DNA from: Escherichia phage VerenaGrendelmeier_Bas101
Length of the DNA: 64,000 bases
Strand: one strand, 5' to 3'
Sequence record: PQ850631.1
Shown: piece after piece, positions 1 to 64,000 of the stretch
Layout of the letters: each line of letters opens with the position of its first letter
Position numbering within the stretch: position 1 is the first letter of the stretch
The notes under the pieces: model-generated
The model's input: the letters and a program-made list of their open reading frames with translations, nothing else
Database searches by the model: none
What the model was told of the DNA's origin: nothing
Made by a program: the position numbers and the translations under genes

Positions 1-1428
1 ATGTACCAGTTGAATCCTGCTTTAAAAGAAGTCTGGAAGACAAAAGCGCGATACAAAGTAATATACGGCGGTCGTGCATCTTCCAAATCGCATGATGCCG
101 CTGGTTTTGCTATTTATTTGGCGGCAAACTTCAAATTAAAATTTCTTTGCGTGCGACAATTCCAGAACAAGATTTCTGAATCTGTATATACTCTATTAAA
201 AGACAAAATAGAGATTTCTGATTTCAAAGATGAGTTCAATTTATTAAAGAACTCTATTGAACATAAAAGAACTAAATCTGAATTTCTATTTTACGGTATC
301 GCACGTAACGTTGATGAAATCAAATCAACGGAAGGTGTTGACGTCCTTTGGTTGGAAGAAGCGCACGCGCTTACTGAAGAACAGTGGGACATTATTGAGC
401 CGACAATCCGTAAAGAAGGGTCCGAAATATGGATCATCTTTAACCCTGATGAAGAGGCTGATTTCGTCTACCAAAACTTTGTTATGCGACCGCCGAAGAA
501 TGCCATTGTTAAAAAGATAAACTGGCAAGACAATCCATTTTTGTCGCAAACAATGCTGGACGTTATTGCAGGCATGTACGAGCGTGACCCGAAAAAGGCA
601 GAGCACGTTTATGGCGGCGTGCCGAAGACTGGCGGCGACAAATCTGTAATCAACCGCGCATTCGTTAAGGCCGCTCTTAATCTCCACAAACACCCTACGC
701 TGGGATGGAGTTTGTCAGGGTCTAACCGTATAGGCTTTGACGTAGCGGACGATGGCGACGACCTTAACGCCACTGCATTCGTCACAGGAAACGTATTGCG
801 CGGCATCAAGACTTGGGAAGGTCTGGAAGATGAATTGTTGAAATCGGCAAGCGGAGTTTGGAAAGATGCGCTTACATTTGGCGCTTCTATAACTTATGAC
901 GCCATCGGTGTCGGCGCTTTTGCTGGTTCAAAATTTGATGAACTAAACGAGTATGCAATACATGAAAATCCATCATTTCCAAGAATCGAATTTAATGCGT
1001 TCAACGCGCAAGGGTCTGTTGATGATCCTGATGACGTTTTTCTTGAGCTACCACACGTTGAAATACTCAATAAAGACCATTTCGCAAACATAAAAGCGCA
1101 AAAGTGGACTGAAATTGCAGAGAGATTCAGAAAGACATACGAATATGCAACTGGGCAAGCCGTATATCCGACTGATGAATTGATTTCAATCGACACCGAT
1201 GGTATACCGGAACTTGGGATTCCAGCTTGGACTACTGAAGAGATTGAGACGTTTCTTTTTGAGATGTCAGCGCCGCGCAAAGATACGTCTGTTCTTGGCA
1301 AGTTCAAAGTTGAATCCAAAAAGGATATGGCAAAGCGTGGAGTCAAATCACCTAACAAAGCGGACGCAGCAATCATGGCATTGATGAAACCAATTGTTGC
1401 AGCATCCGGCTTCTTCTCTAACCTTTAA
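1..1428 (+). CDS. terminase large subunit
   Basis: 475-aa ORF starting at window base 1; N-terminal P-loop-like KVIYGGRASSKSHD; directly upstream of portal-like gene. Confidence 0.7.
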   Translation: MYQLNPALKEVWKTKARYKVIYGGRASSKSHDAAGFAIYLAANFKLKFLCVRQFQNKISESVYTLLKDKIEISDFKDEFNLLKNSIEHKRTKSEFLFYGIARNVDEIKSTEGVDVLWLEEAHALTEEQWDIIEPTIRKEGSEIWIIFNPDEEADFVYQNFVMRPPKNAIVKKINWQDNPFLSQTMLDVIAGMYERDPKKAEHVYGGVPKTGGDKSVINRAFVKAALNLHKHPTLGWSLSGSNRIGFDVADDGDDLNATAFVTGNVLRGIKTWEGLEDELLKSASGVWKDALTFGASITYDAIGVGAFAGSKFDELNEYAIHENPSFPRIEFNAFNAQGSVDDPDDVFLELPHVEILNKDHFANIKAQKWTEIAERFRKTYEYATGQAVYPTDELISIDTDGIPELGIPAWTTEEIETFLFEMSAPRKDTSVLGKFKVESKKDMAKRGVKSPNKADAAIMALMKPIVAASGFFSNL

Positions 1429-1431
1429 CAA

Positions 1432-1671
1432 TCAAAGCATTCCGTGCTGAAGGTCAAGCTTTCTTGCGGCAAACGACCTGGCACGGAATCGCTTACCCGC
1501 TCTCACCGCCTGCCGAATCTTCTTTTGCATACACTTACGGTCAAAATCGTTGCGGTCAACGGCTTCGAGTAAATCCCGACGCAAAGCACCTAGTGTCGCC
1601 TTTTCGGATAATTCCACGCCCAGCGCGGCTGCAACGTCTTTCAAAACATCGAGTTCGGTTAACGTTCTCAT
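1432..1671 (-). CDS. hypothetical small protein with basic C-terminus (second gene of minus-strand cassette)
   Basis: 79-aa ORF; start overlaps stop of upstream minus-strand ORF by 4 bp; C-terminus KKIRQAVRAGKRFRAR is Arg/Lys-rich. Confidence 0.4.
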   Translation of the reverse strand: MRTLTELDVLKDVAAALGVELSEKATLGALRRDLLEAVDRNDFDRKCMQKKIRQAVRAGKRFRARSFAARKLDLQHGML

Positions 1672-2084
1672 TTGATGATCCCCTTGATGTCTGATTCTGC
1701 CATAAAGATTGGAGTGCCGCCGCCGGGAACAATCGAGCGCGTTACTTTGTCGAACATATCGTTCTCTTCAACTTGAATACGATAAAATTTATTTTTGGAT
1801 GAAGATGGGCACAATCCAATAAATTTACCAATGCCGCGAACGCATTCATCTTCAAAGTATACTGTTTCGCCTTGAATGGATTCGATGTTTTCAACCGGAT
1901 ACACCTTGCGACCTAAAAGCCACTCATCCATGGTCGCCTGCAACACGTTTCGCGCATCCAAAATCCAAGGGTCAACTGTGGCACCTTCATATCGCGCAGC
2001 AGTGGCTTTTGCCAGCTCTTCATATTCGCATACGTTTACCACTTCGCCTTGATGAAGGACGACAAATACAATTGTTGTGCTCAT
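1668..2084 (-). CDS. hypothetical protein (first gene of minus-strand cassette)
   Basis: 138-aa ORF; AAAGGAG RBS 7 nt upstream of ATG; transcribed opposite to flanking late genes. Confidence 0.45.
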   Translation of the reverse strand: MSTTIVFVVLHQGEVVNVCEYEELAKATAARYEGATVDPWILDARNVLQATMDEWLLGRKVYPVENIESIQGETVYFEDECVRGIGKFIGLCPSSSKNKFYRIQVEENDMFDKVTRSIVPGGGTPIFMAESDIKGIIK

Positions 2085-2112
2085 TTCAATCTCCTTTCGT
2101 TTGGTTAACTAA

Positions 2113-2140
2113 AATATAACTCAAAATGATACAAAAGCAA
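2113..2140 (-). promoter_or_regulatory. sigma70-like promoter (TTGCTT-16-TATATT) for minus-strand cassette
   Basis: read on minus strand: TTGCTT, 16-bp spacer, TATATT, about 30 nt upstream of the RBS of 1668..2084. Confidence 0.45.
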
Positions 2141-2179
2141 AATATTTTATGAACTATTTATGATTACTATACATATCAT

Positions 2180-2208
2180 TTGCTTACAAACACATGAATA
2201 TTTATAAT
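2180..2208 (+). promoter_or_regulatory. sigma70-like promoter (TTGCTT-17-TATAAT) upstream of portal gene
   Basis: -35 TTGCTT 2180-2185, 17-bp spacer, -10 TATAAT 2203-2208. Confidence 0.5.
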
Positions 2209-2246
2209 ATAGATTGATTCCCTTTCACTGTCAGGTGGCGTTAACA

Positions 2247-4622
2247 ATGAAAATTCTTGGCATAAAACTCTGGGAGAAGACGCAACCAGAAGCCGAACCA
2301 GCGGAGATGCCGCCAGGCGACCCATTGGCACCGTTTGAACGCCTGGAAAGGCGCGGCAGCGGCCAACGCTGGGATAAGACCGAAAGCAACCGCCCGACCT
2401 TTAAAACCGTTGATGACTTTCCTTTATATGAGCCTGATATCAACGGGGACGGTGTTGCAATCATTAAAGGTCGCTCAGTAGATTCAGCAACCGTATCCAA
2501 AAAAGTTATGGATAATGCCTTAAAGAACATAAGTTCAGAAGGGCAGGTGAATCCATACACAGTCCCTATTCAGTTGCAAAACTGGTACTTATCGCAATCA
2601 TTTATCGGATATCAAGCTTGCGCCATCATCGCGCAGCACTGGCTAGTGAACAAGGCTTGTTCCATGGTAGGCCGCGATGCGGTCCGTAAAGGCTGGGAAG
2701 TCAAATCCAGCTCTGAGTCGGAATTGTCAGTACAGGCAAGCGAACGCCTAAAGCAAATTGATAAAGAATTTAATATCAAAGAGCACTTAGTTGAAGCCGA
2801 ACGATTCAAGAATATTTTTGGCATCCGCGTCATCATATTTGATGTGCGCAGTGATGACCCAGAATATTATAGCAAACCTTTTAACATCGATGGCGTGACA
2901 AAGGGGTCTTATAAGGGAATCATTCAGGTTGACCCTTATTGGATGATGCCATTCTTGACATCTGAAAACACTGCAGACCCTGCATCACAGCATTTTTATG
3001 ATCCAGAATATTGGGTGATCAGCGGACAACGTTATCACCGCAGCCACCTCATAATCTTGCGCAACGATGAGCCAGCTGATATTCTCAAGCCGACTTATAT
3101 CTATGGCGGCATTCCTTTGACTCAGCAGATTTATGAACGTATCTATGCCGCTGAACGTACCGCTAACGAAGCTCCATTGCTGGCGATGTCTAAGCGTACA
3201 ACCACGCTGCGGACCGACGTTGACAAGGCGATTGCCAATGAGCGGTCGTTTGCCGAACGTTTGATGATGTGGATTAAGTACCGCGACAACTATGCGGTAA
3301 AAGTACTTGGTCAGAAAGAAGAGATGGACCAGTTTGACATCAACTTGTCAGACTTCGACAGCATCATCATGAACCAGTACCAGCTGGTGGCCGCAATCGC
3401 AAAAGTTCCGTCGACAAAACTGTTAGGGACGTCACCTAAAGGCTTTAACGCCACTGGTGAGTTCGAAATGGTCAGCTATCACGAAGAATTGGAGACTTGT
3501 CAGCAGCACGATTTGACGAAGATTCTTGACCGTCACTACAAAATCCTTTTGAAATCTGAAGGTGTTGAAGTCGACGTTAAAGTGGCATGGGAGCCAGTTG
3601 GTTCACTTACTGCTACTCAACTTGCAGAGATTAACGACAAACGAGCGAATACTGGTAAGACTCTCATTGATGCTGGCGTCATCTCCCCTGATGAAGAGCG
3701 CGACCGCATCAAAGACGACAAAAACAGCGGCTACAACCGTTTGCCAGAAGATACAGCAGAAGAAACCCCAGGGATGTCTCCAGAGAATATGGCATTGCTT
3801 GGCAAGTCCGCTGGTGAAGTTCTGCAAGGTAAGGCCGATATTGAACAGGCTAAGGCTGATGTTGTCAAGATGGGCGGCCAGTTCTATAGCGAGACTGGTA
3901 TCATGCCGGAAGGTGCCGCGCGCGGTGAGTTGGCAGAAAACCCTGACAGGGCACCAGTTGAGATTAACATGGATGATACCGATGACGAATCAAGCCATCA
4001 CGTTGATGTTCTAACGCAACTTAAAGAGGGTCTGGAGGGTATTGCTGACTATTACCTTAAAGAAGGTCAGGACGTGGATTTTGACCCTCAAAAAGATGCA
4101 AGGTCGGTGCAACCGTCTACGCTTCCAAGCGTAAAAGGAAATGTCGTAAACTTGCGACACAATGTAGGGAAGATGGATGCCGCATCGCTGCCTAAGATGA
4201 AGTTGCACGGGATGATTCTTGGTATTGAGAATCCTCGCAACAGCATTCGCAGGGGTAACAGTCTTGATGGTGAATGGGCAGTTAAGATGCCGCACCATTA
4301 CGGATTCATCAAAGGAACCAAGGGTGCTGATGGTGATGAAGTCGACTGCTTTGTTGGACCAAATATGAAGTCGCCTAAAGTATTCATCATTAACCAAAAT
4401 GATAATTATTCTGGCGAATTTGATGAACACAAGTGTATGCTTGGATTCGATTCAGCAGAAGAAGCGAAAGAAGCTTATCAGGCATCATTTGGTAACGGTT
4501 GGAATGGATTCGACTCAATCCACGAATTGGATGTAGACTCATTCAAGGAGTGGTTGAAGGGTGATTGCTCTCAAGCATATGGAGCACTCAATAATCCTAC
4601 TAATTCACCGAAGCAAGGTTGA
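2247..4622 (+). CDS. portal-like protein with C-terminal inorganic-pyrophosphatase-like domain
   Basis: large ORF after terminase; start moved to ATG 2247 behind AGGTGG RBS; C-terminal HHYGFIKGT..DGDEVDCFV and AEEAKEAYQASF resemble family I PPase. Confidence 0.55.
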   Translation: MKILGIKLWEKTQPEAEPAEMPPGDPLAPFERLERRGSGQRWDKTESNRPTFKTVDDFPLYEPDINGDGVAIIKGRSVDSATVSKKVMDNALKNISSEGQVNPYTVPIQLQNWYLSQSFIGYQACAIIAQHWLVNKACSMVGRDAVRKGWEVKSSSESELSVQASERLKQIDKEFNIKEHLVEAERFKNIFGIRVIIFDVRSDDPEYYSKPFNIDGVTKGSYKGIIQVDPYWMMPFLTSENTADPASQHFYDPEYWVISGQRYHRSHLIILRNDEPADILKPTYIYGGIPLTQQIYERIYAAERTANEAPLLAMSKRTTTLRTDVDKAIANERSFAERLMMWIKYRDNYAVKVLGQKEEMDQFDINLSDFDSIIMNQYQLVAAIAKVPSTKLLGTSPKGFNATGEFEMVSYHEELETCQQHDLTKILDRHYKILLKSEGVEVDVKVAWEPVGSLTATQLAEINDKRANTGKTLIDAGVISPDEERDRIKDDKNSGYNRLPEDTAEETPGMSPENMALLGKSAGEVLQGKADIEQAKADVVKMGGQFYSETGIMPEGAARGELAENPDRAPVEINMDDTDDESSHHVDVLTQLKEGLEGIADYYLKEGQDVDFDPQKDARSVQPSTLPSVKGNVVNLRHNVGKMDAASLPKMKLHGMILGIENPRNSIRRGNSLDGEWAVKMPHHYGFIKGTKGADGDEVDCFVGPNMKSPKVFIINQNDNYSGEFDEHKCMLGFDSAEEAKEAYQASFGNGWNGFDSIHELDVDSFKEWLKGDCSQAYGALNNPTNSPKQG

Positions 4623-4623
4623 T

Positions 4624-5475
4624 ATGGCTTTTAAAGCTTCGAAAAAACGTGAACGCCGCTCACCCGATAGAATCGGGCGCGGCAGTCCGATAATCCCATC
4701 CAACGCTATTGCGATGGCCTATCGTCGTGAGATGAAAGGTCTTTGCTATGCGATGATTGACGACTATCAAGCAGGAATTGCTGAGTGGCTTGAAAAGAAG
4801 CAGGTGAAAAAGTTCTTTGCGCAAGACTCTGCTGATTCAACTTTTCAGACCTTGATGAAGCGCCTTCAACTGAAATGGGCAAAAGCATTCGCCCGTGTTG
4901 GGTCAAAGATTGCTGCAGATTTCATCAAGTCAGTTGAAAAGGGTGCGACTTCTGCTACATTCGCAAGTCTTAAATCTGCAGGAATAGAAGCGCCAAAAGC
5001 CACATATAATAAATTCGTTGAGAACACTCTTAAAACAAGCGAGACGTTCAACACGACTCTAGTGACTAAGGTTGGCGAGGATATTCACAACAGGGTGTAC
5101 GAAGCGGTGATGCTTTCGCTGACTTCGCCAGACCCAGCGCAGCAAGGCACATCCGGCATTCAGGCGGCACTAAGGAATGTAAAACAATTCTCTGCAAAAC
5201 GCGTAGACCTTATCGCCAAAGACCAAACGAGCAAACTTTATTGCGTATTAAGTGATGAAAGGATGCGACAGAATGGCGTTGAGGAATTTGAGTGGGCGCA
5301 TTCAGGAGCAGGCAAAGAGCCGCGAATATCACATGAGCACGTCGACGGCATGAGATTCAAGCTTGATGACAAACGCTTATGGGAAGTAGGTGGAGAACTT
5401 AAGTTCAAAAAGGGTGACATCGGTCCTCCTGGATGGGCAATACACTGCAAGTGCAGAAAAATACCAATTATCTGA
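4624..5475 (+). CDS. head morphogenesis protein (MuF / SPP1 gp7-like)
   Basis: follows portal; start taken at ATG 4624 just after portal stop; family assignment from position and C-terminal region, not searched. Confidence 0.5.
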   Translation: MAFKASKKRERRSPDRIGRGSPIIPSNAIAMAYRREMKGLCYAMIDDYQAGIAEWLEKKQVKKFFAQDSADSTFQTLMKRLQLKWAKAFARVGSKIAADFIKSVEKGATSATFASLKSAGIEAPKATYNKFVENTLKTSETFNTTLVTKVGEDIHNRVYEAVMLSLTSPDPAQQGTSGIQAALRNVKQFSAKRVDLIAKDQTSKLYCVLSDERMRQNGVEEFEWAHSGAGKEPRISHEHVDGMRFKLDDKRLWEVGGELKFKKGDIGPPGWAIHCKCRKIPII

Positions 5476-5482
5476 GGTCATT

Positions 5483-6403
5483 ATGACGATACCAATCAAC
5501 ACATTCCCTCTATCTGGACAAACTCCAGTCTTGCCTGCGGTGTATGCTAATGGCTTGGCAATTGTCTCAGAATTCACTTCTGATAAAAACTTGATTGTTC
5601 CACTGAGCCCGCCGCTTGCATCAGGGTATAACTCAGTAGGTCAATTCTTTATGATTGGCAATGATGGCGATTCGACCAGCAAGCCTAACCTGACATTGTC
5701 TGTGCCTAAGATGAACATCACAGACGTTCAAACTGGCTTGACTGCATCAACAATCACCATTGCTTTTGGTGAAGCAGTGATCATAGGTATGGAGTCTGGA
5801 GGGTCGAAAAACGCTGTCGCAGTCAAAGTTGTGAAAACCAGCGGCAACCAATACACGTTACCAGCGGCAACAGCTTCCGTTCTTGGTGGCGTCAAAATAG
5901 GCACCGGAATAAGCGTAGCAGGTGATGGTACAATCAGCGTCACCCAATACTCATTGCCGATTGCCTCAGCATCTACTTTAGGCGGCGTAAAGGTCGGTAC
6001 AACTCTATCAATTGATGGGTCTGGTGTGCTTAATGCAGCAGCAAGTACCGTCCAGAATGCCACTAATAGCGTCAGCAATCCTCCAACAACTTTGGTCAAT
6101 CTGGCAACCTTAAACCTTCCTGCAGGGAAATGGCTTGTAACAGCAAGTCAGTTGACTGTCGCGACAGCAGGCGTTCAAGCGAATACCGGAATTACAGTCA
6201 AATTGTCAACAAGCAATTCAGATATTACGGATGATGCATTTGCCATGTCAGCTGGAATTCGGGCTGCAGGTCGCTTCGGCGGCAACATCCCAACAAAAGT
6301 AATTACTCTTGCCGCGCCTGGTAATGTGTATTTAAACTATCAGTGCACCGACGCGTTGACATCTACCGTTTACGGACAGATCACCGCAATTAAGCTGAAC
6401 TAA
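5483..6403 (+). CDS. structural protein with internal tandem repeats
   Basis: start moved to ATG 5483 behind GAGG; two about 30-aa repeats containing LGGVK(I/V)GT. Confidence 0.45.
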   Translation: MTIPINTFPLSGQTPVLPAVYANGLAIVSEFTSDKNLIVPLSPPLASGYNSVGQFFMIGNDGDSTSKPNLTLSVPKMNITDVQTGLTASTITIAFGEAVIIGMESGGSKNAVAVKVVKTSGNQYTLPAATASVLGGVKIGTGISVAGDGTISVTQYSLPIASASTLGGVKVGTTLSIDGSGVLNAAASTVQNATNSVSNPPTTLVNLATLNLPAGKWLVTASQLTVATAGVQANTGITVKLSTSNSDITDDAFAMSAGIRAAGRFGGNIPTKVITLAAPGNVYLNYQCTDALTSTVYGQITAIKLN

Positions 6404-6413
6404 AGAGGAAGTT

Positions 6414-6551
6414 ATGCAAAAGATTATTCAGTCACGTTATGTTAAAGTGCGAAATATTAATTGCAACTCTTTGCTTTCTTGGAAATGGGCTGTTTATGAC
6501 TCGATGTTGATTGGCGTTTTAGTGGCAGGAGTGCTATTTAATATTCACTGA
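6414..6551 (+). CDS. small putative membrane peptide (45 aa)
   Basis: AGAGGAAG RBS then ATG 6414; hydrophobic stretch MLIGVLVAGVLF; not in ORF track (under 60 aa). Confidence 0.3.
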   Translation: MQKIIQSRYVKVRNINCNSLLSWKWAVYDSMLIGVLVAGVLFNIH

Positions 6552-6584
6552 ATTCATCGGCAAAGGATTGCCGCGAGTTTTATA

Positions 6585-6850
6585 CGTATAATGACGTATC
6601 ATCCGTATCAAGTAAGTTGTTGTTTTCAAAAGAATCTTACGGATGATACGCGTTGCCGCCGTACCATATAGGAATTCAAATAAATTAATTTAAAATTATA
6701 TATCTAATTTAATTTTATTTTTTTATAAACTCTTATATATGAAAAGTATCCGTATCATCCGTATCATCCGTAGCACACCAGTGATAGCGCGACTTATACA
6801 CCGATACGGATAAAAATACGCCTCATTTTATCCGTATCATCCGTATCACA
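6585..6850. repeat. control region A: conserved 14-mer CGTATAATGACGTA, 9-bp ATCCGTATC iterons and AT-rich tract
   Basis: 14-mer at 6585-6598; iterons at 6597-6610, 6637-6666 (inverted), 6748-6773 (three tandem units), 6803-6812, 6828-6848; AT-rich 6670-6745. Confidence 0.6.
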
Positions 6851-6905
6851 CTAATAAAGGCGCGGCTATATCGGTTGTTATACATATTCAAACCATAATT
6901 ATTGT

Positions 6906-6934
6906 TTGCCTAAGTTTTTTTCATTAGATATAAT
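6906..6934 (+). promoter_or_regulatory. sigma70-like promoter (TTGCCT-17-TATAAT) for head/tail operon
   Basis: -35 TTGCCT 6906-6911, -10 TATAAT 6929-6934, 24 nt upstream of the start of 6958..8379. Confidence 0.5.
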
Positions 6935-6957
6935 ACACAATACTTATTTGAGGGTGG

Positions 6958-8379
6958 ATGCGAATGCAAACGGCACGCGAAATTGACAAAAATGGATTCT
7001 TGACGATTATGGGTTGTCCAATTTCGTCATTTGGCATTTTTGATTATTCTGCTGGTCAAGTTGGTCTTGATGGTGATCCGAATCGCATCGTAAAAGTCTA
7101 TCGCCCTGAGTCAGCGGTGAAAGACCCCGAAGCGATAGATTCATTCAAAAATATCCCTTTCATCGACAATCACGAAATGCTTTCTGGATTTGAAGGTGAT
7201 GAGGATAACACGGCACCCGAAGAGTATGGTGTCGATGGCGTTCTAACTGGCAATGTTTATTATGACAAGCCATGGATGCGCGGCGACCTTAAAGTGTTCA
7301 GCCGTCGTCTTAAGAAGGCCATTGATTCTGGAAAGGTTGACTTGTCTTTGGGCTATGACTGTGAATTCATCATACAGTCTGGAGAGTTTGACGGGCAGCC
7401 GTATGAAGTGGTGCAGACAACTCTTCGCGGCAACCACATTGCTCTCGTGGACGTTGGTCGAGTACCAGGTGCACGGGTGCTGGATGGTCGTTGCTTTGAC
7501 CATCTTTGTTTGACGACTGTAACACCATCCAACGAGGATTTAGACATGCCAAAACCGTTAAAAGGTAAAGCGCGTGATAATGCTGTTGAACAGCTGAAAT
7601 CACTGATCCCTGCGCTCGAACAATTTCTGAATGAAGAGAGTGCTGAAGCTGCTCATCAGGACGAAGTTGAAGTGAAAGCAGAAGAGAAGGACTCAACCGA
7701 AAATCGTGAAGAAGTAATGGTTGATCCAGAAGTCAAGGCAGAAGCAGAAGAAACCCCAGAAGGTGAAGAGAAGTTTGAAGTTGAAACTGAATCTCACGCT
7801 GACGGCGAACTTCCGCAATTGATCAGCCAAATCGAAGCACTTATTGCAAAACTGAAAGGTGGCGCGGTAGGTGATGAAGAAGAAGTTGAAGCCGAAGTCA
7901 AAGACGAAGAAGAAGTTGAAGTCAAGGCTGAAGATGTATCACCTTGCGACAAAGCTGAAGATGTGGTTAGCGGCCTGCAAAACAGCAACGTAAAGGGGGC
8001 TTCGGTCGAAAAAGATGACAAACCGACAAAAGCGGCGAAAGCGTCGCCAGGTCCAGCAAAAGGGGAACACTCAATGGCATCTGATTCAGCAGTTGCTGCT
8101 TTCTACGCTGATTCTGCTCGTAAGAATAGCCTCTACCAGCGCCTGTCTAAAGTTGTTGGTGCCTTTGATCATGCAACTATGGACTCCAAGTCCGTAGCGA
8201 AATATGGCGCTAAAAAGTTAGGCTTGAAGTGCGTTGATGGTGCTGAGTTTGACGTGGTGGATAATTATCTGCGCGGCGTTGAGCACGGTCAAAAACAGCG
8301 TGTAGTCGCAAAACAAAAGGCCGCTGCGGATTCTGCAGCAACTGACGAAGCATTTGAAGCTTGGTTGAAAGGGGAATAA
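6958..8379 (+). CDS. putative scaffolding / prohead core protein
   Basis: 473 aa; globular N-terminal half, then highly acidic E/V/K-rich repeats (EEVEAEVKDEEEVEVKAED); lies between head-morphogenesis and capsid genes. Confidence 0.45.
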   Translation: MRMQTAREIDKNGFLTIMGCPISSFGIFDYSAGQVGLDGDPNRIVKVYRPESAVKDPEAIDSFKNIPFIDNHEMLSGFEGDEDNTAPEEYGVDGVLTGNVYYDKPWMRGDLKVFSRRLKKAIDSGKVDLSLGYDCEFIIQSGEFDGQPYEVVQTTLRGNHIALVDVGRVPGARVLDGRCFDHLCLTTVTPSNEDLDMPKPLKGKARDNAVEQLKSLIPALEQFLNEESAEAAHQDEVEVKAEEKDSTENREEVMVDPEVKAEAEETPEGEEKFEVETESHADGELPQLISQIEALIAKLKGGAVGDEEEVEAEVKDEEEVEVKAEDVSPCDKAEDVVSGLQNSNVKGASVEKDDKPTKAAKASPGPAKGEHSMASDSAVAAFYADSARKNSLYQRLSKVVGAFDHATMDSKSVAKYGAKKLGLKCVDGAEFDVVDNYLRGVEHGQKQRVVAKQKAAADSAATDEAFEAWLKGE

Positions 8380-8381
8380 AC

Positions 8382-8999
8382 ATGATTTTCCAAACTAGTG
8401 TAGGCCGTCAATATACAACTGGCTTTCCTGGCGACATCGTTCGCGACGGCCCACAGCGTGGGAAGCCAGGCCGAATCGTTAGCGCCAACGACGGTGCAAA
8501 CGTAAACGCCATCAGCCGTGTGTTTGGTTTTAAGGCTGACGTGTCATTAATGGGTACTGGCCAAACCAAAACCTTGGGCGCGCAGGACTTTGAAGTTGAA
8601 CTGGGCGGCACCAATTACTATGGCATCCTTGGCAACAGCAAGCGTTACGCTCTGTATGGCAACTCTACTGGTCCTTTGGGTGCCAGCATGGTTCTGCCTC
8701 AATATAGCGAAGGCGAGTTCTATGATATGTGCACGGGCCTCGTAGTTGAAGTATTCAACCCAAGCACCAGTCCGCAGACGCTGAACTACGGCGACCTGCT
8801 CGCTTATGTACCTAAAGGCATTTCCAGCGGTAACAACCCGAACAACTTGCCTATCGGTGCAATTATCGCCTATACTGGCTCACTGCCAACTGGCATGGTT
8901 GCCATTCCAGGCGGTATCGTGATTGACCCGACTGCTATTGCCCTTTCCGGCCCAAGCGTCCAGTCTTCCACTTATACCATTGTACAATTGACTCGTTAA
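8382..8999 (+). CDS. hypothetical head-associated protein
   Basis: start moved to ATG 8382 behind AAAGGGGA; Gly/Ser/Thr-rich; between scaffold-like and capsid-like genes. Confidence 0.45.
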   Translation: MIFQTSVGRQYTTGFPGDIVRDGPQRGKPGRIVSANDGANVNAISRVFGFKADVSLMGTGQTKTLGAQDFEVELGGTNYYGILGNSKRYALYGNSTGPLGASMVLPQYSEGEFYDMCTGLVVEVFNPSTSPQTLNYGDLLAYVPKGISSGNNPNNLPIGAIIAYTGSLPTGMVAIPGGIVIDPTAIALSGPSVQSSTYTIVQLTR

Positions 9000-9013
9000 T
9001 AGGCAGGTGAATA

Positions 9014-10153
9014 ATGACTCGCATTAGCCAAACACACTCTCGCCTCCCAGCGAGCAAGGTGCGCCCTTTTGATATGCAATCCGTTACTGACGCGGCTGTT
9101 TCCCAGCTTGCTCGTATCGGTATTGTGTTTGATTCCGCGATTGTGCGTGATCAGATTGAGCACTTAAACCGTGCAGGCGCTTTCCGCGTAGGTGACGCCG
9201 CGTTTACTGCGCCGCAGACTACTCCGTCAATCCCGACCCCGTTGCAATTCCTGCAGCAGTGGCTGCCTGGCTTCGTCAAAATCATGACCGCTGCTCGTAA
9301 AATCGACGAGCTGGTTGGTATTGATACCGTTGGTCAGTGGGAAGATGCAGAAATCGTTCAGGGCATCGTTGAACCAGCTGGCACCGCAGTTGAATATGGT
9401 GATTTCACATCTATTCCTCTGGCAAGCTGGAACGTAAACTTTGAACGTCGTTCTATCGTTCGTGGCGAAATGGGCATGGCAGTTGGTATGCTGGAAGAAG
9501 GCCGCGCATCCGCTATGCGTCTGAACTCCGCAGAAACCAAGCGCCAGCAGGCTGCTGTATCTCTGGAAATCATGCGTAACGCAATCGGCTTCTATGGTTG
9601 GTACAACGGGAACAACCGCACATTCGGCTTCCTGAATGATCCAAACCTGCCAGCAGCGATGACTTCCAACACCACTTCCGGCTGGGCTACTGCGACTTTC
9701 CAACAGGTAACTGCAGACATCCGTTTGATGGTTCGTCAAATTCGTGTGAACTCTCAGGACCAGATTGATCCAGAGAAAGTTGACATGACTCTGGCGCTGC
9801 CGACTAACTCTATCGATTGGCTGTCCAACACCACTGACTTCGGTATTTCTGTACGTGACTGGATCACCCAGACTTATCCGAAGATGAAGATCAAATCTGC
9901 ACCGGAACTCAACGGCGCACTTGGCAGTGACCCGACTTTCTTGAACGTGGCATACCTGTACGCCGATCACATCGATTCCTCAATCGATGGTTCAAGCGAT
10001 GATGGTTCCGTATTCAGTCAGCTGGTTCAAACCAAGTTCATGACTCTGGGCGTTGAAAAGCGTGCTAAGAGCTACGTTGAAGACTACGCAAACGCAACAG
10101 CAGGCGTTCTGCTCAAGCGTCCGTTCGCAGTCGTCCGTATGACTGGTATTTAA
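9014..10153 (+). CDS. putative major capsid protein
   Basis: 379-aa ORF after scaffold-like gene, AGGTG RBS, followed by a strong hairpin; assignment by position and size. Confidence 0.5.
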
Positions 10154-10178
10154 TTGCTGTGATTACACAGTAAAACAC

Positions 10179-10208
10179 ATGGGGCGTGGTCGAAAGGCTT
10201 CGCCCCAT
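10179..10208 (+). terminator. stem-loop after capsid gene (no clear U-tract)
   Basis: ATGGGGCG / CGCCCCAT 8-bp stem with 14-nt loop, 26 nt after the capsid stop. Confidence 0.3.
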
Positions 10209-10268
10209 ATCAATAGACCTCAAGGGCTGTAGGGGCTTATCTGAGGCTTATATAAATAGGACTACAAA

Positions 10269-10733
10269 ATGTCAAAATACATCGTTTCAACTATGTCTAT
10301 GTCAGTTAACTACACTTTCTATACGGAAGTGAAAGAAAACCCGAATGCAAAAGCTGGTTCAGGCGCTCTTCCAAATATTCGCAAACAGATTCTAATCAAG
10401 GGCGGCGCTGGTCTTACTTCAGCAACTTCCGGCTTTGGTGAAATGGCAAAAGGCGCTGACGGTGCACCTTTGTGGACTCCTGAAGGAATCGTCACCGTTG
10501 TAAGCGATGCAGATTTTGAGCATCTGAAAGATCATCACGTGTTTAAGCAGCATCTTGAAAAAGGTTTGGTGAAAGTCGTAAATCACGACATTGTTGGCAA
10601 CCACAAAGCCGTCGCTAAAGAAGTTCGCAGCATGTCAGACGACCCGTTTGCGCCTATGACGCGCGAAACTGCTGACAAGCGCATCAAGGTAAAATTGAGC
10701 GGCGACCAAGAAGATGATTTGTTCCGCGTTTAA
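10269..10733 (+). CDS. hypothetical virion protein
   Basis: 154-aa ORF in late operon. Confidence 0.45.
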   Translation: MSKYIVSTMSMSVNYTFYTEVKENPNAKAGSGALPNIRKQILIKGGAGLTSATSGFGEMAKGADGAPLWTPEGIVTVVSDADFEHLKDHHVFKQHLEKGLVKVVNHDIVGNHKAVAKEVRSMSDDPFAPMTRETADKRIKVKLSGDQEDDLFRV

Positions 10734-10738
10734 ATAAG

Positions 10739-11203
10739 GTGAATGCCATGTCATTAGATTACGAAAAGTTCAGAATTAAATTTCCACAGTTTGCTGATCA
10801 GGTTAAATTCCCTGACACAACACTTCAAGTATTCTATGACATGGCATGTGAATTTATTGAATCACAAGACAGTCCTTGTCGTGTTTTAAATGGCAGTAAA
10901 TTGGAGCTGGCATTGGAATATATGACGGCTCATCTTTTATGCATAGCCGCAGACCAACAAGTGTCTGTGTCTTCTGGTGACGGAGTTGAACAAGGCGGCT
11001 TCGTGACTGGCGCAACAATTGGTGACATCACAGTGAACAAAGTCGCGCCGCCTGCGAGTGATGGCTGGGAATACTGGCTATCAAGCACTCCATATGGCAT
11101 GGCGCTGTGGGCGCTTCTTCAAGCACTGGCCGTTGGCGGCTTGTCATTCGGCGGTCTTCCAGAGCGTGAAGGATTCCGTAAAATTGGTGGGGTATTCTGG
11201 TGA
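10739..11203 (+). CDS. hypothetical head-tail joining region protein
   Basis: 154-aa ORF, tightly packed. Confidence 0.45.
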   Translation: MNAMSLDYEKFRIKFPQFADQVKFPDTTLQVFYDMACEFIESQDSPCRVLNGSKLELALEYMTAHLLCIAADQQVSVSSGDGVEQGGFVTGATIGDITVNKVAPPASDGWEYWLSSTPYGMALWALLQALAVGGLSFGGLPEREGFRKIGGVFW

Positions 11204-11586
11204 GGATTCCTGGCGTAAACTTATATCGAGTTGCGACAAAGGTTATCGGTCGCCAACCGATTCAATATTACATGTACAAGGGGCGCACCCTTGATAAGAT
11301 GCGCAACTATGTCACTACATATGAAGAACCAATCACTTTACTTGCTTCGGTGCAGGCTGTACTTCGAAACCAATACGTTGAGCTTGGATTAGAGCTTCAA
11401 AAGAACTATGTCAAAATCTGGGTGGACAAAGACATTGTTGACCTTGACCGCGACGCTTCCGGCGACTATTTTGTGTTTGGTGGCAAAACGTACAAGATGG
11501 AAGATGAAACGACATGGTTTGACCAAGATGGTTGGACGTCTTGCCTTGCCGTGGAAGTAAAACAAAGCTTTCCAGTGTCTACTTGA
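11200..11586 (+). CDS. hypothetical head-tail joining region protein
   Basis: 128-aa ORF; GTG start overlapping upstream stop. Confidence 0.4.
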   Translation: MRIPGVNLYRVATKVIGRQPIQYYMYKGRTLDKMRNYVTTYEEPITLLASVQAVLRNQYVELGLELQKNYVKIWVDKDIVDLDRDASGDYFVFGGKTYKMEDETTWFDQDGWTSCLAVEVKQSFPVST

Positions 11587-11587
11587 G

Positions 11588-12169
11588 GTGTATATGACAG
11601 ATGTCGACCTGATTGACATGCTGGCAACGCGAATTGAAGAAGGTCTGGCGGCGTATAGTCGTGCAGACCTTTCTGCTGTTCCGGTCCAGAAAAAATACCA
11701 ACCGACTCAACAGGGCATTCCGACTGGTGATCAGATTTGGTTTAACCTTTTATTCTCAGTTCCATTTGGTTGGTCGATGAGAAAGAATGAATTTGTCAAT
11801 GATGAATCTCAATTCGTTAATGGCAAATTTAAAGATATTGAAGATCAGATATACGCAACACGTTTTCAAATTAGCGGTTTATTTCCAGAAGTCCCTGGCG
11901 ATCCAGAAAAGCCTACGGCTAATGACGTTTTGACTTATTTAGCAAGATTCATAACCCACAAGGCTAATTTGAGAGATTGGTTTAAAAAGCATCAAGCTTC
12001 AGTATATAGAGTCGACATGAACAACAATGAAAAGTTCTATGACGACATGTCGCAATTTGAATCGTTTCCTTCTTTTGATTTGGTAATCCTTCACAGAAAC
12101 GCAATTTCAATTGACACGCCTGCTGTTGCAAGAGCTGTTAATAACGATTTAGGCGATATTCCGGTGTGA
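11588..12169 (+). CDS. hypothetical head-tail joining region protein
   Basis: 193-aa ORF. Confidence 0.45.
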   Translation: MYMTDVDLIDMLATRIEEGLAAYSRADLSAVPVQKKYQPTQQGIPTGDQIWFNLLFSVPFGWSMRKNEFVNDESQFVNGKFKDIEDQIYATRFQISGLFPEVPGDPEKPTANDVLTYLARFITHKANLRDWFKKHQASVYRVDMNNNEKFYDDMSQFESFPSFDLVILHRNAISIDTPAVARAVNNDLGDIPV

Positions 12170-12170
12170 T

Positions 12171-12656
12171 ATGACAAAATCAAAAATGATAGAAAAACAG
12201 ATAAAGGCGCTTCAATCGATGAAGGGTCTTACTGTAGAGGCAGGATGGTTTGATTCTACCAGATACCCTTCAGAAACTGGTGGAGAAGGGATGTTGGTGT
12301 CAGAAGTCGCGCGGCTTAATGAATTTGGTCACATAGCCGTTTTGAACTTTGGACAAGGTCCAGTCAGGGTAGAAGTGCCACCCAGACCATTCATGAGATA
12401 TGCCTATGAATTATTCGTTAGTGAGCGCAGTGAAATAGAGAATAAAATTGCTAAAAAGATTTTTTCCGGTAAAATAGACGCTAGACAGGCATTAGGTCAG
12501 ATTGGGCTTGCGATGGAAGCAAAGATTGTCGAATCAATTAAAAACGGACCGTGGCAGCCAAACGCCAGATATACTGTACGTGTGAAGGGATTCGACAAAC
12601 CTTTGATTCACACCAGCCTCATGTGGCAATCTGTCAGCAGCCAAGTCATTAAATAA
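12171..12656 (+). CDS. hypothetical tail completion-like protein
   Basis: 161-aa ORF preceding sheath-like gene. Confidence 0.4.
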   Translation: MTKSKMIEKQIKALQSMKGLTVEAGWFDSTRYPSETGGEGMLVSEVARLNEFGHIAVLNFGQGPVRVEVPPRPFMRYAYELFVSERSEIENKIAKKIFSGKIDARQALGQIGLAMEAKIVESIKNGPWQPNARYTVRVKGFDKPLIHTSLMWQSVSSQVIK

Positions 12657-12668
12657 GAGGACACCGAC

Positions 12669-14207
12669 GTGATCAGTCAATCTCGTTATATTAAAATTGT
12701 ATCAGGGGTCGGAGCAGGCGCGGCTGTTGCAGTTCGCAAACTGTCGCTTCGCATCATGACTTCCAATACAGTCCTGCCGCCGGGCATTGTAGCAGAATTT
12801 TCAACTGCTGATGCCGTTGGATCATATTTCGGTTTTTCTTCCGAAGAATACAAGCGTGCAGCATTGTATTTTGGATTCATCAGCAAGCAAATCAACTCGC
12901 CTGATTCAATCAGCTTTTCTCGCGTTGTATCCACGGCGATTCCTGCAATGGTTATCGGCGATACTGAGCCTAAAACGCTTGCTACTTTTCAGGCATTCAC
13001 TGGCGCTATCTTAAGCATCACTTATGACGGCACAGACTACCTGACTGACGCCATCAACCTTTCAGCGGCAACAAGCCTTGCCAACGTAGCGGAACTTTTG
13101 GAAACGGCAATCAACACCAAGTTTGCAGCCGAAGGTGGCACGTCGGTGCCTGCACTTGCTGATGCAGAAGTGTATTGGAATGCCAACACCCAGCAGTTCA
13201 CTTTGGAAGCCGCTACGTCGACCGCTGGTGCTGGAAACCTTTCGATTAACGTCACAGGTCAACCGACAGACCCATCTCAGGCGCTTGGTTGGACGACTAC
13301 TGGCACCGTTACGGTTGCTGGCCAGGGTGTAGCAAGTCCGGTAGAAGCCATCGCGGCATCTGTGGAGATTTCCAACAACTTTGGCTCATTCCTTTTCGCT
13401 GGAGCAGACCGAACGCTGGAAGAAATCACAGCCGTTGCAGCTTGGACTCACTCGCAGAACAATATGTACATGTATCTGTTCTCGACTGCATTCGCCAACA
13501 TTGGCTCATACTATACCGCACTGAAAGGTTACTCAGGCGTTGGTATGATGATCCGTGCAACCAACCTTGCGAATGATTACATCGACCAGGCACCTGCTGA
13601 AATTCTCGCGGCGACAAACTATAATACTGTAAATGCAACTCAAAACTACATGTACTATCAGTTTGACACGCGAAATGTTACTGTATCGACTGATTCACGC
13701 GCAGATACTGCTGATCAAAACCGTGCAAACTATATCGGCGCTACTCAGCAAGCTGGTCAAACGCTCGCGTTCTTCCAGCGTGGTGTTCTGATGGGCGGGT
13801 CTACCGCAGCAGTTGACATGAACACTTATGCCAACGAGATGTGGCTTAAATCTGCTATTACTTCTCAGCTGTTCAGCATGTTCTTGAATCTTGGTCGCGT
13901 GCCTGCAAACGAAGAAGGCAAAGCGACTGTCCAAGCCATGATTCAAGTTGCTGTTGACAATGCGAAGGTTAACGGCACCATCTCTGTCGGTAAGGCGCTG
14001 ACGGAAATTCAGAAACAGTACATCACGCAAACCTCCGGTGACAACACTGCTTGGCGGCAGGTTGAGACTATCGGTTATTGGTTGACTGTCGATTTTGACA
14101 CTGAAACCACTTCCGATAACCGCACCGAATACTATGCAACATACACGCTAATCTACTCTAAAGATGATGCTGTGCGTCGCGTTGAAGGTCGTGACGTTCT
14201 TATTTAA
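12669..14207 (+). CDS. putative tail sheath protein
   Basis: 512-aa ORF immediately upstream of tube-like gene; assignment by order and size. Confidence 0.45.
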   Translation: MISQSRYIKIVSGVGAGAAVAVRKLSLRIMTSNTVLPPGIVAEFSTADAVGSYFGFSSEEYKRAALYFGFISKQINSPDSISFSRVVSTAIPAMVIGDTEPKTLATFQAFTGAILSITYDGTDYLTDAINLSAATSLANVAELLETAINTKFAAEGGTSVPALADAEVYWNANTQQFTLEAATSTAGAGNLSINVTGQPTDPSQALGWTTTGTVTVAGQGVASPVEAIAASVEISNNFGSFLFAGADRTLEEITAVAAWTHSQNNMYMYLFSTAFANIGSYYTALKGYSGVGMMIRATNLANDYIDQAPAEILAATNYNTVNATQNYMYYQFDTRNVTVSTDSRADTADQNRANYIGATQQAGQTLAFFQRGVLMGGSTAAVDMNTYANEMWLKSAITSQLFSMFLNLGRVPANEEGKATVQAMIQVAVDNAKVNGTISVGKALTEIQKQYITQTSGDNTAWRQVETIGYWLTVDFDTETTSDNRTEYYATYTLIYSKDDAVRRVEGRDVLI

Positions 14208-14254
14208 ATAATTGCCGCCGTAACTGGCGGCCATCTCTCTGAGAGGAATCTGTA

Positions 14255-14722
14255 ATGATTAACGTTTCCGGTTTTGGCGCTTCGATTCGTTTGGTAGCAT
14301 CAAACACTTTCCCTAATGGTGTGACCCTTTCTGATTTTGCAGATGATGCTGATCCGATTGACGCGCCGGACCTGCAAATCTCTGAGGCTGCAATGGGCCT
14401 TAACGGTGACTTAGTAGTGTGGAACCGTGCAAACCCGCTTGAAGTAGGTGTGAACATCATCCCTACTTCTGAAAGTGATGTTAACTTGGACGTTCTTGCA
14501 GCTGCAAACCGCGTAGGCAAGCGCAAGAACTCCGCAAAAGACGTGATCACACTTGTGCTGACTTATCCTTCTGGAATGGTTATCACGCTAAACAAAGGCA
14601 CCTTGACAACTGGTTCAGTAATTCCTGGCATCCAGTCTCAAGGTCGTGTGAAAACACGTCAATATCGCTTCAAGTTTGAGAACGTAGTCAAAACTGGCGT
14701 GAGCAACCAAGAGATTTTATAA
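14255..14722 (+). CDS. putative tail tube protein
   Basis: 155 aa, N-terminus MINVSGFGASIRLVA; homologous to 15673..16170. Confidence 0.45.
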   Translation: MINVSGFGASIRLVASNTFPNGVTLSDFADDADPIDAPDLQISEAAMGLNGDLVVWNRANPLEVGVNIIPTSESDVNLDVLAAANRVGKRKNSAKDVITLVLTYPSGMVITLNKGTLTTGSVIPGIQSQGRVKTRQYRFKFENVVKTGVSNQEIL

Positions 14723-15051
14723 TGTATCAAATACCACTTGACAGCGTACCTAACCAGAATATCAGCTTTAACGTTGACGGTGCATATTGGCAGTTGCACA
14801 TTTTTGCCGCTATCGAGCATATGTGTGCCGACGTATATCGCAATGGTGAACTTTTGATTCAAGGGGTGCGCTGTTTTGGTGGTATCCCAATGGTGCCTTA
14901 TAAGTATCTCATGATTGGGTACGGTAATTTCATTTTCGACAGCGTACCTGATTATGAAAGGTTTAACTCAGGCGGCTGTAATCTATATTACATGTCAGAA
15001 TCTGAGTTGGCTGAATTCCAGGCCACTGCTGAAGCGGAGTTTGCAATTTGA
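14722..15051 (+). CDS. hypothetical tail protein
   Basis: 109-aa ORF, start/stop coupled. Confidence 0.4.
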   Translation: MYQIPLDSVPNQNISFNVDGAYWQLHIFAAIEHMCADVYRNGELLIQGVRCFGGIPMVPYKYLMIGYGNFIFDSVPDYERFNSGGCNLYYMSESELAEFQATAEAEFAI

Positions 15052-15404
15052 CAACTCTAACCATTGAAGTGAACGAAAATAATGACCTTTTTCTACCTGA
15101 TGGAAGAAACTTAAATATTCTTTCAGGAGAAAAAGCGATGGTGCAAGTAATCAAGGCCGCGCATCAGATGCGACTTGGTGAAGACTTGTACGATATAGAA
15201 AACGGGGTCGATTATTTGGGGACCGTTTTCAAGTCGCCCGTTGACGAAGACGGTGCGCGAAAGTCGATTGCAGATGCTATTCTGAAGAAAGCAGACGTTG
15301 CCGGAATCGACTCATTGACTGTCACCATCCAAAACGGTATCCTTGGATTCACTGCAGAAGTGGTGACTATTTATGGCGAACGTATAAAGGTGAGTAATCA
15401 ATAA
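15048..15404 (+). CDS. hypothetical tail protein
   Basis: 118-aa ORF. Confidence 0.4.
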   Translation: MTTLTIEVNENNDLFLPDGRNLNILSGEKAMVQVIKAAHQMRLGEDLYDIENGVDYLGTVFKSPVDEDGARKSIADAILKKADVAGIDSLTVTIQNGILGFTAEVVTIYGERIKVSNQ

Positions 15405-15670
15405 TGGCACAAGTAATTCATTTTGCAAATGGCGTCATGAAATTTGGCGAAAAATTTGAAGACGCATCAGAGCTGTTTAATAAGAAGGTTGAGCCTGTTA
15501 CAGAAATCAAAGAGCAGGTCGAAGAAAAGTCCGTTGAACAAAAACTCGATTTTGATTCCATGAGCGTTTCAGAATTGAAGTCTTATGCCAAAGAAAATGG
15601 CATAGACATCAAGGGTCTTTCTTATAAGGATGAAATTCTTGCTGCAGTTAAATCTGCATCTGCGGAGTAA
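15404..15670 (+). CDS. hypothetical tail protein
   Basis: 88-aa ORF. Confidence 0.4.
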   Translation: MAQVIHFANGVMKFGEKFEDASELFNKKVEPVTEIKEQVEEKSVEQKLDFDSMSVSELKSYAKENGIDIKGLSYKDEILAAVKSASAE

Positions 15671-15672
15671 AC

Positions 15673-16170
15673 ATGGTCAATATTAGTGGATTTGGCACAA
15701 GCATTAGAATTGTCGCTCTTCAATCTTTTCCTGTTGGGCTGAATATCAGTTCTTTGTCTGATGACCAGGATTCGCTAATTATTGAGGAAGTTGAATCAGT
15801 AGGTTATCAACTTACTTACGACGGCGGCATTTGCATATACGACAAAGCCGCCGTCGTTCGCGTATCCATTGCGGTCATTCCAAACACTGAAGATGACATA
15901 AATCTTAAGCTTTTATTATCTGCCCGTAAAGGTGGATTCAAGTGGTTGCCAATTCAGGATGTGACATCAATGCTTATTACATATCCTGACGGTGGAAGGG
16001 TGGCATTCTCTAACGGAACAATAATCAGCGGTCCGCTTGGTGACTCCATAGAGCAATCAGGCCGTCGCAAGACAAACCGATACACATTTGTGTTTGCCAG
16101 CTACGGCGGCGCGCAGAGCACGTCTCAAATTGCCAAGGGCGTGGTGCAGAGCATATTGGGGTCCATTTAA
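15673..16170 (+). CDS. tail tube paralog (possible tube initiator)
   Basis: 165 aa; N-terminus MVNISGFGTSIRIVA and later ITYPDGG align with 14255..14722. Confidence 0.45.
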   Translation: MVNISGFGTSIRIVALQSFPVGLNISSLSDDQDSLIIEEVESVGYQLTYDGGICIYDKAAVVRVSIAVIPNTEDDINLKLLLSARKGGFKWLPIQDVTSMLITYPDGGRVAFSNGTIISGPLGDSIEQSGRRKTNRYTFVFASYGGAQSTSQIAKGVVQSILGSI

Positions 16171-16703
16171 TGGCTATCGATTTACTGTCATATAGTCTAT
16201 CAAACAGAAGCTTCACGATAAAGAGCTTCAACCTTGGAGAAGTATCCACGCTTGGATGGGCCATAGTCAACGTCAAAATAAGACTCCAAGCGAAGATATT
16301 CAAAAACCAAAGGGAAGACGGCAGCTATATTGTCGATGGCAGAGTAAAGATGCCGCGAATACTCACTGTCACCGTGATAGCGCAAACGAAAAGTGCATCA
16401 GATGCAATAGCTAAAATGCTGCAAAACAGGTCGACTATATACACAATTAATTCCCGTGGTCTAATATTCGAACGTATGGTGCTGCAAAATAACAACTTCA
16501 GCCAGGACGCTGACAATATAACGTCTCAGCCCATACAATTGGTCTTCCATGAGATATTAACACAGCAGGATGTGTCTATTCAAACAGCGCAGGCAGGCGA
16601 CTCAACAGTAATAGAGCGCGGCATTGCATACATAAAAGAAACTTCTGCCAGCGTCACTGGCGTCGCTACAAAGGTGATGAATGGTATCAAGGGGATGTTC
16701 TGA
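16170..16703 (+). CDS. hypothetical tail protein
   Basis: 177-aa ORF. Confidence 0.4.
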   Translation: MAIDLLSYSLSNRSFTIKSFNLGEVSTLGWAIVNVKIRLQAKIFKNQREDGSYIVDGRVKMPRILTVTVIAQTKSASDAIAKMLQNRSTIYTINSRGLIFERMVLQNNNFSQDADNITSQPIQLVFHEILTQQDVSIQTAQAGDSTVIERGIAYIKETSASVTGVATKVMNGIKGMF

Positions 16704-17263
16704 TGGACTTCGTTTCGATTCTGCTTTCTGGTCAATCTTTGACCATAACGAATGAGTCAACAGGTCTTCCTGTCTGGACAAGGCTTTCACCTGTTTCTGC
16801 AGAAATAACATCCCCAGCAGAAACAACTCAATTCCCTCTTGCTGGTACAGCCATGCAGGTTGTCGAAGTATCAAGCACGTCATCAGTAAGCAATTTACAG
16901 GCGGCAAAGGTTGTAATGCCAGCCCATATGGCGTTAAACGTAATTTGCAATGACCAGTCTACAATTGAAAATATCATAAATTCATTTGATGATGACGAAG
17001 TCACATTTTCAATAACTTCACGAAGCATCATTGCCAGTAAAATGTCGATGTCCGACGTTGAAATAACCCAGTCAGAAGAAAACTTGAATGGAGTCTCAAT
17101 AGTAATAACCTTCGAGCAAACGTCATTTAGCATTCAAGGAAGCTTCGACCCTAAACAATCTGCAGACGAATCATCAAATGGTGTTGCTATTAAAGAACCA
17201 GTCAGTTTGACTACAACTGTGAGTTCGTTATATAATAAAATAAAATCAACAGTAGGAATATAA
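16703..17263 (+). CDS. hypothetical tail protein
   Basis: 186-aa ORF. Confidence 0.4.
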   Translation: MDFVSILLSGQSLTITNESTGLPVWTRLSPVSAEITSPAETTQFPLAGTAMQVVEVSSTSSVSNLQAAKVVMPAHMALNVICNDQSTIENIINSFDDDEVTFSITSRSIIASKMSMSDVEITQSEENLNGVSIVITFEQTSFSIQGSFDPKQSADESSNGVAIKEPVSLTTTVSSLYNKIKSTVGI

Positions 17264-17264
17264 A

Positions 17265-17681
17265 ATGAAGATCACCAACAAACAAACTGGTCGTACAGTA
17301 GAAATTAAAATCAGCAAAATGACTGCGATGGAAGGCTGGAATATTCAGCGTCGCTTTGTCGAATTTGCAATGTCGAAAGACCCTGCTTTTCGTTCAGAGT
17401 ATACGATGGAAGTGTTGAGCTTCGCAAAAGTCGAGCTTGATGTGGGCCAAGAAATCCCATTAAGTACTGGTGCACTAATTGACAACCATCTTGGTGACTG
17501 GGAAAACCTTAAAGAAGTCTTCGAAGCAGTCCTCATGGAGAACGGTATAAACCCAGATACTCACGCCGAGCGTGAAGGCTACTGGGAACAAGCTGGCGGC
17601 GAAATGGCTGCAGCATTCATCGGCGAATCGATGCGATTAATCGCGCCATTCCTCAGCGGCGAGACTCCAAACAAGGGGTAA
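17265..17681 (+). CDS. putative tail assembly chaperone
   Basis: 138-aa ORF immediately upstream of tape measure gene; by position only. Confidence 0.35.
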   Translation: MKITNKQTGRTVEIKISKMTAMEGWNIQRRFVEFAMSKDPAFRSEYTMEVLSFAKVELDVGQEIPLSTGALIDNHLGDWENLKEVFEAVLMENGINPDTHAEREGYWEQAGGEMAAAFIGESMRLIAPFLSGETPNKG

Positions 17682-17684
17682 ACT

Positions 17685-19865
17685 GTGTCTGACTCATTAG
17701 AAAAATTTGTGCTTCAATATACGGTGGACTTGAAAGAGTCCATCAATCGTCTTGAGCAATTGCAAGATAAGGTTGATCAGACAAACAAAAAGGCGAAATC
17801 CGCTGGCAAAGATTTCTCTGGAGCATTCAAAGATGTTTTTGGCGAGCTAAAGCCGCTTACTGGTGAGCTAGGGTCAATTGACGGAATACTTGCGCGGCTG
17901 ACATATCGTTTTGCCGCGCTCGTTCCTGTTGTCGCAGGATTGGCCGTCGTCGTCAAATCCATCGTTGATGTTCGAAAAGAATACGAAGCGCAAAGAAAGC
18001 TTGGTTTTGAAGCCGGACTCTCTCCAATGGGCGTCGAACAACTACAACGACAGTTGAATGAAAGTTCAGGTGGCATCCTTGGCGCACAGGGGTCGCGCGA
18101 TTTAATCAGCAAAGCTTCTAATCTGGCATTCAATGCATACACCAACCCCGATGTGATGAACAAGGACAACTTGTTGTTGAACAAGATGGGGACAAGTCCT
18201 TTCAACAGTAACGGCGGCATCAAAGACACGAATCAGCTGCTTGATGAAATTGGAACAAAGCTGAGAAGTGTGAATGAGCAAACCGCTCGTGCTATTGGTG
18301 CTCTGGCAGGTTTTACCGCCGATGAAGTCCGCGCCCTTCGCGAGCGCAACCAGTCTGTGAAAGAAAGCACACGCATAAGCGATGAGGAAACGGCAAAGCT
18401 GCAGCGCCAACAAGCTGCTCTTGAGACTATACGAAATAGTATGGGGCAAATTCAAGAAGATTGGCGGCGTATTGAACTGGTTATCGGTGAAAACGTTATG
18501 CCTGCATTCTCGACGCTTGTCAGCAAGACCGCCGATACAGTCGAAGGATTCCAGATGATGTTCCAAAGAATGTCTGACGGATGGAGCGAATTTGTCGACA
18601 ATTTCATCGCTGACTTGAAACACCCGTTTGATAAACAGGCGGCTGTTAACGAGCGTCACGAGCGTGCCGTTGATAGATGGATCACGCAGATGGCCGAAGG
18701 CGATGTGAAACGCCAGAGGAACCAGGAGCAAAACGCTGCTGAACAACGCTCTGCACAGGCTCTTTTTACTCGCGATATCAACCTGTTTTCAAGTGCCGTT
18801 TCAACCTTTGCTGGCGTGATTGATGAGCGTCAAGCTTGGGCGGCATGGGCAGGTGAAATCGGGCGCAGCGCAGGGCAATCCGCGATGCCTGGAACACCAG
18901 CATTGAATACTGGCGCGACCGTAGGGAATAATCTTGGGTCAGGGAATCCGACAGCATATGACTCAATATATGAGGAAGCTTCAAAACGCTATGGCATACC
19001 TGTAGCGATGATGAAGGCTGTAACTGAAGTCGAATCTGGATTCAATCCAAATGCTGTGAGCGGAGCAGGCGCGACTGGTTTGATGCAAATCATGCCTTCT
19101 AACTTCAAGGGTCTTGGAATAACAGATGGTAATGATCCTCGACAAAACATTATGGGCGGCGCTCAACTTTTGAAAGAGTATCTGAACGCCGCCAACGGCG
19201 ATTGGAATCTTGCGCTGACGATGTATCACGGCGGCTACGACCGAAGCGGCTGGGGCAAGAACACACGCGCGTATCCTGGAAAGGTGATGGCCGCTCTCGC
19301 CCGACAATCCAATGGCGAGTATGCCACGACAGCGCCGCAAGGTGCACCAGTTACTCCAGTACTTAGCGGTAGCGGAGCGGAAGCGCCAAAGGGCCGTTAT
19401 GCACCAGTACAAGGTCAATCGCGCCAAACGGTGCAATACAGGCAATTGCAAGAAGCCATTGCAGGATACCTGAACGTACCAGTTGAGCAGTTGATGCAGG
19501 GACAAGTCAACAAAGGTGATATTGACTTTGCTCAAACTTACCTTAAGCTTGGCACGCAAAGGGATTATATTAAAAACATGCAACTGGCTTCAACTCCAGG
19601 TGTAAGACCGAACATTCAAGCCGAAGCTATGAAAAACGCTCGTCTTGCTGCATTCCAACTTGAAGCATTCCAGAAATACGGCGGCGACCTTTCCGCGAAT
19701 AGTCGACCTGGTGGGCGTGATATTACTATGGGTCAGAAAAACGTTGTCATCAACATCAACGGCGCTCAAGACCCACGCAGCACGGCATTCGAAACGAAAC
19801 GAGTGCTTGAACAAGATGATATCAACGACATAAACAACCTTACTGCTACACCTTTGAAGTGGTGA
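17685..19865 (+). CDS. tape measure protein with lytic transglycosylase (SLT-like) domain
   Basis: 726 aa; coiled-coil-like N-terminal half; VESGFNPNAVSGAGATGLMQIMPSNF...GGAQLLKEYL resembles SLT active-site region. Confidence 0.65.
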   Translation: MSDSLEKFVLQYTVDLKESINRLEQLQDKVDQTNKKAKSAGKDFSGAFKDVFGELKPLTGELGSIDGILARLTYRFAALVPVVAGLAVVVKSIVDVRKEYEAQRKLGFEAGLSPMGVEQLQRQLNESSGGILGAQGSRDLISKASNLAFNAYTNPDVMNKDNLLLNKMGTSPFNSNGGIKDTNQLLDEIGTKLRSVNEQTARAIGALAGFTADEVRALRERNQSVKESTRISDEETAKLQRQQAALETIRNSMGQIQEDWRRIELVIGENVMPAFSTLVSKTADTVEGFQMMFQRMSDGWSEFVDNFIADLKHPFDKQAAVNERHERAVDRWITQMAEGDVKRQRNQEQNAAEQRSAQALFTRDINLFSSAVSTFAGVIDERQAWAAWAGEIGRSAGQSAMPGTPALNTGATVGNNLGSGNPTAYDSIYEEASKRYGIPVAMMKAVTEVESGFNPNAVSGAGATGLMQIMPSNFKGLGITDGNDPRQNIMGGAQLLKEYLNAANGDWNLALTMYHGGYDRSGWGKNTRAYPGKVMAALARQSNGEYATTAPQGAPVTPVLSGSGAEAPKGRYAPVQGQSRQTVQYRQLQEAIAGYLNVPVEQLMQGQVNKGDIDFAQTYLKLGTQRDYIKNMQLASTPGVRPNIQAEAMKNARLAAFQLEAFQKYGGDLSANSRPGGRDITMGQKNVVININGAQDPRSTAFETKRVLEQDDINDINNLTATPLKW

Positions 19866-19869
19866 TAAT

Positions 19870-20742
19870 TTGAAAAAGAGAATCCTTAAAGTCACCTTAT
19901 CTATGCCGGATGGCACAAGCCAAGTGCTTGATGAAGGATTGATGCTTAGATGCCGAATCAAAAAGGCAGCACTTTCCGTGCAAAATAAGGCCACAATCGA
20001 AGTCGCAGGATTGACAGGGTACTTAAGAGAGTACCTGCTTTCCAACTTCACCGCATTCAACAAACGTCTGCGTGATCAAGGCCAATTGGCGGCGAATTAT
20101 GTCAACGTAACAATTGAAGCTGGATATAGAGAAGGCAACGTTGTTAGTAGCAACTTAGTCTACAAGGGGCAAGTCACAACGGTCGAGATAACAGCGCCGC
20201 CGCCGAACATCGTCATACGCATCACTTGCTACACCAACCAGATAAACAGGACTAAGTTTATCACTCAAGCTGCACCGTCAAACCCAACATTCAAAGAGTT
20301 TGTGGAGTGGTCGGCAAAGCAAATGGATATTGATACTGTTATATGCGATACTTCGATTAACAATCAGCGCCTTGTTAACCCAGGCCGCACAACATATGTT
20401 GCAGCCGCCTTGTTGCTTGAGATTCAGAACTATCAAAGGAACTCTATTGCGGCATATATCGATGATGATACGCTCATCGTCAAGGATAAAGACAAAATTC
20501 TGAATCCAGAACAGATAACGGTGATTGAGGAATTTGTCGGAATACCGATGTGGAACGAGTGGGGTGCTGACTTCACTTGCATGTATAACGCGGATTTGAA
20601 GCTTGCCCAAGGTGTGAAATTCAAATCAGTCTTAAACCCAAGCTTGAACGACACCACATTTGTCATCATGCAACTTGAATATGATTTAGCAAGTCGTGAT
20701 GATATATTTACGGTGACGGGCGGCGTTGCACCATCGGCCTAA
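19870..20742 (+). CDS. hypothetical baseplate/tail protein
   Basis: 290-aa ORF after tape measure. Confidence 0.4.
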   Translation: MKKRILKVTLSMPDGTSQVLDEGLMLRCRIKKAALSVQNKATIEVAGLTGYLREYLLSNFTAFNKRLRDQGQLAANYVNVTIEAGYREGNVVSSNLVYKGQVTTVEITAPPPNIVIRITCYTNQINRTKFITQAAPSNPTFKEFVEWSAKQMDIDTVICDTSINNQRLVNPGRTTYVAAALLLEIQNYQRNSIAAYIDDDTLIVKDKDKILNPEQITVIEEFVGIPMWNEWGADFTCMYNADLKLAQGVKFKSVLNPSLNDTTFVIMQLEYDLASRDDIFTVTGGVAPSA

Positions 20743-20744
20743 AT

Positions 20745-21266
20745 ATGAGAAAGAATAAAGTAATTGAGCTGTTTGGAGTTACTTATGAAATACATCAATT
20801 CAGCGCAATAGACGCGTTTGAAATGGTTGATGCGATAAGCATATTAACTCCACTTGAATTATTAAGTGAATGTCATGTTATTAAATATGACGGAACTAAA
20901 GTCAGATTAAACTCTGAGAAGGCCATCAGTGAAGAAGTGAAAAGTGTGCCAAATCACTTGCCGCCCAACCTTGTATTGAAAGTTCTAATGGAAGCGGTAA
21001 AGAAGCACAATTTTGGATTCCTCAGTGATTGGAAAGGCACTAAGATTCCAAATAGATTCTTGGCTGACGTCCCGACCGTAGAGCCTAATTATCTTGAGCC
21101 GATGGTTGCAAGCCTAATAAACAATGGTCTTGCTTCGTTAAAAGAATTGGAAGAATATTATTCATTGCGTGATGCATTCGCTATGTTTGATGGACTAATA
21201 GCAAAATCACTTAATGAAGCCTACTCAAACGAAGCTGCCATTAAAGAATCAAAGTCAAATCGCTAA
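20745..21266 (+). CDS. hypothetical baseplate/tail protein
   Basis: 173-aa ORF. Confidence 0.4.
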   Translation: MRKNKVIELFGVTYEIHQFSAIDAFEMVDAISILTPLELLSECHVIKYDGTKVRLNSEKAISEEVKSVPNHLPPNLVLKVLMEAVKKHNFGFLSDWKGTKIPNRFLADVPTVEPNYLEPMVASLINNGLASLKELEEYYSLRDAFAMFDGLIAKSLNEAYSNEAAIKESKSNR

Positions 21267-21270
21267 AATA

Positions 21271-21299
21271 TTGCTTATAGACTCCTTATAGATTATAAT
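21271..21299 (+). promoter_or_regulatory. sigma70-like promoter (TTGCTT-17-TATAAT) inside tail module
   Basis: -35 TTGCTT 21271-21276, -10 TATAAT 21294-21299. Confidence 0.5.
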
Positions 21300-21324
21300 T
21301 TGTTGATCAGATATAAGGAGTCTA
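21278..21324 (+). promoter_or_regulatory. 13-bp perfect inverted repeat spanning promoter -10 and downstream RBS
   Basis: TAGACTCCTTATA 21278-21290 and TATAAGGAGTCTA 21312-21324; right arm contains the AAGGAG RBS of the next gene. Confidence 0.5.
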
Positions 21325-22052
21325 TGATGGCAGAGAAGTTAACTCAACTTACAAGCCCCAACCAAACTGACAAATCAAGTATGTTTGCCGCGCTGCAGGG
21401 AATGCTGGATCGTGGCAAGTATACCACTGACGGCATGATTCCTGCACAAGTAATATCTTATGACCGCAAACAGAATTTAGCAGTCATAAAGCCTGTTATT
21501 CATTTCGTAAGTCTTGATGATAAACCAGTGGAGCGTCAACCTCTGGTGTCAATTCCTGTATTGGCAATCGGCGGCGGCGGCTTTGTAATCAACTTTCCTT
21601 TGAAAGAAGGTGATTTGGGCTGGATATTCGCTGGCGACCGCGAGTTGTCGACATTCCTTGAAGAATTGAAGCCGACCGCGCCTACCAATGGTCGCGTGAA
21701 AACTTTCGCTGATGGACTGTTCATACCGGATGTATTCCGAAAATACACCATAAGCGGAGAGGATGCAGGCTCAATGGTAATTCAGTCACTCAGCGGCGCT
21801 GTACGAATTGCATTAAGTGATGACTCGATAAACATAACCGCATCAGCTGGGGTAAACGTGAAAACACCAATCACCACTATCGACCAACAACTGATAGTGA
21901 ATGGAAAGGCAACATTCAATGGTGGTATAGAAGGGAAAGAAGGAACGACGGCAACGCTTCCGACTGGCACCACAATCGGCGGCACAAATGTATCCACTCA
22001 CGGGCACATAGGTAACGGACCTGGAAACAGAACTGGGGACATGATAGAATGA
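21324..22052 (+). CDS. putative baseplate spike/hub protein (gpV-like)
   Basis: start moved to ATG 21324 behind AAGGAG; Gly-rich C-terminal region; by position. Confidence 0.4.
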   Translation: MMAEKLTQLTSPNQTDKSSMFAALQGMLDRGKYTTDGMIPAQVISYDRKQNLAVIKPVIHFVSLDDKPVERQPLVSIPVLAIGGGGFVINFPLKEGDLGWIFAGDRELSTFLEELKPTAPTNGRVKTFADGLFIPDVFRKYTISGEDAGSMVIQSLSGAVRIALSDDSINITASAGVNVKTPITTIDQQLIVNGKATFNGGIEGKEGTTATLPTGTTIGGTNVSTHGHIGNGPGNRTGDMIE

Positions 22053-23320
22053 GTGCACAATATTCTTACATAGTAAGCACTGGTGTAATAACCATCGACA
22101 CAGCCGATTTGCTGGCTGACGTTCAGAATGAATGGATTGAGTCATTAGGGGTCGGGCTTGACGTTGATGCATCGACACCGCAAGGCACCCTAATCGCGAC
22201 AGAGACTTTGGCAAGAACTTCAGTCATGAAGAACAACGCCGAGCTGGGAAGTCTCATCAACCCTAATTATTCATATGGCGTATACCTTGATGCCATCGCG
22301 GCACTGCTTGGTATTGAGCGAACGAAAAACATCAGCACGATGTTGAAAGGAATTACCGCAGAAGGAACGCCGCTGTTGGAAATTCCTGCTGGAAGTTTGC
22401 TGACGGATTCAAACGGCACATACTGGTATGTTCTTGAAGACGTTCAAATCACTTCGACTGGCAAGACAAGCAACATGACTCTTGCATCAAAAGATTATGG
22501 CTCATTTACGGTTGCCCCTGATGAAGAGTTTACAGTGGTGCAAGGTTATGACGTCATCGGATGGTCAAGAACGTATTCAACATCAGCAACGACGACTGTG
22601 CCAGGAACGCAATACATGGGCGACGGAGCGTTAAAGGCCGCTCGCGTTAAGCGTCTTTACCAGCAGGGCATTGCATCGCTTGGTGCCATTCGCGCTCGCG
22701 CCATGTCGGTCGACGGCGTGGAATCTGTGATGGTCGTGGAGAACGACACGGGATTGCCTGGAACGGTACGCGGCATCACCTTTTCAACGCCTAACGGTGT
22801 TTGGGTGTGCGCAAGCGGAACTTTCGATAAGCAAGTTTTTGCTGAGACTATTTTCAAAGCGAAAATGGGCGGCCAGCCGTGGGACTTTGGTGCTGCCAAC
22901 CAGGGCAATCCAGTCAACTCTCCTGATGGAATAGAAGTTGTCGACGAAGAATCACAACTGTCTTATTTCGTGAAGTTCAACACTGCAGTAATATATGACT
23001 TGTATGTCGATATTACTGTTTCAAGAGGCACCGCAACCGCCGATGCGGAATCTATTATTGCCGCTGTGTTGAATTACGGCAATGGCAATTTTAACGGTGA
23101 GCAAGGGTATACAGTAGGTCAATCTCAATCTTCTTTTGAAATTGCTTCAGCAGTGTCTTGCGAGTATCCAGGCTTGTATATTAAAGATTGCAAAATTGCA
23201 GCAGTTAAAAGCGGACAGGCAGCGCCAAATTATCCATCCGATTACGGCAGCGAGTGGATTGCCAATCCTTGGGATAAGGCGAATACTATGCGCGGCTTCA
23301 TCAACGTTAAATTTGTGTGA
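22049..23320 (+). CDS. putative baseplate protein (J-like)
   Basis: 423-aa ORF coupled to upstream gene; by position. Confidence 0.4.
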   Translation: MSAQYSYIVSTGVITIDTADLLADVQNEWIESLGVGLDVDASTPQGTLIATETLARTSVMKNNAELGSLINPNYSYGVYLDAIAALLGIERTKNISTMLKGITAEGTPLLEIPAGSLLTDSNGTYWYVLEDVQITSTGKTSNMTLASKDYGSFTVAPDEEFTVVQGYDVIGWSRTYSTSATTTVPGTQYMGDGALKAARVKRLYQQGIASLGAIRARAMSVDGVESVMVVENDTGLPGTVRGITFSTPNGVWVCASGTFDKQVFAETIFKAKMGGQPWDFGAANQGNPVNSPDGIEVVDEESQLSYFVKFNTAVIYDLYVDITVSRGTATADAESIIAAVLNYGNGNFNGEQGYTVGQSQSSFEIASAVSCEYPGLYIKDCKIAAVKSGQAAPNYPSDYGSEWIANPWDKANTMRGFINVKFV

Positions 23321-23326
23321 GGAACT

Positions 23327-26065
23327 ATGCAAAAGTTTGACACAAACCTGTTGCAAAACCTTAAGTGGATGCAGAACAATGCACCAAACATTACATCTTT
23401 GGTGCAAAAGAAAAGTGACTGGTATGAAAGATACCAAGATCAGTTTTGGACTGACTGGTACAATAACATTTTTAACATTGACACTTGTGATGCAATGGGC
23501 ATTTATATTTGGTGCGACATTCTTTGCATACCAAGAGACTTTGTGGACTTAAGCAATTATGAGCACAACTGGGCGTTTGGACCGACGCGCGACAACTTTG
23601 AAGGTGCGGACAACATCGGCGGCAACTTCTTTGGTGCTGGCGGGAAGGTTGTAAAGAATATCGAAGAAGCGCGCATACTTCTTAAGCTTCGTTATCTGAC
23701 GCTTACAAGTGATGGCCGCATCGAAAGTATCAACCGCATGCTTAAGTGGATTTTTAACCGTGGAGAGGCTTGGGATTACTCTTCATCACGCTACGCATAT
23801 GTGACCGACAATACTCAAGGTGCGGTGTCTTCATCTGAATCAACAAATGGCTCATTCCTTCTGTACGACTGGCAAGGGTCAACTGAGATTCAGCATGATT
23901 ATAAGCAGATACTTTTAAGCCATGGCAACAACGCCGGGCTGACCATCAGCGGAGTGTCAGGCGCCGTGTCACGGATGGCGCACCCAGATTGGTACTCATG
24001 GGGGAATGGCTCCGGCACAGGTCTTGTCGGCGGCGACACCAGACAGTATGGCGGCCCTGATTACTATGGACAGTTGTGTGGTGATTACCCAGGCGAGGCC
24101 ATAGAGAATTTTGCCAACGCAGTAAGGGTAGTCAAGACTGCTTCAAGCGGTGAGCCTGTGTATTCTTTGGCAAATAATCCAAGCGCCCAATCCATTGCGC
24201 TTCCTTCGCAGGCTGGCGTTAACGTTTGTTATAGCTTCTACATAAAGGTGCTTTCTGAAAATGTCGCTTCTGTTTCGGTTACAGAGAATAGTGATGCATC
24301 GAGTAATGGAAAGCTGTTTGACCCCGTCACTGGCCAGTTCAACTTGGACCCGTCATTGAGCTATTTCATCAAAGGCAAATTCGATGGAGTAAGAAGGGAA
24401 TCAAACCGTGGTGGCATAAAAGCAATTGGCGGCGATTGGTATCGAATCTGGATTGTAGAGCAGACGGCAACCGCTGCTTCTGGAGTAAGTACCAGCTTTT
24501 CAATAGAGTTGAAGGCGACTGCCGCTGGATCAACTCAAACTCGTGAATTGCCTGAAGGGTCTGATGCTCTTTTGTTTGGATACTCGATTTGCGTCTGCGA
24601 CCCTGTTCAGAATCCAAATGGACCTGAGCCTTATTTTTATGGAACGCAAAACCCTCCTTCTGACGGAACAGCAATCCTGTCTGTAACGGCGGGAACACTC
24701 AATAACATCTCCTGTGCAAACGGACCGCTGACGACAAGAAACGGTGTAGTTGGCGAGTCATTCATGCAACCTGGCTCATCACTTGCATACTCTGGCTCAA
24801 TCGGCGGCTACCCGTACCCAGGGAACGCCACGCTGATTGCAGAGACTGATGGAATCAGACGCTCATGGAACGTTAGCAGGCTGGATGGAGTACCGCCGCC
24901 GCCGACCGCCGACTATTACATGGAATACGTCATCGGACCTTATTTCGCCAACAACCTGTCTGACAACTTTAAGACGCTAGTTGGTGACAGGAATGAAGGA
25001 TTCTTGCCAGCAAATGCCGGAATACGCTGGCAGCTTTACCAAGAAGTCGCAGACTTATCTGATATTGATTTGACTGTCAGCGACATAACAGACACGCGCG
25101 TAGGATTTGAAACGGAAGGTGTTGCGTGGATTAACACTGACGGTATCATCAGAGTTGGCGGCATCAACGAGTGGCCGCTGAACAACTTCAACGGTGTGAT
25201 ACGCCAGCTTGAATCTTTGAAAGGTGTAAACCAGGTCGTCGACGGCGCGCTTGTCAACGACTATTCAATCTCAAAAGCATCAAGAGATGACTTTGGTCGT
25301 GAAATACCACGCGCGGCAATCACTAACTATTGGCGCTACACACAGCCAAATGACGGTACATCTTTTGGCAATATCATTGAGGATGGCGCAAACACTGTCA
25401 CAGCGATGCCAATCAGCGGTGTGCCCAACCAGTTCCCATCATTCAAGCTTTCCGCTACAATAGGGACTGTGCCAACGTCCGGTTATGCACGCGCTGTACT
25501 TGCTACTAAATACACTGGCACCCTGACTGGCCCTTTGTCATTTATCGCAATAGTCAAAAACAACACGGTTAACGGTCAAAAACTTTTTGTAACTGTACCG
25601 GATGGGATGGGCGGCTATATCCCTAAATTCTACAACATAGGCGCAGGTGATTTGCAACGTATCGAAATTGACCTTGCCGCTGAGATTGTTGAAGGCGCTA
25701 CCTGGGATGGATCAACAGGCGGCATCAGCATCGGTTTGATATCAGGGAAAGACTTGCCGACCGAAGTTGGTACTACTCTTGAACTTGATATTTTAAGCTT
25801 GATGCTTGTGTCTGGTAGTACGATGAATGCGCTTGCAATTTCAACAAGCGAAGATTTCGCAAAGAAAACTGCGACTTCTATATACATCAAAAACCCAGGA
25901 TCACTTGCCACTGGAGTTCAATTGATTGCTTCTAATGGTGATGTTGTAGCAACAGTAAACTTTCCGAGAAGTGCTGCTGGTGGTTATGTTTCAAGCATGA
26001 ACATAACTGACTTAACTGGTGATTGGGCATCGACCCTTTTATCAAAAATTAAATACATCGTGTAG
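23327..26065 (+). CDS. large tail fibre / baseplate wedge protein
   Basis: 912-aa ORF rich in Gly/Ser/Thr/Asn. Confidence 0.45.
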   Translation: MQKFDTNLLQNLKWMQNNAPNITSLVQKKSDWYERYQDQFWTDWYNNIFNIDTCDAMGIYIWCDILCIPRDFVDLSNYEHNWAFGPTRDNFEGADNIGGNFFGAGGKVVKNIEEARILLKLRYLTLTSDGRIESINRMLKWIFNRGEAWDYSSSRYAYVTDNTQGAVSSSESTNGSFLLYDWQGSTEIQHDYKQILLSHGNNAGLTISGVSGAVSRMAHPDWYSWGNGSGTGLVGGDTRQYGGPDYYGQLCGDYPGEAIENFANAVRVVKTASSGEPVYSLANNPSAQSIALPSQAGVNVCYSFYIKVLSENVASVSVTENSDASSNGKLFDPVTGQFNLDPSLSYFIKGKFDGVRRESNRGGIKAIGGDWYRIWIVEQTATAASGVSTSFSIELKATAAGSTQTRELPEGSDALLFGYSICVCDPVQNPNGPEPYFYGTQNPPSDGTAILSVTAGTLNNISCANGPLTTRNGVVGESFMQPGSSLAYSGSIGGYPYPGNATLIAETDGIRRSWNVSRLDGVPPPPTADYYMEYVIGPYFANNLSDNFKTLVGDRNEGFLPANAGIRWQLYQEVADLSDIDLTVSDITDTRVGFETEGVAWINTDGIIRVGGINEWPLNNFNGVIRQLESLKGVNQVVDGALVNDYSISKASRDDFGREIPRAAITNYWRYTQPNDGTSFGNIIEDGANTVTAMPISGVPNQFPSFKLSATIGTVPTSGYARAVLATKYTGTLTGPLSFIAIVKNNTVNGQKLFVTVPDGMGGYIPKFYNIGAGDLQRIEIDLAAEIVEGATWDGSTGGISIGLISGKDLPTEVGTTLELDILSLMLVSGSTMNALAISTSEDFAKKTATSIYIKNPGSLATGVQLIASNGDVVATVNFPRSAAGGYVSSMNITDLTGDWASTLLSKIKYIV

Positions 26066-26075
26066 AGGAACGGCA

Positions 26076-27863
26076 ATGCCAACACTTATTAACAGACCTT
26101 TCGCGCAAAGCGGTGATGTATCCGTGGTGCCGGATGCAAGTCCAAGCGGTTATGTGAACTTCCAGCGCGGCTACACCCCTGACTATGCACTTGCGCTGGA
26201 AGCCGGAAACGTAGCCGCGAAAGCAGTTGAACGTGAGTCGATGAACTGGTTGCTGAATCTGATCACCGACAACCTTATGTTCATACAGGACCACGGCGCT
26301 CAACAGTATTTCTCGTCTGACTTGAAGCCAGATGGATACCCGAAAAATGCCATCGTTGTCAGCAACTCTGGCACCCCTTCAGCGCCTGAATGGCGCATTT
26401 TCCAGAGTGTGGTAGACGGCAACACCAGCGCAGTCCCAGCTAACGGCGAAACGGAATCTTGGCAGGAATTGACGCTGCCTAGCGAAGCGAGAAAATATAT
26501 TCCTATGCCTGCTGGCGGCGATGCGCAAAACCCGTATTTTGTTCGCGGACTGATTTCAAACTTTGTGGACTTTGATAATATCACGACTTCCACAACTATT
26601 GTCATTCAATCTGATGCCGTTGCCGCTCTCTGCTCTAACATCCCGAATGCGGTTGGTGCGACGAAGGTTGCAGGACGTCTCCAGGTTTGCGCTTGGCAGG
26701 TTGATGCGCAGACTTTCGCCCTGCAACAATACACGTCAATGAACGGATATGTTTTCACCCGCTCTTATACGTCTGGTGCTTGGAGTGCTTGGATTCAAAA
26801 TGCAACTGTTCAAGACGTGCAAATCGGCACGCCGAATCTTGCATCAGGTAAAGGCGCACAAGATATAATCCTTACCGTTCCGGCAGGTTATGCATGGCCG
26901 CCGTCAGCAGGTAGTCGCCTGACAATTGTCAATGATGTAACGACTACCGGACCTGTTACCGTGACCATTGGTGCAAACAAGGTTGCCGTCCTTGGATTCG
27001 ACGGCGGCGAGTTGCCAGCAGGGTCCATCGTCGGTCTGCTGCCTTTCACCATTATTTATGACGGAACAGTCTGGCGTCTTCTTCAAGCATTCGGCGCGGC
27101 GCAAATCGGTGTTGATGCTAGTGAGCCGCAACAGTTTGTGACAAAGCGTCAACTCGATGATTTGGCTTCTAAGTTGATCACTATGGGTGATGTATTCGAA
27201 GTCGGTGAGACTCGATTCTTGACTAATGGCACCAACCCAAACACCAAGCTTGGCGCTTATGGACAGGTGTGGACCAGATTGCCTGATAACATGGTCATCA
27301 GAACATCCGGCACGGCACGAAACGGTCTTGCCACTGGCGGCGCGGACTCCGTCACCCTTACCGCCGCCATGCTTCCTCTGCACAATCACAGCGTGAACAT
27401 TACTACGCGACAAAGCGGTCCATGGTCAAATACCACTGGAGATGCGGGCAACCATAACCACACAGGCGATACCAGTCAAAACGGTGCTCACGTGCACGGA
27501 ATGGATTCGGCAGGCAACCACCACCATGACAGTAGCTGGGGTGAGGCGAATACGAATGATGCGCGGTATGGCGTGTATGACAATACGCACAACAACTTCG
27601 GCAGTCGAAAGGGCGGCGACTGGGATAACTACAAATACAACACCTCGACTAACGGCAACCACGTCCACAATATCCAATCTTCTGGGTCACACACCCATGG
27701 GTTGAATATAAATTACGCTGGCAATCACAGCCATAGCTATACCCTTCCCGCTCACACTCACGATGTGGTCGGTAACACTGGCAACGCAGGGCAGTCTGTT
27801 CCAACGGCTGTCTCAACCCTGCCGCGATATGTCGTCTTGAACGGCTGGTACAGAAGCGCATAA
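26076..27863 (+). CDS. tail fibre protein with His-rich C-terminal region
   Basis: start moved to ATG 26076 behind GAGGA; C-terminal HNHS..NHNHTGD..HVHG..NHHHD..HVHN..HTHG..NHSHS..HTHD. Confidence 0.5.
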   Translation: MPTLINRPFAQSGDVSVVPDASPSGYVNFQRGYTPDYALALEAGNVAAKAVERESMNWLLNLITDNLMFIQDHGAQQYFSSDLKPDGYPKNAIVVSNSGTPSAPEWRIFQSVVDGNTSAVPANGETESWQELTLPSEARKYIPMPAGGDAQNPYFVRGLISNFVDFDNITTSTTIVIQSDAVAALCSNIPNAVGATKVAGRLQVCAWQVDAQTFALQQYTSMNGYVFTRSYTSGAWSAWIQNATVQDVQIGTPNLASGKGAQDIILTVPAGYAWPPSAGSRLTIVNDVTTTGPVTVTIGANKVAVLGFDGGELPAGSIVGLLPFTIIYDGTVWRLLQAFGAAQIGVDASEPQQFVTKRQLDDLASKLITMGDVFEVGETRFLTNGTNPNTKLGAYGQVWTRLPDNMVIRTSGTARNGLATGGADSVTLTAAMLPLHNHSVNITTRQSGPWSNTTGDAGNHNHTGDTSQNGAHVHGMDSAGNHHHDSSWGEANTNDARYGVYDNTHNNFGSRKGGDWDNYKYNTSTNGNHVHNIQSSGSHTHGLNINYAGNHSHSYTLPAHTHDVVGNTGNAGQSVPTAVSTLPRYVVLNGWYRSA

Positions 27864-27871
27864 GGTGATTT

Positions 27872-28516
27872 ATGATTAATGCAAACGTGATATCTAAAGG
27901 GACCGGATGCAGCATGGATGTCGCAGAGAAATGGGTGGACCCTTTCAAGCAGGCTTGTGAGCACTACGGAATCAAAAGCAAGAACGCCATCGCGGCGTTG
28001 CTTGCAAACGTAGGAGTGGAAACAGGCAGTCTGAAGACATTTGTGGAAAACTTGAATTATTCCGCTCAAGGTCTTGCTAATACATGGCCTAGCCGTTACA
28101 GCGCCAGCGGTCGTTTCGGCGGTGCACCCAACTCCTTGGCATTGTCGATTGCCCGTAAACCAATGGAAATCGCCAATAATACATATGCAAACCGCATGGG
28201 CAACGGTTCGGTAGCATCGGGAGACGGTTGGAAGTACCGTGGCCGTGGTGCCATTCAGCTGACTGGAAAGGATAACTATGCAGATTATTCAAAGCAATCA
28301 GGCTATGACGCATTGAACAATCCTGATATTCTGACTGAACCAAAATACATCGCTGACAGCGCGGCATGGTTCTTTAAGAATAGCGGCTGTATTCCTCTTG
28401 CCGATGCGGGTGCATTTGATTCGACTGTTAAGCGGATTAACGGGGCCGCGCCGAATACGGCTAACCATGGGGATTTGCGACGGAAGCGTTACAAGGATGC
28501 ACTAGCAGTTATGTAA
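27872..28516 (+). CDS. endolysin (GH19 / predicted-chitinase-like)
   Basis: 214 aa; AIAALLANVGVETGSLKTFVENLNYS and GAIQLTGKDNY motifs typical of this lysin family; last gene of late operon. Confidence 0.6.
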   Translation: MINANVISKGTGCSMDVAEKWVDPFKQACEHYGIKSKNAIAALLANVGVETGSLKTFVENLNYSAQGLANTWPSRYSASGRFGGAPNSLALSIARKPMEIANNTYANRMGNGSVASGDGWKYRGRGAIQLTGKDNYADYSKQSGYDALNNPDILTEPKYIADSAAWFFKNSGCIPLADAGAFDSTVKRINGAAPNTANHGDLRRKRYKDALAVM

Positions 28517-28548
28517 GAAAAAGGCCCATATGGGCCTTTGTTTATTTT
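28512..28548. terminator. bidirectional rho-independent terminator
   Basis: AGGCCCA / TGGGCCT stem 28522-28537 flanked by an A-run upstream and T-run downstream; between convergent endolysin and minus-strand genes. Confidence 0.65.
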
Positions 28549-28772
28549 ACGGCTTCAACCTGGACGGGCGGCGCGGAGCTTGTATCAATGTCTGGCAAGT
28601 CGAAGTAATACCCCGCCATGCCAATCACGCCAACAATCGCGGCCCGTGCCACCTTGTTGCTAATTGACTCCCCAATAAGCTTTACCAACAGGGACAAGAT
28701 TTGAGACGTCAAAGCCTTTTTCAGCCTTTTGTTTTCTTCCAAATCTTTCTGCATAACTACCACCCATGTCAA
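28542..28772 (-). CDS. small single-pass membrane protein (holin-like candidate)
   Basis: 76 aa, one hydrophobic helix AAIVGVIGMAGYYF; start overlaps upstream gene stop. Confidence 0.4.
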   Translation of the reverse strand: MTWVVVMQKDLEENKRLKKALTSQILSLLVKLIGESISNKVARAAIVGVIGMAGYYFDLPDIDTSSAPPVQVEAVK

Positions 28773-29311
28773 CGCACATCCTGTGTCTTAACATTACCTG
28801 AAGCATCTCTTAAGGGCAGTGGATAGTAGGCCATTTGGTAGTCTGATACGCCTTCAACATGATAAAACACGATTACGTCTTTGCTGTTGATGAGCATGTT
28901 AACGACATCTGATTTATCTTCTGGAGTAAGTATGAGTGCGCCGCCTGTCCTGCTGTCTACTGCAACAGGGTATGTCTTGTCGACAAGGCCGCTGTCCAAT
29001 GTATTATACCTGACAACGATTTCAGGGGCATCAACTTTTGCAATTGACATTCCGAACACAAACGACACGACTTGGCGACCGCGATCATTCATTACGCACA
29101 TCTTTTCCTTGTCAAACCTTTCCTTTATCACATCGTATTTGTTCCAGCAAAATTCGAACGATTGGCCGTTGTTAAAATATCGAGTTAATACTTTTGCATT
29201 GCTGTTTGGCGGCGTAAACATACTTTCAGCCGCAGCACTTTTGGTGAAGAACAAAACTGTCAGCATAGCCATGATGATGATCAAAACAATCTTTAAATTT
29301 TTTGATTTCAT
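28769..29311 (-). CDS. secreted or membrane-anchored protein
   Basis: 180 aa; N-terminal signal-like KIVLIIIMAMLTVLFFTKSAAAES; AAGGTG RBS. Confidence 0.45.
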   Translation of the reverse strand: MKSKNLKIVLIIIMAMLTVLFFTKSAAAESMFTPPNSNAKVLTRYFNNGQSFEFCWNKYDVIKERFDKEKMCVMNDRGRQVVSFVFGMSIAKVDAPEIVVRYNTLDSGLVDKTYPVAVDSRTGGALILTPEDKSDVVNMLINSKDVIVFYHVEGVSDYQMAYYPLPLRDASGNVKTQDVR

Positions 29312-29342
29312 TATAATTCACCTTTTGATTACGAATATTAAT

Positions 29343-29370
29343 AGTATAGGCCGAAGGTTTTGAAAGTAAA
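29343..29370 (-). promoter_or_regulatory. sigma70-like promoter (TTTACT-16-TATACT) for 28769..29311 cassette
   Basis: minus-strand reading: TTTACT (plus 29365-29370), 16-bp spacer, TATACT (plus 29343-29348). Confidence 0.45.
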
Positions 29371-29382
29371 TAAGGCGAAAGG

Positions 29383-29413
29383 TAAATAAAAGAAAAGCCG
29401 GAGATTTCCGGCT
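29383..29413 (-). terminator. rho-independent terminator downstream of ligase operon
   Basis: AGCCGGA / TCCGGCT stem with 4-nt loop; U-run on minus strand. Confidence 0.55.
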
Positions 29414-29487
29414 TTATGTATACACTGCAGATTTAATTCTATAAAACGGCGCGATAGATTATCCGCACCAATTATTTATCCAGTGTC

Positions 29488-30465
29488 TTAAAAATACTCC
29501 ATATCGGTAATATCACGGAAGCATTTATACAAAGCAGAGCGCGGCACATCGACAATGCCAAAGTTAAAGAATTTATATGTAAGATACTTGTTGCGATAAT
29601 TCTCGCGATTCTCCCAAAGCATTTTTCTCTCTGCCATAGGCATTGAACCAGCGGAGACGCGGAAAGGAATCATTTCGCCTTTCTCATCAACATATTTTGG
29701 ATTGACGACTACGAATGAGCCAAGGTATCCTTTTGCGACTAATCCTTCAGCCTCTTTTGAACGCTTAGTGCGACCCAACTCATCAATGAATGCTTCGTTG
29801 TTGTTCTCCATCATCTCAACGAAGTCTATGATCAGTCCTTCTTCATCGGTCCACGGCTTGTCCTTCCACACATCACGTGACTTTGGCGTCGCGCGGCCAT
29901 GCTTGTATTTACCCGTCCAAGACTTGCCATACAAGCCTTCATAGCCAAGCTGGTCTGCTTCGATTTGCATTGCCGCGTACTGCTCCATATTTTCGATGTT
30001 GCGATATTCGAGAGCGCGAAGGAATGGGCGTCGACCATGGTTGATGAGGTGCTGATTGACTTCAGCAACTCTAGCGCGATAGTTTGCATAACGCTTTTCA
30101 AAAGGCAAATCAGGGTCGCTGAAATCATCAAACACCCACCATGTAAAGTTAGTGATTGCATCAGTATTCATGCATGCAGTATAGGCCTGTTGCATGACGT
30201 TCTTATCATTTGGATTGCCGTCGATTAGCTCTCCATCAAGTCCGTGAATTAATTCACCCAAGAAGAGGAACTCTTTTTTGATTTGAATGTTTCGCAGTGC
30301 CATGCCGGACGTGCCCATTGGCAAGTTGTCATACGCCATTGCGCGTATGCCATCGACCTTGAATGACAATCCGCAAGGCAGCGGCACGTCTTCGCCGCGC
30401 TCGATTATTTGCTTACGCTGGCAACCCTTCATTGGTTTTAATGCTTTGATTTCTCCTGCCATCAC
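29488..30465 (-). CDS. ATP-dependent DNA ligase
   Basis: 325 aa; nucleotidyltransferase motif I KVDGIRA. Confidence 0.65.
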   Translation of the reverse strand: MMAGEIKALKPMKGCQRKQIIERGEDVPLPCGLSFKVDGIRAMAYDNLPMGTSGMALRNIQIKKEFLFLGELIHGLDGELIDGNPNDKNVMQQAYTACMNTDAITNFTWWVFDDFSDPDLPFEKRYANYRARVAEVNQHLINHGRRPFLRALEYRNIENMEQYAAMQIEADQLGYEGLYGKSWTGKYKHGRATPKSRDVWKDKPWTDEEGLIIDFVEMMENNNEAFIDELGRTKRSKEAEGLVAKGYLGSFVVVNPKYVDEKGEMIPFRVSAGSMPMAERKMLWENRENYRNKYLTYKFFNFGIVDVPRSALYKCFRDITDMEYF

Positions 30466-31055
30466 TCAAACTCCTTATTCATCACTTGTTCCAGCGCATA
30501 GGCGTAAGCCTGATCAGTCGATTTGATGAATGTGCCGTTGTACATGACACCTTTTCGGTCTTTAATGTCTTCGTAGGCCGCTTGCGCACAGTCGGATAAG
30601 CGAAGGCCATAATCATGAGCTACGCCGGAAAGGTAATCGGATGCGGCCATGATGGTCACGTCAATATCCATGGTCTGATTCTTAGCGATTGCATCACCAA
30701 GTCGTCCAAGGGTCTTTGCCAGGCGAAGGATAAATGAATGAGGGTGAGCACCTTTATCAGCGCAACCGCCGCCATTAATGTTTTCGATTTCAGTACCGTT
30801 TTGCGCTGCCAGGATGGTCAACACAACAAGGCAATCGCCGATGTCGTCCTTAATTGCTGCCTGCAAGTCACAGATGGCTTGCTCTGTATATCCAATTTCA
30901 GGGTCGAAGAACACAAGGTCATGGAGTTGATCAACGTGGTCGGTTAACTCCCCGAACTCGCTGATAAGCTTCGGGTATTGGTCCTTAAGGTCGCAACCTT
31001 GGATGATGTTACGGTCAGAAGCCCACTGGCGAATGTTTGCATAAATCTGTTTCAT
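30462..31055 (-). CDS. MazG-like nucleoside triphosphate pyrophosphohydrolase
   Basis: 197 aa; ISEFGELTDHV and DDIGDCLVVLTILA resemble MazG-type motifs. Confidence 0.45.
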   Translation of the reverse strand: MKQIYANIRQWASDRNIIQGCDLKDQYPKLISEFGELTDHVDQLHDLVFFDPEIGYTEQAICDLQAAIKDDIGDCLVVLTILAAQNGTEIENINGGGCADKGAHPHSFILRLAKTLGRLGDAIAKNQTMDIDVTIMAASDYLSGVAHDYGLRLSDCAQAAYEDIKDRKGVMYNGTFIKSTDQAYAYALEQVMNKEFE

Positions 31056-31570
31056 TTATTTTCCTTTGATGCATTGAATTGATCGATTTTTATTTTAGCC
31101 TGATTATAAGTATCAATCAAGCTATTAACTTTCTCTTTTAATCGATTTGTTTCTGCGGCGAACTGAACAAGAAAACTGACATCTTCTTCTGATAGTCCAC
31201 AGTTTCCTTCTGGGATAGAGAGGCGTCCAGTGGTCGCAGAGTCGGGCATACTCCTGAGTAACTCACGGGAGCAGCTGAGTTGCGCGCGCAACTTGATATT
31301 CCCAGACTTGTAACGAGCAATAGTGTCATCAGCAACCAGTTGCGCTTCCTGGCGACCCTTCTCATATGCCGATGCCGATTCAACCTGTAAAGATGCAATT
31401 TGCTCTTCGAGTGCATTTATCTTGTCCTTACGCTCATTAAGCGATGTCAGATATTGATTATCCTTGACCAGTGATGCGTTGGTTTGCTGCAGGTCTTCAA
31501 CGTATGATCCAGCGGCAAACGCGCCAACAAGGGCCAGAATCTTCAGGAGCGGTACAATTCTTTCTATCAT
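31052..31570 (-). CDS. i-spanin (Rz-like)
   Basis: 172 aa; N-terminal TM helix IVPLLKILALVGAFAAGSYV then long coiled-coil-like region; contains embedded +1-frame lipoprotein ORF. Confidence 0.45.
   Translation of the reverse strand: MIERIVPLLKILALVGAFAAGSYVEDLQQTNASLVKDNQYLTSLNERKDKINALEEQIASLQVESASAYEKGRQEAQLVADDTIARYKSGNIKLRAQLSCSRELLRSMPDSATTGRLSIPEGNCGLSEEDVSFLVQFAAETNRLKEKVNSLIDTYNQAKIKIDQFNASKENK
31138..31365 (-). CDS. o-spanin (Rz1-like), embedded in i-spanin gene
   Basis: alternative-frame ORF with lipoprotein signal and lipobox LLMTLLLVTSLGISSC, then short Pro-containing mature part; start codon uncertain. Confidence 0.35.
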   Translation of the reverse strand: MRRVARKRNWLLMTLLLVTSLGISSCARNSAAPVSYSGVCPTLRPLDASLSQKETVDYQKKMSVFLFSSPQKQID

Positions 31571-31627
31571 GATGCACCAGATAAATAAAAGGCCGCCAAT
31601 CGGCAGCCTTGTTGATTTGATTGTCGA

Positions 31628-32488
31628 TTAAAACTCTTCTGCGTCGGTCGGAGTTTCATTGACAGGACCAGCGGCACCGCTTGCTTCTTCCTGCTTGCTG
31701 CGGTCAATGTTAACGTTGCCGCCAACTACGTCATTGTGGAATGCCTTGGCGACTTCGTACAGACCTTTATCCTGCACCAGACCTTCCAGCTCAAACTTAA
31801 GAACTGACCAGGTGTTGCCGTCTTTGGACTGAGATGCAGTGCCCATGCGAACAATGTTCATAAAGGTCGGCGGCGTTTTCAGACCCTGCGGAGTCTGAAC
31901 TTTCTTCTGCTGCAGAGCGGTCATCAGCATGCGAGACGGCTTGATCATGGAAGAAGTCAGAGACAGCATTGCGCTACCAAATTCACCAGTTTCTTCGTTC
32001 AACAGAATTACGAAGTGGTTGCGTGTATCTGCGTAGTAAGGCGATTTCTTCTCGTGCACCTTGCCGTTTTCGTCCGGCACGAATACCTTACCGTTGATCT
32101 CAACAGCGCGGCCTGCCGCGACTTCTGCATCAACGTGCTCTTTGGTGAATTCACCTTTAAAGCCTTTATCATCGGACTCGCGACCGCCCCAAAGGATGAA
32201 GGTGCGTTTGAATGCGCAAGGGATGATCTGCACGCCTTTCTTGCCGTCATACAACTCACCAGTAACGGTGTTGTAAAGCATGCCAGCTTTTGCGCCAGGA
32301 ACGTGTTTTGGATCATCTTCGTCGACCATAGGAGACATCTTCTGCAGTACGACGATAAAAGGAATGGCATACGCATCGGCATCGGCACCTTCAAAACCAG
32401 CGCCAAAATCGGTCATGTCGACAAAATCAGCCATAGCGGACATCTGGGTGTTTTTCACTGCAACTTCGGTGGTTTCTTTCTTAGACAT
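31628..32488 (-). CDS. putative ssDNA-binding protein
   Basis: 286 aa; acidic C-terminal tail ending ...TDAEEF (SSB-like hallmark); in replication module. Confidence 0.35.
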   Translation of the reverse strand: MSKKETTEVAVKNTQMSAMADFVDMTDFGAGFEGADADAYAIPFIVVLQKMSPMVDEDDPKHVPGAKAGMLYNTVTGELYDGKKGVQIIPCAFKRTFILWGGRESDDKGFKGEFTKEHVDAEVAAGRAVEINGKVFVPDENGKVHEKKSPYYADTRNHFVILLNEETGEFGSAMLSLTSSMIKPSRMLMTALQQKKVQTPQGLKTPPTFMNIVRMGTASQSKDGNTWSVLKFELEGLVQDKGLYEVAKAFHNDVVGGNVNIDRSKQEEASGAAGPVNETPTDAEEF

Positions 32489-32547
32489 TTGATATTTTCC
32501 TATAGTATCAAGTTTCGTGGCAACCTGATTTCAAGATAAAGGTTAAA

Positions 32548-33105
32548 TTACTTTTTGCTTTTAGGCAAGGTTATTTTAGCTTCTTTGTATTCAAAAACGC
32601 TAATATCTTCACTAACTGGATTGCCCGCTTCCAGCTGTTCTTTTACAAACGACTTCAGTGTAGCAGAATGAACGCCTTGTTTCAACGTGGCTTCAACACC
32701 ATCTTCACGCAGTGCGGCAACAATCTCTTGCGCCTGTTCGATTTCTTCGCGACCGAACTCAGCCGTGACGCTGGACTTGATCAAGCCGCCGTAACCGTTG
32801 TTGACAAGCCAATCGAAAACTTTTAATTCGTTTTCTTTCTTGATTGAAGCATTCACCTTGGACTCGACTTTGATTTTGGTCTTGTCCTCAAGCTTGATTT
32901 CAGACACACCAAGCTCATCCATTACGCCAGGAAGCAGAACAGTTTTGATTTCACTGATGCGCTGCTTTTGCATATCAGCTTCATCTTCAAGCTCTGTCAA
33001 AGCTTCTTGGCGTTCTGCCAGTTCAGATACTAAGCGCGCAAGGCGCTCTTGAATGCTCTCAGGAGCGACCTGCGGCAAATCATCTTCCCAATTAATATTG
33101 CTCAT
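32548..33105 (-). CDS. hypothetical acidic protein
   Basis: 185-aa ORF in replication module. Confidence 0.45.
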   Translation of the reverse strand: MSNINWEDDLPQVAPESIQERLARLVSELAERQEALTELEDEADMQKQRISEIKTVLLPGVMDELGVSEIKLEDKTKIKVESKVNASIKKENELKVFDWLVNNGYGGLIKSSVTAEFGREEIEQAQEIVAALREDGVEATLKQGVHSATLKSFVKEQLEAGNPVSEDISVFEYKEAKITLPKSKK

Positions 33106-33365
33106 ATTTTACCTTCTTGCATTAGCCCTTCAACACGGGTCATTTGATAACGTTCAGGTTTCCAAGCCGCCAAAGCCTTCTCAGCGCCTTTTAAGGTTTT
33201 ATATGCCTTGATGCCAGGCATAATAACGGTATTCACCCCAGCACCGTTGCCATAATCAAACTCTTTAACAACGCGGAACATTCCGTCAATTTCTTTGACC
33301 AAAAGACGTTTGAAAGCGATTGCGCCAGTAGCTTCATTTTTGTAACGTTCAAGGATGCGTACCAT
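33102..33365 (-). CDS. hypothetical protein
   Basis: 87-aa ORF coupled to downstream gene. Confidence 0.4.
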   Translation of the reverse strand: MVRILERYKNEATGAIAFKRLLVKEIDGMFRVVKEFDYGNGAGVNTVIMPGIKAYKTLKGAEKALAAWKPERYQMTRVEGLMQEGKI

Positions 33366-33441
33366 TTTGTATTCCTCTGTTTCGTTTCTATGAATTAATT
33401 ATGACTCATCTTCCGTGACAAGTCAAATTATTTTTTTGATA

Positions 33442-34965
33442 TTAATTCATCTTTTTGCCGTCGAGGATGTGATCAGCAAGCATAGACTTCATACTTAGTG
33501 ATCGCTGAATTTCTTCGTCGATGGTATCAACACCAATAAAATCAACATACAACACGCTTGATTTGGTGCCGATGCGGTGATTTCGGTCTTCGGATTGCTT
33601 GCGCAGCTCGTTGTCATAGTTGCAAGAATAATAGATTGCCAAGTCGGCAGCGGTAAGCGTGATTCCGATGCCTGCCGCTGCAGCGTGGCAAACCAACACC
33701 TGTGTTCCACCATTCGCGACTGTGTTCTTCTGGAAGTCATCAATTAAGAACTCGCGCTGCTCTTTGGACGTTTCACCGTTGTATACACCAGTGACCACGC
33801 CTTCAGACCCAAGCCAGTCCTTAATCTGGTTCATCTCTTCCTTAAAGATGGCCCAAACGATGAATTTGCGCTCTGGGTCGTCTTCCAGCACCCCTTCCAC
33901 ATAGTCCTTAAAGGCCGTGAATCGTGGGTTGTCTTCCATGTAGACCATCTCATCATACACCTTAACAAAGCCTGATGTCACCTGCTTCATCTTAGTGCGA
34001 GATGCGATCATCTCAAACTTAACGTTTTCTTCTTCGCCTTTGTACTCCATCAGATAGTTGTACTCATTCTTGAGTTCATCGTATACATCGCGCTGCTTAG
34101 GAGACAACTCGAAGTCGATAAACTTGTACACCTTCTCTGGAAGGTCCGGCAAGTATTCCGCTTTTGTCGCACGGAAATAGTGCGGCTCCATCAGCCGGAT
34201 AAGCTTGTCAAGGTTTTTATACATCGGTCGGCCAAACTGGTCTTTGCGCGGCACTTGCGGAATGCCATAACCGTTGCCGCCGATTTTCTTGAGAATGGCC
34301 TGCATCTCTGGGTCGTGCGCTTCAAGCAGCACTGTGAATTCAGAGTTGAATGCACGGAACGATTTGGTGCCGAGCAAGCCAGCTTCAAGGAAGTGATACT
34401 GCATGTAAATATCAGCAGGCGAGCGCGGCAGCGGCGTGCCGGAAAGTATGCGACGGGCCTTTGCCAGCCGTCCCAATTCTACAACCTTGATGGAGCGTTT
34501 GGCTGTGTTATTTTTGATACGCGTCGATTCGTCAATGATCATCAAACAGCGGTACTTCTTCAGGACAGACTCGATGTGTTGATAACCGACTGGTGTGTTG
34601 ACAGTATCGATGTTGAATGAGAAGATGCGCGCAGGCACTTCACCTTCAGGATAGTGATCAGCAAACATCTTCTCCCAAATGGCTTTACCCTTTTTAGTTT
34701 TCATCTTGTCATTTCCGCGCCAGTAATGACCAATCCATTTAATGGAAAGGTGTTCTGGTGCTTCACGACGAATCCAGTTCGAGTGGACACCGTTAGGAGC
34801 GATGACAACCATGGCATCAAATGCGCCAGCGGCGAAGTGTTTTTCAAACTCTGCCAAAGCAGTCCAGGTTTTACCAAGACCCTGTTCCATAAAATAAGCA
34901 AAGTATTTTCTGCGGCCTGCTTTATCAAGCGCCAATAATTGGTGGCGCATCCCTTGTGTTTTCAT
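33442..34965 (-). CDS. SNF2-family helicase
   Basis: 507 aa; Walker A-like GLGKT, DExx-type IIDESTRIKN and SGTPL motifs. Confidence 0.7.
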   Translation of the reverse strand: MKTQGMRHQLLALDKAGRRKYFAYFMEQGLGKTWTALAEFEKHFAAGAFDAMVVIAPNGVHSNWIRREAPEHLSIKWIGHYWRGNDKMKTKKGKAIWEKMFADHYPEGEVPARIFSFNIDTVNTPVGYQHIESVLKKYRCLMIIDESTRIKNNTAKRSIKVVELGRLAKARRILSGTPLPRSPADIYMQYHFLEAGLLGTKSFRAFNSEFTVLLEAHDPEMQAILKKIGGNGYGIPQVPRKDQFGRPMYKNLDKLIRLMEPHYFRATKAEYLPDLPEKVYKFIDFELSPKQRDVYDELKNEYNYLMEYKGEEENVKFEMIASRTKMKQVTSGFVKVYDEMVYMEDNPRFTAFKDYVEGVLEDDPERKFIVWAIFKEEMNQIKDWLGSEGVVTGVYNGETSKEQREFLIDDFQKNTVANGGTQVLVCHAAAAGIGITLTAADLAIYYSCNYDNELRKQSEDRNHRIGTKSSVLYVDFIGVDTIDEEIQRSLSMKSMLADHILDGKKMN

Positions 34966-35384
34966 GACAATTCCTCTAAATACTTGATGATGTGATGAAT
35001 AGTTCCCTTCACGATTATCTCACGTTGAACGTCTGCAATATTATAACGCTTTAATTCAATAGAAGGGTGGACTAAATAAAACATCTTCTCAGAATCAACC
35101 TTAAGCAGAACAAATGATGGGTATTTCCAATCATTCCACGAAGAAAGAAAGCTGCATTGGCCTTTCTCAAATGCATTTCTGAAAGGTGCAGTGGTGGCCC
35201 TTGCAGGCCACGATTCAAAGAACTTCATTTCAAGCCAAAAGCCGCGCCCTTTCCGGTTTGTGCCGATTACGTCCGGCACGCCATCACCAGTCATCGACTC
35301 GATTCTTTGAAGCTTCAATACCGATTCTGAATGCTTCTTCAAAGGCACGAATATGTATTTCTGCTCACGGTTATTTGTTGCCAT
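34962..35384 (-). CDS. VRR-NUC-like nuclease
   Basis: 140 aa; GVPDVIG...GFWLEMKF matches a PD-(D/E)xK pattern. Confidence 0.55.
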   Translation of the reverse strand: MATNNREQKYIFVPLKKHSESVLKLQRIESMTGDGVPDVIGTNRKGRGFWLEMKFFESWPARATTAPFRNAFEKGQCSFLSSWNDWKYPSFVLLKVDSEKMFYLVHPSIELKRYNIADVQREIIVKGTIHHIIKYLEELS

Positions 35385-38268
35385 CTGGATACACCTGTTT
35401 GATCACATCAACGATGAACATGTCAATGCCTTCAAGCTTACGACCTTTCATCAGGAAGAATGCGCCGTTCCCGACGTTTTCAGCAATGTACTTCCCGTAC
35501 TTCTGGAACTTCTCTGGACGAATCCTGAAGCGCATTGGCGAGTCGGTCGAGTCGTCTTTGCACATAAGGTCGATGAACTGAGTCTCAAGCTTGTTCCCGT
35601 ACTGGTCAAACTCTGCGTAGCGGCCATCAGCTTGAAGACCCTTTTTAAGCTTTCCGTGCTTTGTATAAATGCCGCGCTCAAGACGTTTACGGATGCGTGT
35701 TGCTTCGTTCTCGTCTGCAAGCACTTTCTTTGTCAACTTGCCGATTACTATTGCGCGCTCGTCATCACCGACTTCCTTCATCTGGCGTATTGAAGCACCG
35801 GAAGTAACGCCAATCAGATAGGGGTCATTATACGCCCAGCCGAACTTGGTGTGCATCTCTGTAAGGTCGCCGTATTTAACTTCAGCATTGGCCAATGCAC
35901 CCTTTTGCTTTTGCGTTAAGGTTCCGGCTTCACGTGCTTCGATATACTTCATCGCCTTCACCATTCCGTACCCTTTCGCGTTCATGATGCCGCCGATTAG
36001 CTTTCCGTTCGCGATGGTCCAGTTCATCGAAGAGTGATCAGGGTCGATTGGAACGTAATCCACGCCTTCCTTCGCAAGTTCACGTAATATCGCAATCGTC
36101 TGGTCTTCGTCCTTAGCAGCGCGTAAGCAGGCAGCGGCAAATTCCAACGGGTAGTGTCGCTTAAGCCACAAGGTCCAGTAGGTCACGACCGCGTATGACA
36201 CGGAGTGTGACTTGTTAAAGCCCCATGACCCGAACGTAGCCATCGCTTGCCAAAGCTTTCTTGCATCCGCTTCCGGTACGCCGTTATTGATTGCGCCTGC
36301 AACAAAGTCCTCGCCAAGCTTGTTAAAGTATTCTTCACCCTTACGGCCTGACATCGCCTTACGTACAGCGGACGTTTTCGCCCAGTCAAATGAACCAATC
36401 TCTTTAACAACGGCCATGATTTGCTCTTGGTAAAGAAACACGCCGTAAGTCTCTTTTAAGTATGGCTCAAGCTGCGGCACGTCGTATTCAATCGGCGCAC
36501 GCCCTGCCGCGCGTTCAATGTATTTCTGGGCCATACCGGATGACAACGGGCCAGGTCGACCCAAAGCTGTCAGGTTGTCGATTTTGTTAAAGTTATCGAC
36601 GTGAACAAAGTTTGTTACTGAACGTACAGCATCACCTTCAAACTGGAAGATGCCTGACATCTTGTTTTCGTTAAGAATGTCAAGGACGCTTTGATCATCA
36701 AGCTTGATTCCGTAGAGCGTTTCAGCATCAATAACGCCTGTATCAGAAATAATGCCGAGAGTACGAAGGCCCAACGCATCAAGCTTCAAAAGGTTAAGGT
36801 ATTCGCTGTCAGGCTTATCGATTTGCGCAATCCCTTCTGCAGTTACAGTACAGTAATCAGAGATTGGGTCATTACACACAATGATTCCCGCTGCGTGAAC
36901 ACCTGTGTGAGACGGGTGAATCTCAAGGTCACCCATGCAACGCGCGGCGTCAGGATATTTCGCCACGAACTCTTGACCCGTGGTCGTTGTTGCAAAGGTA
37001 TCCTCCAGGCCGTGACCATAACGGGCGTCACCGGATGAGTATTCAAGCAGTGCGTTTTTAATGTTGGCCGTTTCGTGGTATCCAATGTTGAACTTCTTAC
37101 CAACCTGCGCCATTACTGAGTTGGCCTTAAGCGTGTTGATGTTGCCAAGCTTTGCAACGTTCATTTCGCCGTATTTCTCTTTAAGATAATCAAACACCAT
37201 ATAGCGTTTGGTATCTTCAAAGTCGATGTCGATGTCAGGAAGGTCGGCGCGGCTTACGTCGATGAATCGGGCAAACAGTAGCTTATACGGGATTGGGTCC
37301 ACTTCCGTGATGCCGAGGCAATAGCAAACAAGTGAACCAGCCGATGAGCCGCGCGCAGGACCGACGAGCATTTTTGTTTTTGCGAATCGCACAAGGTCCG
37401 CTACCACCAGAAAGTATGAGTCGAAATCTTTCAGCTGAATCTGGTGAATCTCTTCGTTGAAGCGGTCCTCATATTCCTGAGTCCATTCTTTGATGTGACC
37501 TGCTTTTAGACGGTACTCCATCCCCTCACGAGCAAGCTTTACCATGTCACCAGCAAGGTGAATAATCGGTGCCTTACGCAATTTCAAGTCAAGTCCGACT
37601 ATGCCGTTTGCTATGTCAACAGCATTGGCCGTTGCCTGATCAAGTTCATCTTCAGTCAAGATGCCTTTAAGCTGTTTGCGCAAGTCTTCCGCGTCAACGA
37701 TGCAATGCGGCTTGACCGTGTCGCGCACTTCCCAAGCATAAGCAAAGTCAACGTGCTCAGGTGAAGGCATGTGGTTGTATCCGGTTAAAACCAGCGGCCT
37801 TCCACCGCTACGATGAGCCAATGCCTGGCGCTTTGCCAAAAGGAACGATGATGGGTTGACGTCTATATAGTCGTAGTCCTCTGGCCGCAGCAACTCCACG
37901 GCACCGCCACAGAATTTAACGACGCCATCGAGCGCACCGAACTCTGCACGGGTAAGCCCACCGCGCTGCGTTGAAAGTGTTGTAGCATTGTAAAAAGATT
38001 TTAAGTCAAGGGCCAATATCCAAGCCTTCGGTTTGAATCCCTTTTTAGGGTCCGCATCAGGGTCGATGATTGGAATCTCCATCCCAAACATAGGCTTAAT
38101 ATCATTTTTCTGGCATTCCTTTTCCCAGCGAACGTGACCCCATGTGTTGTTATCAACTAATGCCGCGACTTCGCAGCCCAACTCTTTGAGCCGTGCTATA
38201 ATTTCAGGATGCCGTCCATAAACTTCTTTGAACGTGTAACCGCTGCGAACTCTCAATTGTGGAAACAT
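35371..38268 (-). CDS. DNA polymerase III alpha-like replicative polymerase
   Basis: 965 aa; N-terminal PHP-like region, overall DnaE-like. Confidence 0.7.
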   Translation of the reverse strand: MFPQLRVRSGYTFKEVYGRHPEIIARLKELGCEVAALVDNNTWGHVRWEKECQKNDIKPMFGMEIPIIDPDADPKKGFKPKAWILALDLKSFYNATTLSTQRGGLTRAEFGALDGVVKFCGGAVELLRPEDYDYIDVNPSSFLLAKRQALAHRSGGRPLVLTGYNHMPSPEHVDFAYAWEVRDTVKPHCIVDAEDLRKQLKGILTEDELDQATANAVDIANGIVGLDLKLRKAPIIHLAGDMVKLAREGMEYRLKAGHIKEWTQEYEDRFNEEIHQIQLKDFDSYFLVVADLVRFAKTKMLVGPARGSSAGSLVCYCLGITEVDPIPYKLLFARFIDVSRADLPDIDIDFEDTKRYMVFDYLKEKYGEMNVAKLGNINTLKANSVMAQVGKKFNIGYHETANIKNALLEYSSGDARYGHGLEDTFATTTTGQEFVAKYPDAARCMGDLEIHPSHTGVHAAGIIVCNDPISDYCTVTAEGIAQIDKPDSEYLNLLKLDALGLRTLGIISDTGVIDAETLYGIKLDDQSVLDILNENKMSGIFQFEGDAVRSVTNFVHVDNFNKIDNLTALGRPGPLSSGMAQKYIERAAGRAPIEYDVPQLEPYLKETYGVFLYQEQIMAVVKEIGSFDWAKTSAVRKAMSGRKGEEYFNKLGEDFVAGAINNGVPEADARKLWQAMATFGSWGFNKSHSVSYAVVTYWTLWLKRHYPLEFAAACLRAAKDEDQTIAILRELAKEGVDYVPIDPDHSSMNWTIANGKLIGGIMNAKGYGMVKAMKYIEAREAGTLTQKQKGALANAEVKYGDLTEMHTKFGWAYNDPYLIGVTSGASIRQMKEVGDDERAIVIGKLTKKVLADENEATRIRKRLERGIYTKHGKLKKGLQADGRYAEFDQYGNKLETQFIDLMCKDDSTDSPMRFRIRPEKFQKYGKYIAENVGNGAFFLMKGRKLEGIDMFIVDVIKQVYPDGNK

Positions 38269-38810
38269 TATTTACTCCAGATGTCATATACGCCAATTTG
38301 TTGGCAGACTTTGTGCAGTAATATTACGTCGTCTAATGCACGGTGTTTCTGTTCATATTTTCCGAAATATAATTCATACAGCTCTTGAAGCTTAACTCTT
38401 CGGCCAAAAATAGGCAAGGTTTGCTCAACTGTACAAATGTTTATTTCTGGAAAATTAACATCATCAAGCGTAAGTCCTTCGCGCTGTAGTGCATAATCAA
38501 GAATGTTTTTATCGAACGCATGGTTGTGCGCGATAGTGGCATCCGTCTTCTTGAAGATTTCTTTTAGCTGCGGGACAAAATTGATGAATGGTGGATTGCA
38601 CTCAAGGTCTTCATTTGTTAATCCGGTAATCTTTGTGATAATTTCTTCAATCACGATTTCAGGATTAATTATGAATTCAAACGTTTCAAGAATCTCTTTG
38701 CCGTCTGTCAACAGACCTGCAAATTCAATAGGGCGCGGCTGCATCCCAAGCGGCGCTTTCGGGTGCACGGTCAATCCGGTTGTTTCGAAGTCATAAGGGA
38801 GAAATAACAC
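38268..38810 (-). CDS. DnaQ-like 3'-5' exonuclease
   Basis: 180 aa; FDFETTG, HNHAFD and HRALDD motifs of DEDDh exonucleases; coupled to polymerase gene. Confidence 0.7.
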   Translation of the reverse strand: MLFLPYDFETTGLTVHPKAPLGMQPRPIEFAGLLTDGKEILETFEFIINPEIVIEEIITKITGLTNEDLECNPPFINFVPQLKEIFKKTDATIAHNHAFDKNILDYALQREGLTLDDVNFPEINICTVEQTLPIFGRRVKLQELYELYFGKYEQKHRALDDVILLHKVCQQIGVYDIWSK

Positions 38811-38864
38811 ATTAGCCTCCTACAAAAAGGCCGCCCATTAGGACGGCCACATATTCACGATTTG

Positions 38865-39416
38865 TTATACAGTGTACGGAGTACCGTCTTGATTCAACCG
38901 CACGATGAACTTAAGGTCAACACCAATGATTTCACGCGTATCAAAGATCACATAGTTGTAACGACGCTGACCAGCAATGTTTGGGTTGGTGTGAGAGTCG
39001 GTCACAACTTCCTGTGCAACCTGAATGCCTTCTTCGCTAAAGAACTTACGCCATTCAGCAAGTTCAGCGGCAGTCACGTGCATGCCAAGGTGGCTGACCT
39101 GATTGTCATGCGCATCGATATATTCGATGTTTTCGTTAATCCAGTTGCAGCCCATTGTGTAGTCAAGGATTTCAAGCTCAAGAGGCTTACCAGCGCCGCC
39201 ATCAGTACCGTTGCCAGCCTGATAGTTGAAGCGCAAGTCAGCTTCATTGGTACAATCGTCGCGACGACCTTTAAAGTCATCAGCTTCAAATACGCGACCA
39301 GTAGCAACAACATGATCATGGAACCATTCTGTCAGGCCGATTTTAGCCAAGAAATCCTGTGCGCGCTGAGCATCTGGAATTGACAGGGCGATTTGTTCAA
39401 TTTTAAAATGTGGCAT
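38865..39416 (-). CDS. VOC/glyoxalase-like fold protein
   Basis: 183 aa; N-terminal FKIEQIALSIPDAQRAQDFLAKIGL pattern and HLGMHV. Confidence 0.35.
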   Translation of the reverse strand: MPHFKIEQIALSIPDAQRAQDFLAKIGLTEWFHDHVVATGRVFEADDFKGRRDDCTNEADLRFNYQAGNGTDGGAGKPLELEILDYTMGCNWINENIEYIDAHDNQVSHLGMHVTAAELAEWRKFFSEEGIQVAQEVVTDSHTNPNIAGQRRYNYVIFDTREIIGVDLKFIVRLNQDGTPYTV

Positions 39417-39512
39417 TTTGTTTCCTTAATTAAATATTATTGATTAATTACTGTGTTGTCTTCGTCCTGTTTCTTTTCAGGAGCGGGTGTGACAACTTCA
39501 AATGTTCGTGAT

Positions 39513-40196
39513 TTATTTACCGAATGGAATATCAGTACCAGACATAAAGCGCCATGCGCCCGTAATTAAGATATGGCGAATGAAGTCAGCAATTACTTGC
39601 GGCTCAGTCTCCAATCCGTTCATCAATGCCTTTTTCTGGTATTCAGCAGCATACTCAGGAGTCCAGCCGCGAGTCGCGCAAACAGCATCTTCAATCTGTT
39701 TGGACATGCCAGTACCACGTAGCTTGTTAGGACTAATAGAAAATACCGTGATCCCGTATTTAGGCGTAAGCTCGTGAGCCATCTGCTTGCTAATCATAAG
39801 CGCAGCGGCCTTGGAAGCATTATAACACAAGCTGGACGTCATAGGAATATGCGCAGCGTTGGAAACGATATTGATCACAAAACCTTTGTTGTCGATAAGA
39901 CTTTTCAGCGCGGCTTGAGTCGTGTTGACGAAAGAGAAGGCGTTGGTGTGCATAACGCGATTGAACTCTTCGTAGTTAACATCTTCAAACCAGTTGTTGG
40001 AGTTGACGCCAGCACAGTTGATCAAGCCTTCTACATCATATGGGCTTAAAATTTCTTTCATCTGTTTCGCGTCGCGGACGTCATATCCGTATGCTGAATC
40101 GATTCCAAGCACGTTATGACCGTAAGCGCCAAGGGTGTCAAAAATAGATTTACCAAGACCGGAATTGGAACCTGTTACAACAATTACTTTTTTCAT
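39513..40196 (-). CDS. short-chain dehydrogenase/reductase (SDR)
   Basis: 227 aa; Rossmann VIVVTGSNSGLGKS and catalytic YNASKAA. Confidence 0.7.
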   Translation of the reverse strand: MKKVIVVTGSNSGLGKSIFDTLGAYGHNVLGIDSAYGYDVRDAKQMKEILSPYDVEGLINCAGVNSNNWFEDVNYEEFNRVMHTNAFSFVNTTQAALKSLIDNKGFVINIVSNAAHIPMTSSLCYNASKAAALMISKQMAHELTPKYGITVFSISPNKLRGTGMSKQIEDAVCATRGWTPEYAAEYQKKALMNGLETEPQVIADFIRHILITGAWRFMSGTDIPFGK

Positions 40197-40261
40197 TTAT
40201 TTATCCTTTTTGGACTTCATTTCGATGAGATAAATATAACTCATCGAAACGCACAAGTAAA

Positions 40262-41134
40262 CTATTTATTGAAATTAATATTGTGGGTGTTGACGAGACG
40301 TTCACACATGGCGCTGTAAACACCATCATCGTGTATAGAGTCTTCGTGCTTCAGGCCGCTGATTGCAAAGCGTGTAAGCTTGACAATCTTAAGCTCGAAC
40401 AGATGCCACATGTGGTAGTCTTCCGGCGTTTTCAACGTTACGCCATTAGGGAAAAGCACCTGCATAACCTGGCCTACCATCACAGCGTTATCGCCATAGA
40501 CAGCGTTACGCTCACGGAAAGTCGCGGCCATCGCATCAAGAATATCGGCGGCGGTTGCCGGAGATTGTTTGATTTCCACTGCTTTAGTCTCTTCTTGCCC
40601 CGTTGCGCTTGGATCAACTGCTAATCGTTGCACTACTTCACCTGCCTTGCAAAGATTAAATGTAAAAGCGATTTTATTTTGAGCAACGGAATTATAATCC
40701 ATAGCTTCTTTACGCATCGCCGCGAGTACGTCTTGTCTGTCGTCAAACACATTAATGATTCGATAATCGCCGTGACGCAATGCGTAATATAGCCATTCAG
40801 ACTTCATAATAGTTGATGGACGTTTGTCGCCATAGTCTCTCATCTTGATTGTAAATTCATCAAAAGGGAAAACATTGTCCAGACGTTCAAAAGTCACTTG
40901 TCTGTATTTTTCTGGCCTTGCAGTCCAATATTCAACCGCCTCACCGCGAAGAGATGCCGACTCTACTGCTGATGCAATGTGAGGATAGAACTGATCATAA
41001 CCAATACCGCTGTAATAATCATCATAGTCTGACAACGGACCTGCCACCTTGATGCGGTCTAAGCGCCAACGGTCATCAAACAGCGTTCCGTCAAGGTCGA
41101 ATACGTTTAAAATTTCGCTGTTTTTAATGCTCAT
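40262..41134 (-). CDS. HAD-like phosphatase with C-terminal extension
   Basis: 290 aa; N-terminal motif FDLDGTLFDD and later VFDDRQD. Confidence 0.4.
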   Translation of the reverse strand: MSIKNSEILNVFDLDGTLFDDRWRLDRIKVAGPLSDYDDYYSGIGYDQFYPHIASAVESASLRGEAVEYWTARPEKYRQVTFERLDNVFPFDEFTIKMRDYGDKRPSTIMKSEWLYYALRHGDYRIINVFDDRQDVLAAMRKEAMDYNSVAQNKIAFTFNLCKAGEVVQRLAVDPSATGQEETKAVEIKQSPATAADILDAMAATFRERNAVYGDNAVMVGQVMQVLFPNGVTLKTPEDYHMWHLFELKIVKLTRFAISGLKHEDSIHDDGVYSAMCERLVNTHNINFNK

Positions 41135-41934
41135 CCTTTTGATACTCCATCTTTAGCAACTGGATTGTTGGTGATTGGCATCGCACTCCAAAACTGGATG
41201 CGTAACTCTTCTTGCTGTGCCGTGGTATCCATCCAATCACGATACCAAGGGCAATGGGCTTTGCCATGACGAGGAAACGCGCATTTACCCATACCGATGC
41301 ATTGCGGCTGTAATAATGGATTTGCCCACGGGTGCACCTTGAGGACTTCCGCAACCATTGCTCGGAATACTTCTTGATACTCGCCTTGTGTGCGCGTGCA
41401 CAAGCGGTTGGAAGCCATCTGTTGCAGCGTTCGCAAGTTGAACTTTGCCATGATATGCGTTTGCATATTAGAAGGCAACACGGCACGTGCATCTTGAATC
41501 TCTGCGCCAGCCGCGCGAAGCTCTTGATACAAAGCATCGATAGTCGCCATCGCATCATCCCACTTCTCTGCCAGTTCAGCGGCCTTCTCGTCATGACGAG
41601 TCCATCCCTTTGGATCATCCTCTGGGTAAGTAAACTTAGCAGGGCGAATCGCATCAAATGCAGACGACTCCTGAGCGCGGCTGGTGCGTTCTTGATATGC
41701 GCCTGTGCGTGTGCGCACCATCTGATGGGTCATATTCTTTGATACATCAGTGATGTCAAAGATATAGTCCACAAAGTCAAAAGGCGACTTGATTGTATCA
41801 AGCATGTAGCGCCAGTGCTCTTGCTTCTCTGATTCTGTCATCTCAGAGACTGGCTTACCAGTCATGCGCGTGTTCTTTGTTTCCAGCAAAAGGTCAAGTG
41901 CATCTTGGGTGTATCGAATTAATTCAACTTTCAT
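41131..41934 (-). CDS. ThyX-like flavin-dependent thymidylate synthase homolog (divergent)
   Basis: 267 aa; SKNMTHQMVRTRTGAYQERTSR aligns with the ThyX RHR...S signature region but has RTR in place of RHR. Confidence 0.5.
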   Translation of the reverse strand: MKVELIRYTQDALDLLLETKNTRMTGKPVSEMTESEKQEHWRYMLDTIKSPFDFVDYIFDITDVSKNMTHQMVRTRTGAYQERTSRAQESSAFDAIRPAKFTYPEDDPKGWTRHDEKAAELAEKWDDAMATIDALYQELRAAGAEIQDARAVLPSNMQTHIMAKFNLRTLQQMASNRLCTRTQGEYQEVFRAMVAEVLKVHPWANPLLQPQCIGMGKCAFPRHGKAHCPWYRDWMDTTAQQEELRIQFWSAMPITNNPVAKDGVSKG

Positions 41935-41947
41935 TTTAATTATCCTA

Positions 41948-42394
41948 TTAACGGTAATTCACTAGTTGCTGATCACCAGAGAAGGTGCAATGATAAACGA
42001 ATTGTGCGTTATAAAGCAACTGAAAACTTTTCTTTGGTTCATTATTAGAACTCATTGATGTAAAGATTTCTGCACCAGAACGGTTTTCACCAATCAGGTT
42101 AATAAAGCCGCCAGTTGAACGAGGCTGAACGAAAGTGAAACGCTGCATCCACGGAGTCCGGTTGGCACCTTTTCCGGTGAATCCCTGAATCTGAATATTC
42201 AGACCTTCTTGCTCGTTCACACCGATGTAAGTGGTAATTGTTGCGCCAGTCGTCGCTGCGGTCTTGCCGTCCATCGCTTCGCAATCGTAAACAGCGATTG
42301 AATCGGAAGTACGGACAGCGGCTTCAGTCGCTTCCATATACATGGTTCCGAGAATAGCAGTCGCGGCAAGCGCGATTCCAGTGATGCGTTTCAT
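41948..42394 (-). CDS. secreted protein
   Basis: 148 aa; signal-peptide-like N-terminus MKRITGIALAATAILG; AGAGGA RBS; own promoter. Confidence 0.45.
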   Translation of the reverse strand: MKRITGIALAATAILGTMYMEATEAAVRTSDSIAVYDCEAMDGKTAATTGATITTYIGVNEQEGLNIQIQGFTGKGANRTPWMQRFTFVQPRSTGGFINLIGENRSGAEIFTSMSSNNEPKKSFQLLYNAQFVYHCTFSGDQQLVNYR

Positions 42395-42414
42395 TTTCGT
42401 TTCCTCTATGAGTT

Positions 42415-42458
42415 CTGCTTCAATGATTAAAGTATACGCCCATTGAAGCAGAAAGCAA
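42415..42458 (-). promoter_or_regulatory. promoter (TTGCTT-16-TATACT) with flanking 11-bp inverted repeat (operator-like)
   Basis: minus-strand -35 at plus 42453-42458, -10 at plus 42431-42436; arms CTGCTTCAATG 42415-42425 and CATTGAAGCAG 42441-42451 bracket the -10. Confidence 0.5.
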
Positions 42459-42459
42459 A

Positions 42460-43455
42460 TTATTTATTAGCAATATAAGCAAATTTTTGATAGTTATTTG
42501 CTTTGATGAGTTTTTCAACTTCAGCAAGGTCATGAGCGACGTCATCAAGCAAAATGTTTCGCCAAGTAGCGAATCGACCGACACTGAATACGTTCAAATC
42601 CATAGTCAACTGGAGCAGTAAGGCGTGGCGCAAGTCTTTCGGAATGTCGACAATTTTGCCATACTTCTGGTCAACCTTTTCAACTTCTTCCAAAGAGATG
42701 TCATTCCATGAAAGACCAAAAGCGGTAAGAACTTCATCCACTTCTGCACGCAGCTTCATGTCGCGATAACGTGTAATGCCGCCAGCGGCTTCAACTGCTG
42801 CCGCGCTGACGCTTACCAATGGAATTGTTTCAATGATCAGCGTGTCACCAGTGATTGATGCGCGGTAAGTCCTTACAGAATAGTCAGGGAAGTAAATTGT
42901 TTGATACAACTCACACTTGCGCTTAATCTTAAAACGATAAACGCGAATATTTGCCTTATCAAACGAGAAGTCGAGCTTTTGATCAATACCAGCAAGCTTC
43001 ATCATGACTGGCAGCGGCGATGTGTTGATGATTGGCGTCTCGCTATAGCCGCAAAGCGTGTCGACCGGAGTATTAAAGAATATACGGTCACCCAGTTTAT
43101 CGACAAGTTGATCATAAAAGTCATCCGGCGCTATGTAGCGCGTAGCAGTTTGAAGCTTCATGATTGAGCGGCTGCCAAACTGGTTGGTGACTTTCATAGA
43201 GTACATATTGGCAAGGTTGATTGGGCAATGGTCGTGATAGTAGTTACCGCGAAAATACACGGCCTTGTCAACTGTCACTGCCTTAAAAGGGATTCCGGTA
43301 ATACGGCTTACTTCTTCGCCGCGAAAGCGTAGCAGCGCCTTGTGCTGTGGCGCTCGCTCCCCTGCTTCGTACACAATAGAGTTCGGGAAGTGACACGCGG
43401 TAATAAGTCCTGCCAAACCGCCGCCGATAATCATTACAGGTTGTTTCATGTTCAT
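42460..43455 (-). CDS. FAD-dependent oxidoreductase
   Basis: 331 aa; N-terminal dinucleotide-binding VMIIGGGLAGL. Confidence 0.55.
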   Translation of the reverse strand: MNMKQPVMIIGGGLAGLITACHFPNSIVYEAGERAPQHKALLRFRGEEVSRITGIPFKAVTVDKAVYFRGNYYHDHCPINLANMYSMKVTNQFGSRSIMKLQTATRYIAPDDFYDQLVDKLGDRIFFNTPVDTLCGYSETPIINTSPLPVMMKLAGIDQKLDFSFDKANIRVYRFKIKRKCELYQTIYFPDYSVRTYRASITGDTLIIETIPLVSVSAAAVEAAGGITRYRDMKLRAEVDEVLTAFGLSWNDISLEEVEKVDQKYGKIVDIPKDLRHALLLQLTMDLNVFSVGRFATWRNILLDDVAHDLAEVEKLIKANNYQKFAYIANK

Positions 43456-43479
43456 TTGTCCTTTGTGGGTGATATGAGA

Positions 43480-43508
43480 AGTATAATAGCTAAATTATTT
43501 TACAGCAA
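43480..43508 (-). promoter_or_regulatory. sigma70-like promoter (TTGCTG-17-TATACT) for FAD oxidoreductase operon
   Basis: minus-strand -35 at plus 43503-43508, -10 at plus 43480-43485; AAAGGA RBS downstream. Confidence 0.45.
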
Positions 43509-43534
43509 CAAGTCATTTCTATTTAGTACAGACG

Positions 43535-43562
43535 AAAAAAAGACCCACAACAAGTGTGGGTC
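43535..43562 (-). terminator. rho-independent terminator after Lys/Ala/Glu-rich protein gene
   Basis: GACCCACA / TGTGGGTC 8-bp stem, 5-nt loop, then 7-nt U-run on minus strand. Confidence 0.6.
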
Positions 43563-43590
43563 AATTACCGCTATATAACCGTCCTACAGG

Positions 43591-44430
43591 TTATTCCGCT
43601 TGATCACCGTCTTCAGCATCGTCGTTGGATTCAACATCGACAAACTCGATGTGGCCCATCTCTTCCAGCTTGCTCAGGTAGGAGCGAACGGAAGCGCCAA
43701 ACAGTTGATCTTTAACTTTCTCGCCCAGCTCATCGATAGACTGTGCCACGCCAACTTCGCCTTCTTTGATCGCAGCCAGAACGCGTCCACGGGTGGAATG
43801 CTCTTGCGGCTGGCTCAGGCCATTACCAGTGTAGATGAAGTGAGTAGCTTTTGCACGACGCTGACCGTTTGCCTTTTTAGCAGCCTTACGTTCTGCGATG
43901 GCTTTGCGACGTTCTTCAGCTTCTTTCTTACGCTGTTCTTTCTGCTGTTCTGCAGCTTCTTTCGCCGCAATCTTAGCAGCTTCACGCTCTGCCTTGCGTT
44001 TCGCTTTAGCTTCTTCTTTGGCCTTCTCTTTTTCGGCCTTCGCTGCAGCACGGGCTTGATCACGCTCTGCTTTCTTAGCAGCAGCTTGTTCAGCTTTCAG
44101 GCGCTTGGCTTCTTCTTTAGCCTTTGCCTTTTCGATTTCTTTCGCTGCTTTAGCGGCTTCACGCTCTGCTTTCTTAGCAGCGGCCTTTTCTGCACGCTCT
44201 TTAGCTTTCTTGGCTGCTTCTTCAGCACGCTTCTGAGCCTTCTCATCAGCAGCCTGCTTGCGTTTCAGCGCAGCTTCTTCACGCTTGGCTTGTTTTTCCT
44301 GCTCACGCTTCTGGCGTTTTTCTTCGGCTTCTTTCTTTTTAGCCAGGCGTTTTTCTTCAGCCACGCGACGACGTTCTGCTGCAGCTGCTTGTTTTTCTTC
44401 TTTAGATAATACTTTGATTGCTTCGGCCAT
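43591..44430 (-). CDS. Lys/Ala/Glu-rich low-complexity protein with globular C-terminal domain
   Basis: about 200 aa of KAEE/AKKA-type charged repeats, then non-repetitive acidic C-terminus; ATG 44430 behind AAGGA. Confidence 0.5.
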   Translation of the reverse strand: MAEAIKVLSKEEKQAAAAERRRVAEEKRLAKKKEAEEKRQKREQEKQAKREEAALKRKQAADEKAQKRAEEAAKKAKERAEKAAAKKAEREAAKAAKEIEKAKAKEEAKRLKAEQAAAKKAERDQARAAAKAEKEKAKEEAKAKRKAEREAAKIAAKEAAEQQKEQRKKEAEERRKAIAERKAAKKANGQRRAKATHFIYTGNGLSQPQEHSTRGRVLAAIKEGEVGVAQSIDELGEKVKDQLFGASVRSYLSKLEEMGHIEFVDVESNDDAEDGDQAE

Positions 44431-44589
44431 GTTCACAGTCCTTAAATAAATTAGTTTATTTTATATTCCCCGTTTGGGATAACTTAATTATGCCTTCAGT
44501 CGCCGCCAGTAGCAACTAAAAACTATGGCGGCGATGCCACTTTAATTAAACTGATTTTCAGTTTTATTTTTCGTAAATTTACGTCAACA

Positions 44590-45774
44590 TTAACGCGCTT
44601 TCAAATCACGGTACACGGTCAGATTCTTCTTAGCACGGGTGATTGCGGTGTACATCATCTTGGAGTACGGAACGCCGCGCAAGATTTCTTCCAGCACGCA
44701 CACATTATCCCACTCGCTGCCTTGCGATTTGTGCACCGTGATGACATAGCCATAGTCCATCCCGCCAACAGCGCGTTGCGCTTCTTTGCGCACTTCCTGA
44801 TCAGTAGAGAAGGAAAGAGGATTAATCTTAACCTTTATATCTTTACCATCAGTCAATGAACGCAAGTTGACATACATTATTTCATTCGACTCATCTTCAT
44901 CCCTTTCAAAGTCCGGCACTGGCTCATAGCCAATAACAATCCCTTGCTCGCCATTACAGAATCCTGGCCCGTGTTGGTTGAAGGTGCAAATAACCTTCTC
45001 GCCGATTCCTGGCATTGGTGTTATACGTCCGCTCACTTGCCGTAATAATGAATTCCATTTATCTTTGGTGCTATTATAGGAGCAAATAATTTGATCATCT
45101 TCGCCCATGAATTTCTTCAATGCAGTAACGCGCGGCGATTCTGCCAATACTTTGACGTCATCGTATTCACGCGGAGGAAGGCGGTTGCCTTGGCGAACGA
45201 AGAAGGAAGCACGGATGATGTTGGACTCTTTCCCTTGCCGCATGATTTCTGTTAACAGTACGTCAACGGCTTCTTCGGTAAAGTAGGCGGCGGCTTTTAC
45301 CGGAGGGACTTGTCCAATGTCGCCTAATGCCAGCACAGGGATGCGGTGATCAAGAAGGCGCTCTGTGTCCCACTCGCCAACCATTGAAGCTTCATCAAGG
45401 ACTACAAGATGCGGCTTTTCGTCCAGCTTTGACTTTCTCGAGAATATTGGCTCATTGTCGTCATTTACGCCGCGCACGTTATAGATGAACTGGTGAAGGG
45501 TCTTAGCGCCACGACAACCTTTTTGCTTTAATCTGCTTGCAGCCTTTCCGGTCGGCGCAATATAGATAGCGCCGTACTCACCGACACAACGGCGCACAAT
45601 CTCGCGAGCAATAGAGGTTTTACCAGTCCCTGCATAGCCAGCGATGAAAAACACGCGCTTCGTCGTTTTACCGTCTTGCAATCGCTTGTACCATGCAACG
45701 GCCTTTTCGATGGCGTCAATTTGTTGCGCGTTAAACTGAATCACTGGCTCATCATTAAATTCTGGAATGTTCAT
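44590..45774 (-). CDS. Dda/RecD-like SF1 DNA helicase
   Basis: 394 aa; Walker A GYAGTGKTS; C-terminal YTAITRAKKNLTV. Confidence 0.65.
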   Translation of the reverse strand: MNIPEFNDEPVIQFNAQQIDAIEKAVAWYKRLQDGKTTKRVFFIAGYAGTGKTSIAREIVRRCVGEYGAIYIAPTGKAASRLKQKGCRGAKTLHQFIYNVRGVNDDNEPIFSRKSKLDEKPHLVVLDEASMVGEWDTERLLDHRIPVLALGDIGQVPPVKAAAYFTEEAVDVLLTEIMRQGKESNIIRASFFVRQGNRLPPREYDDVKVLAESPRVTALKKFMGEDDQIICSYNSTKDKWNSLLRQVSGRITPMPGIGEKVICTFNQHGPGFCNGEQGIVIGYEPVPDFERDEDESNEIMYVNLRSLTDGKDIKVKINPLSFSTDQEVRKEAQRAVGGMDYGYVITVHKSQGSEWDNVCVLEEILRGVPYSKMMYTAITRAKKNLTVYRDLKAR

Positions 45775-46100
45775 TATAACTCCACTACGCTGTCAAGGTC
45801 CAGATATACTGGAATAAAATGGCAATCTTCTTTTCGTTCAAACATCTCACCATCAACATGGCTGAAGAAAACAGTTGTATTTGGTATCTTCCATCCTTTC
45901 TCGTCGCGCACTAAGTACGCCATGGATTCAACAGGGATGTGCAGCGATACCGGATTTGCGGCAAAAATAAATTTGATTCTGTCTGGTTGACCCAGGAATC
46001 GCATGATTGTTAGGCTTGAATTCAATCTTGTATTAAGGAAGGACTCAACGATTCCGACGTGTGTTGCACGTTCGCGTTGCTTCGTCTCTTTTTCGTTCAT
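45774..46100 (-). CDS. hypothetical protein
   Basis: 108-aa ORF coupled to helicase gene. Confidence 0.4.
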   Translation of the reverse strand: MNEKETKQRERATHVGIVESFLNTRLNSSLTIMRFLGQPDRIKFIFAANPVSLHIPVESMAYLVRDEKGWKIPNTTVFFSHVDGEMFERKEDCHFIPVYLDLDSVVEL

Positions 46101-46203
46101 TTCAGGCGACCTTTGTTAGTGCGGAAATATTTTCTGATAGTATAATTGCAGATATAGTATAAAGCAAAGTAAATCGAAATTGTGAACTAAATGGTAAATA
46201 TTG

Positions 46204-46231
46204 TTGACTTTGTATCACTCAATATTATACT
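46204..46231 (+). promoter_or_regulatory. sigma70-like promoter (TTGACT-16-TATACT) for plus-strand early operon
   Basis: -35 TTGACT 46204-46209, -10 TATACT 46226-46231, in divergent intergenic region. Confidence 0.5.
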
Positions 46232-46260
46232 GCAGGTATTGATCACCGAAGGAAAGAAAG

Positions 46261-47343
46261 ATGGCTAGTTTAAGAGAAGAAGCAAAAATAATTGAAGAGT
46301 TTTTAACAGAACTCCAAAGAGGCATCCCAGAAGATGAGCGCGTCATGACGGTGTTTGCTCCTGAAGCAACGGTACAGACCGACGAGCGCGGCAAGAAGAT
46401 CAACAGCAGCTTCTGGCCTAAGCCTTGGAAGTTGGGCAAGCCGCTCATGCAGCACCAAAACGGCTATGCTTGCATCAGTTCAATGCGTAAGTCTCCCAAC
46501 CCAAAGACGGGTGAGATGCGATACTGGCGTACAGAGTCGGCCTTTGGTCACGGCATGGCGATGATGGTCGACGACATCGGTCACGGTAAAGGGTCCAAAG
46601 GCGATTTAGATTTGGAGTTCTTTTTCGAGCGACTGAAGCCGACTGTCATAGTCGAGACGTCACCGAACAACCACCAGCTTTGGTACTTCTTTAAAGAACC
46701 GATTGACCATCTTATTCAGTTCAAAGCATTTCTTGGGTCTTTCGTTAACATGGTACTCAAGAAGGGCGGCGACAACACGATTAAAGACGTAACGCGCGTT
46801 GGCCGTGTTCCTGGGTGCATCAACAACAAGCGTGTGACTCACGACGGCCCCTATAAATATGTCGATGAGAACGGCGACCCGTTCCGCTGCCGACTTGTCC
46901 ATGCAGACTACTCCTTGCGCTACACCATCGAAGACATCTGTCAGGCATTCGGCTTTCACGTCGTTATGCCGCAAAAGCGTGAGATTCAAATTGACGTAGA
47001 TGAATACAAGTACGATGCTGTTTGGTATAAAATAGCCCAGCAGATTCTAGCGCGCAACAAGATGGGTGAAGGGTCTGATGGCGACGTCATCGAGAATATG
47101 TCAGGCAAGTGCCGCATAATCTGCCCTTGGGGTGAAGAACACACCAACGGCGACCCGTATGGCGCTTACTTTCGCGGCCCTATCCCTGGTGCAGAACATG
47201 AGTTTGTGTTCGGTTGCGCCCACGACTGTCACCGGAAAGGGGAAGGCAAGAAAGGTTGGACTGCTTTTGTTGAAGCAATCGTCATGCCTTATATTGAGAA
47301 TCAACTTGACATGATAAATCGTCGTGCAGGTGGCATAAAATAG
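46261..47343 (+). CDS. putative primase (primase-polymerase / RepB'-like) with C-terminal Cys/His cluster
   Basis: 360 aa; MMVDDIGHG, SPNNHQLWYF and RVPGCINNK motifs; C-terminal CRIICPWGEEH...CAHDCH. Confidence 0.4.
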   Translation: MASLREEAKIIEEFLTELQRGIPEDERVMTVFAPEATVQTDERGKKINSSFWPKPWKLGKPLMQHQNGYACISSMRKSPNPKTGEMRYWRTESAFGHGMAMMVDDIGHGKGSKGDLDLEFFFERLKPTVIVETSPNNHQLWYFFKEPIDHLIQFKAFLGSFVNMVLKKGGDNTIKDVTRVGRVPGCINNKRVTHDGPYKYVDENGDPFRCRLVHADYSLRYTIEDICQAFGFHVVMPQKREIQIDVDEYKYDAVWYKIAQQILARNKMGEGSDGDVIENMSGKCRIICPWGEEHTNGDPYGAYFRGPIPGAEHEFVFGCAHDCHRKGEGKKGWTAFVEAIVMPYIENQLDMINRRAGGIK

Positions 47344-47344
47344 T

Positions 47345-47372
47345 TTGCTTTTATTTTCATAGCAACTATAAT
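47345..47372 (+). promoter_or_regulatory. sigma70-like promoter (TTGCTT-16-TATAAT)
   Basis: -35 47345-47350, -10 47367-47372. Confidence 0.45.
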
Positions 47373-47401
47373 CATTTTATGAACTGAAGCAGAGGTGATT
47401 C

Positions 47402-47548
47402 ATGCAAAGCGAAGAATTGAACATCGAGGTTGAATGTCTGTTAAAGTCGTTAGAACCTAAACCAGCAGAGCTTCCGACCCTTCAAGGAGTCACGGCTCAC
47501 CATCAAGCGGCTGCGGCCAAACACTACTCTGAATTTGTTAAGGAATAA
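47402..47548 (+). CDS. small hypothetical protein (48 aa)
   Basis: AGAGGTG RBS then ATG 47402; not in ORF track. Confidence 0.3.
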   Translation: MQSEELNIEVECLLKSLEPKPAELPTLQGVTAHHQAAAAKHYSEFVKE

Positions 47549-47550
47549 AA

Positions 47551-47841
47551 ATGAACGAACCAAAAATGATGACCGTTGAAGAAGCACAAAAGCTTCGTGT
47601 TGAAAACGAGCTTAAGCTTGTCAACCAGATTCTCCCCTTGTTTGCAGGCTACGCAGTGGAGGAAGTTGTTGGTGCAATCCTTAACGTATCAACGCATGTC
47701 GCTATGAATCTTCAGGCCGAACGATTCAATACGCTGCTGACTATTAAAAACCTTACGGTCAGTGCAACGTTCACCGTTGAGCCAGTCAATTTTGACGAAG
47801 CTTCAGCCGCAATTCAACAGCAAAGAGATCAAGAGGTGTAG
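47551..47841 (+). CDS. hypothetical early protein
   Basis: 96-aa ORF. Confidence 0.4.
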   Translation: MNEPKMMTVEEAQKLRVENELKLVNQILPLFAGYAVEEVVGAILNVSTHVAMNLQAERFNTLLTIKNLTVSATFTVEPVNFDEASAAIQQQRDQEV

Positions 47842-47842
47842 C

Positions 47843-48106
47843 ATGGGTGCTTTCCGTAATGAGTTCACCTGGAACGTTACCAGCAATCTCTCGACTTGTC
47901 CTAACTGTGCAAGCGATGTTATCAAGGTGCGGCAGCATCGCAACGCGGAGGAAGGTGCCTGGGAGGATGGCGACCTTGTAGAATGCCAGTGCTGCTCTCA
48001 TGAAGGTGTTGTGGAGCTTTACGCTGGCGAAGGTTGCCCACCAGCAGAACGCACAGCACGCGTTGAATGGGATGCAACAGACTCCATTGGTGATCCTCAA
48101 CAGTAA
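47843..48106 (+). CDS. zinc-ribbon-like small protein
   Basis: start at ATG 47843 behind AGAGGTG; CPNC...CQCCSH cysteine pairs. Confidence 0.4.
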   Translation: MGAFRNEFTWNVTSNLSTCPNCASDVIKVRQHRNAEEGAWEDGDLVECQCCSHEGVVELYAGEGCPPAERTARVEWDATDSIGDPQQ

Positions 48107-48124
48107 ATTTAGGTATAGATACTT

Positions 48125-48229
48125 ATGAAAGCCGTAAAGAAATACACATTAATCATTTCCCTTGTTATCATCCTGGGGCTATTATATGTATTGGATATGG
48201 CATATTATTTGGCAGGGGTGAGTAAATGA
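48125..48229 (+). CDS. small hydrophobic peptide (34 aa)
   Basis: single TM-like helix LIISLVIILGLLYVL; stop overlaps next start (ATGA). Confidence 0.3.
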   Translation: MKAVKKYTLIISLVIILGLLYVLDMAYYLAGVSK

Positions 48230-48516
48230 ATATTGTAATTCTTTATGGTGAAAATATCAGCGATGACGACATCGAAGTTGCCGTTGATGTTTACGGTATC
48301 GATGAGGTGAAACGTGTTGAAGAAATTAGTGGCGCAAATCTCAATGAGATTGTCAAAGAAGCTGGTTGCCCTTCGGAAGAGATTCTGGTGGTTACTAACG
48401 ATGACCTGTCTTCTATGGATCATTTGCGCCGCATCTTCACCGATTGCCAATACCTTCATGCTGTTCAATCAGTAAACAAATTGAGAAAGGCATACGCCAA
48501 CCAATTTCCTTGCTGA
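48226..48516 (+). CDS. hypothetical early protein
   Basis: 96-aa ORF. Confidence 0.4.
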   Translation: MNIVILYGENISDDDIEVAVDVYGIDEVKRVEEISGANLNEIVKEAGCPSEEILVVTNDDLSSMDHLRRIFTDCQYLHAVQSVNKLRKAYANQFPC

Positions 48517-48565
48517 TAGTTCACCAGTTATATTGCTTTAAATTGAGTTTTACTATATTAATATA

Positions 48566-48592
48566 CAACGCCAGATTTCTGGCGTTTATTTA
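48566..48592 (+). terminator. rho-independent terminator-like hairpin
   Basis: CGCCAGA / TCTGGCG stem followed by TTTATTT. Confidence 0.4.
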
Positions 48593-48652
48593 CCGCACCC
48601 TGAAAGGATATATCCATGCAACAATATAACAAAGCCGTATCAGGAGGATTAA

Positions 48653-50323
48653 ATGTCAATTAATAATGACAATCTTCCAGAGGATACAGGTGATGAATTT
48701 GGTGCAATCTTTGACGAAATTCAAGATGCAGGCGTTTCGGAAGAAATGCAGGCAGCAGAGCAGCAAGGCACCAGAGCTAAAATCAGCCTTCAACACAAAG
48801 CCGTTGAAAAAGATTCAGAGCGCATGGAGTGTTACGGTGAAGAAGACTTGGTTGAAAGAGCACGCTTGCTCGCCTCACTTCAGGTAATCAAGTTCCCTCA
48901 CTACAAGCCGACCAAAGATGACTTCGTTCTACAGGCAGACCGGACGAGTGACATGAACCGCTATGCGGTGTTCGACGCGTTGTTTGATAAGGGAAGTGGC
49001 ATTGTTCCATTCCCTCACAAAGATACTTTTCGTGGGCGCTTAGTCGACCATCGCGGCGAAACATTCACTGACCGTACCTTGGAAGTCACAGAGATAGTTG
49101 CCGCTGTCGACGCAGCAGGGCTGTCTAACCCAAACTCACGTCAGGTTGCTCAATCCTATAAGGAATGGGCCATGCGTTATCAGCGCGACGACCTGATGGA
49201 CTTCTTCTACAAGAAGCTGCCTGAATGGGACGGTACTGCGCGCATCGAGAAATACCTTATCGAGCTATTCCGACCGTTCGATACAGAGTTAAACCGACAA
49301 ATCGGTGTGTATTTTTGGCTATCGCTCTACAACCGCCTGACCAACCCTGGCTGTCAAGCGCCAATCTCCATCGCGCTCATCGGCGGCCAGAACGCAGGGA
49401 AGAGTTATTTTAGCAAGCTGCTTTGCGAAGCTATTATGAACGACCGCCACGCAACACCGATTCCGTTGAACTTAGCCGCGCAAAACTTCAACCCGTTCTT
49501 GCGAGCTATTACGGGTCGCTCGATTATCGCGAACGTCGGCGAGATGACAGGCTTTAAAAAGGCCGACATCGAAAACATGAAAGCATTCCTGACTAAGACG
49601 GAAGATGACCTGGACTTCAAATTTGAAGATACGCAGGTTAAACCACGCCAGTGGATTGCTATCATGGACGGCAACGAATACGCAGGCATGCAGCGTGATG
49701 ACACGGGCAACCGTCGTGTGTATCCTATCTTTGTTGGCCAACTCGCCGACAAGGACGGGCAACCGAACTGGTCGAAAGATTTCCAAGCTGACCTTTCCAC
49801 TTTGAAAGAAGACGTTTGGCAGCTTATGGCTGAGTGCGCTGCGTGGATGGAGAAGCACGGCGAAGCAGGCTATAACGCGTTTGTTGGTGAAACATCTCGC
49901 ATGCTTACTGAGTTCAGTAAAAACGAGATGGAACGCGCTCGCGGCGTTATCCGTGATGAGATGGTTGACAACGACCTTGTTGAAGTCGTCATCACCGCGC
50001 CTTATGATCGACATCACAGCGGACGCTGGCACATCACCAGTGGTGCTATTGCTATGGGATTCAGAGCGAAGTGCGGCAAGTCGCCTTTCTCTCGTACCCT
50101 TGCGCCGCACATGTCGAAGCTTGGTTTTGAGCCTGCAACCTATCGCAACCAGCGCGGTTACTTTACGCCGCTGATTAAGAATGAAGCAGGGGAATACATT
50201 TCTGATTTGATGACCATCTTAGCGTATCTTATCCGCGATGAGTCTGACCCTGAAGATATTGAATTCTTGAAGAAGGTTATCGAGCGTAAACGTTCTTTGG
50301 GAAGAGATAAGGATGAATTCTGA
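48653..50323 (+). CDS. primase-associated P-loop ATPase/helicase (VirE / D5-like)
   Basis: 556 aa; Walker A IGGQNAGKSY; overall resemblance to phage/plasmid primase C-terminal ATPase. Confidence 0.5.
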   Translation: MSINNDNLPEDTGDEFGAIFDEIQDAGVSEEMQAAEQQGTRAKISLQHKAVEKDSERMECYGEEDLVERARLLASLQVIKFPHYKPTKDDFVLQADRTSDMNRYAVFDALFDKGSGIVPFPHKDTFRGRLVDHRGETFTDRTLEVTEIVAAVDAAGLSNPNSRQVAQSYKEWAMRYQRDDLMDFFYKKLPEWDGTARIEKYLIELFRPFDTELNRQIGVYFWLSLYNRLTNPGCQAPISIALIGGQNAGKSYFSKLLCEAIMNDRHATPIPLNLAAQNFNPFLRAITGRSIIANVGEMTGFKKADIENMKAFLTKTEDDLDFKFEDTQVKPRQWIAIMDGNEYAGMQRDDTGNRRVYPIFVGQLADKDGQPNWSKDFQADLSTLKEDVWQLMAECAAWMEKHGEAGYNAFVGETSRMLTEFSKNEMERARGVIRDEMVDNDLVEVVITAPYDRHHSGRWHITSGAIAMGFRAKCGKSPFSRTLAPHMSKLGFEPATYRNQRGYFTPLIKNEAGEYISDLMTILAYLIRDESDPEDIEFLKKVIERKRSLGRDKDEF

Positions 50324-50970
50324 TGAATAAAGCAATCAACATCGCTAAATTCTTTCAACATCTTGGTGAACTGAACAAAGAAAGTGACGTTCACGGCGAA
50401 GAAATGAACCGGATGATCTCAACCGTGTTGCGTGGCTTTGGTTATGATAAGGACTCAATCACTTGCAAGCGTACAAAGCTTGTTGATGAGTCTTATCTTT
50501 ACTACGTAGAGTTGCGCATCGGGAAAGATGTGATGATCATTGACCCTAAACTGGAAGGGGCGCACTGTTTTGGCGCTCACCCTCGTGCGAGTGAATTCAA
50601 GGGTCGCGGTCGCAACCGAATCCAGAAGCTTGATGACGCAGGTGACTTGAACATTGCCATGTTCCTTAAAGAGTTCCTTGCGCTACCGAAGGTTGCATCA
50701 TCCACTGGTCGTGATGACCCTTGCAAGATTGGATTCCGAACTAAAGATTTGCGCAATGCGCTACGCAAGAAGGGATTTGTGCCTTCTTATGACAACGTCG
50801 CCGCGCTGATGGCTTCAATGGAGGAAGCTGAAGCGATGGACAAGGTGCGCGGCTATTTCCTGAATACAGGCTTCACCATGTATGAATGGCACACGAAGGG
50901 ATTGACTGTCGCCGACTTCATCTATTCATTAGAGCAGAAGTATGTACGCAATATGCAGGCCACAGGATAA
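50323..50970 (+). CDS. hypothetical early protein
   Basis: 215-aa ORF coupled to upstream gene. Confidence 0.45.
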   Translation: MNKAINIAKFFQHLGELNKESDVHGEEMNRMISTVLRGFGYDKDSITCKRTKLVDESYLYYVELRIGKDVMIIDPKLEGAHCFGAHPRASEFKGRGRNRIQKLDDAGDLNIAMFLKEFLALPKVASSTGRDDPCKIGFRTKDLRNALRKKGFVPSYDNVAALMASMEEAEAMDKVRGYFLNTGFTMYEWHTKGLTVADFIYSLEQKYVRNMQATG

Positions 50971-51009
50971 TTATCATCAAAATATTTGCTTTTCTGACGA
51001 GGTGATATT

Positions 51010-51234
51010 ATGATTAATTTAGACAGGATTGAGTTAGCACTTAGTACCTTAATCAAATATTACCAGTTTGCTTTTAAGGCTAGTTTGTTCGGCTTGTTCA
51101 ATCCTCATCAAGCAGCAAAGGCGCGAAGCAATGCTAACCGCCTGCGCTGTACTGGTATAGTTATCCACGACCGGATATTGACAGAGGGTAGATTCAGCCA
51201 TGAATACACAAGGGAGAATAACAAAGCAACGTAG
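51010..51234 (+). CDS. hypothetical small protein
   Basis: 74-aa ORF behind GAGGTGA RBS. Confidence 0.3.
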   Translation: MINLDRIELALSTLIKYYQFAFKASLFGLFNPHQAAKARSNANRLRCTGIVIHDRILTEGRFSHEYTRENNKAT

Positions 51235-51409
51235 GGCTTTACAAGTCCTCATCCACTACCTGTCACGCCTTTATCCAACGGCGCACGAGCAGAATCCATC
51301 AACGGGTCACCTGTTTAAGCGCCGTAACCTTTCGTTGAAAACATTCGCTTTAATCCAATACGACCGCTACCTGGACGGGCGCTACTGCGGCCCGAAGGAT
51401 TCTCTATGA
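51200..51409 (+). CDS. hypothetical small protein
   Basis: 69-aa ORF; overlaps neighbours; uncertain. Confidence 0.25.
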   Translation: MNTQGRITKQRRALQVLIHYLSRLYPTAHEQNPSTGHLFKRRNLSLKTFALIQYDRYLDGRYCGPKDSL

Positions 51410-51684
51410 TTACTACATACAAAGTATTCTTTGTCAAGTGCACATCATCTATTGATGACCAATTTACTGCTGACAAGAATTATCCCGTGATTTCTGAGTC
51501 AAGGCTAGATATAATCTTGAATGATCATGAGATCTATGAGCCGATGCCAGCGACTGCGTTTGATGTTATCGGTCACGTTCGGATTAAGACGAATGTTGAG
51601 ACGATGCATGACCCGTTGTTCAAGAAGCAAATCAAGAATGCTATGCAAGACTTTTGCGCGGCTATGTTTAAATATTATAAGTGA
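51406..51684 (+). CDS. hypothetical small protein
   Basis: 92-aa ORF. Confidence 0.35.
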   Translation: MITTYKVFFVKCTSSIDDQFTADKNYPVISESRLDIILNDHEIYEPMPATAFDVIGHVRIKTNVETMHDPLFKKQIKNAMQDFCAAMFKYYK

Positions 51685-51691
51685 GTTGAAG

Positions 51692-51913
51692 ATGAGCAAG
51701 AAAACCCTTAAGGCTGGCGACCGTATCCGTTGGGTATCAGGACAACATGTGCGAGCAGGAACCATCCTTGAGCTGGATGAATACCTTACCGATTCTCGCG
51801 GTCGCAATCATTACCGTGTAAGAATCGATACAGTAAAAGAAGATGACAAATCAATGGTTGGTGAAGTGGTCATCGTTACTCCACGTCAAATTAAGGCGGC
51901 TTGTGAAGCATGA
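51692..51913 (+). CDS. hypothetical small protein
   Basis: start moved to ATG 51692; 73 aa. Confidence 0.35.
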   Translation: MSKKTLKAGDRIRWVSGQHVRAGTILELDEYLTDSRGRNHYRVRIDTVKEDDKSMVGEVVIVTPRQIKAACEA

Positions 51914-52064
51914 ATAAATATCAATTTAGCGATAATAAAATCAGTAAGGCAGATGCAATCAAGCAGCTTCGCCGCGTACTTGAAGCCAGCGGACATACGA
52001 AAGAGCGTGCACGCGTCCTGGCCAAAGAGCATTATAAACGTTTTGTGTCACAAATCAGAGGTTA
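51909..52064 (+). CDS. hypothetical small protein (51 aa)
   Basis: ATGA start/stop overlap with upstream gene; not in ORF track. Confidence 0.3.
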
Positions 52065-52067
52065 ATT

Positions 52068-52559
52068 ATGATCATTCATCGCCCTTTAATGTTAAACAAA
52101 GAAGAGTGTGAAGAAATTTTACACGCATTGAGACGTGCAGAGGCAGATGTCAACATTCGTGTAAAGGTAAGAAACTTTATCATGAATGAGTTTAAAGGTT
52201 ATGATGTTGACTATGCCATCGATAAATTACTGAATCGAAACGTCAAGGGTGCAACAAGACCTATTCACCATCAATCACGTTGCGTAAGAGTTCCTATTAA
52301 AACTTATGTTGATAAAAAGCCGCGCCTTAAGCCAATTGACATATTTGACATAAAGAACGGCTACTCAATCATAAGCAAGGACGCGGAAGAGGGTGCAATT
52401 CCTGTCAATGGCCGAGTGATTCACGTGTCGCACGATGCTGATCAGACTTTAATTCAATGGGTAAGGTTTGATAACACTGGCGGCGGCAAATATCGCTACT
52501 ATGGCGACGAGCGATTCACCACTAAATTCTATAAGGTACTCGACCATGGCTCATGTTAA
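52068..52559 (+). CDS. hypothetical early protein
   Basis: 163-aa ORF. Confidence 0.45.
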   Translation: MIIHRPLMLNKEECEEILHALRRAEADVNIRVKVRNFIMNEFKGYDVDYAIDKLLNRNVKGATRPIHHQSRCVRVPIKTYVDKKPRLKPIDIFDIKNGYSIISKDAEEGAIPVNGRVIHVSHDADQTLIQWVRFDNTGGGKYRYYGDERFTTKFYKVLDHGSC

Positions 52560-52893
52560 AGACGAAGTGCTGTTTGGCGCAGAGATTAAGAAACGTGTCA
52601 GAGAAATGGCAGGAGAAGAAAGAATGAAGTCGCTGCGAAAAGGTTTTGATCACATCAATGGCGTATCCGGCACGAAGGAGATGGGCGTGTTGGTAAAAGA
52701 CATTCGCATTGGCGATGTCATGGTCATCGACCGACAAGCGCGCGTCGTTATCCAGGTACAGCCGAACGATGATGAAGGTTGTGTCCTATTGAAGCTGAAG
52801 AAGCTTTCATCCAGCCCAGCGAAAGCCGTCATCAAGAAGGTATGGCCCGAAGGATTACGCAAACTCATTCGTCGACCCGTGGAGAATGTTTAA
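52546..52893 (+). CDS. hypothetical small protein
   Basis: start moved to ATG 52546. Confidence 0.35.
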   Translation: MAHVKDEVLFGAEIKKRVREMAGEERMKSLRKGFDHINGVSGTKEMGVLVKDIRIGDVMVIDRQARVVIQVQPNDDEGCVLLKLKKLSSSPAKAVIKKVWPEGLRKLIRRPVENV

Positions 52894-53129
52894 TGGAAGA
52901 TTATATCAACGCTATGTATATGGCATTCTATGTCGTGCAACTTCCCAATGGCGCGGTATTTTATGGCGAGTATACCTTTGACGTTCAATATGACGTTTCA
53001 GAGCGTACAGTGTTAACAAGGGAGTTGATTGCGGACCTTAAGGACGACATCAAACGCGTCGCGCGGCAGCAGTTCAATTTGGATGACACAGTCATCGTTC
53101 GAATTACCGGAATAACAGAGGTGCAGTGA
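52893..53129 (+). CDS. hypothetical small protein
   Basis: start moved to ATG 52893. Confidence 0.35.
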   Translation: MEDYINAMYMAFYVVQLPNGAVFYGEYTFDVQYDVSERTVLTRELIADLKDDIKRVARQQFNLDDTVIVRITGITEVQ

Positions 53130-53458
53130 TGACCCGTGATCAGATACTCGCCGCGCATGAGCGTGGACTGATAAAGGAAGTGTGGAAGAAGGCCAATGCA
53201 TTTGCTGATTCTTATTACTTCTTAAAGAAGTGCATAAAAGAAAATGCAAGAATGGGCAACACAGTATTGACTTTCAATCTTCTGTCTTATGGCGAAAGGC
53301 TTAATGCAATATATGCTTGTAGACTAGCCAGCATGAAGTTTGATAGAGGAAATGACGGAGAGTTGACCATCTATCGATTCTCTCACCGGACGGGTGATAC
53401 AAAGATAACAAGGACACGTGAACAGATAGAGATTGACCTACTCCACTATGTAAAATGA
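53126..53458 (+). CDS. hypothetical early protein
   Basis: 110-aa ORF, followed by terminator. Confidence 0.45.
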   Translation: MMTRDQILAAHERGLIKEVWKKANAFADSYYFLKKCIKENARMGNTVLTFNLLSYGERLNAIYACRLASMKFDRGNDGELTIYRFSHRTGDTKITRTREQIEIDLLHYVK

Positions 53459-53463
53459 ATATC

Positions 53464-53511
53464 AAAAAGGTGAGCTAAATGCTTGCCTTTTCTTTTATCA
53501 ATACCTATACT
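53464..53511 (+). terminator. terminator-promoter cassette, copy 1
   Basis: GGTGAGC / GCTTGCC stem with G-U wobbles 53469-53487, U-run; descending arm supplies TTGCCT -35 (53483-53488), 17-bp spacer, TATACT 53506-53511. Confidence 0.55.
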
Positions 53512-53543
53512 CTTTTCATCAAGACGAACAATTGAGGTGAATT

Positions 53544-53861
53544 ATGATTTACTTAGGAATGGACCAGGAACAAAACGAGTTGCTAGGAAGCGTGTTAAAC
53601 GTAGACTTGAACACAGCTGTACACATCAAGCCTTGGCCAGAGGACCACGGCGACGTAGTTGTACCCGTTGCGCCTTGGACGCGTTACGTGGCCATTGACA
53701 ATGACGGCCTCGTACATTGTTATTCAGAAAAGCCGACTTACTTCGAAAAGTATCACCAATGGCTGATGACTGGATGGGCAAAGGTGCGCTGTTGCGGCGA
53801 AGTCAGTCTGGAAGGCTGGAGCTTCGAGGCTAGTGAATCGTGTGTCGAGGTGAAATTATGA
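53544..53861 (+). CDS. hypothetical early protein
   Basis: 105-aa ORF; shares A.D..G....EKP....QWL motif with 57338..57829. Confidence 0.45.
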   Translation: MIYLGMDQEQNELLGSVLNVDLNTAVHIKPWPEDHGDVVVPVAPWTRYVAIDNDGLVHCYSEKPTYFEKYHQWLMTGWAKVRCCGEVSLEGWSFEASESCVEVKL

Positions 53862-54076
53862 ATGCCGCGCTGGGTAAGTTGTCGTTCAATAAGCGTAACG
53901 AATTGCGCATGGTGTCGCGCTTTCAACAAACGCATTTATCACTAATCAAGATTGCAAACAAGGCCTACTCTCTAAATTGTCCTGAAGAAGAATGGAAAGA
54001 ATTGAATGAGCGTCATAAACAATTACAAAAGGCTGCATTTAAGCTGCAGCAATATGCTATGGAGTATGCAAAATGA
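53858..54076 (+). CDS. hypothetical small protein
   Basis: start moved to ATG 53858. Confidence 0.35.
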   Translation: MNAALGKLSFNKRNELRMVSRFQQTHLSLIKIANKAYSLNCPEEEWKELNERHKQLQKAAFKLQQYAMEYAK

Positions 54077-54456
54077 GAATGAAGCGTTGCCCTTACTGCC
54101 ACGATGTGATGCATCTTCCACACGAAGAGTTTGTGCAGCACATGACTAACTGTGATAAGAATCCTAAGAGCGAAAGCCAACTTGAAGAAAGAATGTTCTT
54201 GGTGTCATTCAAAGCTTCTGCTTATGAAGTGCAACGTTCTTACGGCGCACCAAGTACGATTTACTGTCCAACAACGTTGAGAAGCGACATCGACTCAATT
54301 CAGCTTTCGACTTGGATTAACGTTAAGGAAGGAGTCACGCCTCACTTTATTGCGCGCATTCAATCTCAGATTCTACAAATCAAGCGCGAATACAACCGTG
54401 ACATCACTGAAGTGAAGGTGTTGTCTATCACGCCGATGAATAAGGAGATGCCGTGA
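54073..54456 (+). CDS. zinc-finger-like early protein
   Basis: 127 aa; N-terminal CPYCHDVMHLPHEEFVQHMTNC. Confidence 0.4.
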   Translation: MRMKRCPYCHDVMHLPHEEFVQHMTNCDKNPKSESQLEERMFLVSFKASAYEVQRSYGAPSTIYCPTTLRSDIDSIQLSTWINVKEGVTPHFIARIQSQILQIKREYNRDITEVKVLSITPMNKEMP

Positions 54457-54713
54457 ACAAGGGTCCGATGACGAAGTTGGCCGTTGCCGCGCGGAAGCTT
54501 CGACAAGCCGTTAATGGGTCGCGGCCCGTGGCATTAACACTCGACGACGCAAAGGCACTGGTAGAGCTACTCGACGAGCACAACCGACGCAAGAATCTGG
54601 AGAACACATTACGCTGGCGCGTTACTCCGAAAGGGCGGGAGAGTGAAAAGAAAGCTTACTTGCGACGCAAACTAAGGTCAGTCGGCCTCCACGAAGAAGC
54701 AAAGAATATTTAA
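54453..54713 (+). CDS. hypothetical small protein
   Basis: 86-aa ORF, followed by terminator. Confidence 0.4.
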   Translation: MNKGPMTKLAVAARKLRQAVNGSRPVALTLDDAKALVELLDEHNRRKNLENTLRWRVTPKGRESEKKAYLRRKLRSVGLHEEAKNI

Positions 54714-54716
54714 TTC

Positions 54717-54763
54717 AAAAAGGTGAGCTATATGCTTGCCTTTTTATTTGACTGTATTATACT
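54717..54763 (+). terminator. terminator-promoter cassette, copy 2
   Basis: near-identical to copy 1: stem 54722-54740, U-run, TTGCCT 54736-54741, 16-bp spacer, TATACT 54758-54763. Confidence 0.55.
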
Positions 54764-54791
54764 TAGTTCATCAAGCAAAGGAGATTTGATT

Positions 54792-55043
54792 ATGCGTATC
54801 AAACCAGCAACCCATCGAGTCCAAGACCTAAGTGGCTTTCTTGAGAAGCAAATTAACATTAATGAATTGAAAGGTGATATTTCAGCGTATTTTTCAATTA
54901 AGCAGATGCAGTTGGATGCGCAAGAAGATGGTGATATGGAAATGGCTGCTGCATTTGGATCAAGTATGAGACAGATTCGTGAGAAGTATGACGAAAGAGT
55001 TTGGAAAAAAGAGATTGGATTGATTCAAGCAAAGGAGAAATGA
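54792..55043 (+). CDS. hypothetical small protein
   Basis: start moved to ATG 54792 behind AAGGAG, downstream of the terminator-promoter element. Confidence 0.4.
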   Translation: MRIKPATHRVQDLSGFLEKQININELKGDISAYFSIKQMQLDAQEDGDMEMAAAFGSSMRQIREKYDERVWKKEIGLIQAKEK

Positions 55044-55045
55044 TT

Positions 55046-55351
55046 ATGAGTTACGACGAAAGGTTTGGCAGAAGCGTATTGTTTCATGATGCTGTTTGGA
55101 TGGACAGCCAAGATGTTGTCTGCGTAGCGTTGAATGAATCTTATAACGGTGTGCTCAAGCCGTTCAAAATCGGTGAGACATACGAGCTGTTTCACGGATG
55201 GTTGACGCGTCGCAACAACCTTCCTGATATGGAAGTCTGGTGGATAGAATACAAGGGTCAGGCTCATCGGTGCAAGGTTGTAGAGATGCACGGCGTCAAA
55301 TACTATCAATCGATTATCAGCGGCTTTGTTTTTAAAGAGGGTGAGATATGA
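55046..55351 (+). CDS. hypothetical small protein
   Basis: start moved to ATG 55046. Confidence 0.4.
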   Translation: MSYDERFGRSVLFHDAVWMDSQDVVCVALNESYNGVLKPFKIGETYELFHGWLTRRNNLPDMEVWWIEYKGQAHRCKVVEMHGVKYYQSIISGFVFKEGEI

Positions 55352-55653
55352 GCACCGAAGCGATGAAGAGCAAGTTGTTGAAGGTGATGCAGGCCGCTGT
55401 CGAGTGCGGCGCTATTCAGGATTTCAAAGAGACGCAAGAAGGCGGTGAGCCAGTATTCTTCTTCAAGAACAAGAAAGGTGCGGCGGCTGCGGTGATGCTC
55501 TTGAAGAACAGCGACACGACCTTTATCCTTTGCGCAGGCGGTTATGACCTTGTTGCCGATGACTCTTACATCACCTGCGCGACGGGTATTAATCCTATGT
55601 TAACGTTCGAGCGTCGCGGTATTCGTGTTGCGACATTTGGAGGCTGTTTATGA
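55348..55653 (+). CDS. hypothetical early protein
   Basis: 101 aa; N-terminus resembles that of 56163..56672. Confidence 0.4.
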   Translation: MSTEAMKSKLLKVMQAAVECGAIQDFKETQEGGEPVFFFKNKKGAAAAVMLLKNSDTTFILCAGGYDLVADDSYITCATGINPMLTFERRGIRVATFGGCL

Positions 55654-55946
55654 AACTAAGTTTAGCACAAGTCCAAACATTATACCGTATGGAAGACGGG
55701 ACGCGATATATGTTGCGTGGCGATTGCAAGAAGGCTCATGAGAAGCGCCCATCGCTGTTTCATGACGTCAATGCACCATCAATCCCTGTCTTGTTTCGCC
55801 TTGGGCTTGTTGATTGGGCGGTTCAAGGAGAAAAAGACCCAAGGCTATATTCATTTGTGGTGATGACAAAGAAGGGTCGCGAGGCATTACAAGGAATTAA
55901 AGAGAATATGAGAAGAGGAAAATACTATTATGACATCCAACCTTAA
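55650..55946 (+). CDS. hypothetical early protein
   Basis: 98-aa ORF. Confidence 0.4.
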   Translation: MKLSLAQVQTLYRMEDGTRYMLRGDCKKAHEKRPSLFHDVNAPSIPVLFRLGLVDWAVQGEKDPRLYSFVVMTKKGREALQGIKENMRRGKYYYDIQP

Positions 55947-56166
55947 AGCCCGTTTATTATTCATCAAGCCGCATGTGCCGTATAAGATTAGTAAGCGCAC
56001 CTGGCTTAACATTTACAACCGCAGCGGCAACCGTTGTTTGTACAAGGCAAAGCGGCGCAAGAAGGTATATTTAAAGGCTGTGATGTCGCAACCCGTTGAT
56101 GCATTCAACATCGGCGAAAATGAATTGTCAATCGGCTATCAAATTGAACTAGGAGTAAAGAAATGA
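55930..56166 (+). CDS. hypothetical small basic protein
   Basis: 78-aa ORF. Confidence 0.35.
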   Translation: MTSNLKARLLFIKPHVPYKISKRTWLNIYNRSGNRCLYKAKRRKKVYLKAVMSQPVDAFNIGENELSIGYQIELGVKK

Positions 56167-56672
56167 AAATCGAACAACTCGAAGCAGTATTGGCAATGGC
56201 TGTTAAAGCAGGCGCAATCAAAAGCTGGCATCGCGAGAAGTCGGATGATGGCGCGCATTTTTGTCGCAACTTCTATATCGTCGGCAACCTTAACGACCAC
56301 TACACCATCGAGTGGTATATTAACATGATGACGCTTAAGTCGCGCACCATGGAGCTTTGGTTTGATGACGTTTGCCTTTCTCATAGCCACCCGTGCTACG
56401 ACGTTGCGCTTGGATTCTTTTACAAAAGCAACCAACCAATCGCCCACATCGGTGAGAAGCATGAGCATTTGAAGGATAAGCAAAAGACTGCTGACGGCTG
56501 GATTGATTGGGACGGCAGCGACTCGAATCCAGTACCAGGTAAGAAAGTTATGTATAAGCTTCGAGACGGTTATGAATCAAGAAGGCCTGTACTTTCGGAT
56601 AGTATGACATGGGAAATTGTCGGTAGACCTTTTGGCGACGACATCATCGCTTATCGCGTCGTGGAGGAATAA
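56163..56672 (+). CDS. early protein with shared C-terminal NPVPG...DIIAYRVV domain
   Basis: 169 aa; C-terminal 60 aa paralogous to C-terminus of 57826..58245. Confidence 0.45.
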   Translation: MKIEQLEAVLAMAVKAGAIKSWHREKSDDGAHFCRNFYIVGNLNDHYTIEWYINMMTLKSRTMELWFDDVCLSHSHPCYDVALGFFYKSNQPIAHIGEKHEHLKDKQKTADGWIDWDGSDSNPVPGKKVMYKLRDGYESRRPVLSDSMTWEIVGRPFGDDIIAYRVVEE

Positions 56673-57013
56673 TGGAAGAGCAAGAAGGACGTGAGCTAAC
56701 GTTCGACGAGCAGATGCAAGAGCTTCAGCGCACATCGCCGCTGCGCGGTAAGGTTGTTGACATCGAGGCGAGCAAGTCCAATCTCACTCAGTGGCGGCTC
56801 AAGTGCACCAGCACAAGCAAAGAACTGTCGAGCTTCAAAGTCGGTCAGACCTATTTGCTTTATGAGGCAAAAGGACTTATTATTGATGGAAGGCAAATTG
56901 TCTTCACGGTAGTCAGCGGAATGCGTTGGTTCGTGAAGCGTGATGTCGAGGGCCGTGACATGTTTGTCGCAGGCTTTCCAGAAACAAGATTCCAATTGGA
57001 GAAGGTTAAATGA
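56672..57013 (+). CDS. hypothetical early protein
   Basis: 113-aa ORF. Confidence 0.4.
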   Translation: MEEQEGRELTFDEQMQELQRTSPLRGKVVDIEASKSNLTQWRLKCTSTSKELSSFKVGQTYLLYEAKGLIIDGRQIVFTVVSGMRWFVKRDVEGRDMFVAGFPETRFQLEKVK

Positions 57014-57345
57014 AATTGAAATGGTACGTGGACCCTGAGCCGACAGGCTCATACAGGTCATTCCAACGTCGCGGCTGGCCGATTTGTTACAGCGGTAATC
57101 CCGATAAAGAAGACTGCGAGATGCTCGCCGCGATAGTAAGTCTTAATCATGACGGCTATGAAGGCCACTACGCGAGAGCAACCAACCTTCGGCTCAAGGT
57201 GCGCATCCATTTCAAGGTCGCAGGCGAGGACCGCACAGGACTCTCCAAGGAAGAGTTCAGCAGCATTGCCGAAGCAAAGGCATGGCTCAAGGCATTCTAT
57301 AAGAACAACCTAAATTTTATCCAACTAAGGACGCATCATGACTAA
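57010..57345 (+). CDS. hypothetical early protein
   Basis: 111-aa ORF. Confidence 0.4.
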   Translation: MKLKWYVDPEPTGSYRSFQRRGWPICYSGNPDKEDCEMLAAIVSLNHDGYEGHYARATNLRLKVRIHFKVAGEDRTGLSKEEFSSIAEAKAWLKAFYKNNLNFIQLRTHHD

Positions 57346-57829
57346 CAAAACGCAACGCATCAATTTTGAAGGTAAAGAATACGAAATAGACGCTCGTGCA
57401 AGATTCGTCGCGCGTGACTCTAACGGAACCATCTGGGCGTACGAGGAAAAACCTGTATGGGAAGAGCGGCGCGGCCAGTGGTTGTATGAAACATGCGGTT
57501 CAGTTTGGTGCGAGCGCATCGACCAAGTGAAGACGTTTGAAAAGAACAGGCCATCATCACGTGATTCATTGAAGGAAGTCGAATCAATCAAAATCAAAGA
57601 CCCAGCGCCGTCGACCGATAAACAATACGCAGTCGGGCAACGTGACATCGAGCAACTCGACGAGGGCGGCTATTATACGCGCCACATCCATGCCATGACT
57701 CAAGAAGGACTTTACAGCAAGTCGGACATCGCCGCTGAACTGGCCCATCGTGACTTACAAATCGACCTTCTCAAGATAGAAGTGCAGAACTTACGAAACA
57801 CCCTGTTAAATACTTGGAGCTTAAAATGA
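57338..57829 (+). CDS. hypothetical early protein
   Basis: 163-aa ORF; N-terminal motif shared with 53544..53861. Confidence 0.4.
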   Translation: MTNKTQRINFEGKEYEIDARARFVARDSNGTIWAYEEKPVWEERRGQWLYETCGSVWCERIDQVKTFEKNRPSSRDSLKEVESIKIKDPAPSTDKQYAVGQRDIEQLDEGGYYTRHIHAMTQEGLYSKSDIAAELAHRDLQIDLLKIEVQNLRNTLLNTWSLK

Positions 57830-58245
57830 TACAGCGTTACGATGTTGATTATTGCACGCAGCACGCTTGCACTTGTGAAGTTGTAAAGGATGATGAAGGC
57901 GGCTATGTTGAATATGAGGACTATGAATCACTACTCAAGCTTAATGAGTCGCTAACAAAAGAGATTGAGCAATACCGCGAGCGCATCAAAGTCGCTGAAG
58001 ATATTATCAAGCTTTTTAGCGAGGCTGTTGAGAAATACAAGGAGCGCAACGTACCGATTAAGGAGGAAGCGTGGACCGTGTGGCGTGGTGGCGATAATCC
58101 GGTGCCTGGTGAGATTGTTGAATACAAGCTGCGCAATGGAGGTGATAAAGTTCTGTCGAGACTTTCTGATCATCTTCACTGGGGTCATATAGGCGCGTTA
58201 AAGGGCAGCGACATCATTGCTTATCGGGTCGTTAAGGAGGGGTGA
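57826..58245 (+). CDS. early protein with shared C-terminal NPVPG...DIIAYRVV domain
   Basis: start at ATG 57826 overlapping upstream stop; CxxC-like N-terminus CTQHACTC. Confidence 0.45.
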   Translation: MIQRYDVDYCTQHACTCEVVKDDEGGYVEYEDYESLLKLNESLTKEIEQYRERIKVAEDIIKLFSEAVEKYKERNVPIKEEAWTVWRGGDNPVPGEIVEYKLRNGGDKVLSRLSDHLHWGHIGALKGSDIIAYRVVKEG

Positions 58246-58694
58246 TGGGCAAACGGCTTATCGCCGCTGGTTGGGCCATACCGAAGTGGGGCCATCGTGC
58301 GCATTACTTTGACGAAGGAGAAGGGCAAAGCCTTTGTGGTCGCGCAACATATTTCGGTGATGAGCGCGTCAGCGGCGATTATATCGATTCGCTTTTAGGT
58401 AAAGGTGATTGCAAGAAGTGCCAAAATATATTAAGAGATATTCTTACGCAAAAAGGATTGCTTGAGCTTGATGAATCGGAAGAAGTAATTGATCTTAAGC
58501 TGGAAGCCAATCACCTTATTAATATGTTCAAGAATTATTACTTAACTAATATGCGCTCAAAGATGCGTAAGGAAGTAATAGAAGAGGTACTCACTTACAA
58601 TCCTTTAAGGATGAATAAAACTAAATTGAAGAAGTTTAATATAATGATAAGGAAGGAATTTAAAAGGCTTGGAGTGAAGAATTTTATATTTTAA
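58242..58694 (+). CDS. hypothetical early protein with Cys cluster
   Basis: 150 aa; CGRATYFGD...CKKCQ; last gene before terminator. Confidence 0.4.
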   Translation: MMGKRLIAAGWAIPKWGHRAHYFDEGEGQSLCGRATYFGDERVSGDYIDSLLGKGDCKKCQNILRDILTQKGLLELDESEEVIDLKLEANHLINMFKNYYLTNMRSKMRKEVIEEVLTYNPLRMNKTKLKKFNIMIRKEFKRLGVKNFIF

Positions 58695-58710
58695 TAGTGA
58701 TTAATGTTAA

Positions 58711-58736
58711 GAGGGCCGATTGGCCCTTTTTGTTTG
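58711..58736 (+). terminator. rho-independent terminator ending early operon
   Basis: GGGCC / GGCCC stem, 4-nt loop, then 9-nt T-run. Confidence 0.65.
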
Positions 58737-58744
58737 CCTGTGGT

Positions 58745-58980
58745 ATGTGAGGATTTATTATCGGATAAAGCGATTGATTTGTGCAAATCTATTAGAGGGT
58801 CATGGGTAGTGAGGATTGTGACGTGAATTTTGTGTCTTGAATATGTGTGCGAATCTGGAAGATTATTGTACTGTGGTGCTGTGGGATTGTAGAGGGAATC
58901 ACTAGGAATTGGAGCGTGTACCGTGGTGTGTGGTCCTGTAGGCTGCGCCGTCTATGGGATTGTCGCTTGAAATTAAAAAG
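58745..58980. repeat. G+T-rich non-coding stretch with GGATTGT repeats
   Basis: plus strand has very few C; GAGGATTGTG at about 58811, GGGATTGTAG at about 58883, GGGATTGTCG at about 58966, plus degenerate copies. Confidence 0.5.
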
Positions 58981-59021
58981 GAGATATAGTTAGCTGGCTA
59001 ACCTTACGCATAGAATTTAAG

Positions 59022-59310
59022 CGTATAATGACGTAAGATTTGGACCTATCCGTAGTTCACTCCACACACTTCTATGGTGCGCCGCGACTGGGTTCAGTGG
59101 TACATCTTACGGATGATACGGATGATACGCGTCGCCGCTATACTTTATACAACTTTGAAAAAAACAATTAACTCCATTTTGAATTAATTTAAATTAATTT
59201 TTTTCTACATCCTCATACTTATACTAAACTTATATTTATACGTATTATCCGTAAGATATAAGTAAAAACAAAGACTTGCGGCAATACGGATGATACGTCA
59301 CGATACGCTT
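59022..59310. repeat. control region B: same 14-mer CGTATAATGACGTA, iterons and AT-rich tract as region A
   Basis: 14-mer 59022-59035; CTTACGGATGATACGGATGATACGCGTCGCCGCTA 59107-59140 matches 6637-6666; iteron copies at 59046-59055, 59243-59257, 59282-59307; AT-rich 59145-59240. Confidence 0.6.
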
Positions 59311-59472
59311 CAACCAGCCAGCAGCGGCTAAGTCATTGATTTGCATAACAAGCGACGAAAGGGATGGATTTCTTTTATACGTATCAAACAGTACACCACG
59401 CACCACGGTCCGTTATCCATCCAGCACTATGATTTGTGTACGTTTATAGCCATAATGAACATCAATCTGCAC

Positions 59473-59501
59473 TTGAATATAATGTCCATCCATTGTATAA
59501 T
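59473..59501 (+). promoter_or_regulatory. sigma70-like promoter (TTGAAT-17-TATAAT)
   Basis: -35 59473-59478, -10 59496-59501 with TG immediately upstream. Confidence 0.4.
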
Positions 59502-59521
59502 TCACACTATTAATTTGCACT

Positions 59522-60010
59522 ATGGGATTTTGCACTATGAGTCAAGATTATGTAGCGATGCCTGAAGACTTTGAAGACCCGCGATTCGCAGAGCACAATC
59601 AGGCTTTATTCGATGAGTTCATTGACCTTGTTATTCAGGGCCATGACATGCGCGCAGCTTTTGCACTAGTATTTGGAATGGAAGTTGCAACGGATAACTA
59701 CACTGGCCAGCGAATCCTTTGCACGCAACGCAATCCATACTACAAGATGCGCTTCAAAAAGCGTATGGAAGAGATGCCACTCAAGGATTTGTGGAGCGTA
59801 AAAGGTGCAATTCACAATTTGGTCAAGCTTGTGCGTGATCCAGAAGTCGCGGCGTCAGCCAAGCTTAATGCTATTCGTGAACTGAATATCATCTATGGCA
59901 TCACGATGATTGATGAAAACGGCAATAGTAAAATGGGCCGTTCTATGGACGATTTCTACAAGGATTTTGGAGAGGCGGCCAAAGAAGGCGAGCAATTCTC
60001 CCGCCACTAG
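59522..60010 (+). CDS. hypothetical protein
   Basis: 162-aa ORF; start region overlaps two TTTGCACTAT copies; start codon uncertain (59522 or 59537). Confidence 0.4.
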   Translation: MGFCTMSQDYVAMPEDFEDPRFAEHNQALFDEFIDLVIQGHDMRAAFALVFGMEVATDNYTGQRILCTQRNPYYKMRFKKRMEEMPLKDLWSVKGAIHNLVKLVRDPEVAASAKLNAIRELNIIYGITMIDENGNSKMGRSMDDFYKDFGEAAKEGEQFSRH

Positions 60011-60029
60011 CCAATTTGCACTATAAAAC

Positions 60030-60063
60030 GGCCCTAGAACACATTGTCTCCACTTCTAGGGCC
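60030..60063 (+). terminator. hairpin after 59522..60010 (weak U-tract)
   Basis: GGCCCTAGAA / TTCTAGGGCC 10-bp stem with 14-nt loop. Confidence 0.35.
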
Positions 60064-60124
60064 ATCGGTAATACGACGGGGAAGGTTGCAACCGTAAACG
60101 CGTTAGAAAGTGTATTATTATAAG

Positions 60125-60388
60125 TCATCTTTTAGTCACCTTACGTAACAATTTACGACCTTCAACCGTCCAATCGAACGACTCCACCAGCAGATTCGCA
60201 CTATAACCTAAGATGATGCGCCCTTTCTCGTTATCGACCCGCCAACAAGTCTCGAATAGCATTCGATTTGCACTATTAACTATCGCCGCAACGCGCGTTG
60301 GGTAAACGCAATTTGCACTATGGTCGTAAAGGGATAAGGTGCGACCACTTCCGATGGACAATGTAGCGATGAGAATAAGCGTATTCAT
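60125..60388 (-). CDS. hypothetical small protein
   Basis: 87-aa ORF; three in-frame TTTGCACTAT copies translate as SAN tripeptides; weak support. Confidence 0.3.
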   Translation of the reverse strand: MNTLILIATLSIGSGRTLSLYDHSANCVYPTRVAAIVNSANRMLFETCWRVDNEKGRIILGYSANLLVESFDWTVEGRKLLRKVTKR

Positions 60389-60438
60389 AAGCCACCAATT
60401 TGCACTATGAAAAGCGACCCCGAAGGGCCGCCATTCGA

Positions 60439-61065
60439 TTAGATAATCTGGAATGTGTAGGACTTGTTGCCGAACTCAAAGTTCAAGCGTCCAGCTTCTT
60501 TAAGCTTCATGCGGAAGCGAATGTGCTTACTATCCGGTAAGCCCAGCGCGGCGAACGCCACGCGGACCGATTTGAACTCGCCTACACCCTCGACCATAAC
60601 GCCGTTACGCGTGAGACGCTTTTGCGCCACTTCCTTGTTATCCCAACTTTTTGCAATACCTTCGCTATTCGAACGGCGATGGGAAGGAGTTCCATTTTGC
60701 ACTACGCAATTTGCACTATCGTTTAGGCCGCTTTTAACGAAGGCTTCATACTCTTCGTCGGTCATCGCGTCGAGTTCTTCCTGGGTCGGCTCGGCCTTTT
60801 TAACGACCGCACGCGCCTTATGCGTTTTTACATCGCTGGACACTTCCTCGCGCGGCTTCGCGTCGGGAATGGGCGATTCGTTGGACGGCTCATCGAGCGC
60901 GTTTAAGGACTCGATTAACGCGATTACGCGAGTCTCGGCGGTACGGCGGTCCGCAAATTTCTTAATCGGCTTCGAACCGGAATTTGCATTATAAAATGCA
61001 ACGAGGTCGGCGGTCTTAGTTGCGATAACGTCGCCGCTAGTCGAGAAACGATTTAAGCTAACCAT
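60439..61065 (-). CDS. hypothetical protein
   Basis: 208 aa; conserved initiation region ATAGGAGTTCATT-ATG. Confidence 0.45.
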   Translation of the reverse strand: MVSLNRFSTSGDVIATKTADLVAFYNANSGSKPIKKFADRRTAETRVIALIESLNALDEPSNESPIPDAKPREEVSSDVKTHKARAVVKKAEPTQEELDAMTDEEYEAFVKSGLNDSANCVVQNGTPSHRRSNSEGIAKSWDNKEVAQKRLTRNGVMVEGVGEFKSVRVAFAALGLPDSKHIRFRMKLKEAGRLNFEFGNKSYTFQII

Positions 61066-61145
61066 AATGAACTCCTATTTGTTAGGGCGCTAGGCGCGAA
61101 AGAATTTTATTAAAGCGCCGCGCGCGACGCTCTAAAAATCCTCTC

Positions 61146-61460
61146 TTACTCTTCGTCGTCTTCGATTAATTCGAGGGCGAAGGCGTAAGCTTTGCTATCG
61201 TAATTAACTAAAACGGCGAGTTCGAACTCGTTAATAAACGCCGTTTTACCGCATAAATTTAATTCCGCATCGACTTCGAAGAATCCGTTTTCGTCGCGCT
61301 CTAAGCGAGAAGCAGCGAGTTGCTCGATTACCGTCGCGTCGTTAATTTCTTCGCCTAAGCGAACGCCGGAGAATTTCGCGAGAATTTCGCCGTAAGTAAG
61401 CGTAACGCCCTGGACTTCGGCGGTTGCGTTTTCGAGGGTAAAGCGGGTAACGATAGCCAT
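61146..61460 (-). CDS. small acidic protein
   Basis: 104 aa ending LIEDDEE; conserved initiation region CTAGGAGTTTATT-ATG. Confidence 0.45.
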   Translation of the reverse strand: MAIVTRFTLENATAEVQGVTLTYGEILAKFSGVRLGEEINDATVIEQLAASRLERDENGFFEVDAELNLCGKTAFINEFELAVLVNYDSKAYAFALELIEDDEE

Positions 61461-61600
61461 AATAAACTCCTAGTTGGGAGAGGCGTTAACGACCTATTCG
61501 TTAACTCATCCCGTCCCGATATGAGTACATTATAATATAGTGTAGAAAAAAGTAAAGCACTTTTTCGATAAAAATGCGATAAATTATTTTATCTTTTTTC

Positions 61601-61628
61601 TTTACTTCTTCGTACACTCGCGTATACT
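61601..61628 (+). promoter_or_regulatory. sigma70-like promoter (TTTACT-16-TATACT)
   Basis: within direct repeat CTTTACTTCTTCGTACACT also found at 62003. Confidence 0.45.
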
Positions 61629-61684
61629 TGTTTATATCGAGACGGGCGATGGCCCTTCCTTCTACTAGCATCGGGAGTTTTATT

Positions 61685-61987
61685 ATGACCACTTTAATCT
61701 CTTCTATCCTTACTTACGACGAAGACCGTTTAACCGTTCGCTCTCTTATCGCCGCCGTTAACGCGGAACTAGAATCCACCATTATTAAGGTCCGCGCGGT
61801 CGCTTTCGTCGGCCTTTCCTTCGACGATATTAAGTACGCCGAACGTAGCGCCATCCGCTTCGCGAAGACCGACGACGAAGCCGTTACCCTTATCGAGACG
61901 GTTACGCCGCGCGGCGAAGCGTTAATTATCGTCGAGTATATCGACGTAGAAGGCGATAAGGCTTATAAATATTTTATTGCAGAATAA
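61685..61987 (+). CDS. small acidic protein
   Basis: start at ATG 61685 behind GGGAGTTTTATT; 100 aa. Confidence 0.45.
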   Translation: MTTLISSILTYDEDRLTVRSLIAAVNAELESTIIKVRAVAFVGLSFDDIKYAERSAIRFAKTDDEAVTLIETVTPRGEALIIVEYIDVEGDKAYKYFIAE

Positions 61988-61998
61988 CGAAAAAGTGC

Positions 61999-62027
61999 TT
62001 TACTTCTTCGTACACTAAGACTATAAT
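61999..62027 (+). promoter_or_regulatory. sigma70-like promoter (TTTACT-17-TATAAT)
   Basis: -35 61999-62004, -10 62022-62027; paralogous to promoter at 61601. Confidence 0.5.
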
Positions 62028-62094
62028 GTTTTATATCGAGAGGGGATGAGGTAGCGAATAGGTCGCTACCCGCCCGACCAACTAGGAGATTATT

Positions 62095-62385
62095 ATGATT
62101 ACTTTAGCCGCTATCCGTTCCGCTCGCGTCGAGACTTCCGAAAACTCTAACGTATTTGGCGAAACCTTAGAGAGCGTTTATCTCTCTAACGTAGACGCAA
62201 CTATCGAACCTATTTATGAGCCGATCAACTTCCTCGACCTTTACAAGTATCGCGACGAGGACATCGTATCATCCCGCGTAACGATTAACGGCTTCGTCTA
62301 TACGATTACCGAAATCGGCGGCGAATATCTCGCTGTACCGCAACTCGGCGGCGAAGTAACTTATTTTAAAATTGTCTCCTTATAA
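62095..62385 (+). CDS. small acidic protein
   Basis: 96 aa; conserved initiation region CTAGGAGATTATT-ATG; 5' UTR hairpin GGTAGCG / CGCTACC 62050-62070. Confidence 0.45.
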   Translation: MITLAAIRSARVETSENSNVFGETLESVYLSNVDATIEPIYEPINFLDLYKYRDEDIVSSRVTINGFVYTITEIGGEYLAVPQLGGEVTYFKIVSL

Positions 62386-62404
62386 TATCCTTCCGTTACT
62401 AATA

Positions 62405-62430
62405 GGCCGCGCTTAGTCGCGGCTTTTCTT
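62405..62430 (+). terminator. rho-independent terminator
   Basis: GCCGCG / CGCGGC stem, 6-nt loop, then TTTTCTT. Confidence 0.55.
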
Positions 62431-62549
62431 CGTCCCTATCTCGATGCGCTTCTCCGCGAAAACTCCTTTATCCTTCCCTTCGTCGTCGCATAATCTTCGT
62501 CGAGATGCGCCTTAGTTCGCATAACAGGTATTACGTTAAATGGAGAACA

Positions 62550-63012
62550 TCGCGTAAGTCCTTGTTTTATATAGACACCTATATCGGACCGTTAGGGCGG
62601 GTCGCGTAAGTCGTTGTTTTATAAAGGCGCAAAACTTTCCCTTCGTTCCGAACTAAAACGAGGAATATGCCGACCCTTCGCCCGAAAATAGTACGCATGC
62701 GAAATCACATGCATCTCGAATAATCCCCACCGATATTATCCTACACGCAATCATTCGCTTTCGAATCATTATGCTTCATATTATTATGCGTCGAATCATT
62801 CGCTTTCGAATTGTAACGCTGGAAACTGTAACGGCGATTGATTATTGCGTTCGTGTGGTTTTTAGGGCATGGGTCTTTTGGTGCGTTTTGGTGCTTGATG
62901 GAATTTGCGGTACACTAATCAAAATACGACACATTTGGTCCACTAACTTTTCAAAGAAAAAGTCCTAGACAGTACCGTACTATTTTGTACCCACAGGAAT
63001 TTGCAGTACACT
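62550..63012. repeat. non-coding region with three families of direct repeats
   Basis: TCGCGTAAGTCnTTGTTTTATA at 62550 and 62602; AATCATTCGCTTTCGAAT at 62749 and 62794; GGAATTTGCrGTACACT at 62900 and 62996. Confidence 0.55.
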
Positions 63013-63082
63013 CCTGCGCGGCAGGCAAAATAAAGGGCCGCCCTAAGCGACCCACGATTCATGGTTAAATCAGCAACACCCA

Positions 63083-63463
63083 CTATTCACTCTTATGGGC
63101 ATCACCAAATCCATCAGCAATCTGGCTGATCAACGACTCAATGGACACAGTTTTACCAATTGATCGAGCGGTTATGGCGAGCATATTATCAATCAAACCA
63201 CGATTGGCTTCACATGTTCCAGGCTTTAATTCATCTTTAGGACCACCAAAAAGCTGGTCGCGCAGACTTTCAAGAGAACGCTCAATATTTTCCAACTTCT
63301 CTTCTAAATCGGATTGGCGACGTAAAACCCACGTCAAGTCACGGTTGCCAACTTCCAATCCATCAGAATAGCAAGGTGGAGCGTCAATTTTGATGCTGGA
63401 ACCAAAAGCAGTGCCGCTGCCTTTAGTATAAGTATGGCTCATAGAATCATTTTTATTTGACAT
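63083..63463 (-). CDS. hypothetical protein with coiled-coil-like segment
   Basis: start moved to internal ATG (plus 63461-63463) behind AAGG. Confidence 0.35.
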   Translation of the reverse strand: MSNKNDSMSHTYTKGSGTAFGSSIKIDAPPCYSDGLEVGNRDLTWVLRRQSDLEEKLENIERSLESLRDQLFGGPKDELKPGTCEANRGLIDNMLAITARSIGKTVSIESLISQIADGFGDAHKSE

Positions 63464-63525
63464 ATCATTACCTTTAATATTTGGGTGATTAACAATAACT
63501 ATAATAAAGCCGCATAGCGCGGCAT

Positions 63526-63786
63526 TCAAATCGATTTATTAATTGTGACGATTGGATTCATCAATCGATACCAATTGCGCAGGGTCGCCGGATACCGTTG
63601 AGCCGATGATACCCATCTGAGAGAAAATTCTGAATAAACTTCTTTCCAGTACTTGCGCGCAGCTTTCTGGGCTTGCCCTTTGCGCTTATAACTTTTGCCT
63701 TGAAAGATGAAGCGGTCTTTTGGAGCGTAATACTCCACCACACCTTCCAGCCATTGTAAGAATGCTACTGATTCATTTTGATTCAT
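63526..63786 (-). CDS. hypothetical small basic protein
   Basis: 86-aa ORF; GAGG RBS. Confidence 0.4.
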   Translation of the reverse strand: MNQNESVAFLQWLEGVVEYYAPKDRFIFQGKSYKRKGQAQKAARKYWKEVYSEFSLRWVSSAQRYPATLRNWYRLMNPIVTINKSI

Positions 63787-63793
63787 GTTAACC

Positions 63794-64000
63794 TCAATAT
63801 TTTAATAAGAAAGCACCCAACCAACTTTCCTCGACCTCGCGGCCAGTAGCCACACGGTCGGTCTTGGCTATGGGTCTGGATTCGCCGCAGGGCAACCCGT
63901 CCTGTAGATGTGTACTATTGCCAATTCTCACCATGACCTTTCCATCAGGGTCGATATAAGCGCGACAACCCATGATTTCGAGTCGTTGTAGACACTGGCG
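63794..64000 (-). CDS. hypothetical protein, 5' end beyond window
   Basis: open minus-strand frame running off the window end; stop at plus 63794-63796, coupled to downstream gene. Confidence 0.3.
   Translation of the reverse strand, partial: RQCLQRLEIMGCRAYIDPDGKVMVRIGNSTHLQDGLPCGESRPIAKTDRVATGREVEESWLGAFLLKY

Follow-up and report, generated by a model that had tools for sequence, protein, structure and literature searches.

The pac site of bacteriophage P1 consists of seven TGATCA/G hexamers that lie to either side of the cut within ~160 bp; it is read by PacA under the control of Dam methylation and serves headful packaging. In phage lambda, cosB contains the R3, R2, and R1 sites for gpNu1, in mixed orientation within ~120 bp and accompanied by an IHF-induced bend, and cosQ, which is present as a single copy, sets the precedent for a moving terminase that reads a signal in an orientation-dependent way. 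How small terminase subunits (TerS) choose viral DNA is still debated, with most purified TerS proteins binding DNA weakly or non-specifically (PMC9611059).

The array of short repeats described here, found in a 64,000-nucleotide stretch of DNA (the window) from a Wifcevirus, an Escherichia coli myophage, resembles P1 pac in that copies of a short motif lie near the terminase cut and adjoin the packaging genes, the P1 copies being read by the small terminase subunit. It differs from P1 pac in having 11-17 copies over 1-1.5 kb on one side of the cut, in lying within a 3.8-kb direct terminal repeat (DTR), and in containing no GATC. The order of cut site, small-terminase sites, and small-terminase gene would be shared with lambda cosB and with SPP1 pacL/pacR (PMC9611059), but in these phages no such site extends through a kilobase of coding DNA. 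Likenesses of another kind exist to Chi (GCTGGTGG), the polar recombination hotspot that RecBCD recognises: orientation relative to a DNA end, dispersed and unphased copies, turnover, and placement in any coding context. Real Chi arrays occupy the same 2 kb in relatives of the source phage. However, the array differs from Chi in sequence, is restricted to a single region of the phage instead of being genome-wide, and varies together with a phage protein. Origin iterons of the lambda O type (contigs L087 and L099) are also direct repeats with a near-identical core, TTTGCACTAC, but number 4-6 at a fixed 22-23 bp inside an initiator gene, whereas the array is irregular, extends over 1.5 kb, and is accompanied by no initiator homolog. 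Finally, the terminal-repeat arrays of T7 and the injection-stop region of T5 likewise place short repeats, with a function that is unsettled, at terminal repeats with defined ends; the T7 arrays are tandem 7-bp units and the T5 region is noncoding, however, and neither consists of one oriented motif dispersed within genes.

The motif array and the left genome end

Seven exact copies of TTTGCACTAT, all on the plus strand, occur in the window at the positions given in an initial annotation of this DNA (Table 1); 0.18 would be expected, and none of 100 shuffled sequences contained seven. The three plus-strand copies with one mismatch listed in that annotation were recovered as well, together with a fourth, inside the TerS gene, that had been overlooked. 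All 11 copies lie within 59514-60992, and the sole other one-mismatch match in the whole 64 kb is on the minus strand at 16377. Two weaker copies lengthen the array leftwards, giving a copy number of 11-13 on a single strand throughout. The six-base core, GCACTA, was counted 11 times on the plus strand and not once on the minus strand in 59424-60718, as against seven and five times, respectively, in the remaining window, where 13.9 would be expected on both strands together. These counts reveal neither a comparable motif density elsewhere in the window nor an avoidance of GCACTA in the rest of it (12 observed versus 13.9 expected). The upstream flank preference remarked on earlier also holds, with A at position -4 in 42 and T at position -3 in 49 of 62 sites from six lineages.

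Table 1. Features of the array region and of the left genome end, in window coordinates.
Feature	Position	Strand	Basis or remark
Nested inverted repeats with AT-rich core	59016..59313		Physical left end 59175|59176, 5-7 bp left of dyad centre
Direct terminal repeat (DTR), 3,784 bp	59176..62959		Start of Mansfield record and WFC DTR copies
Weak motif copy, core GCACTAT only	59424..59430	+	Upstream of promoter
Predicted sigma-70-like promoter of TerS gene, TTGAAT-17-TATAAT	59473..59501	+	Consensus scan, 10/12 matches
Degenerate copy TTCACACTAT, 2 mismatches	59501..59510	+	First base is last T of -10 hexamer
Exact motif copy	59514..59523	+	Predicted 5' leader of TerS gene
Exact motif copy	59529..59538	+	Overlaps TerS ATG
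Small terminase (TerS) gene, 157 aa	59537..60010	+	Profile, structure, and annotation matches
Motif copy TTTGCACTAG	59660..59669	+	Inside TerS; encodes Phe-Ala-Leu
Exact motif copy	60015..60024	+	5 nt past TerS stop codon, ahead of hairpin
Terminator-like hairpin GGCCCTAGAA...TTCTAGGGCC	60030..60063		Between convergent genes; terminator annotated at equivalent place in WFH
Conserved small gene, 87 aa	60125..60388	-	Signal-peptide-like N-terminus, two conserved Cys; three motif copies
CCACCAGC, reverse complement of E. coli Chi	60184..60191	+	3 bp before motif copy at 60195; the only one in the DTR
Motif copy TTCGCACTAT	60195..60204	+	Is TTTGCACTAT in Mansfield, WFH, ECML-117, and FEC19
Exact motif copy	60267..60276	+	In ORF 60125..60388
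Exact motif copy	60312..60321	+	In ORF 60125..60388
Exact motif copy	60399..60408	+	Intergenic; adjoins hairpin 60414-60431
Conserved 208-aa gene, phrog_4730	60439..61065	-	Three motif copies
Motif copy TTTGCACTAC	60696..60705	+	Missing in ECML-117
Exact motif copy	60710..60719	+	Missing in ECML-117
Doubtful copy TTTGCATTAT	60983..60992	+	Core broken; not kept in WFH or ECML-117

The array starts at the TerS promoter, crosses the TerS gene, and continues into the convergent genes, with irregular spacing of 10-355 bp over 1.5 kb. Seven of the 11 strong copies are within genes, six of these seven being antisense to the gene; copies are absent from the neighbouring 0.8 kb of noncoding DNA and are placed in coding sequence instead. 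ORF 60125..60388, on the minus strand, holds three copies in a common frame, at distances of 72 and 45 bp, as described previously; x-Ser-Ala-Asn is encoded by each of them. The shared frame is not in itself significant, since a TAG closes frame 2 of the reverse complement and leaves only two frames open. Homologs of this 87-aa gene were found in Kyle, L036, L038, and L039, and one motif copy encodes a conserved Asn-Ser-Ala tripeptide. Although the ORF is thus a conserved gene, it cannot account for the array, as had been considered earlier, because copies are also intergenic, within a plus-strand gene, and elsewhere-placed in other lineages.

The array is located in the left half of the DTR, within its first 0.25-1.8 kb. 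The record of phage Mansfield, for which a DTR was predicted by PhageTerm, begins at window position 59176, and the two DTR copies of WFC, identical across 3,784 bp, place the right boundary at 62959; a terminal repeat of ~3.7 kb has been reported (Korf et al., 2019; PMC6563267). Measured inwards from the left boundary, the array begins at 248 bp, with its first exact copy at 338 bp and its last copy at ~1.8 kb. This boundary falls within nested inverted repeats, with arms at 59101-59123/59238-59260 (87% complementary), 59156-59171/59194-59209, and 59016-59035/59294-59313, and, judging from the sequence, these repeats probably form the cleavage-site structure, separate from the motif array. 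An equal inverted-repeat architecture surrounds the genome end of Kyle and the presumptive ends of L036 and L043, ~320 bp and ~370 bp upstream of the TerS start, respectively. An Rfam scan of 58-64 kb gave nothing beyond one chance-level match.

Distribution of the array and its correlation with TerS

The identity of TerS is secure. A profile built from four homologs matched the small terminase of E217 (PDB 7UXE) with E=3.9e-76, an AF2 model matched the same structure with a Foldseek probability of 1.00, and gp002 of Mansfield is annotated as terminase small subunit. In 10 of 10 lineages, the TerS ATG is preceded, at a distance of 32-54 nt, by a perfect TATAAT. Between this hexamer and the ATG, three motif copies are present in the source phage, and L036, L038, L039, and L040 are arranged similarly, whereas the TerS leader has no copy in Kyle, L037, L041, L042, and L043 (5 of 10 lineages). 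The 208-aa gene neighbours TerS in array-bearing as well as array-less lineages; its product matched nothing in Pfam or the PDB, and a homology search retrieved near-identical sequences only. The single-sequence model of this protein was unusable (mean pLDDT 38.9).

A 12-bp asymmetric site, RATTYGCACTAY, with GCACTA as its core, forms the same array in 10 lineages, namely the source phage and nine others, among which TerS identity is 43-69%. Within -200 to +1700 of the TerS start, GCACTA was observed 107 times on the TerS strand and never on the opposite strand in these lineages. For the whole genome of Kyle, 14 copies were counted per DTR, versus 5 in ~66 kb of unique DNA. The array comprises 11-17 copies, all to one side of the cut, and spans 1-1.4 kb in the relatives and ~1.5 kb in the source phage. 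Individual sites turn over between lineages with density maintained. Within Wifcevirus, the motif columns show no extra conservation (16 of 110 vary, versus 185 of 1,591 others; p=0.36), and ECML-117 is without three of the motif copies. The sites encode Phe-Ala-Leu and Asp-Leu-His-Tyr in the plus-strand gene and x-Ser-Ala-Asn and Val-Val-Gln in the minus-strand genes, and some are intergenic. Their presence in coding sequence of both strands indicates a signal at the DNA level, and its retention by nine related lineages argues that this signal is real and so far undescribed. Searches of full-text literature for the motif and its complement returned unrelated primer sequences only, and the Wifcevirus and Pbunavirus papers checked do not mention it. 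No helical phasing was detected by Rayleigh tests at 10-11 bp (p>0.3), and a scan of 6-40 bp gave nothing above R=0.18; the only periodic signal is one of 3 nt, ascribed to codons, and the closest spacings between sites are 10-15 bp.

An equivalent second array was not found in the array-less relatives PB1, MyoSmar, L015, L021, L025-27, and L031, and L035, also array-less, contains only a tandem 8-bp repeat. MyoSmar, a Serratia phage, possesses a DTR of the same architecture, with Chi copies and without a GCACTA array. A scan of viral contigs for paired copies yielded, among the matches listed, mostly chance pairs or tandem iterons, and no dispersed array outside the TerS family.

Comparison of 14 array-type with 13 array-less-type TerS proteins showed that only two alignment columns separate all of them, the DNA having been inspected for 10 array-bearing and ~13 array-less lineages, and four of the 14 (P0006, P0009, P0011, and P0013) being classed by sequence type only, with their DNA uninspected. 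Position 32 (source-phage numbering) is hydrophobic in array-bearing and Lys/Arg in array-less lineages, and position 64 is Gln/Lys/Arg in the former and Glu in the latter; both are within the predicted N-terminal helical DNA-binding domain. The correlation probably represents a single evolutionary event in one clade, within which the motif itself does not vary. A further covariation, between a change of Arg59 to Tyr in the TerS of L038 and the relaxation of its site to G[C/T]ACTA, was considered and set aside, the link being weakened by L041 and L043, which retain Arg yet carry GTACTA copies. One clade with a multi-copy, oriented candidate word beside TerS and sister lineages without it, two residues apart, constitute a natural contrast, and this contrast makes a clean and cheap experimental test feasible.

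Proposed recognition of the array by the terminase

We consider the array most likely to be a multi-site recognition array for the terminase, although we hold this reading tentatively. The many helix-turn-helix domains of the ring-shaped TerS, the solved homolog of which is a decamer, would engage several sites of the same orientation, through and beyond the TerS gene itself, and would thereby load the terminase onto concatemeric phage DNA. The large subunit would then cut the palindromic structure 250-340 bp upstream (59175|59176), and the array may also signal to a translocating terminase that the terminal repeat has been entered. In the source phage, TerS could, in addition, restrict its own synthesis by way of the three copies located between the -10 hexamer and the ATG. 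We infer TerS as the reader, as well as the order of events, the direction of packaging, and the autoregulation, from the arrangement of these elements.

Among the roles proposed in the initial annotation, a packaging-recognition series is the one to be favoured, because the copies lie 250-1,800 bp inside the left end, begin at the TerS promoter, and co-occur with the two TerS substitutions; for an iteron array and a promoter family, the hallmarks are lacking, as discussed below. The proposal of an operator array agrees locally with the three copies between -10 hexamer and ATG in the source phage, but not in general, given the five of 10 lineages with none. As in known small terminases, which recognise repeated sites beside or inside their own gene (PMC9611059), the array adjoins the physical genome end and is situated beside and inside the small-terminase gene. 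A ring of ten DNA-binding domains would also naturally prefer direct repeats, which we count in favour of terminase recognition. Furthermore, the small terminase of E217, a phage of a type without the array, showed no appreciable DNA binding in vitro (PMC9611059), and the array-less Pbunavirus relatives have been reported to be headful packagers (PMC12390725); headful, non-binding relatives of this kind fit a sequence-specific recognition that arose later in the array-bearing clade.

Several observations argue against recognition by the terminase. Known terminase sites are compact (120-300 bp, or roughly 20-300 bp for the class of pac and cosB sites), whereas the array covers ~1.5 kb and is unphased, so that its lack of periodicity, its span of 1-1.5 kb, and the turnover of its sites all weigh against this reading. 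So does the invariance of the motif while TerS diverged to 43% identity. Inverted boxes that differ from lineage to lineage lie on either side of the cut site, whether or not the array is present, and look like more conventional terminase sites. The DTR of MyoSmar, having the same architecture without the array, likewise counts against terminase recognition. Were the array read by something other than TerS, it would represent a polar signal of the Chi kind, placed among genuine Chi arrays where a phage genome ends. Either reading helps to define how the 3.8-kb terminal repeats are recognised and made, with relevance to the engineering of therapeutic phages of the Wifcevirus and Pbunavirus types.

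Other candidate readers and functions

A Chi-like polar signal, read by an enzyme moving from the left genome end, be it a helicase-nuclease of host or phage origin or a translocating terminase, is possible but unlikely. Many redundant, oriented, unphased copies would secure recognition by such an enzyme, in the terminase variant in the manner of lambda cosQ, and the habits of the array are those of Chi: 107:0 orientation, dispersed and unphased spacing, turnover at steady density, and indifference to the coding strand. A true Chi array is co-extensive with the motif array in eight of 10 lineages, and CCACCAGC occurs 50:1 on the motif strand in the array region, the orientation active for a RecBCD entering at the left end. 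The motif is also invariant across lineages, as Chi is, whereas the cut-site boxes vary. However, the reverse complement of the motif, ATAGTGCAAAT, is unlike Chi, and no enterobacterial enzyme is known to us to read it. The DTR of MyoSmar contains copies of Chi without a GCACTA array, and the spacing between Chi and motif copies shows no fixed coupling, only a weak trend. Nor would such a signal account for the two TerS positions that change with the array, unless the terminase itself is the reader. We regard as unlikely, too, the composite proposal that the array is a second, previously unknown polar signal of the genome end, Chi-like and read by an inward-travelling enzyme, in which the reader would be either a host nuclease or helicase other than the Chi activity of RecBCD or a moving terminase, and the phage would write the word redundantly into its DTR beside genuine Chi, thereby controlling the fate of that end.

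It is rather unlikely that the array serves a different DNA-binding protein, either a clade-specific phage protein or a host factor, for transcriptional control or silencing of the early genes encoded in the repeat or for a nucleoprotein cap. The copies between the TerS -10 hexamer and the ATG are operator-like in the source phage, L036, L038, and L039, but the leader of half of the lineages has none, and most copies are far from promoters, in the convergence zone of two transcription units. At least eight unannotated ORFs common to the source phage and Kyle are missing in MyoSmar, so that another phage-encoded reader is conceivable; one example, 50323-50970 (215 aa), is present also in L041 and L042. 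A conserved host factor would suit the invariance of the motif across diverged phages; comparison by eye with E. coli regulator consensuses (DnaA box, marbox, IHF, TrpR, sigma-54, the sigma-S -10 element, and RfaH ops), gave no convincing match. The two neighbouring proteins are poor candidates for such a reader, the 87-aa protein because it looks secreted and the 208-aa protein because it is equally conserved in lineages without the array.

That the copies are iterons of a replication origin at the genome end is improbable. They are direct repeats in one orientation with an AT-rich stretch (59150-59240) nearby, in several relatives the noncoding region is closely preceded by a gene for a VapE-like primase-helicase, and unrelated viral contigs carry TTTGCACTAC as true iterons. 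Those iterons, however, number five, recur every 22-23 bp, and lie within a Phage_rep_O/HTH_36 gene, whereas the copies of the array are 10-355 bp apart and unphased; the initiators of L087 and L099 have no homolog in the window, and no Pfam initiator domain was detected in the genes neighbouring the array. The copies moreover shun the adjacent 0.8 kb of noncoding DNA. The iteron array suggested in the initial annotation thus does not agree with the irregular spacing over 1.5 kb and the lack of an adjacent initiator gene.

That the array pauses or stops a stepwise entry of the DNA, in the manner of the first-step-transfer stop of T5 at the inner end of its terminal repeat, is very improbable. 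The small genes of the DTR, which stand behind strong predicted sigma-70-like promoters, resemble a pre-early region, and, were the right end to enter first, the entering repeat would have the array and the adjacent noncoding block at its inner end. The T5 signal, however, is noncoding and made up of mixed repeats and palindromes rather than of a single oriented motif, and MyoSmar is without the array. Least credible is a promoter family for a host or phage RNA polymerase, put forward earlier as one for a factor not encoded here, since CACTAT, although weakly -10-like and superficially similar to the ends of T7-type promoters, never coincides with a predicted -35/-10 pair in a DTR that has separate strong sigma-70-like promoters, seven of 11 strong copies fall within genes and six of the seven are antisense, the motif is limited to one 1.5-kb stretch rather than preceding a class of genes, the annotation of Mansfield, a well-annotated relative, includes neither a phage RNA polymerase nor a sigma factor, and, on the minus strand, many copies in relatives read GTAGTGC, which would place G at the essential -11 position.

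A same-strand array in the terminal repeat

The phage belongs to Wifcevirus, being one of the E. coli myophages grouped with ECML-117, WFC, WFH, and Mansfield, and shares ~95% identity with those records. Wifcevirus-group phages carry direct terminal repeats (DTRs) of ~3.7 kb (PMC6563267). The Mansfield record starts at window position 59176, with its repeat there predicted by PhageTerm, and WFC contains two identical repeat copies of 3,784 bp mapping to 59176-62959; thus, within the repeat, the array described here runs from 0.25 to 1.8 kb.

Seven exact copies of the motif TTTGCACTAT are present in the 64 kb, always on the plus strand and between 59514 and 60719, against an expectation of 0.18, and none of 100 shuffles gave seven. 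Four plus-strand copies (59660, 60195, 60696, and 60983) carry one mismatch, whereas the sole one-mismatch match outside the array in the whole window lies at 16377 on the minus strand. The same-orientation cluster reported in the initial annotation is therefore real and far beyond chance; the copies listed there were correct, but 59660 had been overlooked. A degenerate copy, TTCACACTAT at 59501, extends the array leftward, followed further left by a second weak copy with the core GCACTAT at 59424. The core GCACTA was found 11 times on the plus strand and never on the minus strand within the array, and elsewhere in the window 7 and 5 times, respectively, close to the Markov-model expectation, indicating neither comparable density nor avoidance outside the array.

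The array surrounds the gene for the small terminase (TerS). A four-sequence profile of this gene family matched the decameric TerS from Pseudomonas phage E217 (PDB 7UXE; E=3.9e-76), and an AlphaFold model of the window protein (mean pLDDT 74.5) matched it with a Foldseek probability of 1.00; the product is a small terminase. Given the position of the predicted promoter, the copies at 59501, 59514, and 59529 lie between its -10 hexamer and the ATG.

Tracing of TerS homologs via annotated phages, IMG/VR contigs, and public assemblies revealed the array in the same place, and on the TerS strand only, in ten lineages: Wifcevirus, Pantoea phage Kyle, and eight metagenomic lineages (L036-L043) whose TerS proteins are 43-69% identical to that of the window. 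Each lineage has 7-14 GCACTA copies (up to 17 with GTACTA included), spread between about -110 and +1,450 as counted from the start of TerS. Summed over -200 to +1700 in the ten lineages, GCACTA occurs 107 times on the TerS strand and 0 times on the opposite strand. Built from 62 sites across six lineages, the site logo reads RATTYGCACTAY, with no information outside these 12 bp. The complete Kyle genome has 14 copies in each repeat versus 5 in ~66 kb of unique DNA. The array was not found in PB1-like Pbunavirus, Serratia phage MyoSmar, or about ten other TerS-bearing lineages, and a search of array-less lineages for an alternative second array found none. Overall, the terminal repeat harbours in this array a cis element that is conserved and strictly polar, and of which we found no published description.

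Copy number, polarity, and region are kept across lineages, whereas single sites often lie at non-homologous positions. Spacing between copies is 10-355 bp, and no helical or other periodicity of the sites was found. Within Wifcevirus, the motif columns showed no extra conservation over their surroundings, and ECML-117 lacks three of the copies. The word encodes Phe-Ala-Leu or Asp-Leu-His-Tyr in the TerS gene and x-Ser-Ala-Asn or Val-Val-Gln in the minus-strand genes, and is also present in intergenic DNA; its presence in both coding strands and in noncoding DNA points to an orientation-dependent signal at the level of the DNA. The initial annotation had also considered that coding sequence might account for the in-frame copies in the 87-aa ORF (60125-60388). 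This ORF is indeed a conserved gene, with homologs in Kyle (L013), L036, L038, and L039, and one motif copy within it encodes a conserved Asn-Ser-Ala, but it is unable to explain the whole array. Members of its protein family share two invariant cysteines and a hydrophobic N-terminus resembling a signal peptide, suggesting that the terminal repeat probably encodes a small secreted or periplasmic product.

Features of the array region and of related records (window coordinates unless a record is named)
Feature	Location	Strand	Remark
215-aa ORF	50323-50970	+	beside VapE-like primase-helicase gene
Nested inverted repeats at left end	59016-59313		centre about 59181
Corresponding inverted-repeat structures	L014 3477-3823; L036 4610-4756; L043 3518-3749
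TerS promoter (predicted)	59473-59501	+	sigma-70-type consensus TTGAAT-17-TATAAT, directly upstream of TerS
TerS gene	59537-60010	+	profile and structure match to 7UXE
Motif copy	59660	+	within TerS gene
Motif copy	60015	+	5 nt past TerS stop codon
Convergent genes	60125-60388; 60439-61065	-	enclose motif copies
Motif copy	60399	+	in gap between the convergent genes
CCACCAGC arrays	Kyle L013/L166 255-1972; L037, L039-L043 -144 to +1600 from TerS start	TerS strand
TTTGCACTAC iterons	L087 7456-7546; L099 8891-9035

Candidate readers of the array

Among the roles proposed initially, packaging recognition is favoured, and a multi-site recognition array for terminase is the best, if tentative, explanation. 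In an alignment of 14 array-type TerS proteins with 13 of the array-less type—with DNA inspected for 10 array-bearing and ~13 array-less lineages, and sequence type as the sole basis for classing 4 of the 14 array-type proteins—just two columns told the groups apart. Position 32 (window numbering) is hydrophobic in array-bearing and Lys/Arg in array-less TerS, and position 64 is Gln/Lys/Arg and Glu, respectively. Both map to helices (22-33 and 56-65) of the predicted N-terminal helical domain, and Arg65-Asn66, directly after position 64, is invariant within the array clade. An acidic to neutral or basic swap is the sort of change to be expected where a DNA-binding surface gains a new contact. 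This split fits the reports that E217 TerS shows no detectable DNA binding (PMC9611059) and that packaging in Pbunaviruses appears to be headful, with the genomes permuted (PMC12390725). The correlation is circumstantial and probably reflects a single evolutionary event. The array offers a direct, cheap test of DNA recognition by a structurally known small-terminase family.

A Chi-like polar signal is the main rival, although we consider it unlikely. In 8 of the ten lineages, CCACCAGC (the reverse complement of E. coli Chi) also forms an array over the same 2 kb; by the established rule, its orientation is the one that halts RecBCD arriving from the left end. Across the ten lineages, the left 2 kb of the repeat contains 50 copies on the TerS strand versus 1 on the other. 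Kyle has 9 per repeat copy versus 4 in unique DNA (10 in the first 4.6 kb of L013, one just outside the repeat), and array-less MyoSmar has 4. In several lineages the TerS promoter spacer holds one copy. Wifcevirus retains one (60184-60191), abutting the motif copy at 60195, and L036 has none; both have lost the Chi array. The Chi and GCACTA arrays share the same statistical habits and are both invariant between lineages, hence the rank of this rival, but no fixed Chi-motif spacing was found.

Recognition by another DNA-binding protein, the other main rival, is quite improbable. At least eight unannotated ORFs are common to the window phage and Kyle but not MyoSmar and could encode an alternative reader; among these clade-restricted ORFs is the 215-aa ORF, shared with Kyle, L041, and L042, not detected in MyoSmar, and without a Pfam or PHROG match. 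An operator role, also suggested initially, is plausible in the window phage only, given the copies between the -10 hexamer and ATG; in five lineages the TerS leader is free of copies.

The remaining readings, including an injection-stop signal, are minor. Iterons were rejected: unrelated viral contigs (L087 and L099) carry true iterons, TTTGCACTAC, with almost the same core, as five copies 22-23 bp apart that encode a repeated peptide (GSANSA, LVVQ) within a replication-organiser gene (HTH_36/Phage_rep_O), whereas the array has neither this geometry nor a homolog of that protein. The proposed promoter family likewise failed, since no copy coincides with a -35/-10 pair, distinct strong promoters are present in the repeat, 7 of the 11 strong copies are intragenic (6 of those antisense), and the annotations of relatives list neither a phage RNA polymerase nor a sigma factor.

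Genome ends and neighbouring elements

At the physical left end, nested inverted repeats enclose an AT-rich core, and their dyad centre is 5-7 bp away from the end itself; they probably form the structure at which terminase cleaves. The arms consist of lineage-specific boxes in both orientations, for example TACGGATGATACG/ATCCGTA in the window; L041 has TATCCGCAAGAT and array-less L015 has TATCCGAT. Similar boxes are present whether or not a lineage bears the array (e.g., array-less L015 and L045) and look like conventional cut-site elements, which would make the GCACTA array an added layer and tempers the case for TerS as its reader.

A conserved element, AATTTGC(G/A)GTACACT(AATCA), flanks the right DTR boundary (62959) on both sides (62901-62920 and 62998-63012), with a Kyle counterpart, AATTTCACAGTACACTAATCA, just beyond that phage's own right boundary (L013 about 3623-3650); it starts with AATTTGC, as does the array motif, and may be a right-end signal. 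Between the terminator of the last upstream gene and the repeat, a ~240-bp noncoding block (58740-58975) is strongly G+T-rich on the plus strand, with many TGTG/GTGG runs and no ORF or Rfam match.

Promoters of the TTTACT-16/17-TATAAT type lie within the repeat at 61529-61556 (minus), 61601-61628 (plus), and 61999-62027 (plus), and a 65-nt inverted repeat (61458-61522/62033-62097, 82% complementary) and a 33-nt one flank the gene at 61685-61987; these duplicated promoter modules (61458-62097) look like an early-gene control region. Mansfield has six 7-bp CGACCCA units just outside the repeat (L001 3843-3885), where the window has one, and L035 has ~20 tandem copies of an 8-bp TTCAAATC-like unit between about +2213 and +2395, counted from the start of TerS. 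Finally, a protein search with the 208-aa product of 60439-61065 returned >300 near-identical copies in public assemblies, many on contigs of ~68 kb labelled Escherichia coli and one labelled Salmonella; enterobacterial isolate assemblies thus commonly contain Wifcevirus genomes as contaminants or passengers.

Follow-up and report, generated by a model that had tools for sequence, protein, structure and literature searches.

A TG/CA-purged gene island in the terminal repeat of Wifcevirus genomes as a candidate pre-early module

Introduction

Phages of the genus Wifcevirus, 68-kb myoviruses of E. coli, resist type I, II and III restriction by a mechanism that is not known (PMC11990801). We analysed 64 kb of the genome of Escherichia phage VerenaGrendelmeier_Bas101, a member of this genus (PQ850631.1; hereafter, the window), in which four small genes had been singled out because of their common initiation regions, their putative host-type promoters and the acidity of their products. 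This raises two questions: do these genes encode an anti-restriction or anti-defence function, as the original prediction proposed, and why does the DNA that carries them differ in composition from its flanks?

Results and discussion

Four small genes within the direct terminal repeat

The four genes, encoding proteins of 208, 104, 100 and 96 aa, are all present where they had been placed. The features that define the locus are the following:

59176-62959, no strand: direct terminal repeat (DTR), about 3.8 kb, from the WFC end duplication and the Mansfield PhageTerm repeat
59522-60010, plus: 162-aa gene, small terminase subunit according to the annotation of phage Mansfield, composition normal
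60439-61065, minus: 208-aa protein, basic (pI 8.9), two domains, probably DNA-binding (phrog_4730; model with pLDDT 85)
61066-61146, minus: strong RNA hairpin separating the 104-aa gene from the 208-aa gene, predicted by folding; putative attenuator, terminator or processing site
61146-61460, minus: 104-aa protein, pI 4.07, net charge -15.5; strain-variable slot
61685-61987, plus: 100-aa protein, pI 4.55, net charge -7.5; lacks Gln, His, Cys and Trp
62095-62385, plus: 96-aa protein, pI 4.23, net charge -8.5
62404-62425, plus: intrinsic-terminator-like hairpin 3' of the 96-aa gene, also in the WFC and Mansfield annotations

The WFC record has an exact 3784-bp repeat common to both ends, which corresponds to positions 59187-62959 of the window, and the 3673-bp PhageTerm repeat of Mansfield corresponds to 59176-62878. 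The DTR encloses all four genes and the whole zone of unusual composition described below, so that the island has the long direct terminal repeat expected of a T5-like arrangement.

The genes have different histories. The 208-aa gene is a core gene of the wider PB1-like lineage (832 representative clusters), and its product has weak NUMOD-like or winged-helix-like matches. Being basic and probably DNA-binding, it does not belong with the small acidic set. The 100-aa protein is found in 28 of the 28 Wifcevirus records and not elsewhere, whereas the 104-aa gene is in 10 of the 28 and has a homologue in Pantoea phage PA1 (E = 8e-7). The slot of the latter is occupied by the 104-aa gene, by a 94-aa gene or by nothing, depending on the strain. 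The 96-aa protein exists as two alleles that are 66% identical. Paralogy is supported only between the 96-aa gene and the alternative 94-aa gene (hhalign 82%, E = 1e-5); a single family for the small proteins was rejected. Their homologue searches returned Wifcevirus-type contigs only, i.e., these are orphans of the genus or of its close relatives.

The three smallest proteins had been described as strongly acidic. This is accurate for the 104-aa protein, the most acidic among the 88 ORFs of the window, but the two others are only in the lower quartile, and a quarter of these ORFs have a pI below 4.8. In searches of Pfam, PHROG and PDB sequences with the four proteins, the only useful match was that of the 208-aa protein to phrog_4730. 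Hence, the small proteins match no known structural or replication family in these databases, nor the DNA-mimic families Ocr and ArdA, and a tblastn search with Ocr had no match in the 64-kb window. Their charge per residue (-0.149, -0.075 and -0.088 for 104, 100 and 96 aa) is lower in magnitude than that of Ocr (-0.240). For the 104-aa protein, an AlphaFold2 model from an alignment of four sequences has a mean pLDDT of 45. Ocr/ArdA-type mimics are known to inhibit type I and BREX systems, and the extension of Wifcevirus resistance to EcoRI and EcoRV counts against them. The anti-restriction profile proposed originally is thus partly supported, by context (the location in the DTR, the putative host-type promoters, the ribosome-binding sites, the orphan status of the genes, the strain-variable slot and the published resistance), but not by similarity to any known mimic family. 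The search for an anti-restriction gene is narrowed to a few candidate orphans of about 100 residues; no gene is known for the equivalent broad function in T5 either.

The island DNA is purged of TG and CA

The suggestion that the DNA is richer in CpG than its flanks was correct, with an observed/expected ratio (o/e) of 2.06 against 1.10 and z = +8.5 relative to control windows. The underlying signal, however, is the loss of TG and CA, and the phenomenon is real and stronger than had been described:

about 60700-62750, no strand: zone of about 2 kb purged of TG/CA and enriched in CpG and TpA, from dinucleotide and trinucleotide statistics

In this zone, the o/e of TG is 0.37 and that of CA 0.40 (1.17 elsewhere), and TpA rises to 1.18 from 0.67. 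The density of TG+CA is 0.042, compared with 0.146 ± 0.007 in 226 control windows whose minimum is 0.125 (z = -14). The eight most depleted trinucleotides are the eight that contain TG or CA, with TCA/TGA ranking second. The G+C content is unchanged (0.475 versus 0.461). The zone is confined to the right 55% of the DTR. It begins within the 208-aa gene, of which only the 5' part is purged (TG+CA of 0.048, 0.081 and 0.106 along the gene), continues for about 370 bp beyond the last gene and stops about 200-300 bp short of the right DTR boundary.

A composition so sharply unlike that of the remaining genome, together with orphan genes and a strain-variable slot, could betray a recently acquired foreign cassette that kept the composition of its donor. 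This explanation is already disfavoured, and we give it a negligible probability: the boundary cuts through a vertically inherited core gene, the 66%-identical alleles and the alternative slot genes are equally purged, and the same purge occupies the same place of the repeat in three genera whose small genes are mostly unrelated. We also know of no genome combining a CpG o/e near 2 with a TG/CA o/e near 0.3.

On both strands, TG and CA gave way to CG and TA through transitions of pyrimidines and of purines. Calculation from the o/e values and densities shows an almost exact balance, in which the gain of CG accounts for about two thirds of the loss and that of TA for about one third, so that transitions suffice. 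By the same arithmetic, the total of pyrimidine-purine steps is unchanged at about 0.25 of dinucleotides, and only the non-self-complementary step was replaced. Among 9 strains, variants creating TG or CA are mildly deficient (64 versus 78 ± 7 expected, P = 0.02), which suggests that present-day selection per site is weak.

A balance reached by transitions only and a weak present-day deficit are also what a mutational footprint might leave, be it context-specific deamination, biased mismatch repair in heteroduplexes joining the two copies of the repeat or transcription-associated mutagenesis. Context-specific transition processes exist elsewhere, such as RIP in fungi, which targets CpA (PMC2621366). 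We consider a mutational origin very unlikely. A single context, TG, would have to undergo transitions in opposite directions (T to C as well as G to A), the G+C content did not move, and only part of the repeat is hit, with boundaries equidistant from the repeat end across genera. Furthermore, transitions at CpG are half as frequent as at other C/G positions in the polymorphism data, the opposite of what a mutational source predicts.

The purge extends to codon and amino-acid choice. Codon choice in the island tracks the next base: T-ending codons precede a codon starting with G at a frequency of 0.09 (0.36 elsewhere), C precedes G at 0.67 (0.28) and C precedes A at 0.10 (0.32). The codons CTG, TTG, CCA and ACA have zero use, and CTG, the most abundant leucine codon of E. 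coli, is given up for TTA and CTC. Gln, His, Cys and Trp together make 0-3% of the residues, where the mean is 8%. Codon preference, amino-acid content and, as shown below, the -35 consensus all yield to the purge, which would make it an exceptionally clear example of selection for DNA words in a viral genome. In terms of words, it leaves out 45% of the possible 5-mers and 53% of the possible 6-mers, and the island has 414 distinct 5-mers where controls have 471 ± 6.

A signal at the level of double-stranded DNA

The purge is strand-symmetric and spans genes, spacers, promoters and untranscribed DNA, including the non-coding stretch 62386-62750. In the Serratia phages SMP and MyoSmar, the island genes are all on one strand, yet their sense strand is poor in TG as well as in CA. 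The two paralogues of the 208-aa gene in SMP have a TG+CA of 0.028 inside the island and 0.132 outside. Because TG and CA are both low on the sense strand, non-coding DNA is purged, the boundary is intragenic and the SMP paralogues differ, the signal is at the level of double-stranded DNA and is position-specific.

These observations bear on the idea that selection acts on RNA or transcription, in which fast-made transcripts would avoid pausing at U|G, internal NTG starts, TGA stops or the sites of toxin endoribonucleases. All start codons of the NTG type contain TG, U-G is where RNA polymerase stops at the classical his and ops pause sites, and the island genes have the strongest ribosome-binding sites of the genome; unusually fast replication has been reported for these phages (PMC11990801). 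Yet the sense strand is equally low in TG and in CA, also for SMP and MyoSmar with their single-strand gene sets, the purge also affects promoters and non-coding DNA past the terminator, and the replacement of CTG by TTA and CTC runs contrary to selection for translation speed. This explanation is already disfavoured, and we regard it as highly improbable.

Three other causes were rejected. Several sites without TG or CA, such as AGACC, GGWCC, AAGCTT and TCGA, are as frequent in the island as elsewhere, and therefore the purge is not general site avoidance; TTAA and CGCG are likewise undepleted, which excludes avoidance of palindromes in general. Avoidance of CRISPR PAMs is ruled out by unchanged AAG/CTT and CC/GG. 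A general rule for early-entering DNA is ruled out by T7, which has no purge, and by T5, whose signature is different.

Duplicated promoter cassettes

The small genes are preceded by three duplicated cassettes, each made of a predicted sigma-70-type promoter, a leader and a ribosome-binding site:

61485-61505, minus: 8-bp 5'-UTR hairpin of the minus cassette, GTTAACGA-ATAGG-TCGTTAAC
61529-61556, minus: third paralogous sigma-70-type promoter, TTTACT-16-TATAAT, for the 104-aa and probably the 208-aa gene
61601-61628, plus: promoter P1 of the 100-aa gene, TTTACT-16-TATACT
61999-62027, plus: promoter P2 of the 96-aa gene, TTTACT-17-TATAAT
62050-62070, plus: 8-bp 5'-UTR hairpin of the P2 cassette, GGTAGCGA-ATAGG-TCGCTACC

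The paralogy of the two plus-strand promoters had been noticed, and CTTTACTTCTTCGTACACT is indeed identical in two copies (61600-61618 and 61998-62016); the third cassette, on the minus strand, had been missed. The latter shares its entire leader of about 110 nt with the cassette of the 96-aa gene, and its hairpin differs from the P2 copy by two compensatory pair changes. The -35, spacer, -10, leader hairpin and ribosome-binding site are conserved in 10 genomes. The -35 is TTTACT instead of TTGACA, which implies that the promoters too avoid TG and CA. The host-type assignment is a prediction from resemblance to the consensus, which about 24 places of the 64-kb window match at 10 or more of 12 positions.

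It had also been proposed that the four genes share one initiation sequence. Three do: TAGGAG-N6-ATG is found in the strings of the 208-aa (TAGGAGTTCATTATG), 104-aa (TAGGAGTTTATTATG) and 96-aa (TAGGAGATTATTATG) genes and has no other copy in 64 kb. The 100-aa gene has a different string (CGGGAGTTTTATTATG), and the formula given was one base too long; TAGGAG-N7-ATG occurs once in 64 kb, at 56163. Judged by sequence, the island genes have the strongest ribosome-binding sites in the genome. The hairpin at 61066-61146 has a predicted energy of -31.3 kcal/mol (z = -4.0), and none of 200 shuffled sequences folds as well; a search of Rfam with the repeat gave no match. Position and promoters together suggest that the island genes are expressed early.

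The purge recurs in other genera beside Chi sites

Relatives infecting Serratia and Pantoea have the same purge over mostly unrelated small genes, which makes three genera of Enterobacterales-infecting phages including Wifcevirus. The purge lies 200-300 bp from one repeat boundary in all three lineages with a mapped repeat (Wifcevirus and two Serratia phages): it occupies about 1500-3450 of 1-3784 in Wifcevirus, about 200-2000 of 1-3559 in MyoSmar and about 1400-3400 of 1-3566 in MTx. In relatives from Pseudomonas, Xanthomonas and the environment, there is no purged zone within 8 kb of the homologue of the 208-aa gene. In the three genera, the purge always adjoins co-oriented Chi sites. Two elements accompany the zone in Wifcevirus:

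59513-60992, plus: array of iterons ATTTGCACTAT, about ten copies in one orientation, inward of the purged zone
60004-60191, minus: Chi GCTGGTGG (60184-60191) and the one-mismatch octamer GCTAGTGG (60004-60011)

Within 64 kb, iteron copies with 0-1 mismatch are found only at 59513-60992, and the motif is repeated also in the equivalent zone of Pantoea phage PA1; the array is only a candidate for an injection stop signal. Wifcevirus has one exact Chi plus GCTAGTGG, at a position conserved in six further Wifcevirus genomes, and the relatives have 4-7 exact co-oriented Chi sites at the same place. Their orientation suits RecBCD arriving from the far DTR boundary. A TG/CA o/e below 0.4 with a CpG o/e near 2, adjoining clusters of Chi, provides a search signature that could reveal first-entering DNA and early anti-defence genes in other phages by sequence alone.

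As to the end that enters first, the Chi orientation suggests the far end of the DTR. The near end would lead if the usual rule (last packaged, first ejected) applies, given that the small-terminase-like gene is at the far end.

The fixed distance to the repeat boundary and the adjoining iterons and Chi clusters might instead point to a property of double-stranded DNA unrelated to defence. The purge could affect the mechanics of the DNA end as it is packaged or ejected, keep out or attract a DNA-binding protein (a nucleoid protein of the host, or the 208-aa protein), prevent promoters from arising by chance, or serve Chi/RecA recombination between the terminal repeats. The unchanged total of pyrimidine-purine steps, with replacement of only the non-self-complementary one, fits such a property. 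Nearly all consensus elements of E. coli sigma factors contain TG or CA, and a probable DNA-binding protein is always encoded within or beside the zone. On the other hand, we know of no packaging, ejection or recombination mechanism that reads a dinucleotide, and the zone is gene-dense, with amino-acid composition paying for the purge. We find such a role unlikely.

Sites in the repeat match the restriction phenotype

The Wifceviruses of the BASEL collection resist EcoKI, EcoCFT_I, EcoRI, EcoRV and EcoCFT_II; to EcoP1_I alone they are very sensitive. The Bas98 genome has 93 EcoCFT_II and 82 EcoP1_I sites (PMC11990801). We deduced that EcoCFT_II recognises CACAG. The repeats of Bas98, Bas99 and Bas100 contain no EcoRI, EcoRV or EcoAI-type sites, 0-1 EcoKI and 0-1 CACAG (about 5 expected), but 5-7 AGACC sites of EcoP1_I in both orientations. 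They thus lack cleavable sites for the five resisted systems, and the site map matches the published plating, a correlation over six systems that rests mainly on CACAG versus AGACC because fewer than one EcoRI, EcoRV or type I site is expected in 3.8 kb. Restriction acting only through sites in the repeat, the T5-like pattern, is what this correlation supports, the informative comparison being again these two sites. That repeat sites decide restriction was established experimentally for T5-like phages (PMC10644984), and missing sites in the repeat block may be the reason for the broad resistance of Wifceviruses. The contrast between EcoP1_I and EcoCFT_II follows directly from site content and is left unexplained by a non-defence role of the purge. 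The published puzzle becomes testable, since the site map predicts synonymous edits in the repeat that would switch sensitivity on or off.

Taken with position, promoters and composition, these data lead us to favour, by a little, the hypothesis that the island is a T5-like pre-early (immediate-early) module, carried on first-exposed and nuclease-hardened DNA and encoding host-takeover or anti-restriction proteins. The DTR would be the DNA that faces the host before any phage protein exists. The purge would result from selection on double-stranded DNA and would strip about half of the possible 5-6-bp recognition sequences, so that this DNA could survive restriction until its products are made, while the Chi sites would guard it from RecBCD over the same interval. 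The small acidic orphans, possibly with the DNA-binding 208-aa protein, would then seize the host or protect the remaining genome. By the logic of first-step transfer in T5, a restriction system would stop the phage only if it had a cleavable set of sites inside the repeat.

A stronger version is more tentative, and we hold it to be possible rather than probable: erasure of TG/CA, which would leave about half of specificities without a target, a Chi shield and the orphan acidic proteins would together form a new anti-restriction system against types I, II and III. If true, this would be a previously undescribed, general means of viral survival before the first protein, and it would explain the resistance of Wifceviruses.

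The enemy might also be the phage itself. An early nuclease of short specificity would destroy host DNA, and the purge would let the first-expressed DNA survive, just as the first-step DNA of T5 has to outlast the A1-dependent breakdown of the host genome. The signal is indeed at the level of double-stranded DNA, strand-symmetric and position-specific. Phage nucleases of short specificity exist: TCA is cut by endonuclease IV of T4, and TCA/TGA ranks second by depletion among the trinucleotides of the island. How T5 DNA evades the A1 nuclease of the same phage is recognised as an unsolved problem (bioRxiv 10.64898/2026.04.02.716235). Still, neither the island nor the repeat has a recognisable nuclease-like gene, degradation of host DNA by these phages was not found reported in the literature examined, and the remaining genome, with its normal TG/CA, would be cut unless entry were strictly two-step or the DNA were modified, neither of which is known. 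This makes the self-directed nuclease a decidedly unlikely cause.

Comparison with known systems

The first-step-transfer region of T5 (Tequintavirus) is the closest parallel to the pre-early module that we favour. It too has small proteins mostly of unknown function and a long DTR, its host-type promoters have putative counterparts in the island, and its repeat has a dinucleotide signature of its own (CpG o/e of 1.34 versus 0.79). T5 resists type I, II and III restriction unless there are sites in the repeat (PMC10644984), as here only EcoP1_I, which has repeat sites, restricts. There are also differences. The T5 repeat measures about 10 kb, against 3.8 kb with a special zone of 2 kb, and its signature is much weaker and consists of lowered AG/CT and GA/TC with normal TG/CA. 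Tblastn searches of the window with T5 pre-early proteins (A1, A2, Dmp and others) gave nothing below E = 0.01 and nothing longer than 62 residues. Two-step transfer and an injection stop are features of T5, and the iteron array of Wifcevirus is only a candidate for the latter. T5-like phages resist EcoP1 despite sites in their repeat, in contrast to Wifceviruses. If the parallel holds, the rule that the repeat decides restriction would reach an unrelated group of myoviruses, kin to the PB1-like therapeutic phages.

The early region of T7, with gene 0.3 encoding the DNA-mimic type I inhibitor Ocr, resembles the island by its small, very acidic proteins, and by its place at the entering end and its several strong host promoters, both predicted for the island. 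In contrast, there is no sequence similarity, the charge density of the island proteins reaches -0.15 per residue versus -0.24 for Ocr, T7 early DNA has normal TG/CA, and Wifcevirus resistance covers the type II enzymes EcoRI and EcoRV. The Bacillus phage SPO1 has a host-takeover module that resembles the island as a cluster of small genes in its terminal redundancy, with strong early promoters and ribosome-binding sites; it has another host, about 24 genes and unrelated proteins, and we know of no report of a dinucleotide purge in it.

Chi-dependent protection of linear DNA from RecBCD was reportedly described by Dabert et al. in 1992 and Kuzminov et al. in 1994. The island shares with it the co-oriented Chi octamers that separate a DNA end from the sequence to be protected, although Wifcevirus has just the exact Chi and the one-mismatch octamer. 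We found no description, in the searchable literature, of a phage terminal repeat in which a Chi cluster accompanies a purged zone devoid of Chi.

Classical avoidance of restriction sites is also selection on DNA words that leaves proteins intact, and the Wifcevirus genome shows this form too: CCGCGG, GGTACC, CCCGGG, GGATCC, AGCGCT, RGGNCCY, GGTCTC and CGGCCG have zero copies in the whole 64 kb. The classical form targets specific words of 4-6 bp genome-wide, whereas the island has lost one dinucleotide pair in 2 kb, at the cost of altered amino-acid composition and promoter sequence.

The four genes lie within the direct terminal repeat

Escherichia and Shigella phages of the genus Wifcevirus share 94-97% identity with the window; they are 68-kb myoviruses and distant relatives of the Pseudomonas PB1-like phages. 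The record of phage WFC has an exact 3784-bp direct repeat at its end, and PhageTerm predicts a repeat of 3673 bp for Mansfield. Both map to window positions 59176/59187-62959/62878, which places all the features of the original prediction inside the direct terminal repeat (DTR). The four small genes on which that prediction was built were all confirmed, with their sizes and strands.

Genes and non-coding DNA of the terminal repeat (window positions)
59522-60010: small terminase gene (annotation taken from another phage record), leftmost gene of the DTR
60125-60388, minus strand: 87-aa gene, between the terminase-like gene and the four island genes
60439-61065, minus strand: 208-aa gene
61146-61460, minus strand: 104-aa gene
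61685-61987, plus strand: 100-aa gene
62095-62385, plus strand: 96-aa gene
Right end of the DTR, after the four island genes: about 570 bp of non-coding DNA

Short repeats occur beside both DTR boundaries (59101-59297 and 62900-63012): ATACGGATGATACG is found three times around 59176, including an inverted copy, and GGAATTTGCGGTACACT and GGAATTTGCAGTACACT lie on opposite sides of 62959. They may be terminase cutting signals. Two overlapping promoter-like sites (10/12 matches; TGAACA-16-TATAAT and TTGAAT-17-TATAAT) are present at 59456-59501 on the plus strand, immediately upstream of the small-terminase-like gene. The 87-aa protein, encoded downstream of the 208-aa gene, is basic (pI 9.7) and has a hydrophobic N-terminus (MNTLILIATLSIGSG...); it may be secreted or membrane-bound.

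The island is purged of TG and CA

The DNA of the island had been described as CpG-richer than its flanks, and comparison with the rest of the genome showed a clearly distinct composition, with a CpG observed/expected ratio of 2.06 against 1.10 elsewhere. TpA is also in excess (1.18 versus 0.67), at the same G+C content. Both excesses result from the loss of TG and CA, whose ratios fall to 0.37 and 0.40 in the island compared with 1.17 elsewhere; the loss is offset by gains of CG and TA, i.e., by transitions at the first or the second base of the dinucleotide. The density of TG+CA is 0.042, whereas 226 control windows matched in length give 0.146 ± 0.007 (z = -14). The eight most depleted trinucleotides are exactly the eight that contain TG or CA (ratios 0.11-0.50), showing that the unit of the purge is the dinucleotide.

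This loss shapes the coding sequences. The frequency of T before a codon starting with G is 0.09 in the island and 0.36 elsewhere, whereas C in the same place rises from 0.28 to 0.67; similarly, C before a codon starting with A drops from 0.32 to 0.10. Codon choice in the island thus depends on the following base. The codons CTG, TTG, CCA, and ACA are not used at all, and the residues whose every codon includes one of the two dinucleotides (Gln, His, Cys, and Trp) account for 0-3% of the small island proteins (mean 8%). The sense strand of every gene is poor in both dinucleotides.

The DTR is purged only in part. The purged zone starts at about 60700, within the 208-aa gene, and extends to about 62750, 370 bp past the last gene and its terminator. 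The 87-aa gene, with a TG/CA density of 0.110, is lowered in part only. In the non-coding end of the zone we observed two direct-repeat pairs (62550-62626 and 62733-62820), the first of the form TCGCGTAAGTC(C/G)TTGTTTTATA(T/A)AG and the second a 43-nt unit containing AATCATTCGCTTTCGAAT. Through the purge, 45% of the 5-mers and 53% of the 6-mers cease to be possible targets, and the number of distinct 5- and 6-mers in the island is 12-17% below that of the controls. Recognition sites free of TG and CA are not avoided. Variants that create TG or CA number 64, for 78 ± 7 expected; the signal of selection on current polymorphism is weak.

The purge recurs at a fixed place in related phages

The island of Serratia phage SMP is purged to the same degree (TG 0.16-0.30, CA 0.11-0.30, CpG up to 2.35). 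All genes of this island lie on one strand, which speaks against RNA or polymerase pausing as the target of selection. SMP also encodes two paralogues of the 208-aa family, with TG+CA of 0.028 for the one inside the island and 0.132 for the one outside. A third island of this type adjoins the 208-aa homologue of Pantoea phage PA1. The small genes of the three genera are mostly unrelated, except for the 104-aa protein and its PA1 homologue; nearly all their products are acidic. No purged zone was found within 8 kb of the 208-aa homologue in Pseudomonas, Xanthomonas, and environmental relatives. In three genera the purge is conserved beside Chi sites that share one orientation. It is the real surprise of this analysis; our search of the searchable literature found no description of it.

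Purged zones, terminal repeats, and Chi sites
Wifcevirus: purge about 1500-3450, DTR 1-3784; one exact Chi octamer GCTGGTGG and one with a single mismatch, GCTAGTGG, in all Wifceviruses (window 60004-60191)
MyoSmar: purge about 200-2000, DTR 1-3559; four exact Chi (2107-2454)
MTx: purge about 1400-3400, DTR 1-3566; four exact Chi (179-1283)
SMP: five exact Chi (13947-15132)
PA1: seven exact Chi (8322-9901)

The geometry is alike in all three lineages with a mapped DTR, where the purge lies at an equal distance from one repeat boundary. The signal is one of the DNA duplex, at a constant position. Together with strand symmetry and unchanged G+C, this fixed geometry disfavours both selection at the RNA level and a mutational bias, and it also speaks against a foreign origin of the island. 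The latter is unlikely because a vertically inherited gene straddles the purge boundary and because alternative alleles and slot genes are purged to the same degree. Two other explanations are unlikely, but less so than these three: the purge might serve another property of the duplex that is read by a protein, or guard against a nuclease of the phage itself.

A general feature of early-entering DNA was ruled out, since T7 has a normal early region and the first-step DNA of T5 is CpG-rich but otherwise different. The T5 terminal repeat (1-10219) has its own signature: CpG is 1.34 versus 0.79, GpC is 1.58 versus 1.08, and AG/CT and GA/TC are reduced to about 0.7-0.8 of the rest, whereas TG/CA is normal, unlike in the Wifcevirus island.

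Iterons and Chi sites lie beside the purged zone

On the inner side of the purged zone, about 10 co-oriented copies of the iteron motif ATTTGCACTAT form an array at 59513-60992 (plus strand), inside and between genes, whose first copies adjoin the promoter-like pair at 59456-59501. Within the window, copies with 0-1 mismatch are confined to this array. PA1 has repeats of the motif in the corresponding position (about 8300-10200), and MyoSmar has a different repeat, TACAAAGCATGCTTATTTTTT, in three copies. The iterons may serve for terminase binding, as an injection stop, or as sites for a regulator.

Several iterons are preceded by Chi or Chi-like words. The Chi sites are interleaved with the iterons and, in every genus, cluster in a single orientation on the inner side of the purge. 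In this orientation they are recognised by RecBCD travelling from the far DTR boundary towards the island. As to which end of the DTR leads, Chi orientation and packaging logic indicate opposite ends.

Duplicated cassettes with predicted promoters precede genes for small acidic proteins

The paralogous plus-strand promoters of the original prediction are present as two identical copies of the 19-mer CTTTACTTCTTCGTACACT, both scoring as promoters of the form TTTACT-16/17-TATACT/TATAAT; the -35 elements are TTTACT in place of TTGACA. A third copy had been overlooked, on the minus strand (61556->61529) before the 104-aa gene. The cassettes of the 104-aa and 96-aa genes are inverted repeats across about 110 nt, spanning the promoter, the ribosome-binding site, and a leader whose 8-bp hairpin stays paired thanks to two compensatory changes. 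All three predicted promoters are kept in the 10 genomes compared.

The initiation region thought to be common to all four genes is shared by three, as TAGGAG-N6-ATG (spacers TTCATT, TTTATT, and ATTATT), one base shorter than proposed; for the 100-aa gene the sequence is CGGGAG-N7-ATG. Apart from these three genes, a single site in the window (56163) combines TAGGAG with an ATG spaced 5-8 nt away. Since the duplication covers promoter, leader, and ribosome-binding site, the common initiation sequence is a by-product of whole-cassette duplication.

The three smallest proteins are acidic, with pI of 4.07 (104 aa), 4.55 (100 aa), and 4.23 (96 aa), but only the 104-aa protein is an outlier, being the most acidic among 88 ORFs. 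Beyond Wifcevirus-type contigs, the only relative detected is the PA1 homologue of the 104-aa protein. None of the three matches a family or a solved structure, and none resembles a T5 pre-early or a T7 early protein. Structure prediction gave no usable model for the 104-aa protein. Depending on the strain, its slot is empty, as in RCIP0319, or occupied by either the 104-aa gene itself or a 94-aa gene paralogous to the 96-aa one. In phages SP13 and ECML-117 the 96-aa gene is followed by about 230 bp of additional DNA, with an annotated 69-aa basic ORF in SP13 (segment 3191-3400).

The 208-aa protein is basic and belongs to a large phage family (832 representative clusters). Its confidently predicted two-domain model weakly resembles small DNA-binding folds, and one may speculate that it binds the iterons.

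Restriction sites of the repeat match the restriction phenotype

The Wifceviruses of the BASEL collection resist five restriction systems (EcoKI, EcoCFT_I, EcoRI, EcoRV, and EcoCFT_II), with EcoP1_I as the exception, although Bas98 has similar numbers of EcoCFT_II (93) and EcoP1_I (82) sites (PMC11990801). The recognition site of EcoCFT_II, a type III system, is given there only in a figure (PMC11990801). We recovered it as CACAG, because this is the sole 5-mer giving 93 sites in Bas98 and 115 in Bas97. The DTRs of Bas98, Bas99, and Bas100 have no EcoRI, EcoRV, or EcoAI-type sites, 0-1 EcoKI sites, and 0-1 CACAG (about 5 expected), versus 5-7 AGACC in both orientations. The sole restricting system, EcoP1_I, is thus the sole one with a cleavable set of sites in the DTR, a correlation that rests mainly on CACAG versus AGACC, as the other four systems have less than one site expected per 3.8 kb. 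For T5-like phages, experiments showed that restriction is effective only if the sites lie in the terminal repeat (PMC10644984).

The best-supported reading is that the island would represent a T5-like pre-early module. The DNA of the DTR, on which a few small genes are preceded by predicted strong promoters of host type, would be exposed before any phage protein is made. It would be passively hardened by the purge, which would take away restriction targets, and the Chi sites would blunt RecBCD; the island products would then protect or establish the remaining genome. The anti-defence role originally proposed for the small proteins finds support in this context, though not in terms of mechanism, for which DNA mimicry would be a hypothetical candidate.

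Eight 6-bp words (CCGCGG, GGTACC, CCCGGG, GGATCC, AGCGCT, RGGNCCY, GGTCTC, and CGGCCG) have zero copies in the 64 kb, and this genome-wide loss is classical site avoidance.

Follow-up and report, generated by a model that had tools for sequence, protein, structure and literature searches.

The DNA analysed here, a stretch of 64,000 nucleotides from Escherichia phage VerenaGrendelmeier_Bas101 (the window), belongs to a Wifcevirus, an E. coli myophage, and matches 28 GenBank records at 92-97% identity. It contains a non-coding gap of 697 bp (62386-63082), flanked by one gene on the + strand and one on the - strand. A preliminary description of this DNA had reported a 680-bp gap without a convincing open reading frame (ORF), in which three pairs of direct repeats are spaced by 52, 45 and 96 bp. 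We were able to confirm all three pairs, at the same positions and with the same spacings, while the size of the gap is refined to 697 bp. The features of the gap and of its surroundings are, in window coordinates:

1-1416: terL
59176-62878: direct terminal repeat (DTR), 3703 bp as counted in the window
59537-60010, + strand: terS (small terminase), inside the DTR; 157 aa; PHROG 4783
62095-62385, + strand: gene flanking the gap on the left
62404-62432, + strand: left intrinsic terminator, an 8-bp stem with 6 GC pairs, then a T-run
62500-62522 and 62697-62719: 23-nt inverted repeat that brackets pair 1, 78% complementary
62550-62574 and 62602-62626, + strand: repeat pair 1, TCGCGTAAGTCsTTGTTTTATAwAG, 25 nt, 92%, spacing 52
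62733-62820, + strand: repeat pair 2, an array of 15-bp period with about 4 units
62812-62878, + strand: last 67 nt of the DTR, G+T-rich on the + strand, ending at the predicted right terminus of the virion DNA
62879-62925, + strand: conserved junction block directly outside the DTR, TGGTGCGTTTT ... AATTTGCG GTACACTAATCAAAAT
62996-63012, + strand: pair-3 copy 2, at +128 from the DTR end, a second, partly diverged copy of the junction block
63035-63060, - strand: right intrinsic terminator, an 8-bp stem with 6 GC pairs, then TTTATTTT
63083-63529, - strand: gene flanking the gap on the right

Each edge of the gap is marked by an intrinsic terminator. The left one ends the rightward early genes, shows no variation across 23 genomes and is annotated as a terminator in the records of phages WFC, WFH and Mansfield; the right one ends the leftward genes and carries a terminator annotation in WFC and WFH. 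As predicted from these two elements, the gap is a transcription-free zone enclosed by convergent terminators. Several records annotate small ORFs within it, and these are probably non-genes whose annotation is corrected here, as none is intact in all 23 related genomes and each is broken in at least 1 and up to 14 of them. It is highly unlikely, in our view, that the gap encodes a small peptide or a structured non-coding RNA. Some annotators do call ORFs of 31-69 aa there, and the + strand of segment 62490-62730 folds at z = -4.07, with none of 200 shuffles folding as well; however, the other three strand/segment folds were not significant, the covariation measures equal those of shuffles, and the closing helix is disrupted in the majority of relatives. 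There is also no + strand promoter upstream of this segment, which is directly preceded by a terminator, and a search of the region against Rfam returned no relevant family, its sole match (E = 0.81) lying outside the gap.

The context that explains this region is provided by the terminal repeat of the genome. The terminal repeat of Wifcevirus, sized about 3.7 kb, has been published (PMC6563267), and PhageTerm has been used for the prediction of the ends (PMC6753283). Both copies of the DTR are present, with 0 mismatches between them, in the records of WFH (3701 bp), SP13 (3899 bp) and Ro157lw (3533 bp), and a DTR of 3673 bp was predicted by PhageTerm for Mansfield. In these four records, which come from different laboratories and whose ends derive from read-start statistics (PhageTerm) or from record structure, both boundaries are common. 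The right one reads ...gggcatgggtcttt/TGGTGCG (gggtcttt/TGGTGCG, the slash marking the DTR end) and corresponds to window position 62878/62879; the left one, aattaactcc/ATTTT, corresponds to 59175/59176. The record of WFC alone deviates, with a DTR end 81 nt further right (62959/62960), between the two copies of pair 3. The heptamer TGGTGCG is also found about 100 nt outside the left DTR boundary, and correctly oriented Chi sites (CCACCAGC) show no more than a mild excess near the left end in the window.

Judged by these records, the gap contains the right (inner) boundary of the 3.7-kb DTR, and the right end of the virion DNA is at 62878/62879. Pairs 1 and 2 (-329 to -68) are thus internal to the DTR and less than 330 bp from the virion right end, and pair 3 (+22 to +134) is just outside it. 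The last 67 nt of the DTR are strongly conserved (pi 0.015, with 4 of 67 columns variable among the 23 genomes). We also found a 2.8-kb CpG/TCGA-rich domain (60100-62878) that stops exactly at the DNA end in the window. In each of three genera, Wifcevirus, Kylevirus and Myosmarvirus, the CpG-rich domain has a step-like end at precisely the DTR boundary, which suggests that the end is a real structural limit. An alignment of the left with the right DTR boundary revealed no significant shared element, implying that a single recognition element cannot account for both cuts.

The repeat density noted in the preliminary description holds up statistically. The gap has 4 exact direct-repeat runs (10 nt or longer, within 150 bp), where 0.12 are expected; none of 1000 first-order Markov simulations reached this value, and of 181 same-size tiles of the window only 5 did. 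When up to 4 substitutions were allowed, the units of pairs 1, 2 and 3 had no further copy anywhere in the 64-kb window. In the alignment of 23 genomes the gap has a pi of 0.045, as compared with 0.16-0.20 at the third codon positions of the two flanking genes. The gap is therefore about 4-fold more conserved than the synonymous sites of its neighbours and is under strong constraint.

Pair 1, located at -329 to -253 from the DTR right end, is well preserved within the genus, with a pi of 0.019 in its units and a spacing of 52 bp that is kept in 22 of the 23 genomes. No counterpart of it was detected in Pantoea phage Kyle or Serratia phage MyoSmar, the representatives of Kylevirus and Myosmarvirus used here. 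The inverted repeat that brackets pair 1 (62500-62719) is well paired in Bas101 only, its arms being mispaired in most relatives. Two further candidates were dropped: a third pair-1 unit at 59324, which is only 68% identical (p about 0.07, an estimate), and a likeness of pair 1 to the start region of the early promoters (TGTTTTATAT), whose 12 matches out of 13 are within chance by estimate.

Pair 2 had been described as an 18-mer present twice. The exact 18-mer AATCATTCGCTTTCGAAT is indeed found at 62749 and 62794, spaced by 45 bp (43 nt at 74% when extended), and Tandem Repeats Finder reports it as part of a tandem array with a 15-bp period and about 4 units (62749-62811). Both the palindrome ATTCG-CTTT-CGAAT and an AATCATT core are found in the outer units of this array (62749-62766 and 62794-62811). 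This is the least conserved part of the gap: just 9 of the 23 Wifceviruses have the exact duplication, and phage Bas100 lacks 45 bp of the array, which equal three 15-bp units. The second unit of pair 2 aligns with Kyle, where it differs by a symmetry-preserving double change (ATTCG-N4-CGAAT in the window, ATTAG-N4-CTAAT in Kyle), and heptamers of the form AATSATT cluster at -129 to -84 in the window and at -139 to -18 in Kyle, with 0.24 expected in each.

The palindrome and its symmetric change in Kyle fit a dimeric binder. The earlier proposal of dimeric DNA-binding proteins therefore gains from this palindrome, and from the non-coding and constrained nature of the gap, although its original basis, spacing at multiples of the helical turn, is weak: the 52 bp of pair 1 are about 5.0 turns, but the 45 bp of pair 2 are 4.3 turns and the spacing of pair 3 varies across genera. 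Since no counterpart of pair 1 was detected outside Wifcevirus, and pair 2 varies within the genus and can be lost in part (Bas100), a role for these two pairs in the formation of the end is suggested here tentatively.

Directly outside the DTR we found a conserved element of about 47 nt, which we denote the junction block. It consists of TGGTGCGwTTT, followed by about 20 nt and then by GTACACTAA, and includes the first copy of pair 3. Its TGGTGCGTTTT forms part of a tandem repeat, TTTTGGTGCG in 1.9 copies at 62876-62894, which had been missed before. Pair 3 itself (GGAATTTGCrGTACACT, 17 nt, 94%) is located at 62900-62916 and 62996-63012 with a spacing of 96 bp; the second copy has an extra A in 22 of 22 relatives, bringing the spacing to 97 bp in most genomes, and gives weak partial matches to a profile of the junction block. 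The preliminary description had also linked pair 3, through a shared AATTTGC, to the TTTGCACTAT family of repeats. This likeness is present in Wifcevirus but does not extend to Kyle, which has the same family (TTTGCACTA) but a different sequence, AATTTCAC, in its junction block.

The availability of long terminal repeats in two related genera allows comparing the DNA ends themselves. Kyle has a DTR of 3603 bp, with both copies in the record and 0 mismatches, and its gene order within the repeat is as in the window; MyoSmar has a PhageTerm-derived DTR of 3559 bp and is recorded in the opposite orientation. Their TerS proteins are 43% (Kyle) and 36% (MyoSmar) identical to that of the window. In a common orientation, the right ends read:

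window: ...gggtcttt/TGGTGCGTTTTGGTGCTTGATGGAATTTGCG GTACACTAATCAAAAT
Kyle: ...gtgccctt/GACCGCGATTTAGTACCTGGTCCAATTTCACA GTACACTAATCAGAAT
MyoSmar: ...caagggc/TGGTGCGATTTCACACAAAATGGATTGGCAC GTACACTAAATTCG

In all three, GTACACT (within GTACACTAA) starts at nearly the same distance from the DTR end, at +32 in the window, +33 in Kyle and +32 in MyoSmar, and GCGwTTT is found at +5 to +11 in each of the three genera. A second direct copy of the block is also found in each, at +128 in the window, at +64 in MyoSmar and at +372 in Kyle; the copy in Kyle repeats the entire block of about 36 nt. The copies of pair 3 are accordingly spaced by 96-97 bp in Wifcevirus, by 339 bp in Kyle and by 32 bp in MyoSmar. 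On the other side of the end, Kyle and MyoSmar are likewise G+T-rich in the tract that corresponds to the final 67 nt of the DTR, and GGGCAwGGG is common to the window and MyoSmar.

An unbiased local alignment, which took the entire non-coding regions and derived significance from 200 shuffles, arrived at the same place. The best similarity between the window and Kyle centres on the end (-116 to +54 against -96 to +56), with a score of 24.5 that none of the 200 shuffles attained (shuffle maximum 19), and that between the window and MyoSmar spans -33 to +40 against -29 to +40, with 4 of 200 shuffles reaching the score. An nhmmer profile of the junction block detected loci of Wifcevirus, Kylevirus and Myosmarvirus only, at E = 1e-10 to 1e-14, and a composite pattern of the block gave 5 matches where 0.26 were expected. 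In 20 other terS-anchored loci, including those of Pbunavirus, the profile found nothing better than E = 0.87, and the Pbunavirus loci had no match to the composite pattern either. The exact 16-mer GTACACTAATCARAAT was also sought in IMG/VR, where, apart from contigs of Wifcevirus and Kyle, the 26 matched stretches are unrelated chance matches.

These comparisons indicate that the junction block is kept in register with the predicted physical end of the DNA across three genera. Circular permutation and headful packaging are reported for Pbunaviruses (PMC10913387, PMC12345254), and the presence or absence of the block appears to track the mode of packaging, a correlation that spans few lineages and is confounded by phylogeny. 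We considered whether the Pbunavirus PS44 has a clean DTR and rejected this, as its record only has an odd terminal duplication of 573 bp.

An iteron-type replication origin, with an initiator bound to the repeats near an unwinding element, would likewise have direct repeats in a conserved, non-coding stretch free of transcription; the gap has such repeats of 15-25 bp, and pair 2 forms an array of 4 units. We regard such an origin as very unlikely here. Each of the long repeats has two copies only, rather than three or more, and the copy number of the array varies, with the exact duplication in 9 of 23 genomes. There is no AT-rich unwinding tract in the gap, where the AT content of any 40 nt reaches at most 72.5%, as compared with 87.5% at the left DTR boundary. 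Sites for DnaA, IHF, Fis and CRP and GATC sites do not exceed expectation in the gap; the DnaA box TTWTNCACA is absent from it even when one mismatch is allowed, and none is found in 58600-63100. The neighbouring genes carry no initiator signature, and the conservation across genera centres on the DNA end, not on the arrays.

The sequence at the core of the junction block is also found elsewhere in the DTR. All three strong early sigma-70 promoters of the DTR, at 61539 (-), 61612 (+) and 62010 (+), have [GC]TACACT in their spacers, in the layout CTTTACTTCTTC-GTACACTAA-GAC-TATAAT, and GTACACT is therefore equally compatible with the site of a transcription regulator. It is possible that a phage protein recognising GTACACT, and perhaps ATTCG-N4-CGAAT, shuts off the early promoters and binds the gap as well, its co-location with the DTR end being incidental. 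Each unit of pair 2 also has a weak minus-strand match to a sigma-70 promoter (9 of 12 positions), and six relatives have an extra 69-aa ORF, annotated as 'transcriptional regulator', directly upstream of the gap. Still, we consider this set of operators unlikely. Convergent terminators close the gap on both sides and no gene lies downstream of any of the sites; the two 9/12 matches in pair 2 are the only promoter-like sequences of the gap. The repeats are conserved with or without the 69-aa ORF, which has no family or PDB match, and other copies of GTACACT in Kyle and MyoSmar occur at chance frequency (4 found, 2.1 expected) with no obvious promoter association. A fixed register of +32/+33 with the DNA end in three genera would not be expected of an operator.

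Phage T5 also has a long terminal repeat with a non-coding region rich in repeats at its inner end. There, a region of 1662 bp (9194-10856) straddles the end of the 10,139-bp terminal repeat; this 'Repeat Region 3' contains the injection stop signal and 8 DnaA boxes, and its conservation exceeds that of many ORFs in the repeat (bioRxiv 10.1101/866236). By analogy, the tract in the gap could make injection pause while early proteins are being synthesised, or it could serve to protect the incoming end or to circularise it. The anatomy of the two regions matches, both terminal repeats being long and gene-bearing; the DTR carries strong sigma-70 promoters and small early-type genes, and the CpG-rich domain ends at the boundary. 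We nevertheless find this control of DNA entry or protection of the end quite unlikely. The region here is 0.7 kb rather than 1.7 kb and has 0 DnaA boxes against the 8 of T5-like regions. Among the DTR proteins no family, including the T5 pre-early proteins, could be recognised, and terS, a late-function gene, lies inside the DTR. Two-step injection, which relies on A1/A2-type pre-early proteins, is documented for T5 and BF23 only, and a motif in fixed register with the end is not reported for T5, whereas the +32 register found here points to cutting rather than pausing.

A TerS profile built from 4 homologues matches PDB 7UXE, 'Small terminase' of phage E217, at E = 1.8e-79, and homologues of TerS were found in 358 phage records; the other proteins of the DTR had no match in Pfam, NCBIfam, annotated PHROGs or PDB. 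We count the presence of terS inside the DTR as support for a function of the gap in terminus formation, and regard TerS as a candidate reader of the junction signals. The homologous TerS of E217 showed no appreciable DNA binding in vitro (PMC9611059), which counts against a simple model in which TerS reads the repeats.

On balance, we lean towards the interpretation that the gap holds the cis-acting signals for terminus formation and packaging of a phage with a long DTR, at its right-hand DTR junction. According to this proposal, replicated concatemers would be cut at the right-hand junction and the repeat duplicated, yielding the right end of the virion DNA. The block outside the repeat may serve as the recognition and positioning element of the end-making nuclease, which would place its cut about 32 bp upstream of GTACACT; this nuclease could be a dedicated nickase or the terminase, with TerL guided by a decamer of the DTR-encoded TerS. 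Being located outside the repeat, the block would be present once per genome unit, and cutting would be restricted to the true repeat-to-unique junction. Pair 1 and the palindrome/AATCATT array of pair 2 might then be genus-level accessory binding sites on the packaged DNA end, a proposed role similar to that of the small-terminase binding repeats beside the cut site in other phages, and the second copy of pair 3 could act as a cooperative or back-up site.

A bolder possibility, which we put forward as speculative and rather unlikely, is that the junction block, the embedded repeats and the 2.8-kb CpG/TCGA-rich domain together form an undescribed end-processing system for long terminal repeats. 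In such a system, a site-specific nick directed by the element about 32 bp outside the repeat would set the virion end and also prime the duplication of the repeat. The CpG-rich domain would act in cis as a specialised tract, such as a leader that enters first, is coated with protein or is modified.

The proposed terminus-formation signals can be compared with those of better known systems. The concatemer junction of T7 and T3, studied by Dunn and Studier in 1983 and in the packaging work of Fujisawa and of Hinkle, reportedly has a terminal repeat flanked by short repeat arrays and pac/cleavage sites. As in these phages, the ends here are fixed and carry a direct terminal repeat, short direct-repeat arrays adjoin the repeat, promoter-like sequence is found near the ends, and cis signals at the repeat/unique junctions would, in the role proposed here, direct site-specific cutting of concatemers and duplication of the repeat. 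The differences are considerable, however: the repeat is 3.7 kb and includes genes, among them terS, rather than 160-230 bp; there is no sequence similarity and no promoter of a phage RNA polymerase; the conserved block is about 32 bp outside the repeat; and Bas101 is a myovirus related to headful packagers.

In lambda-type cos, binding repeats for the small terminase flank the cut site on the packaged side, and the opposite side has a termination element. The layout of the Wifcevirus junction is similarly tripartite, with repeated or palindromic candidate sites (pairs 1 and 2) on the packaged side, a precise cut and a conserved block on the far side. Unlike in lambda, the ends form a 3.7-kb direct repeat rather than 12-nt cohesive ends, no IHF consensus was found, there is no sequence similarity, and TerS is of the E217 decamer type and not Nu1. 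In the Twort-like staphylococcal myophages, as Lobocka and colleagues reportedly described in 2012, short conserved sequences bracket a repeat of about 8 kb, a single short motif being present at either boundary as an inverted pair. In both cases, a myovirus has a long terminal repeat with genes in it, whose boundaries carry short conserved elements, but in Wifcevirus the left and right boundaries have no significant similarity, the TGGTGCG heptamer aside.

While the terminal repeat itself had already been published, the anatomy of its boundary and the conserved junction block are not described in the literature that we searched. We know of no phage, T5, SPO1 and the Twort-like phages included, in which the mechanism that generates kilobase-long direct terminal repeats has been worked out. 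To our knowledge, no cis signal has been defined so far for repeats of this length, and the junction block would be the first sequence-defined candidate. Wifceviruses are now grown on engineered E. coli K-12 (the BASEL collection), and their Pbunavirus relatives are used in therapy; the rebooting and engineering of fixed-end phage genomes needs the exact structure of the ends. A block that stands in fixed register with the end and is missing from headful relatives is a precise, mutable target, and displacing GTACACTAA should shift the end if the model is right. If a dedicated end-processing system does operate at this junction, the question of how long terminal repeats are formed would gain a defined sequence.

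The direct terminal repeat (DTR, window 59176-62878) and its left flank carry several sequence elements, which we list here together with their counterparts in Pantoea phage Kyle (Kylevirus, record L029) and Serratia phage MyoSmar (Myosmarvirus, record L033, deposited in the opposite orientation).

Sequence elements of the DTR and its left flank.
59071-59092: 22-mer TCTATGGTGCGCCGCGACTGGG; MyoSmar L033 3634-3655 (- strand) and 3349-3370
59514-60992, all +: TTTGCACTA(T) family; Kyle L029 579-1475, all +
60100-62878: CpG-rich domain; Kyle L029 1500-3603; MyoSmar L033 1-2060
61529-61556 (-), 61600-61646 (+), 61998-62045 (+): early promoter module, three copies

The CpG-rich domain covers genes on both strands as well as the non-coding tail of the DTR. 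Its observed/expected CpG ratio is about 1.9-2.2, compared with about 1.1 across the remaining genome, and TCG/CGA, TTCG/CGAA and TCGA are enriched within it by 2.6- to 3.7-fold. The domain stops in a step-like manner at the right end of the DTR, where the number of CG dinucleotides per 100 nt runs 10, 10, 11, 9 and 9 before the boundary and 4, 5, 3 and 3 after it. In Kyle and MyoSmar, too, it terminates where the DTR ends; for MyoSmar, L033 1-2060 represents, once reverse-complemented, the rightmost ~2 kb of the repeat. Such a domain could be a target for modification, a tract coated by protein, or a leader for DNA entry.

The deposited terminal repeat of phage WFC (MK373777; L002 3784) ends 81 nt rightward of the end found in four other Wifceviruses, at a point between the two copies of the direct repeat at 62900 and 62996 (pair 3), just outside the right end of the DTR. 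This shift is due either to a convention of the assembly or to a genuine alternative end. Two further tiles of the window, at ~6300-7000 and ~43750-44450, are unusually dense in short direct repeats, the latter holding the window maximum of 10 direct-repeat runs of 10 nt or more within 150 bp; these are probably the other repeat-dense regions of the preliminary description.

The early promoter module inside the DTR consists of CTTTACTTCTTC, GTACACT and, further on, TATAAT, and a conserved leader comes after it; the leader sequences at 61458-61522 and 62033-62097 form a 65-nt inverted repeat (82%). Two more strong promoters lie 5' of the small terminase gene terS, at 59456-59501. With these and the three module copies, the DTR is the principal sigma-70 promoter cluster at this end of the genome. 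Six Wifceviruses (SP13, Ro157lw, ECML-117, FEC19, Eco4M-7 and F13) carry a 227-bp insertion after the position matching window 62374. It contains a 69-aa open reading frame that some records name a "transcriptional regulator", an annotation for which we found no support in Pfam or NCBIfam.

The large terminase gene terL occupies window 1-1416, its product being 64% identical to TerL of Pbunavirus PS44, and terS lies inside the DTR, so that the terminase genes are widely separated on the map. In phage E217, too, terL and terS are reported to lie far apart (PMC9611059).

On the outer side of the left DTR boundary, ~100 nt beyond it, the 22-mer TCTATGGTGCGCCGCGACTGGG is identical at 22 of 22 positions between the window phage and MyoSmar (score 22 in the alignment, against at most 19 for shuffled sequences). 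This identity contrasts with that of TerS, which is only ~36%, and with the hypervariable DNA around the 22-mer: among Wifceviruses, pi reaches 0.3-0.4 in window 58100-59100, immediately outside the boundary, as against 0.02-0.09 inside the DTR. The + strand of this stretch is strongly G+T-rich, with a GC skew of +0.34 (58001-59000). MyoSmar has a second, inverted copy of TCTATGGTGCGCCGCGACTGGG within its DTR, and TGGTGCG, the heptamer directly after the right DTR boundary, is also contained in the 22-mer.

The Chi reverse complement, CCACCAGC, is found in the window DTR at 59311, 59318, 60004 and 60184, in the correct orientation for RecBCD coming in at the left end; some of these sites stand immediately 5' of TTTGCACTAT copies. 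The left half of the Kyle DTR (L029 255-1972) holds about 10 sites of the same kind and orientation (at most one mismatch to CCACCAGC), on the + strand throughout.

We were able to find 11-13 copies of TTTGCACTA(T) in the window, every one on the + strand irrespective of gene orientation. They are concentrated between terS and ~1.8 kb into the DTR, and are essentially absent from other parts of the 64 kb. The Kyle DTR carries this 9-mer ten times at the corresponding location, again exclusively on the + strand; the family is absent from MyoSmar. The TTTGCACTA(T) family is a candidate cis-acting element with a polarity, and might, for instance, be an array recognised by the small terminase.
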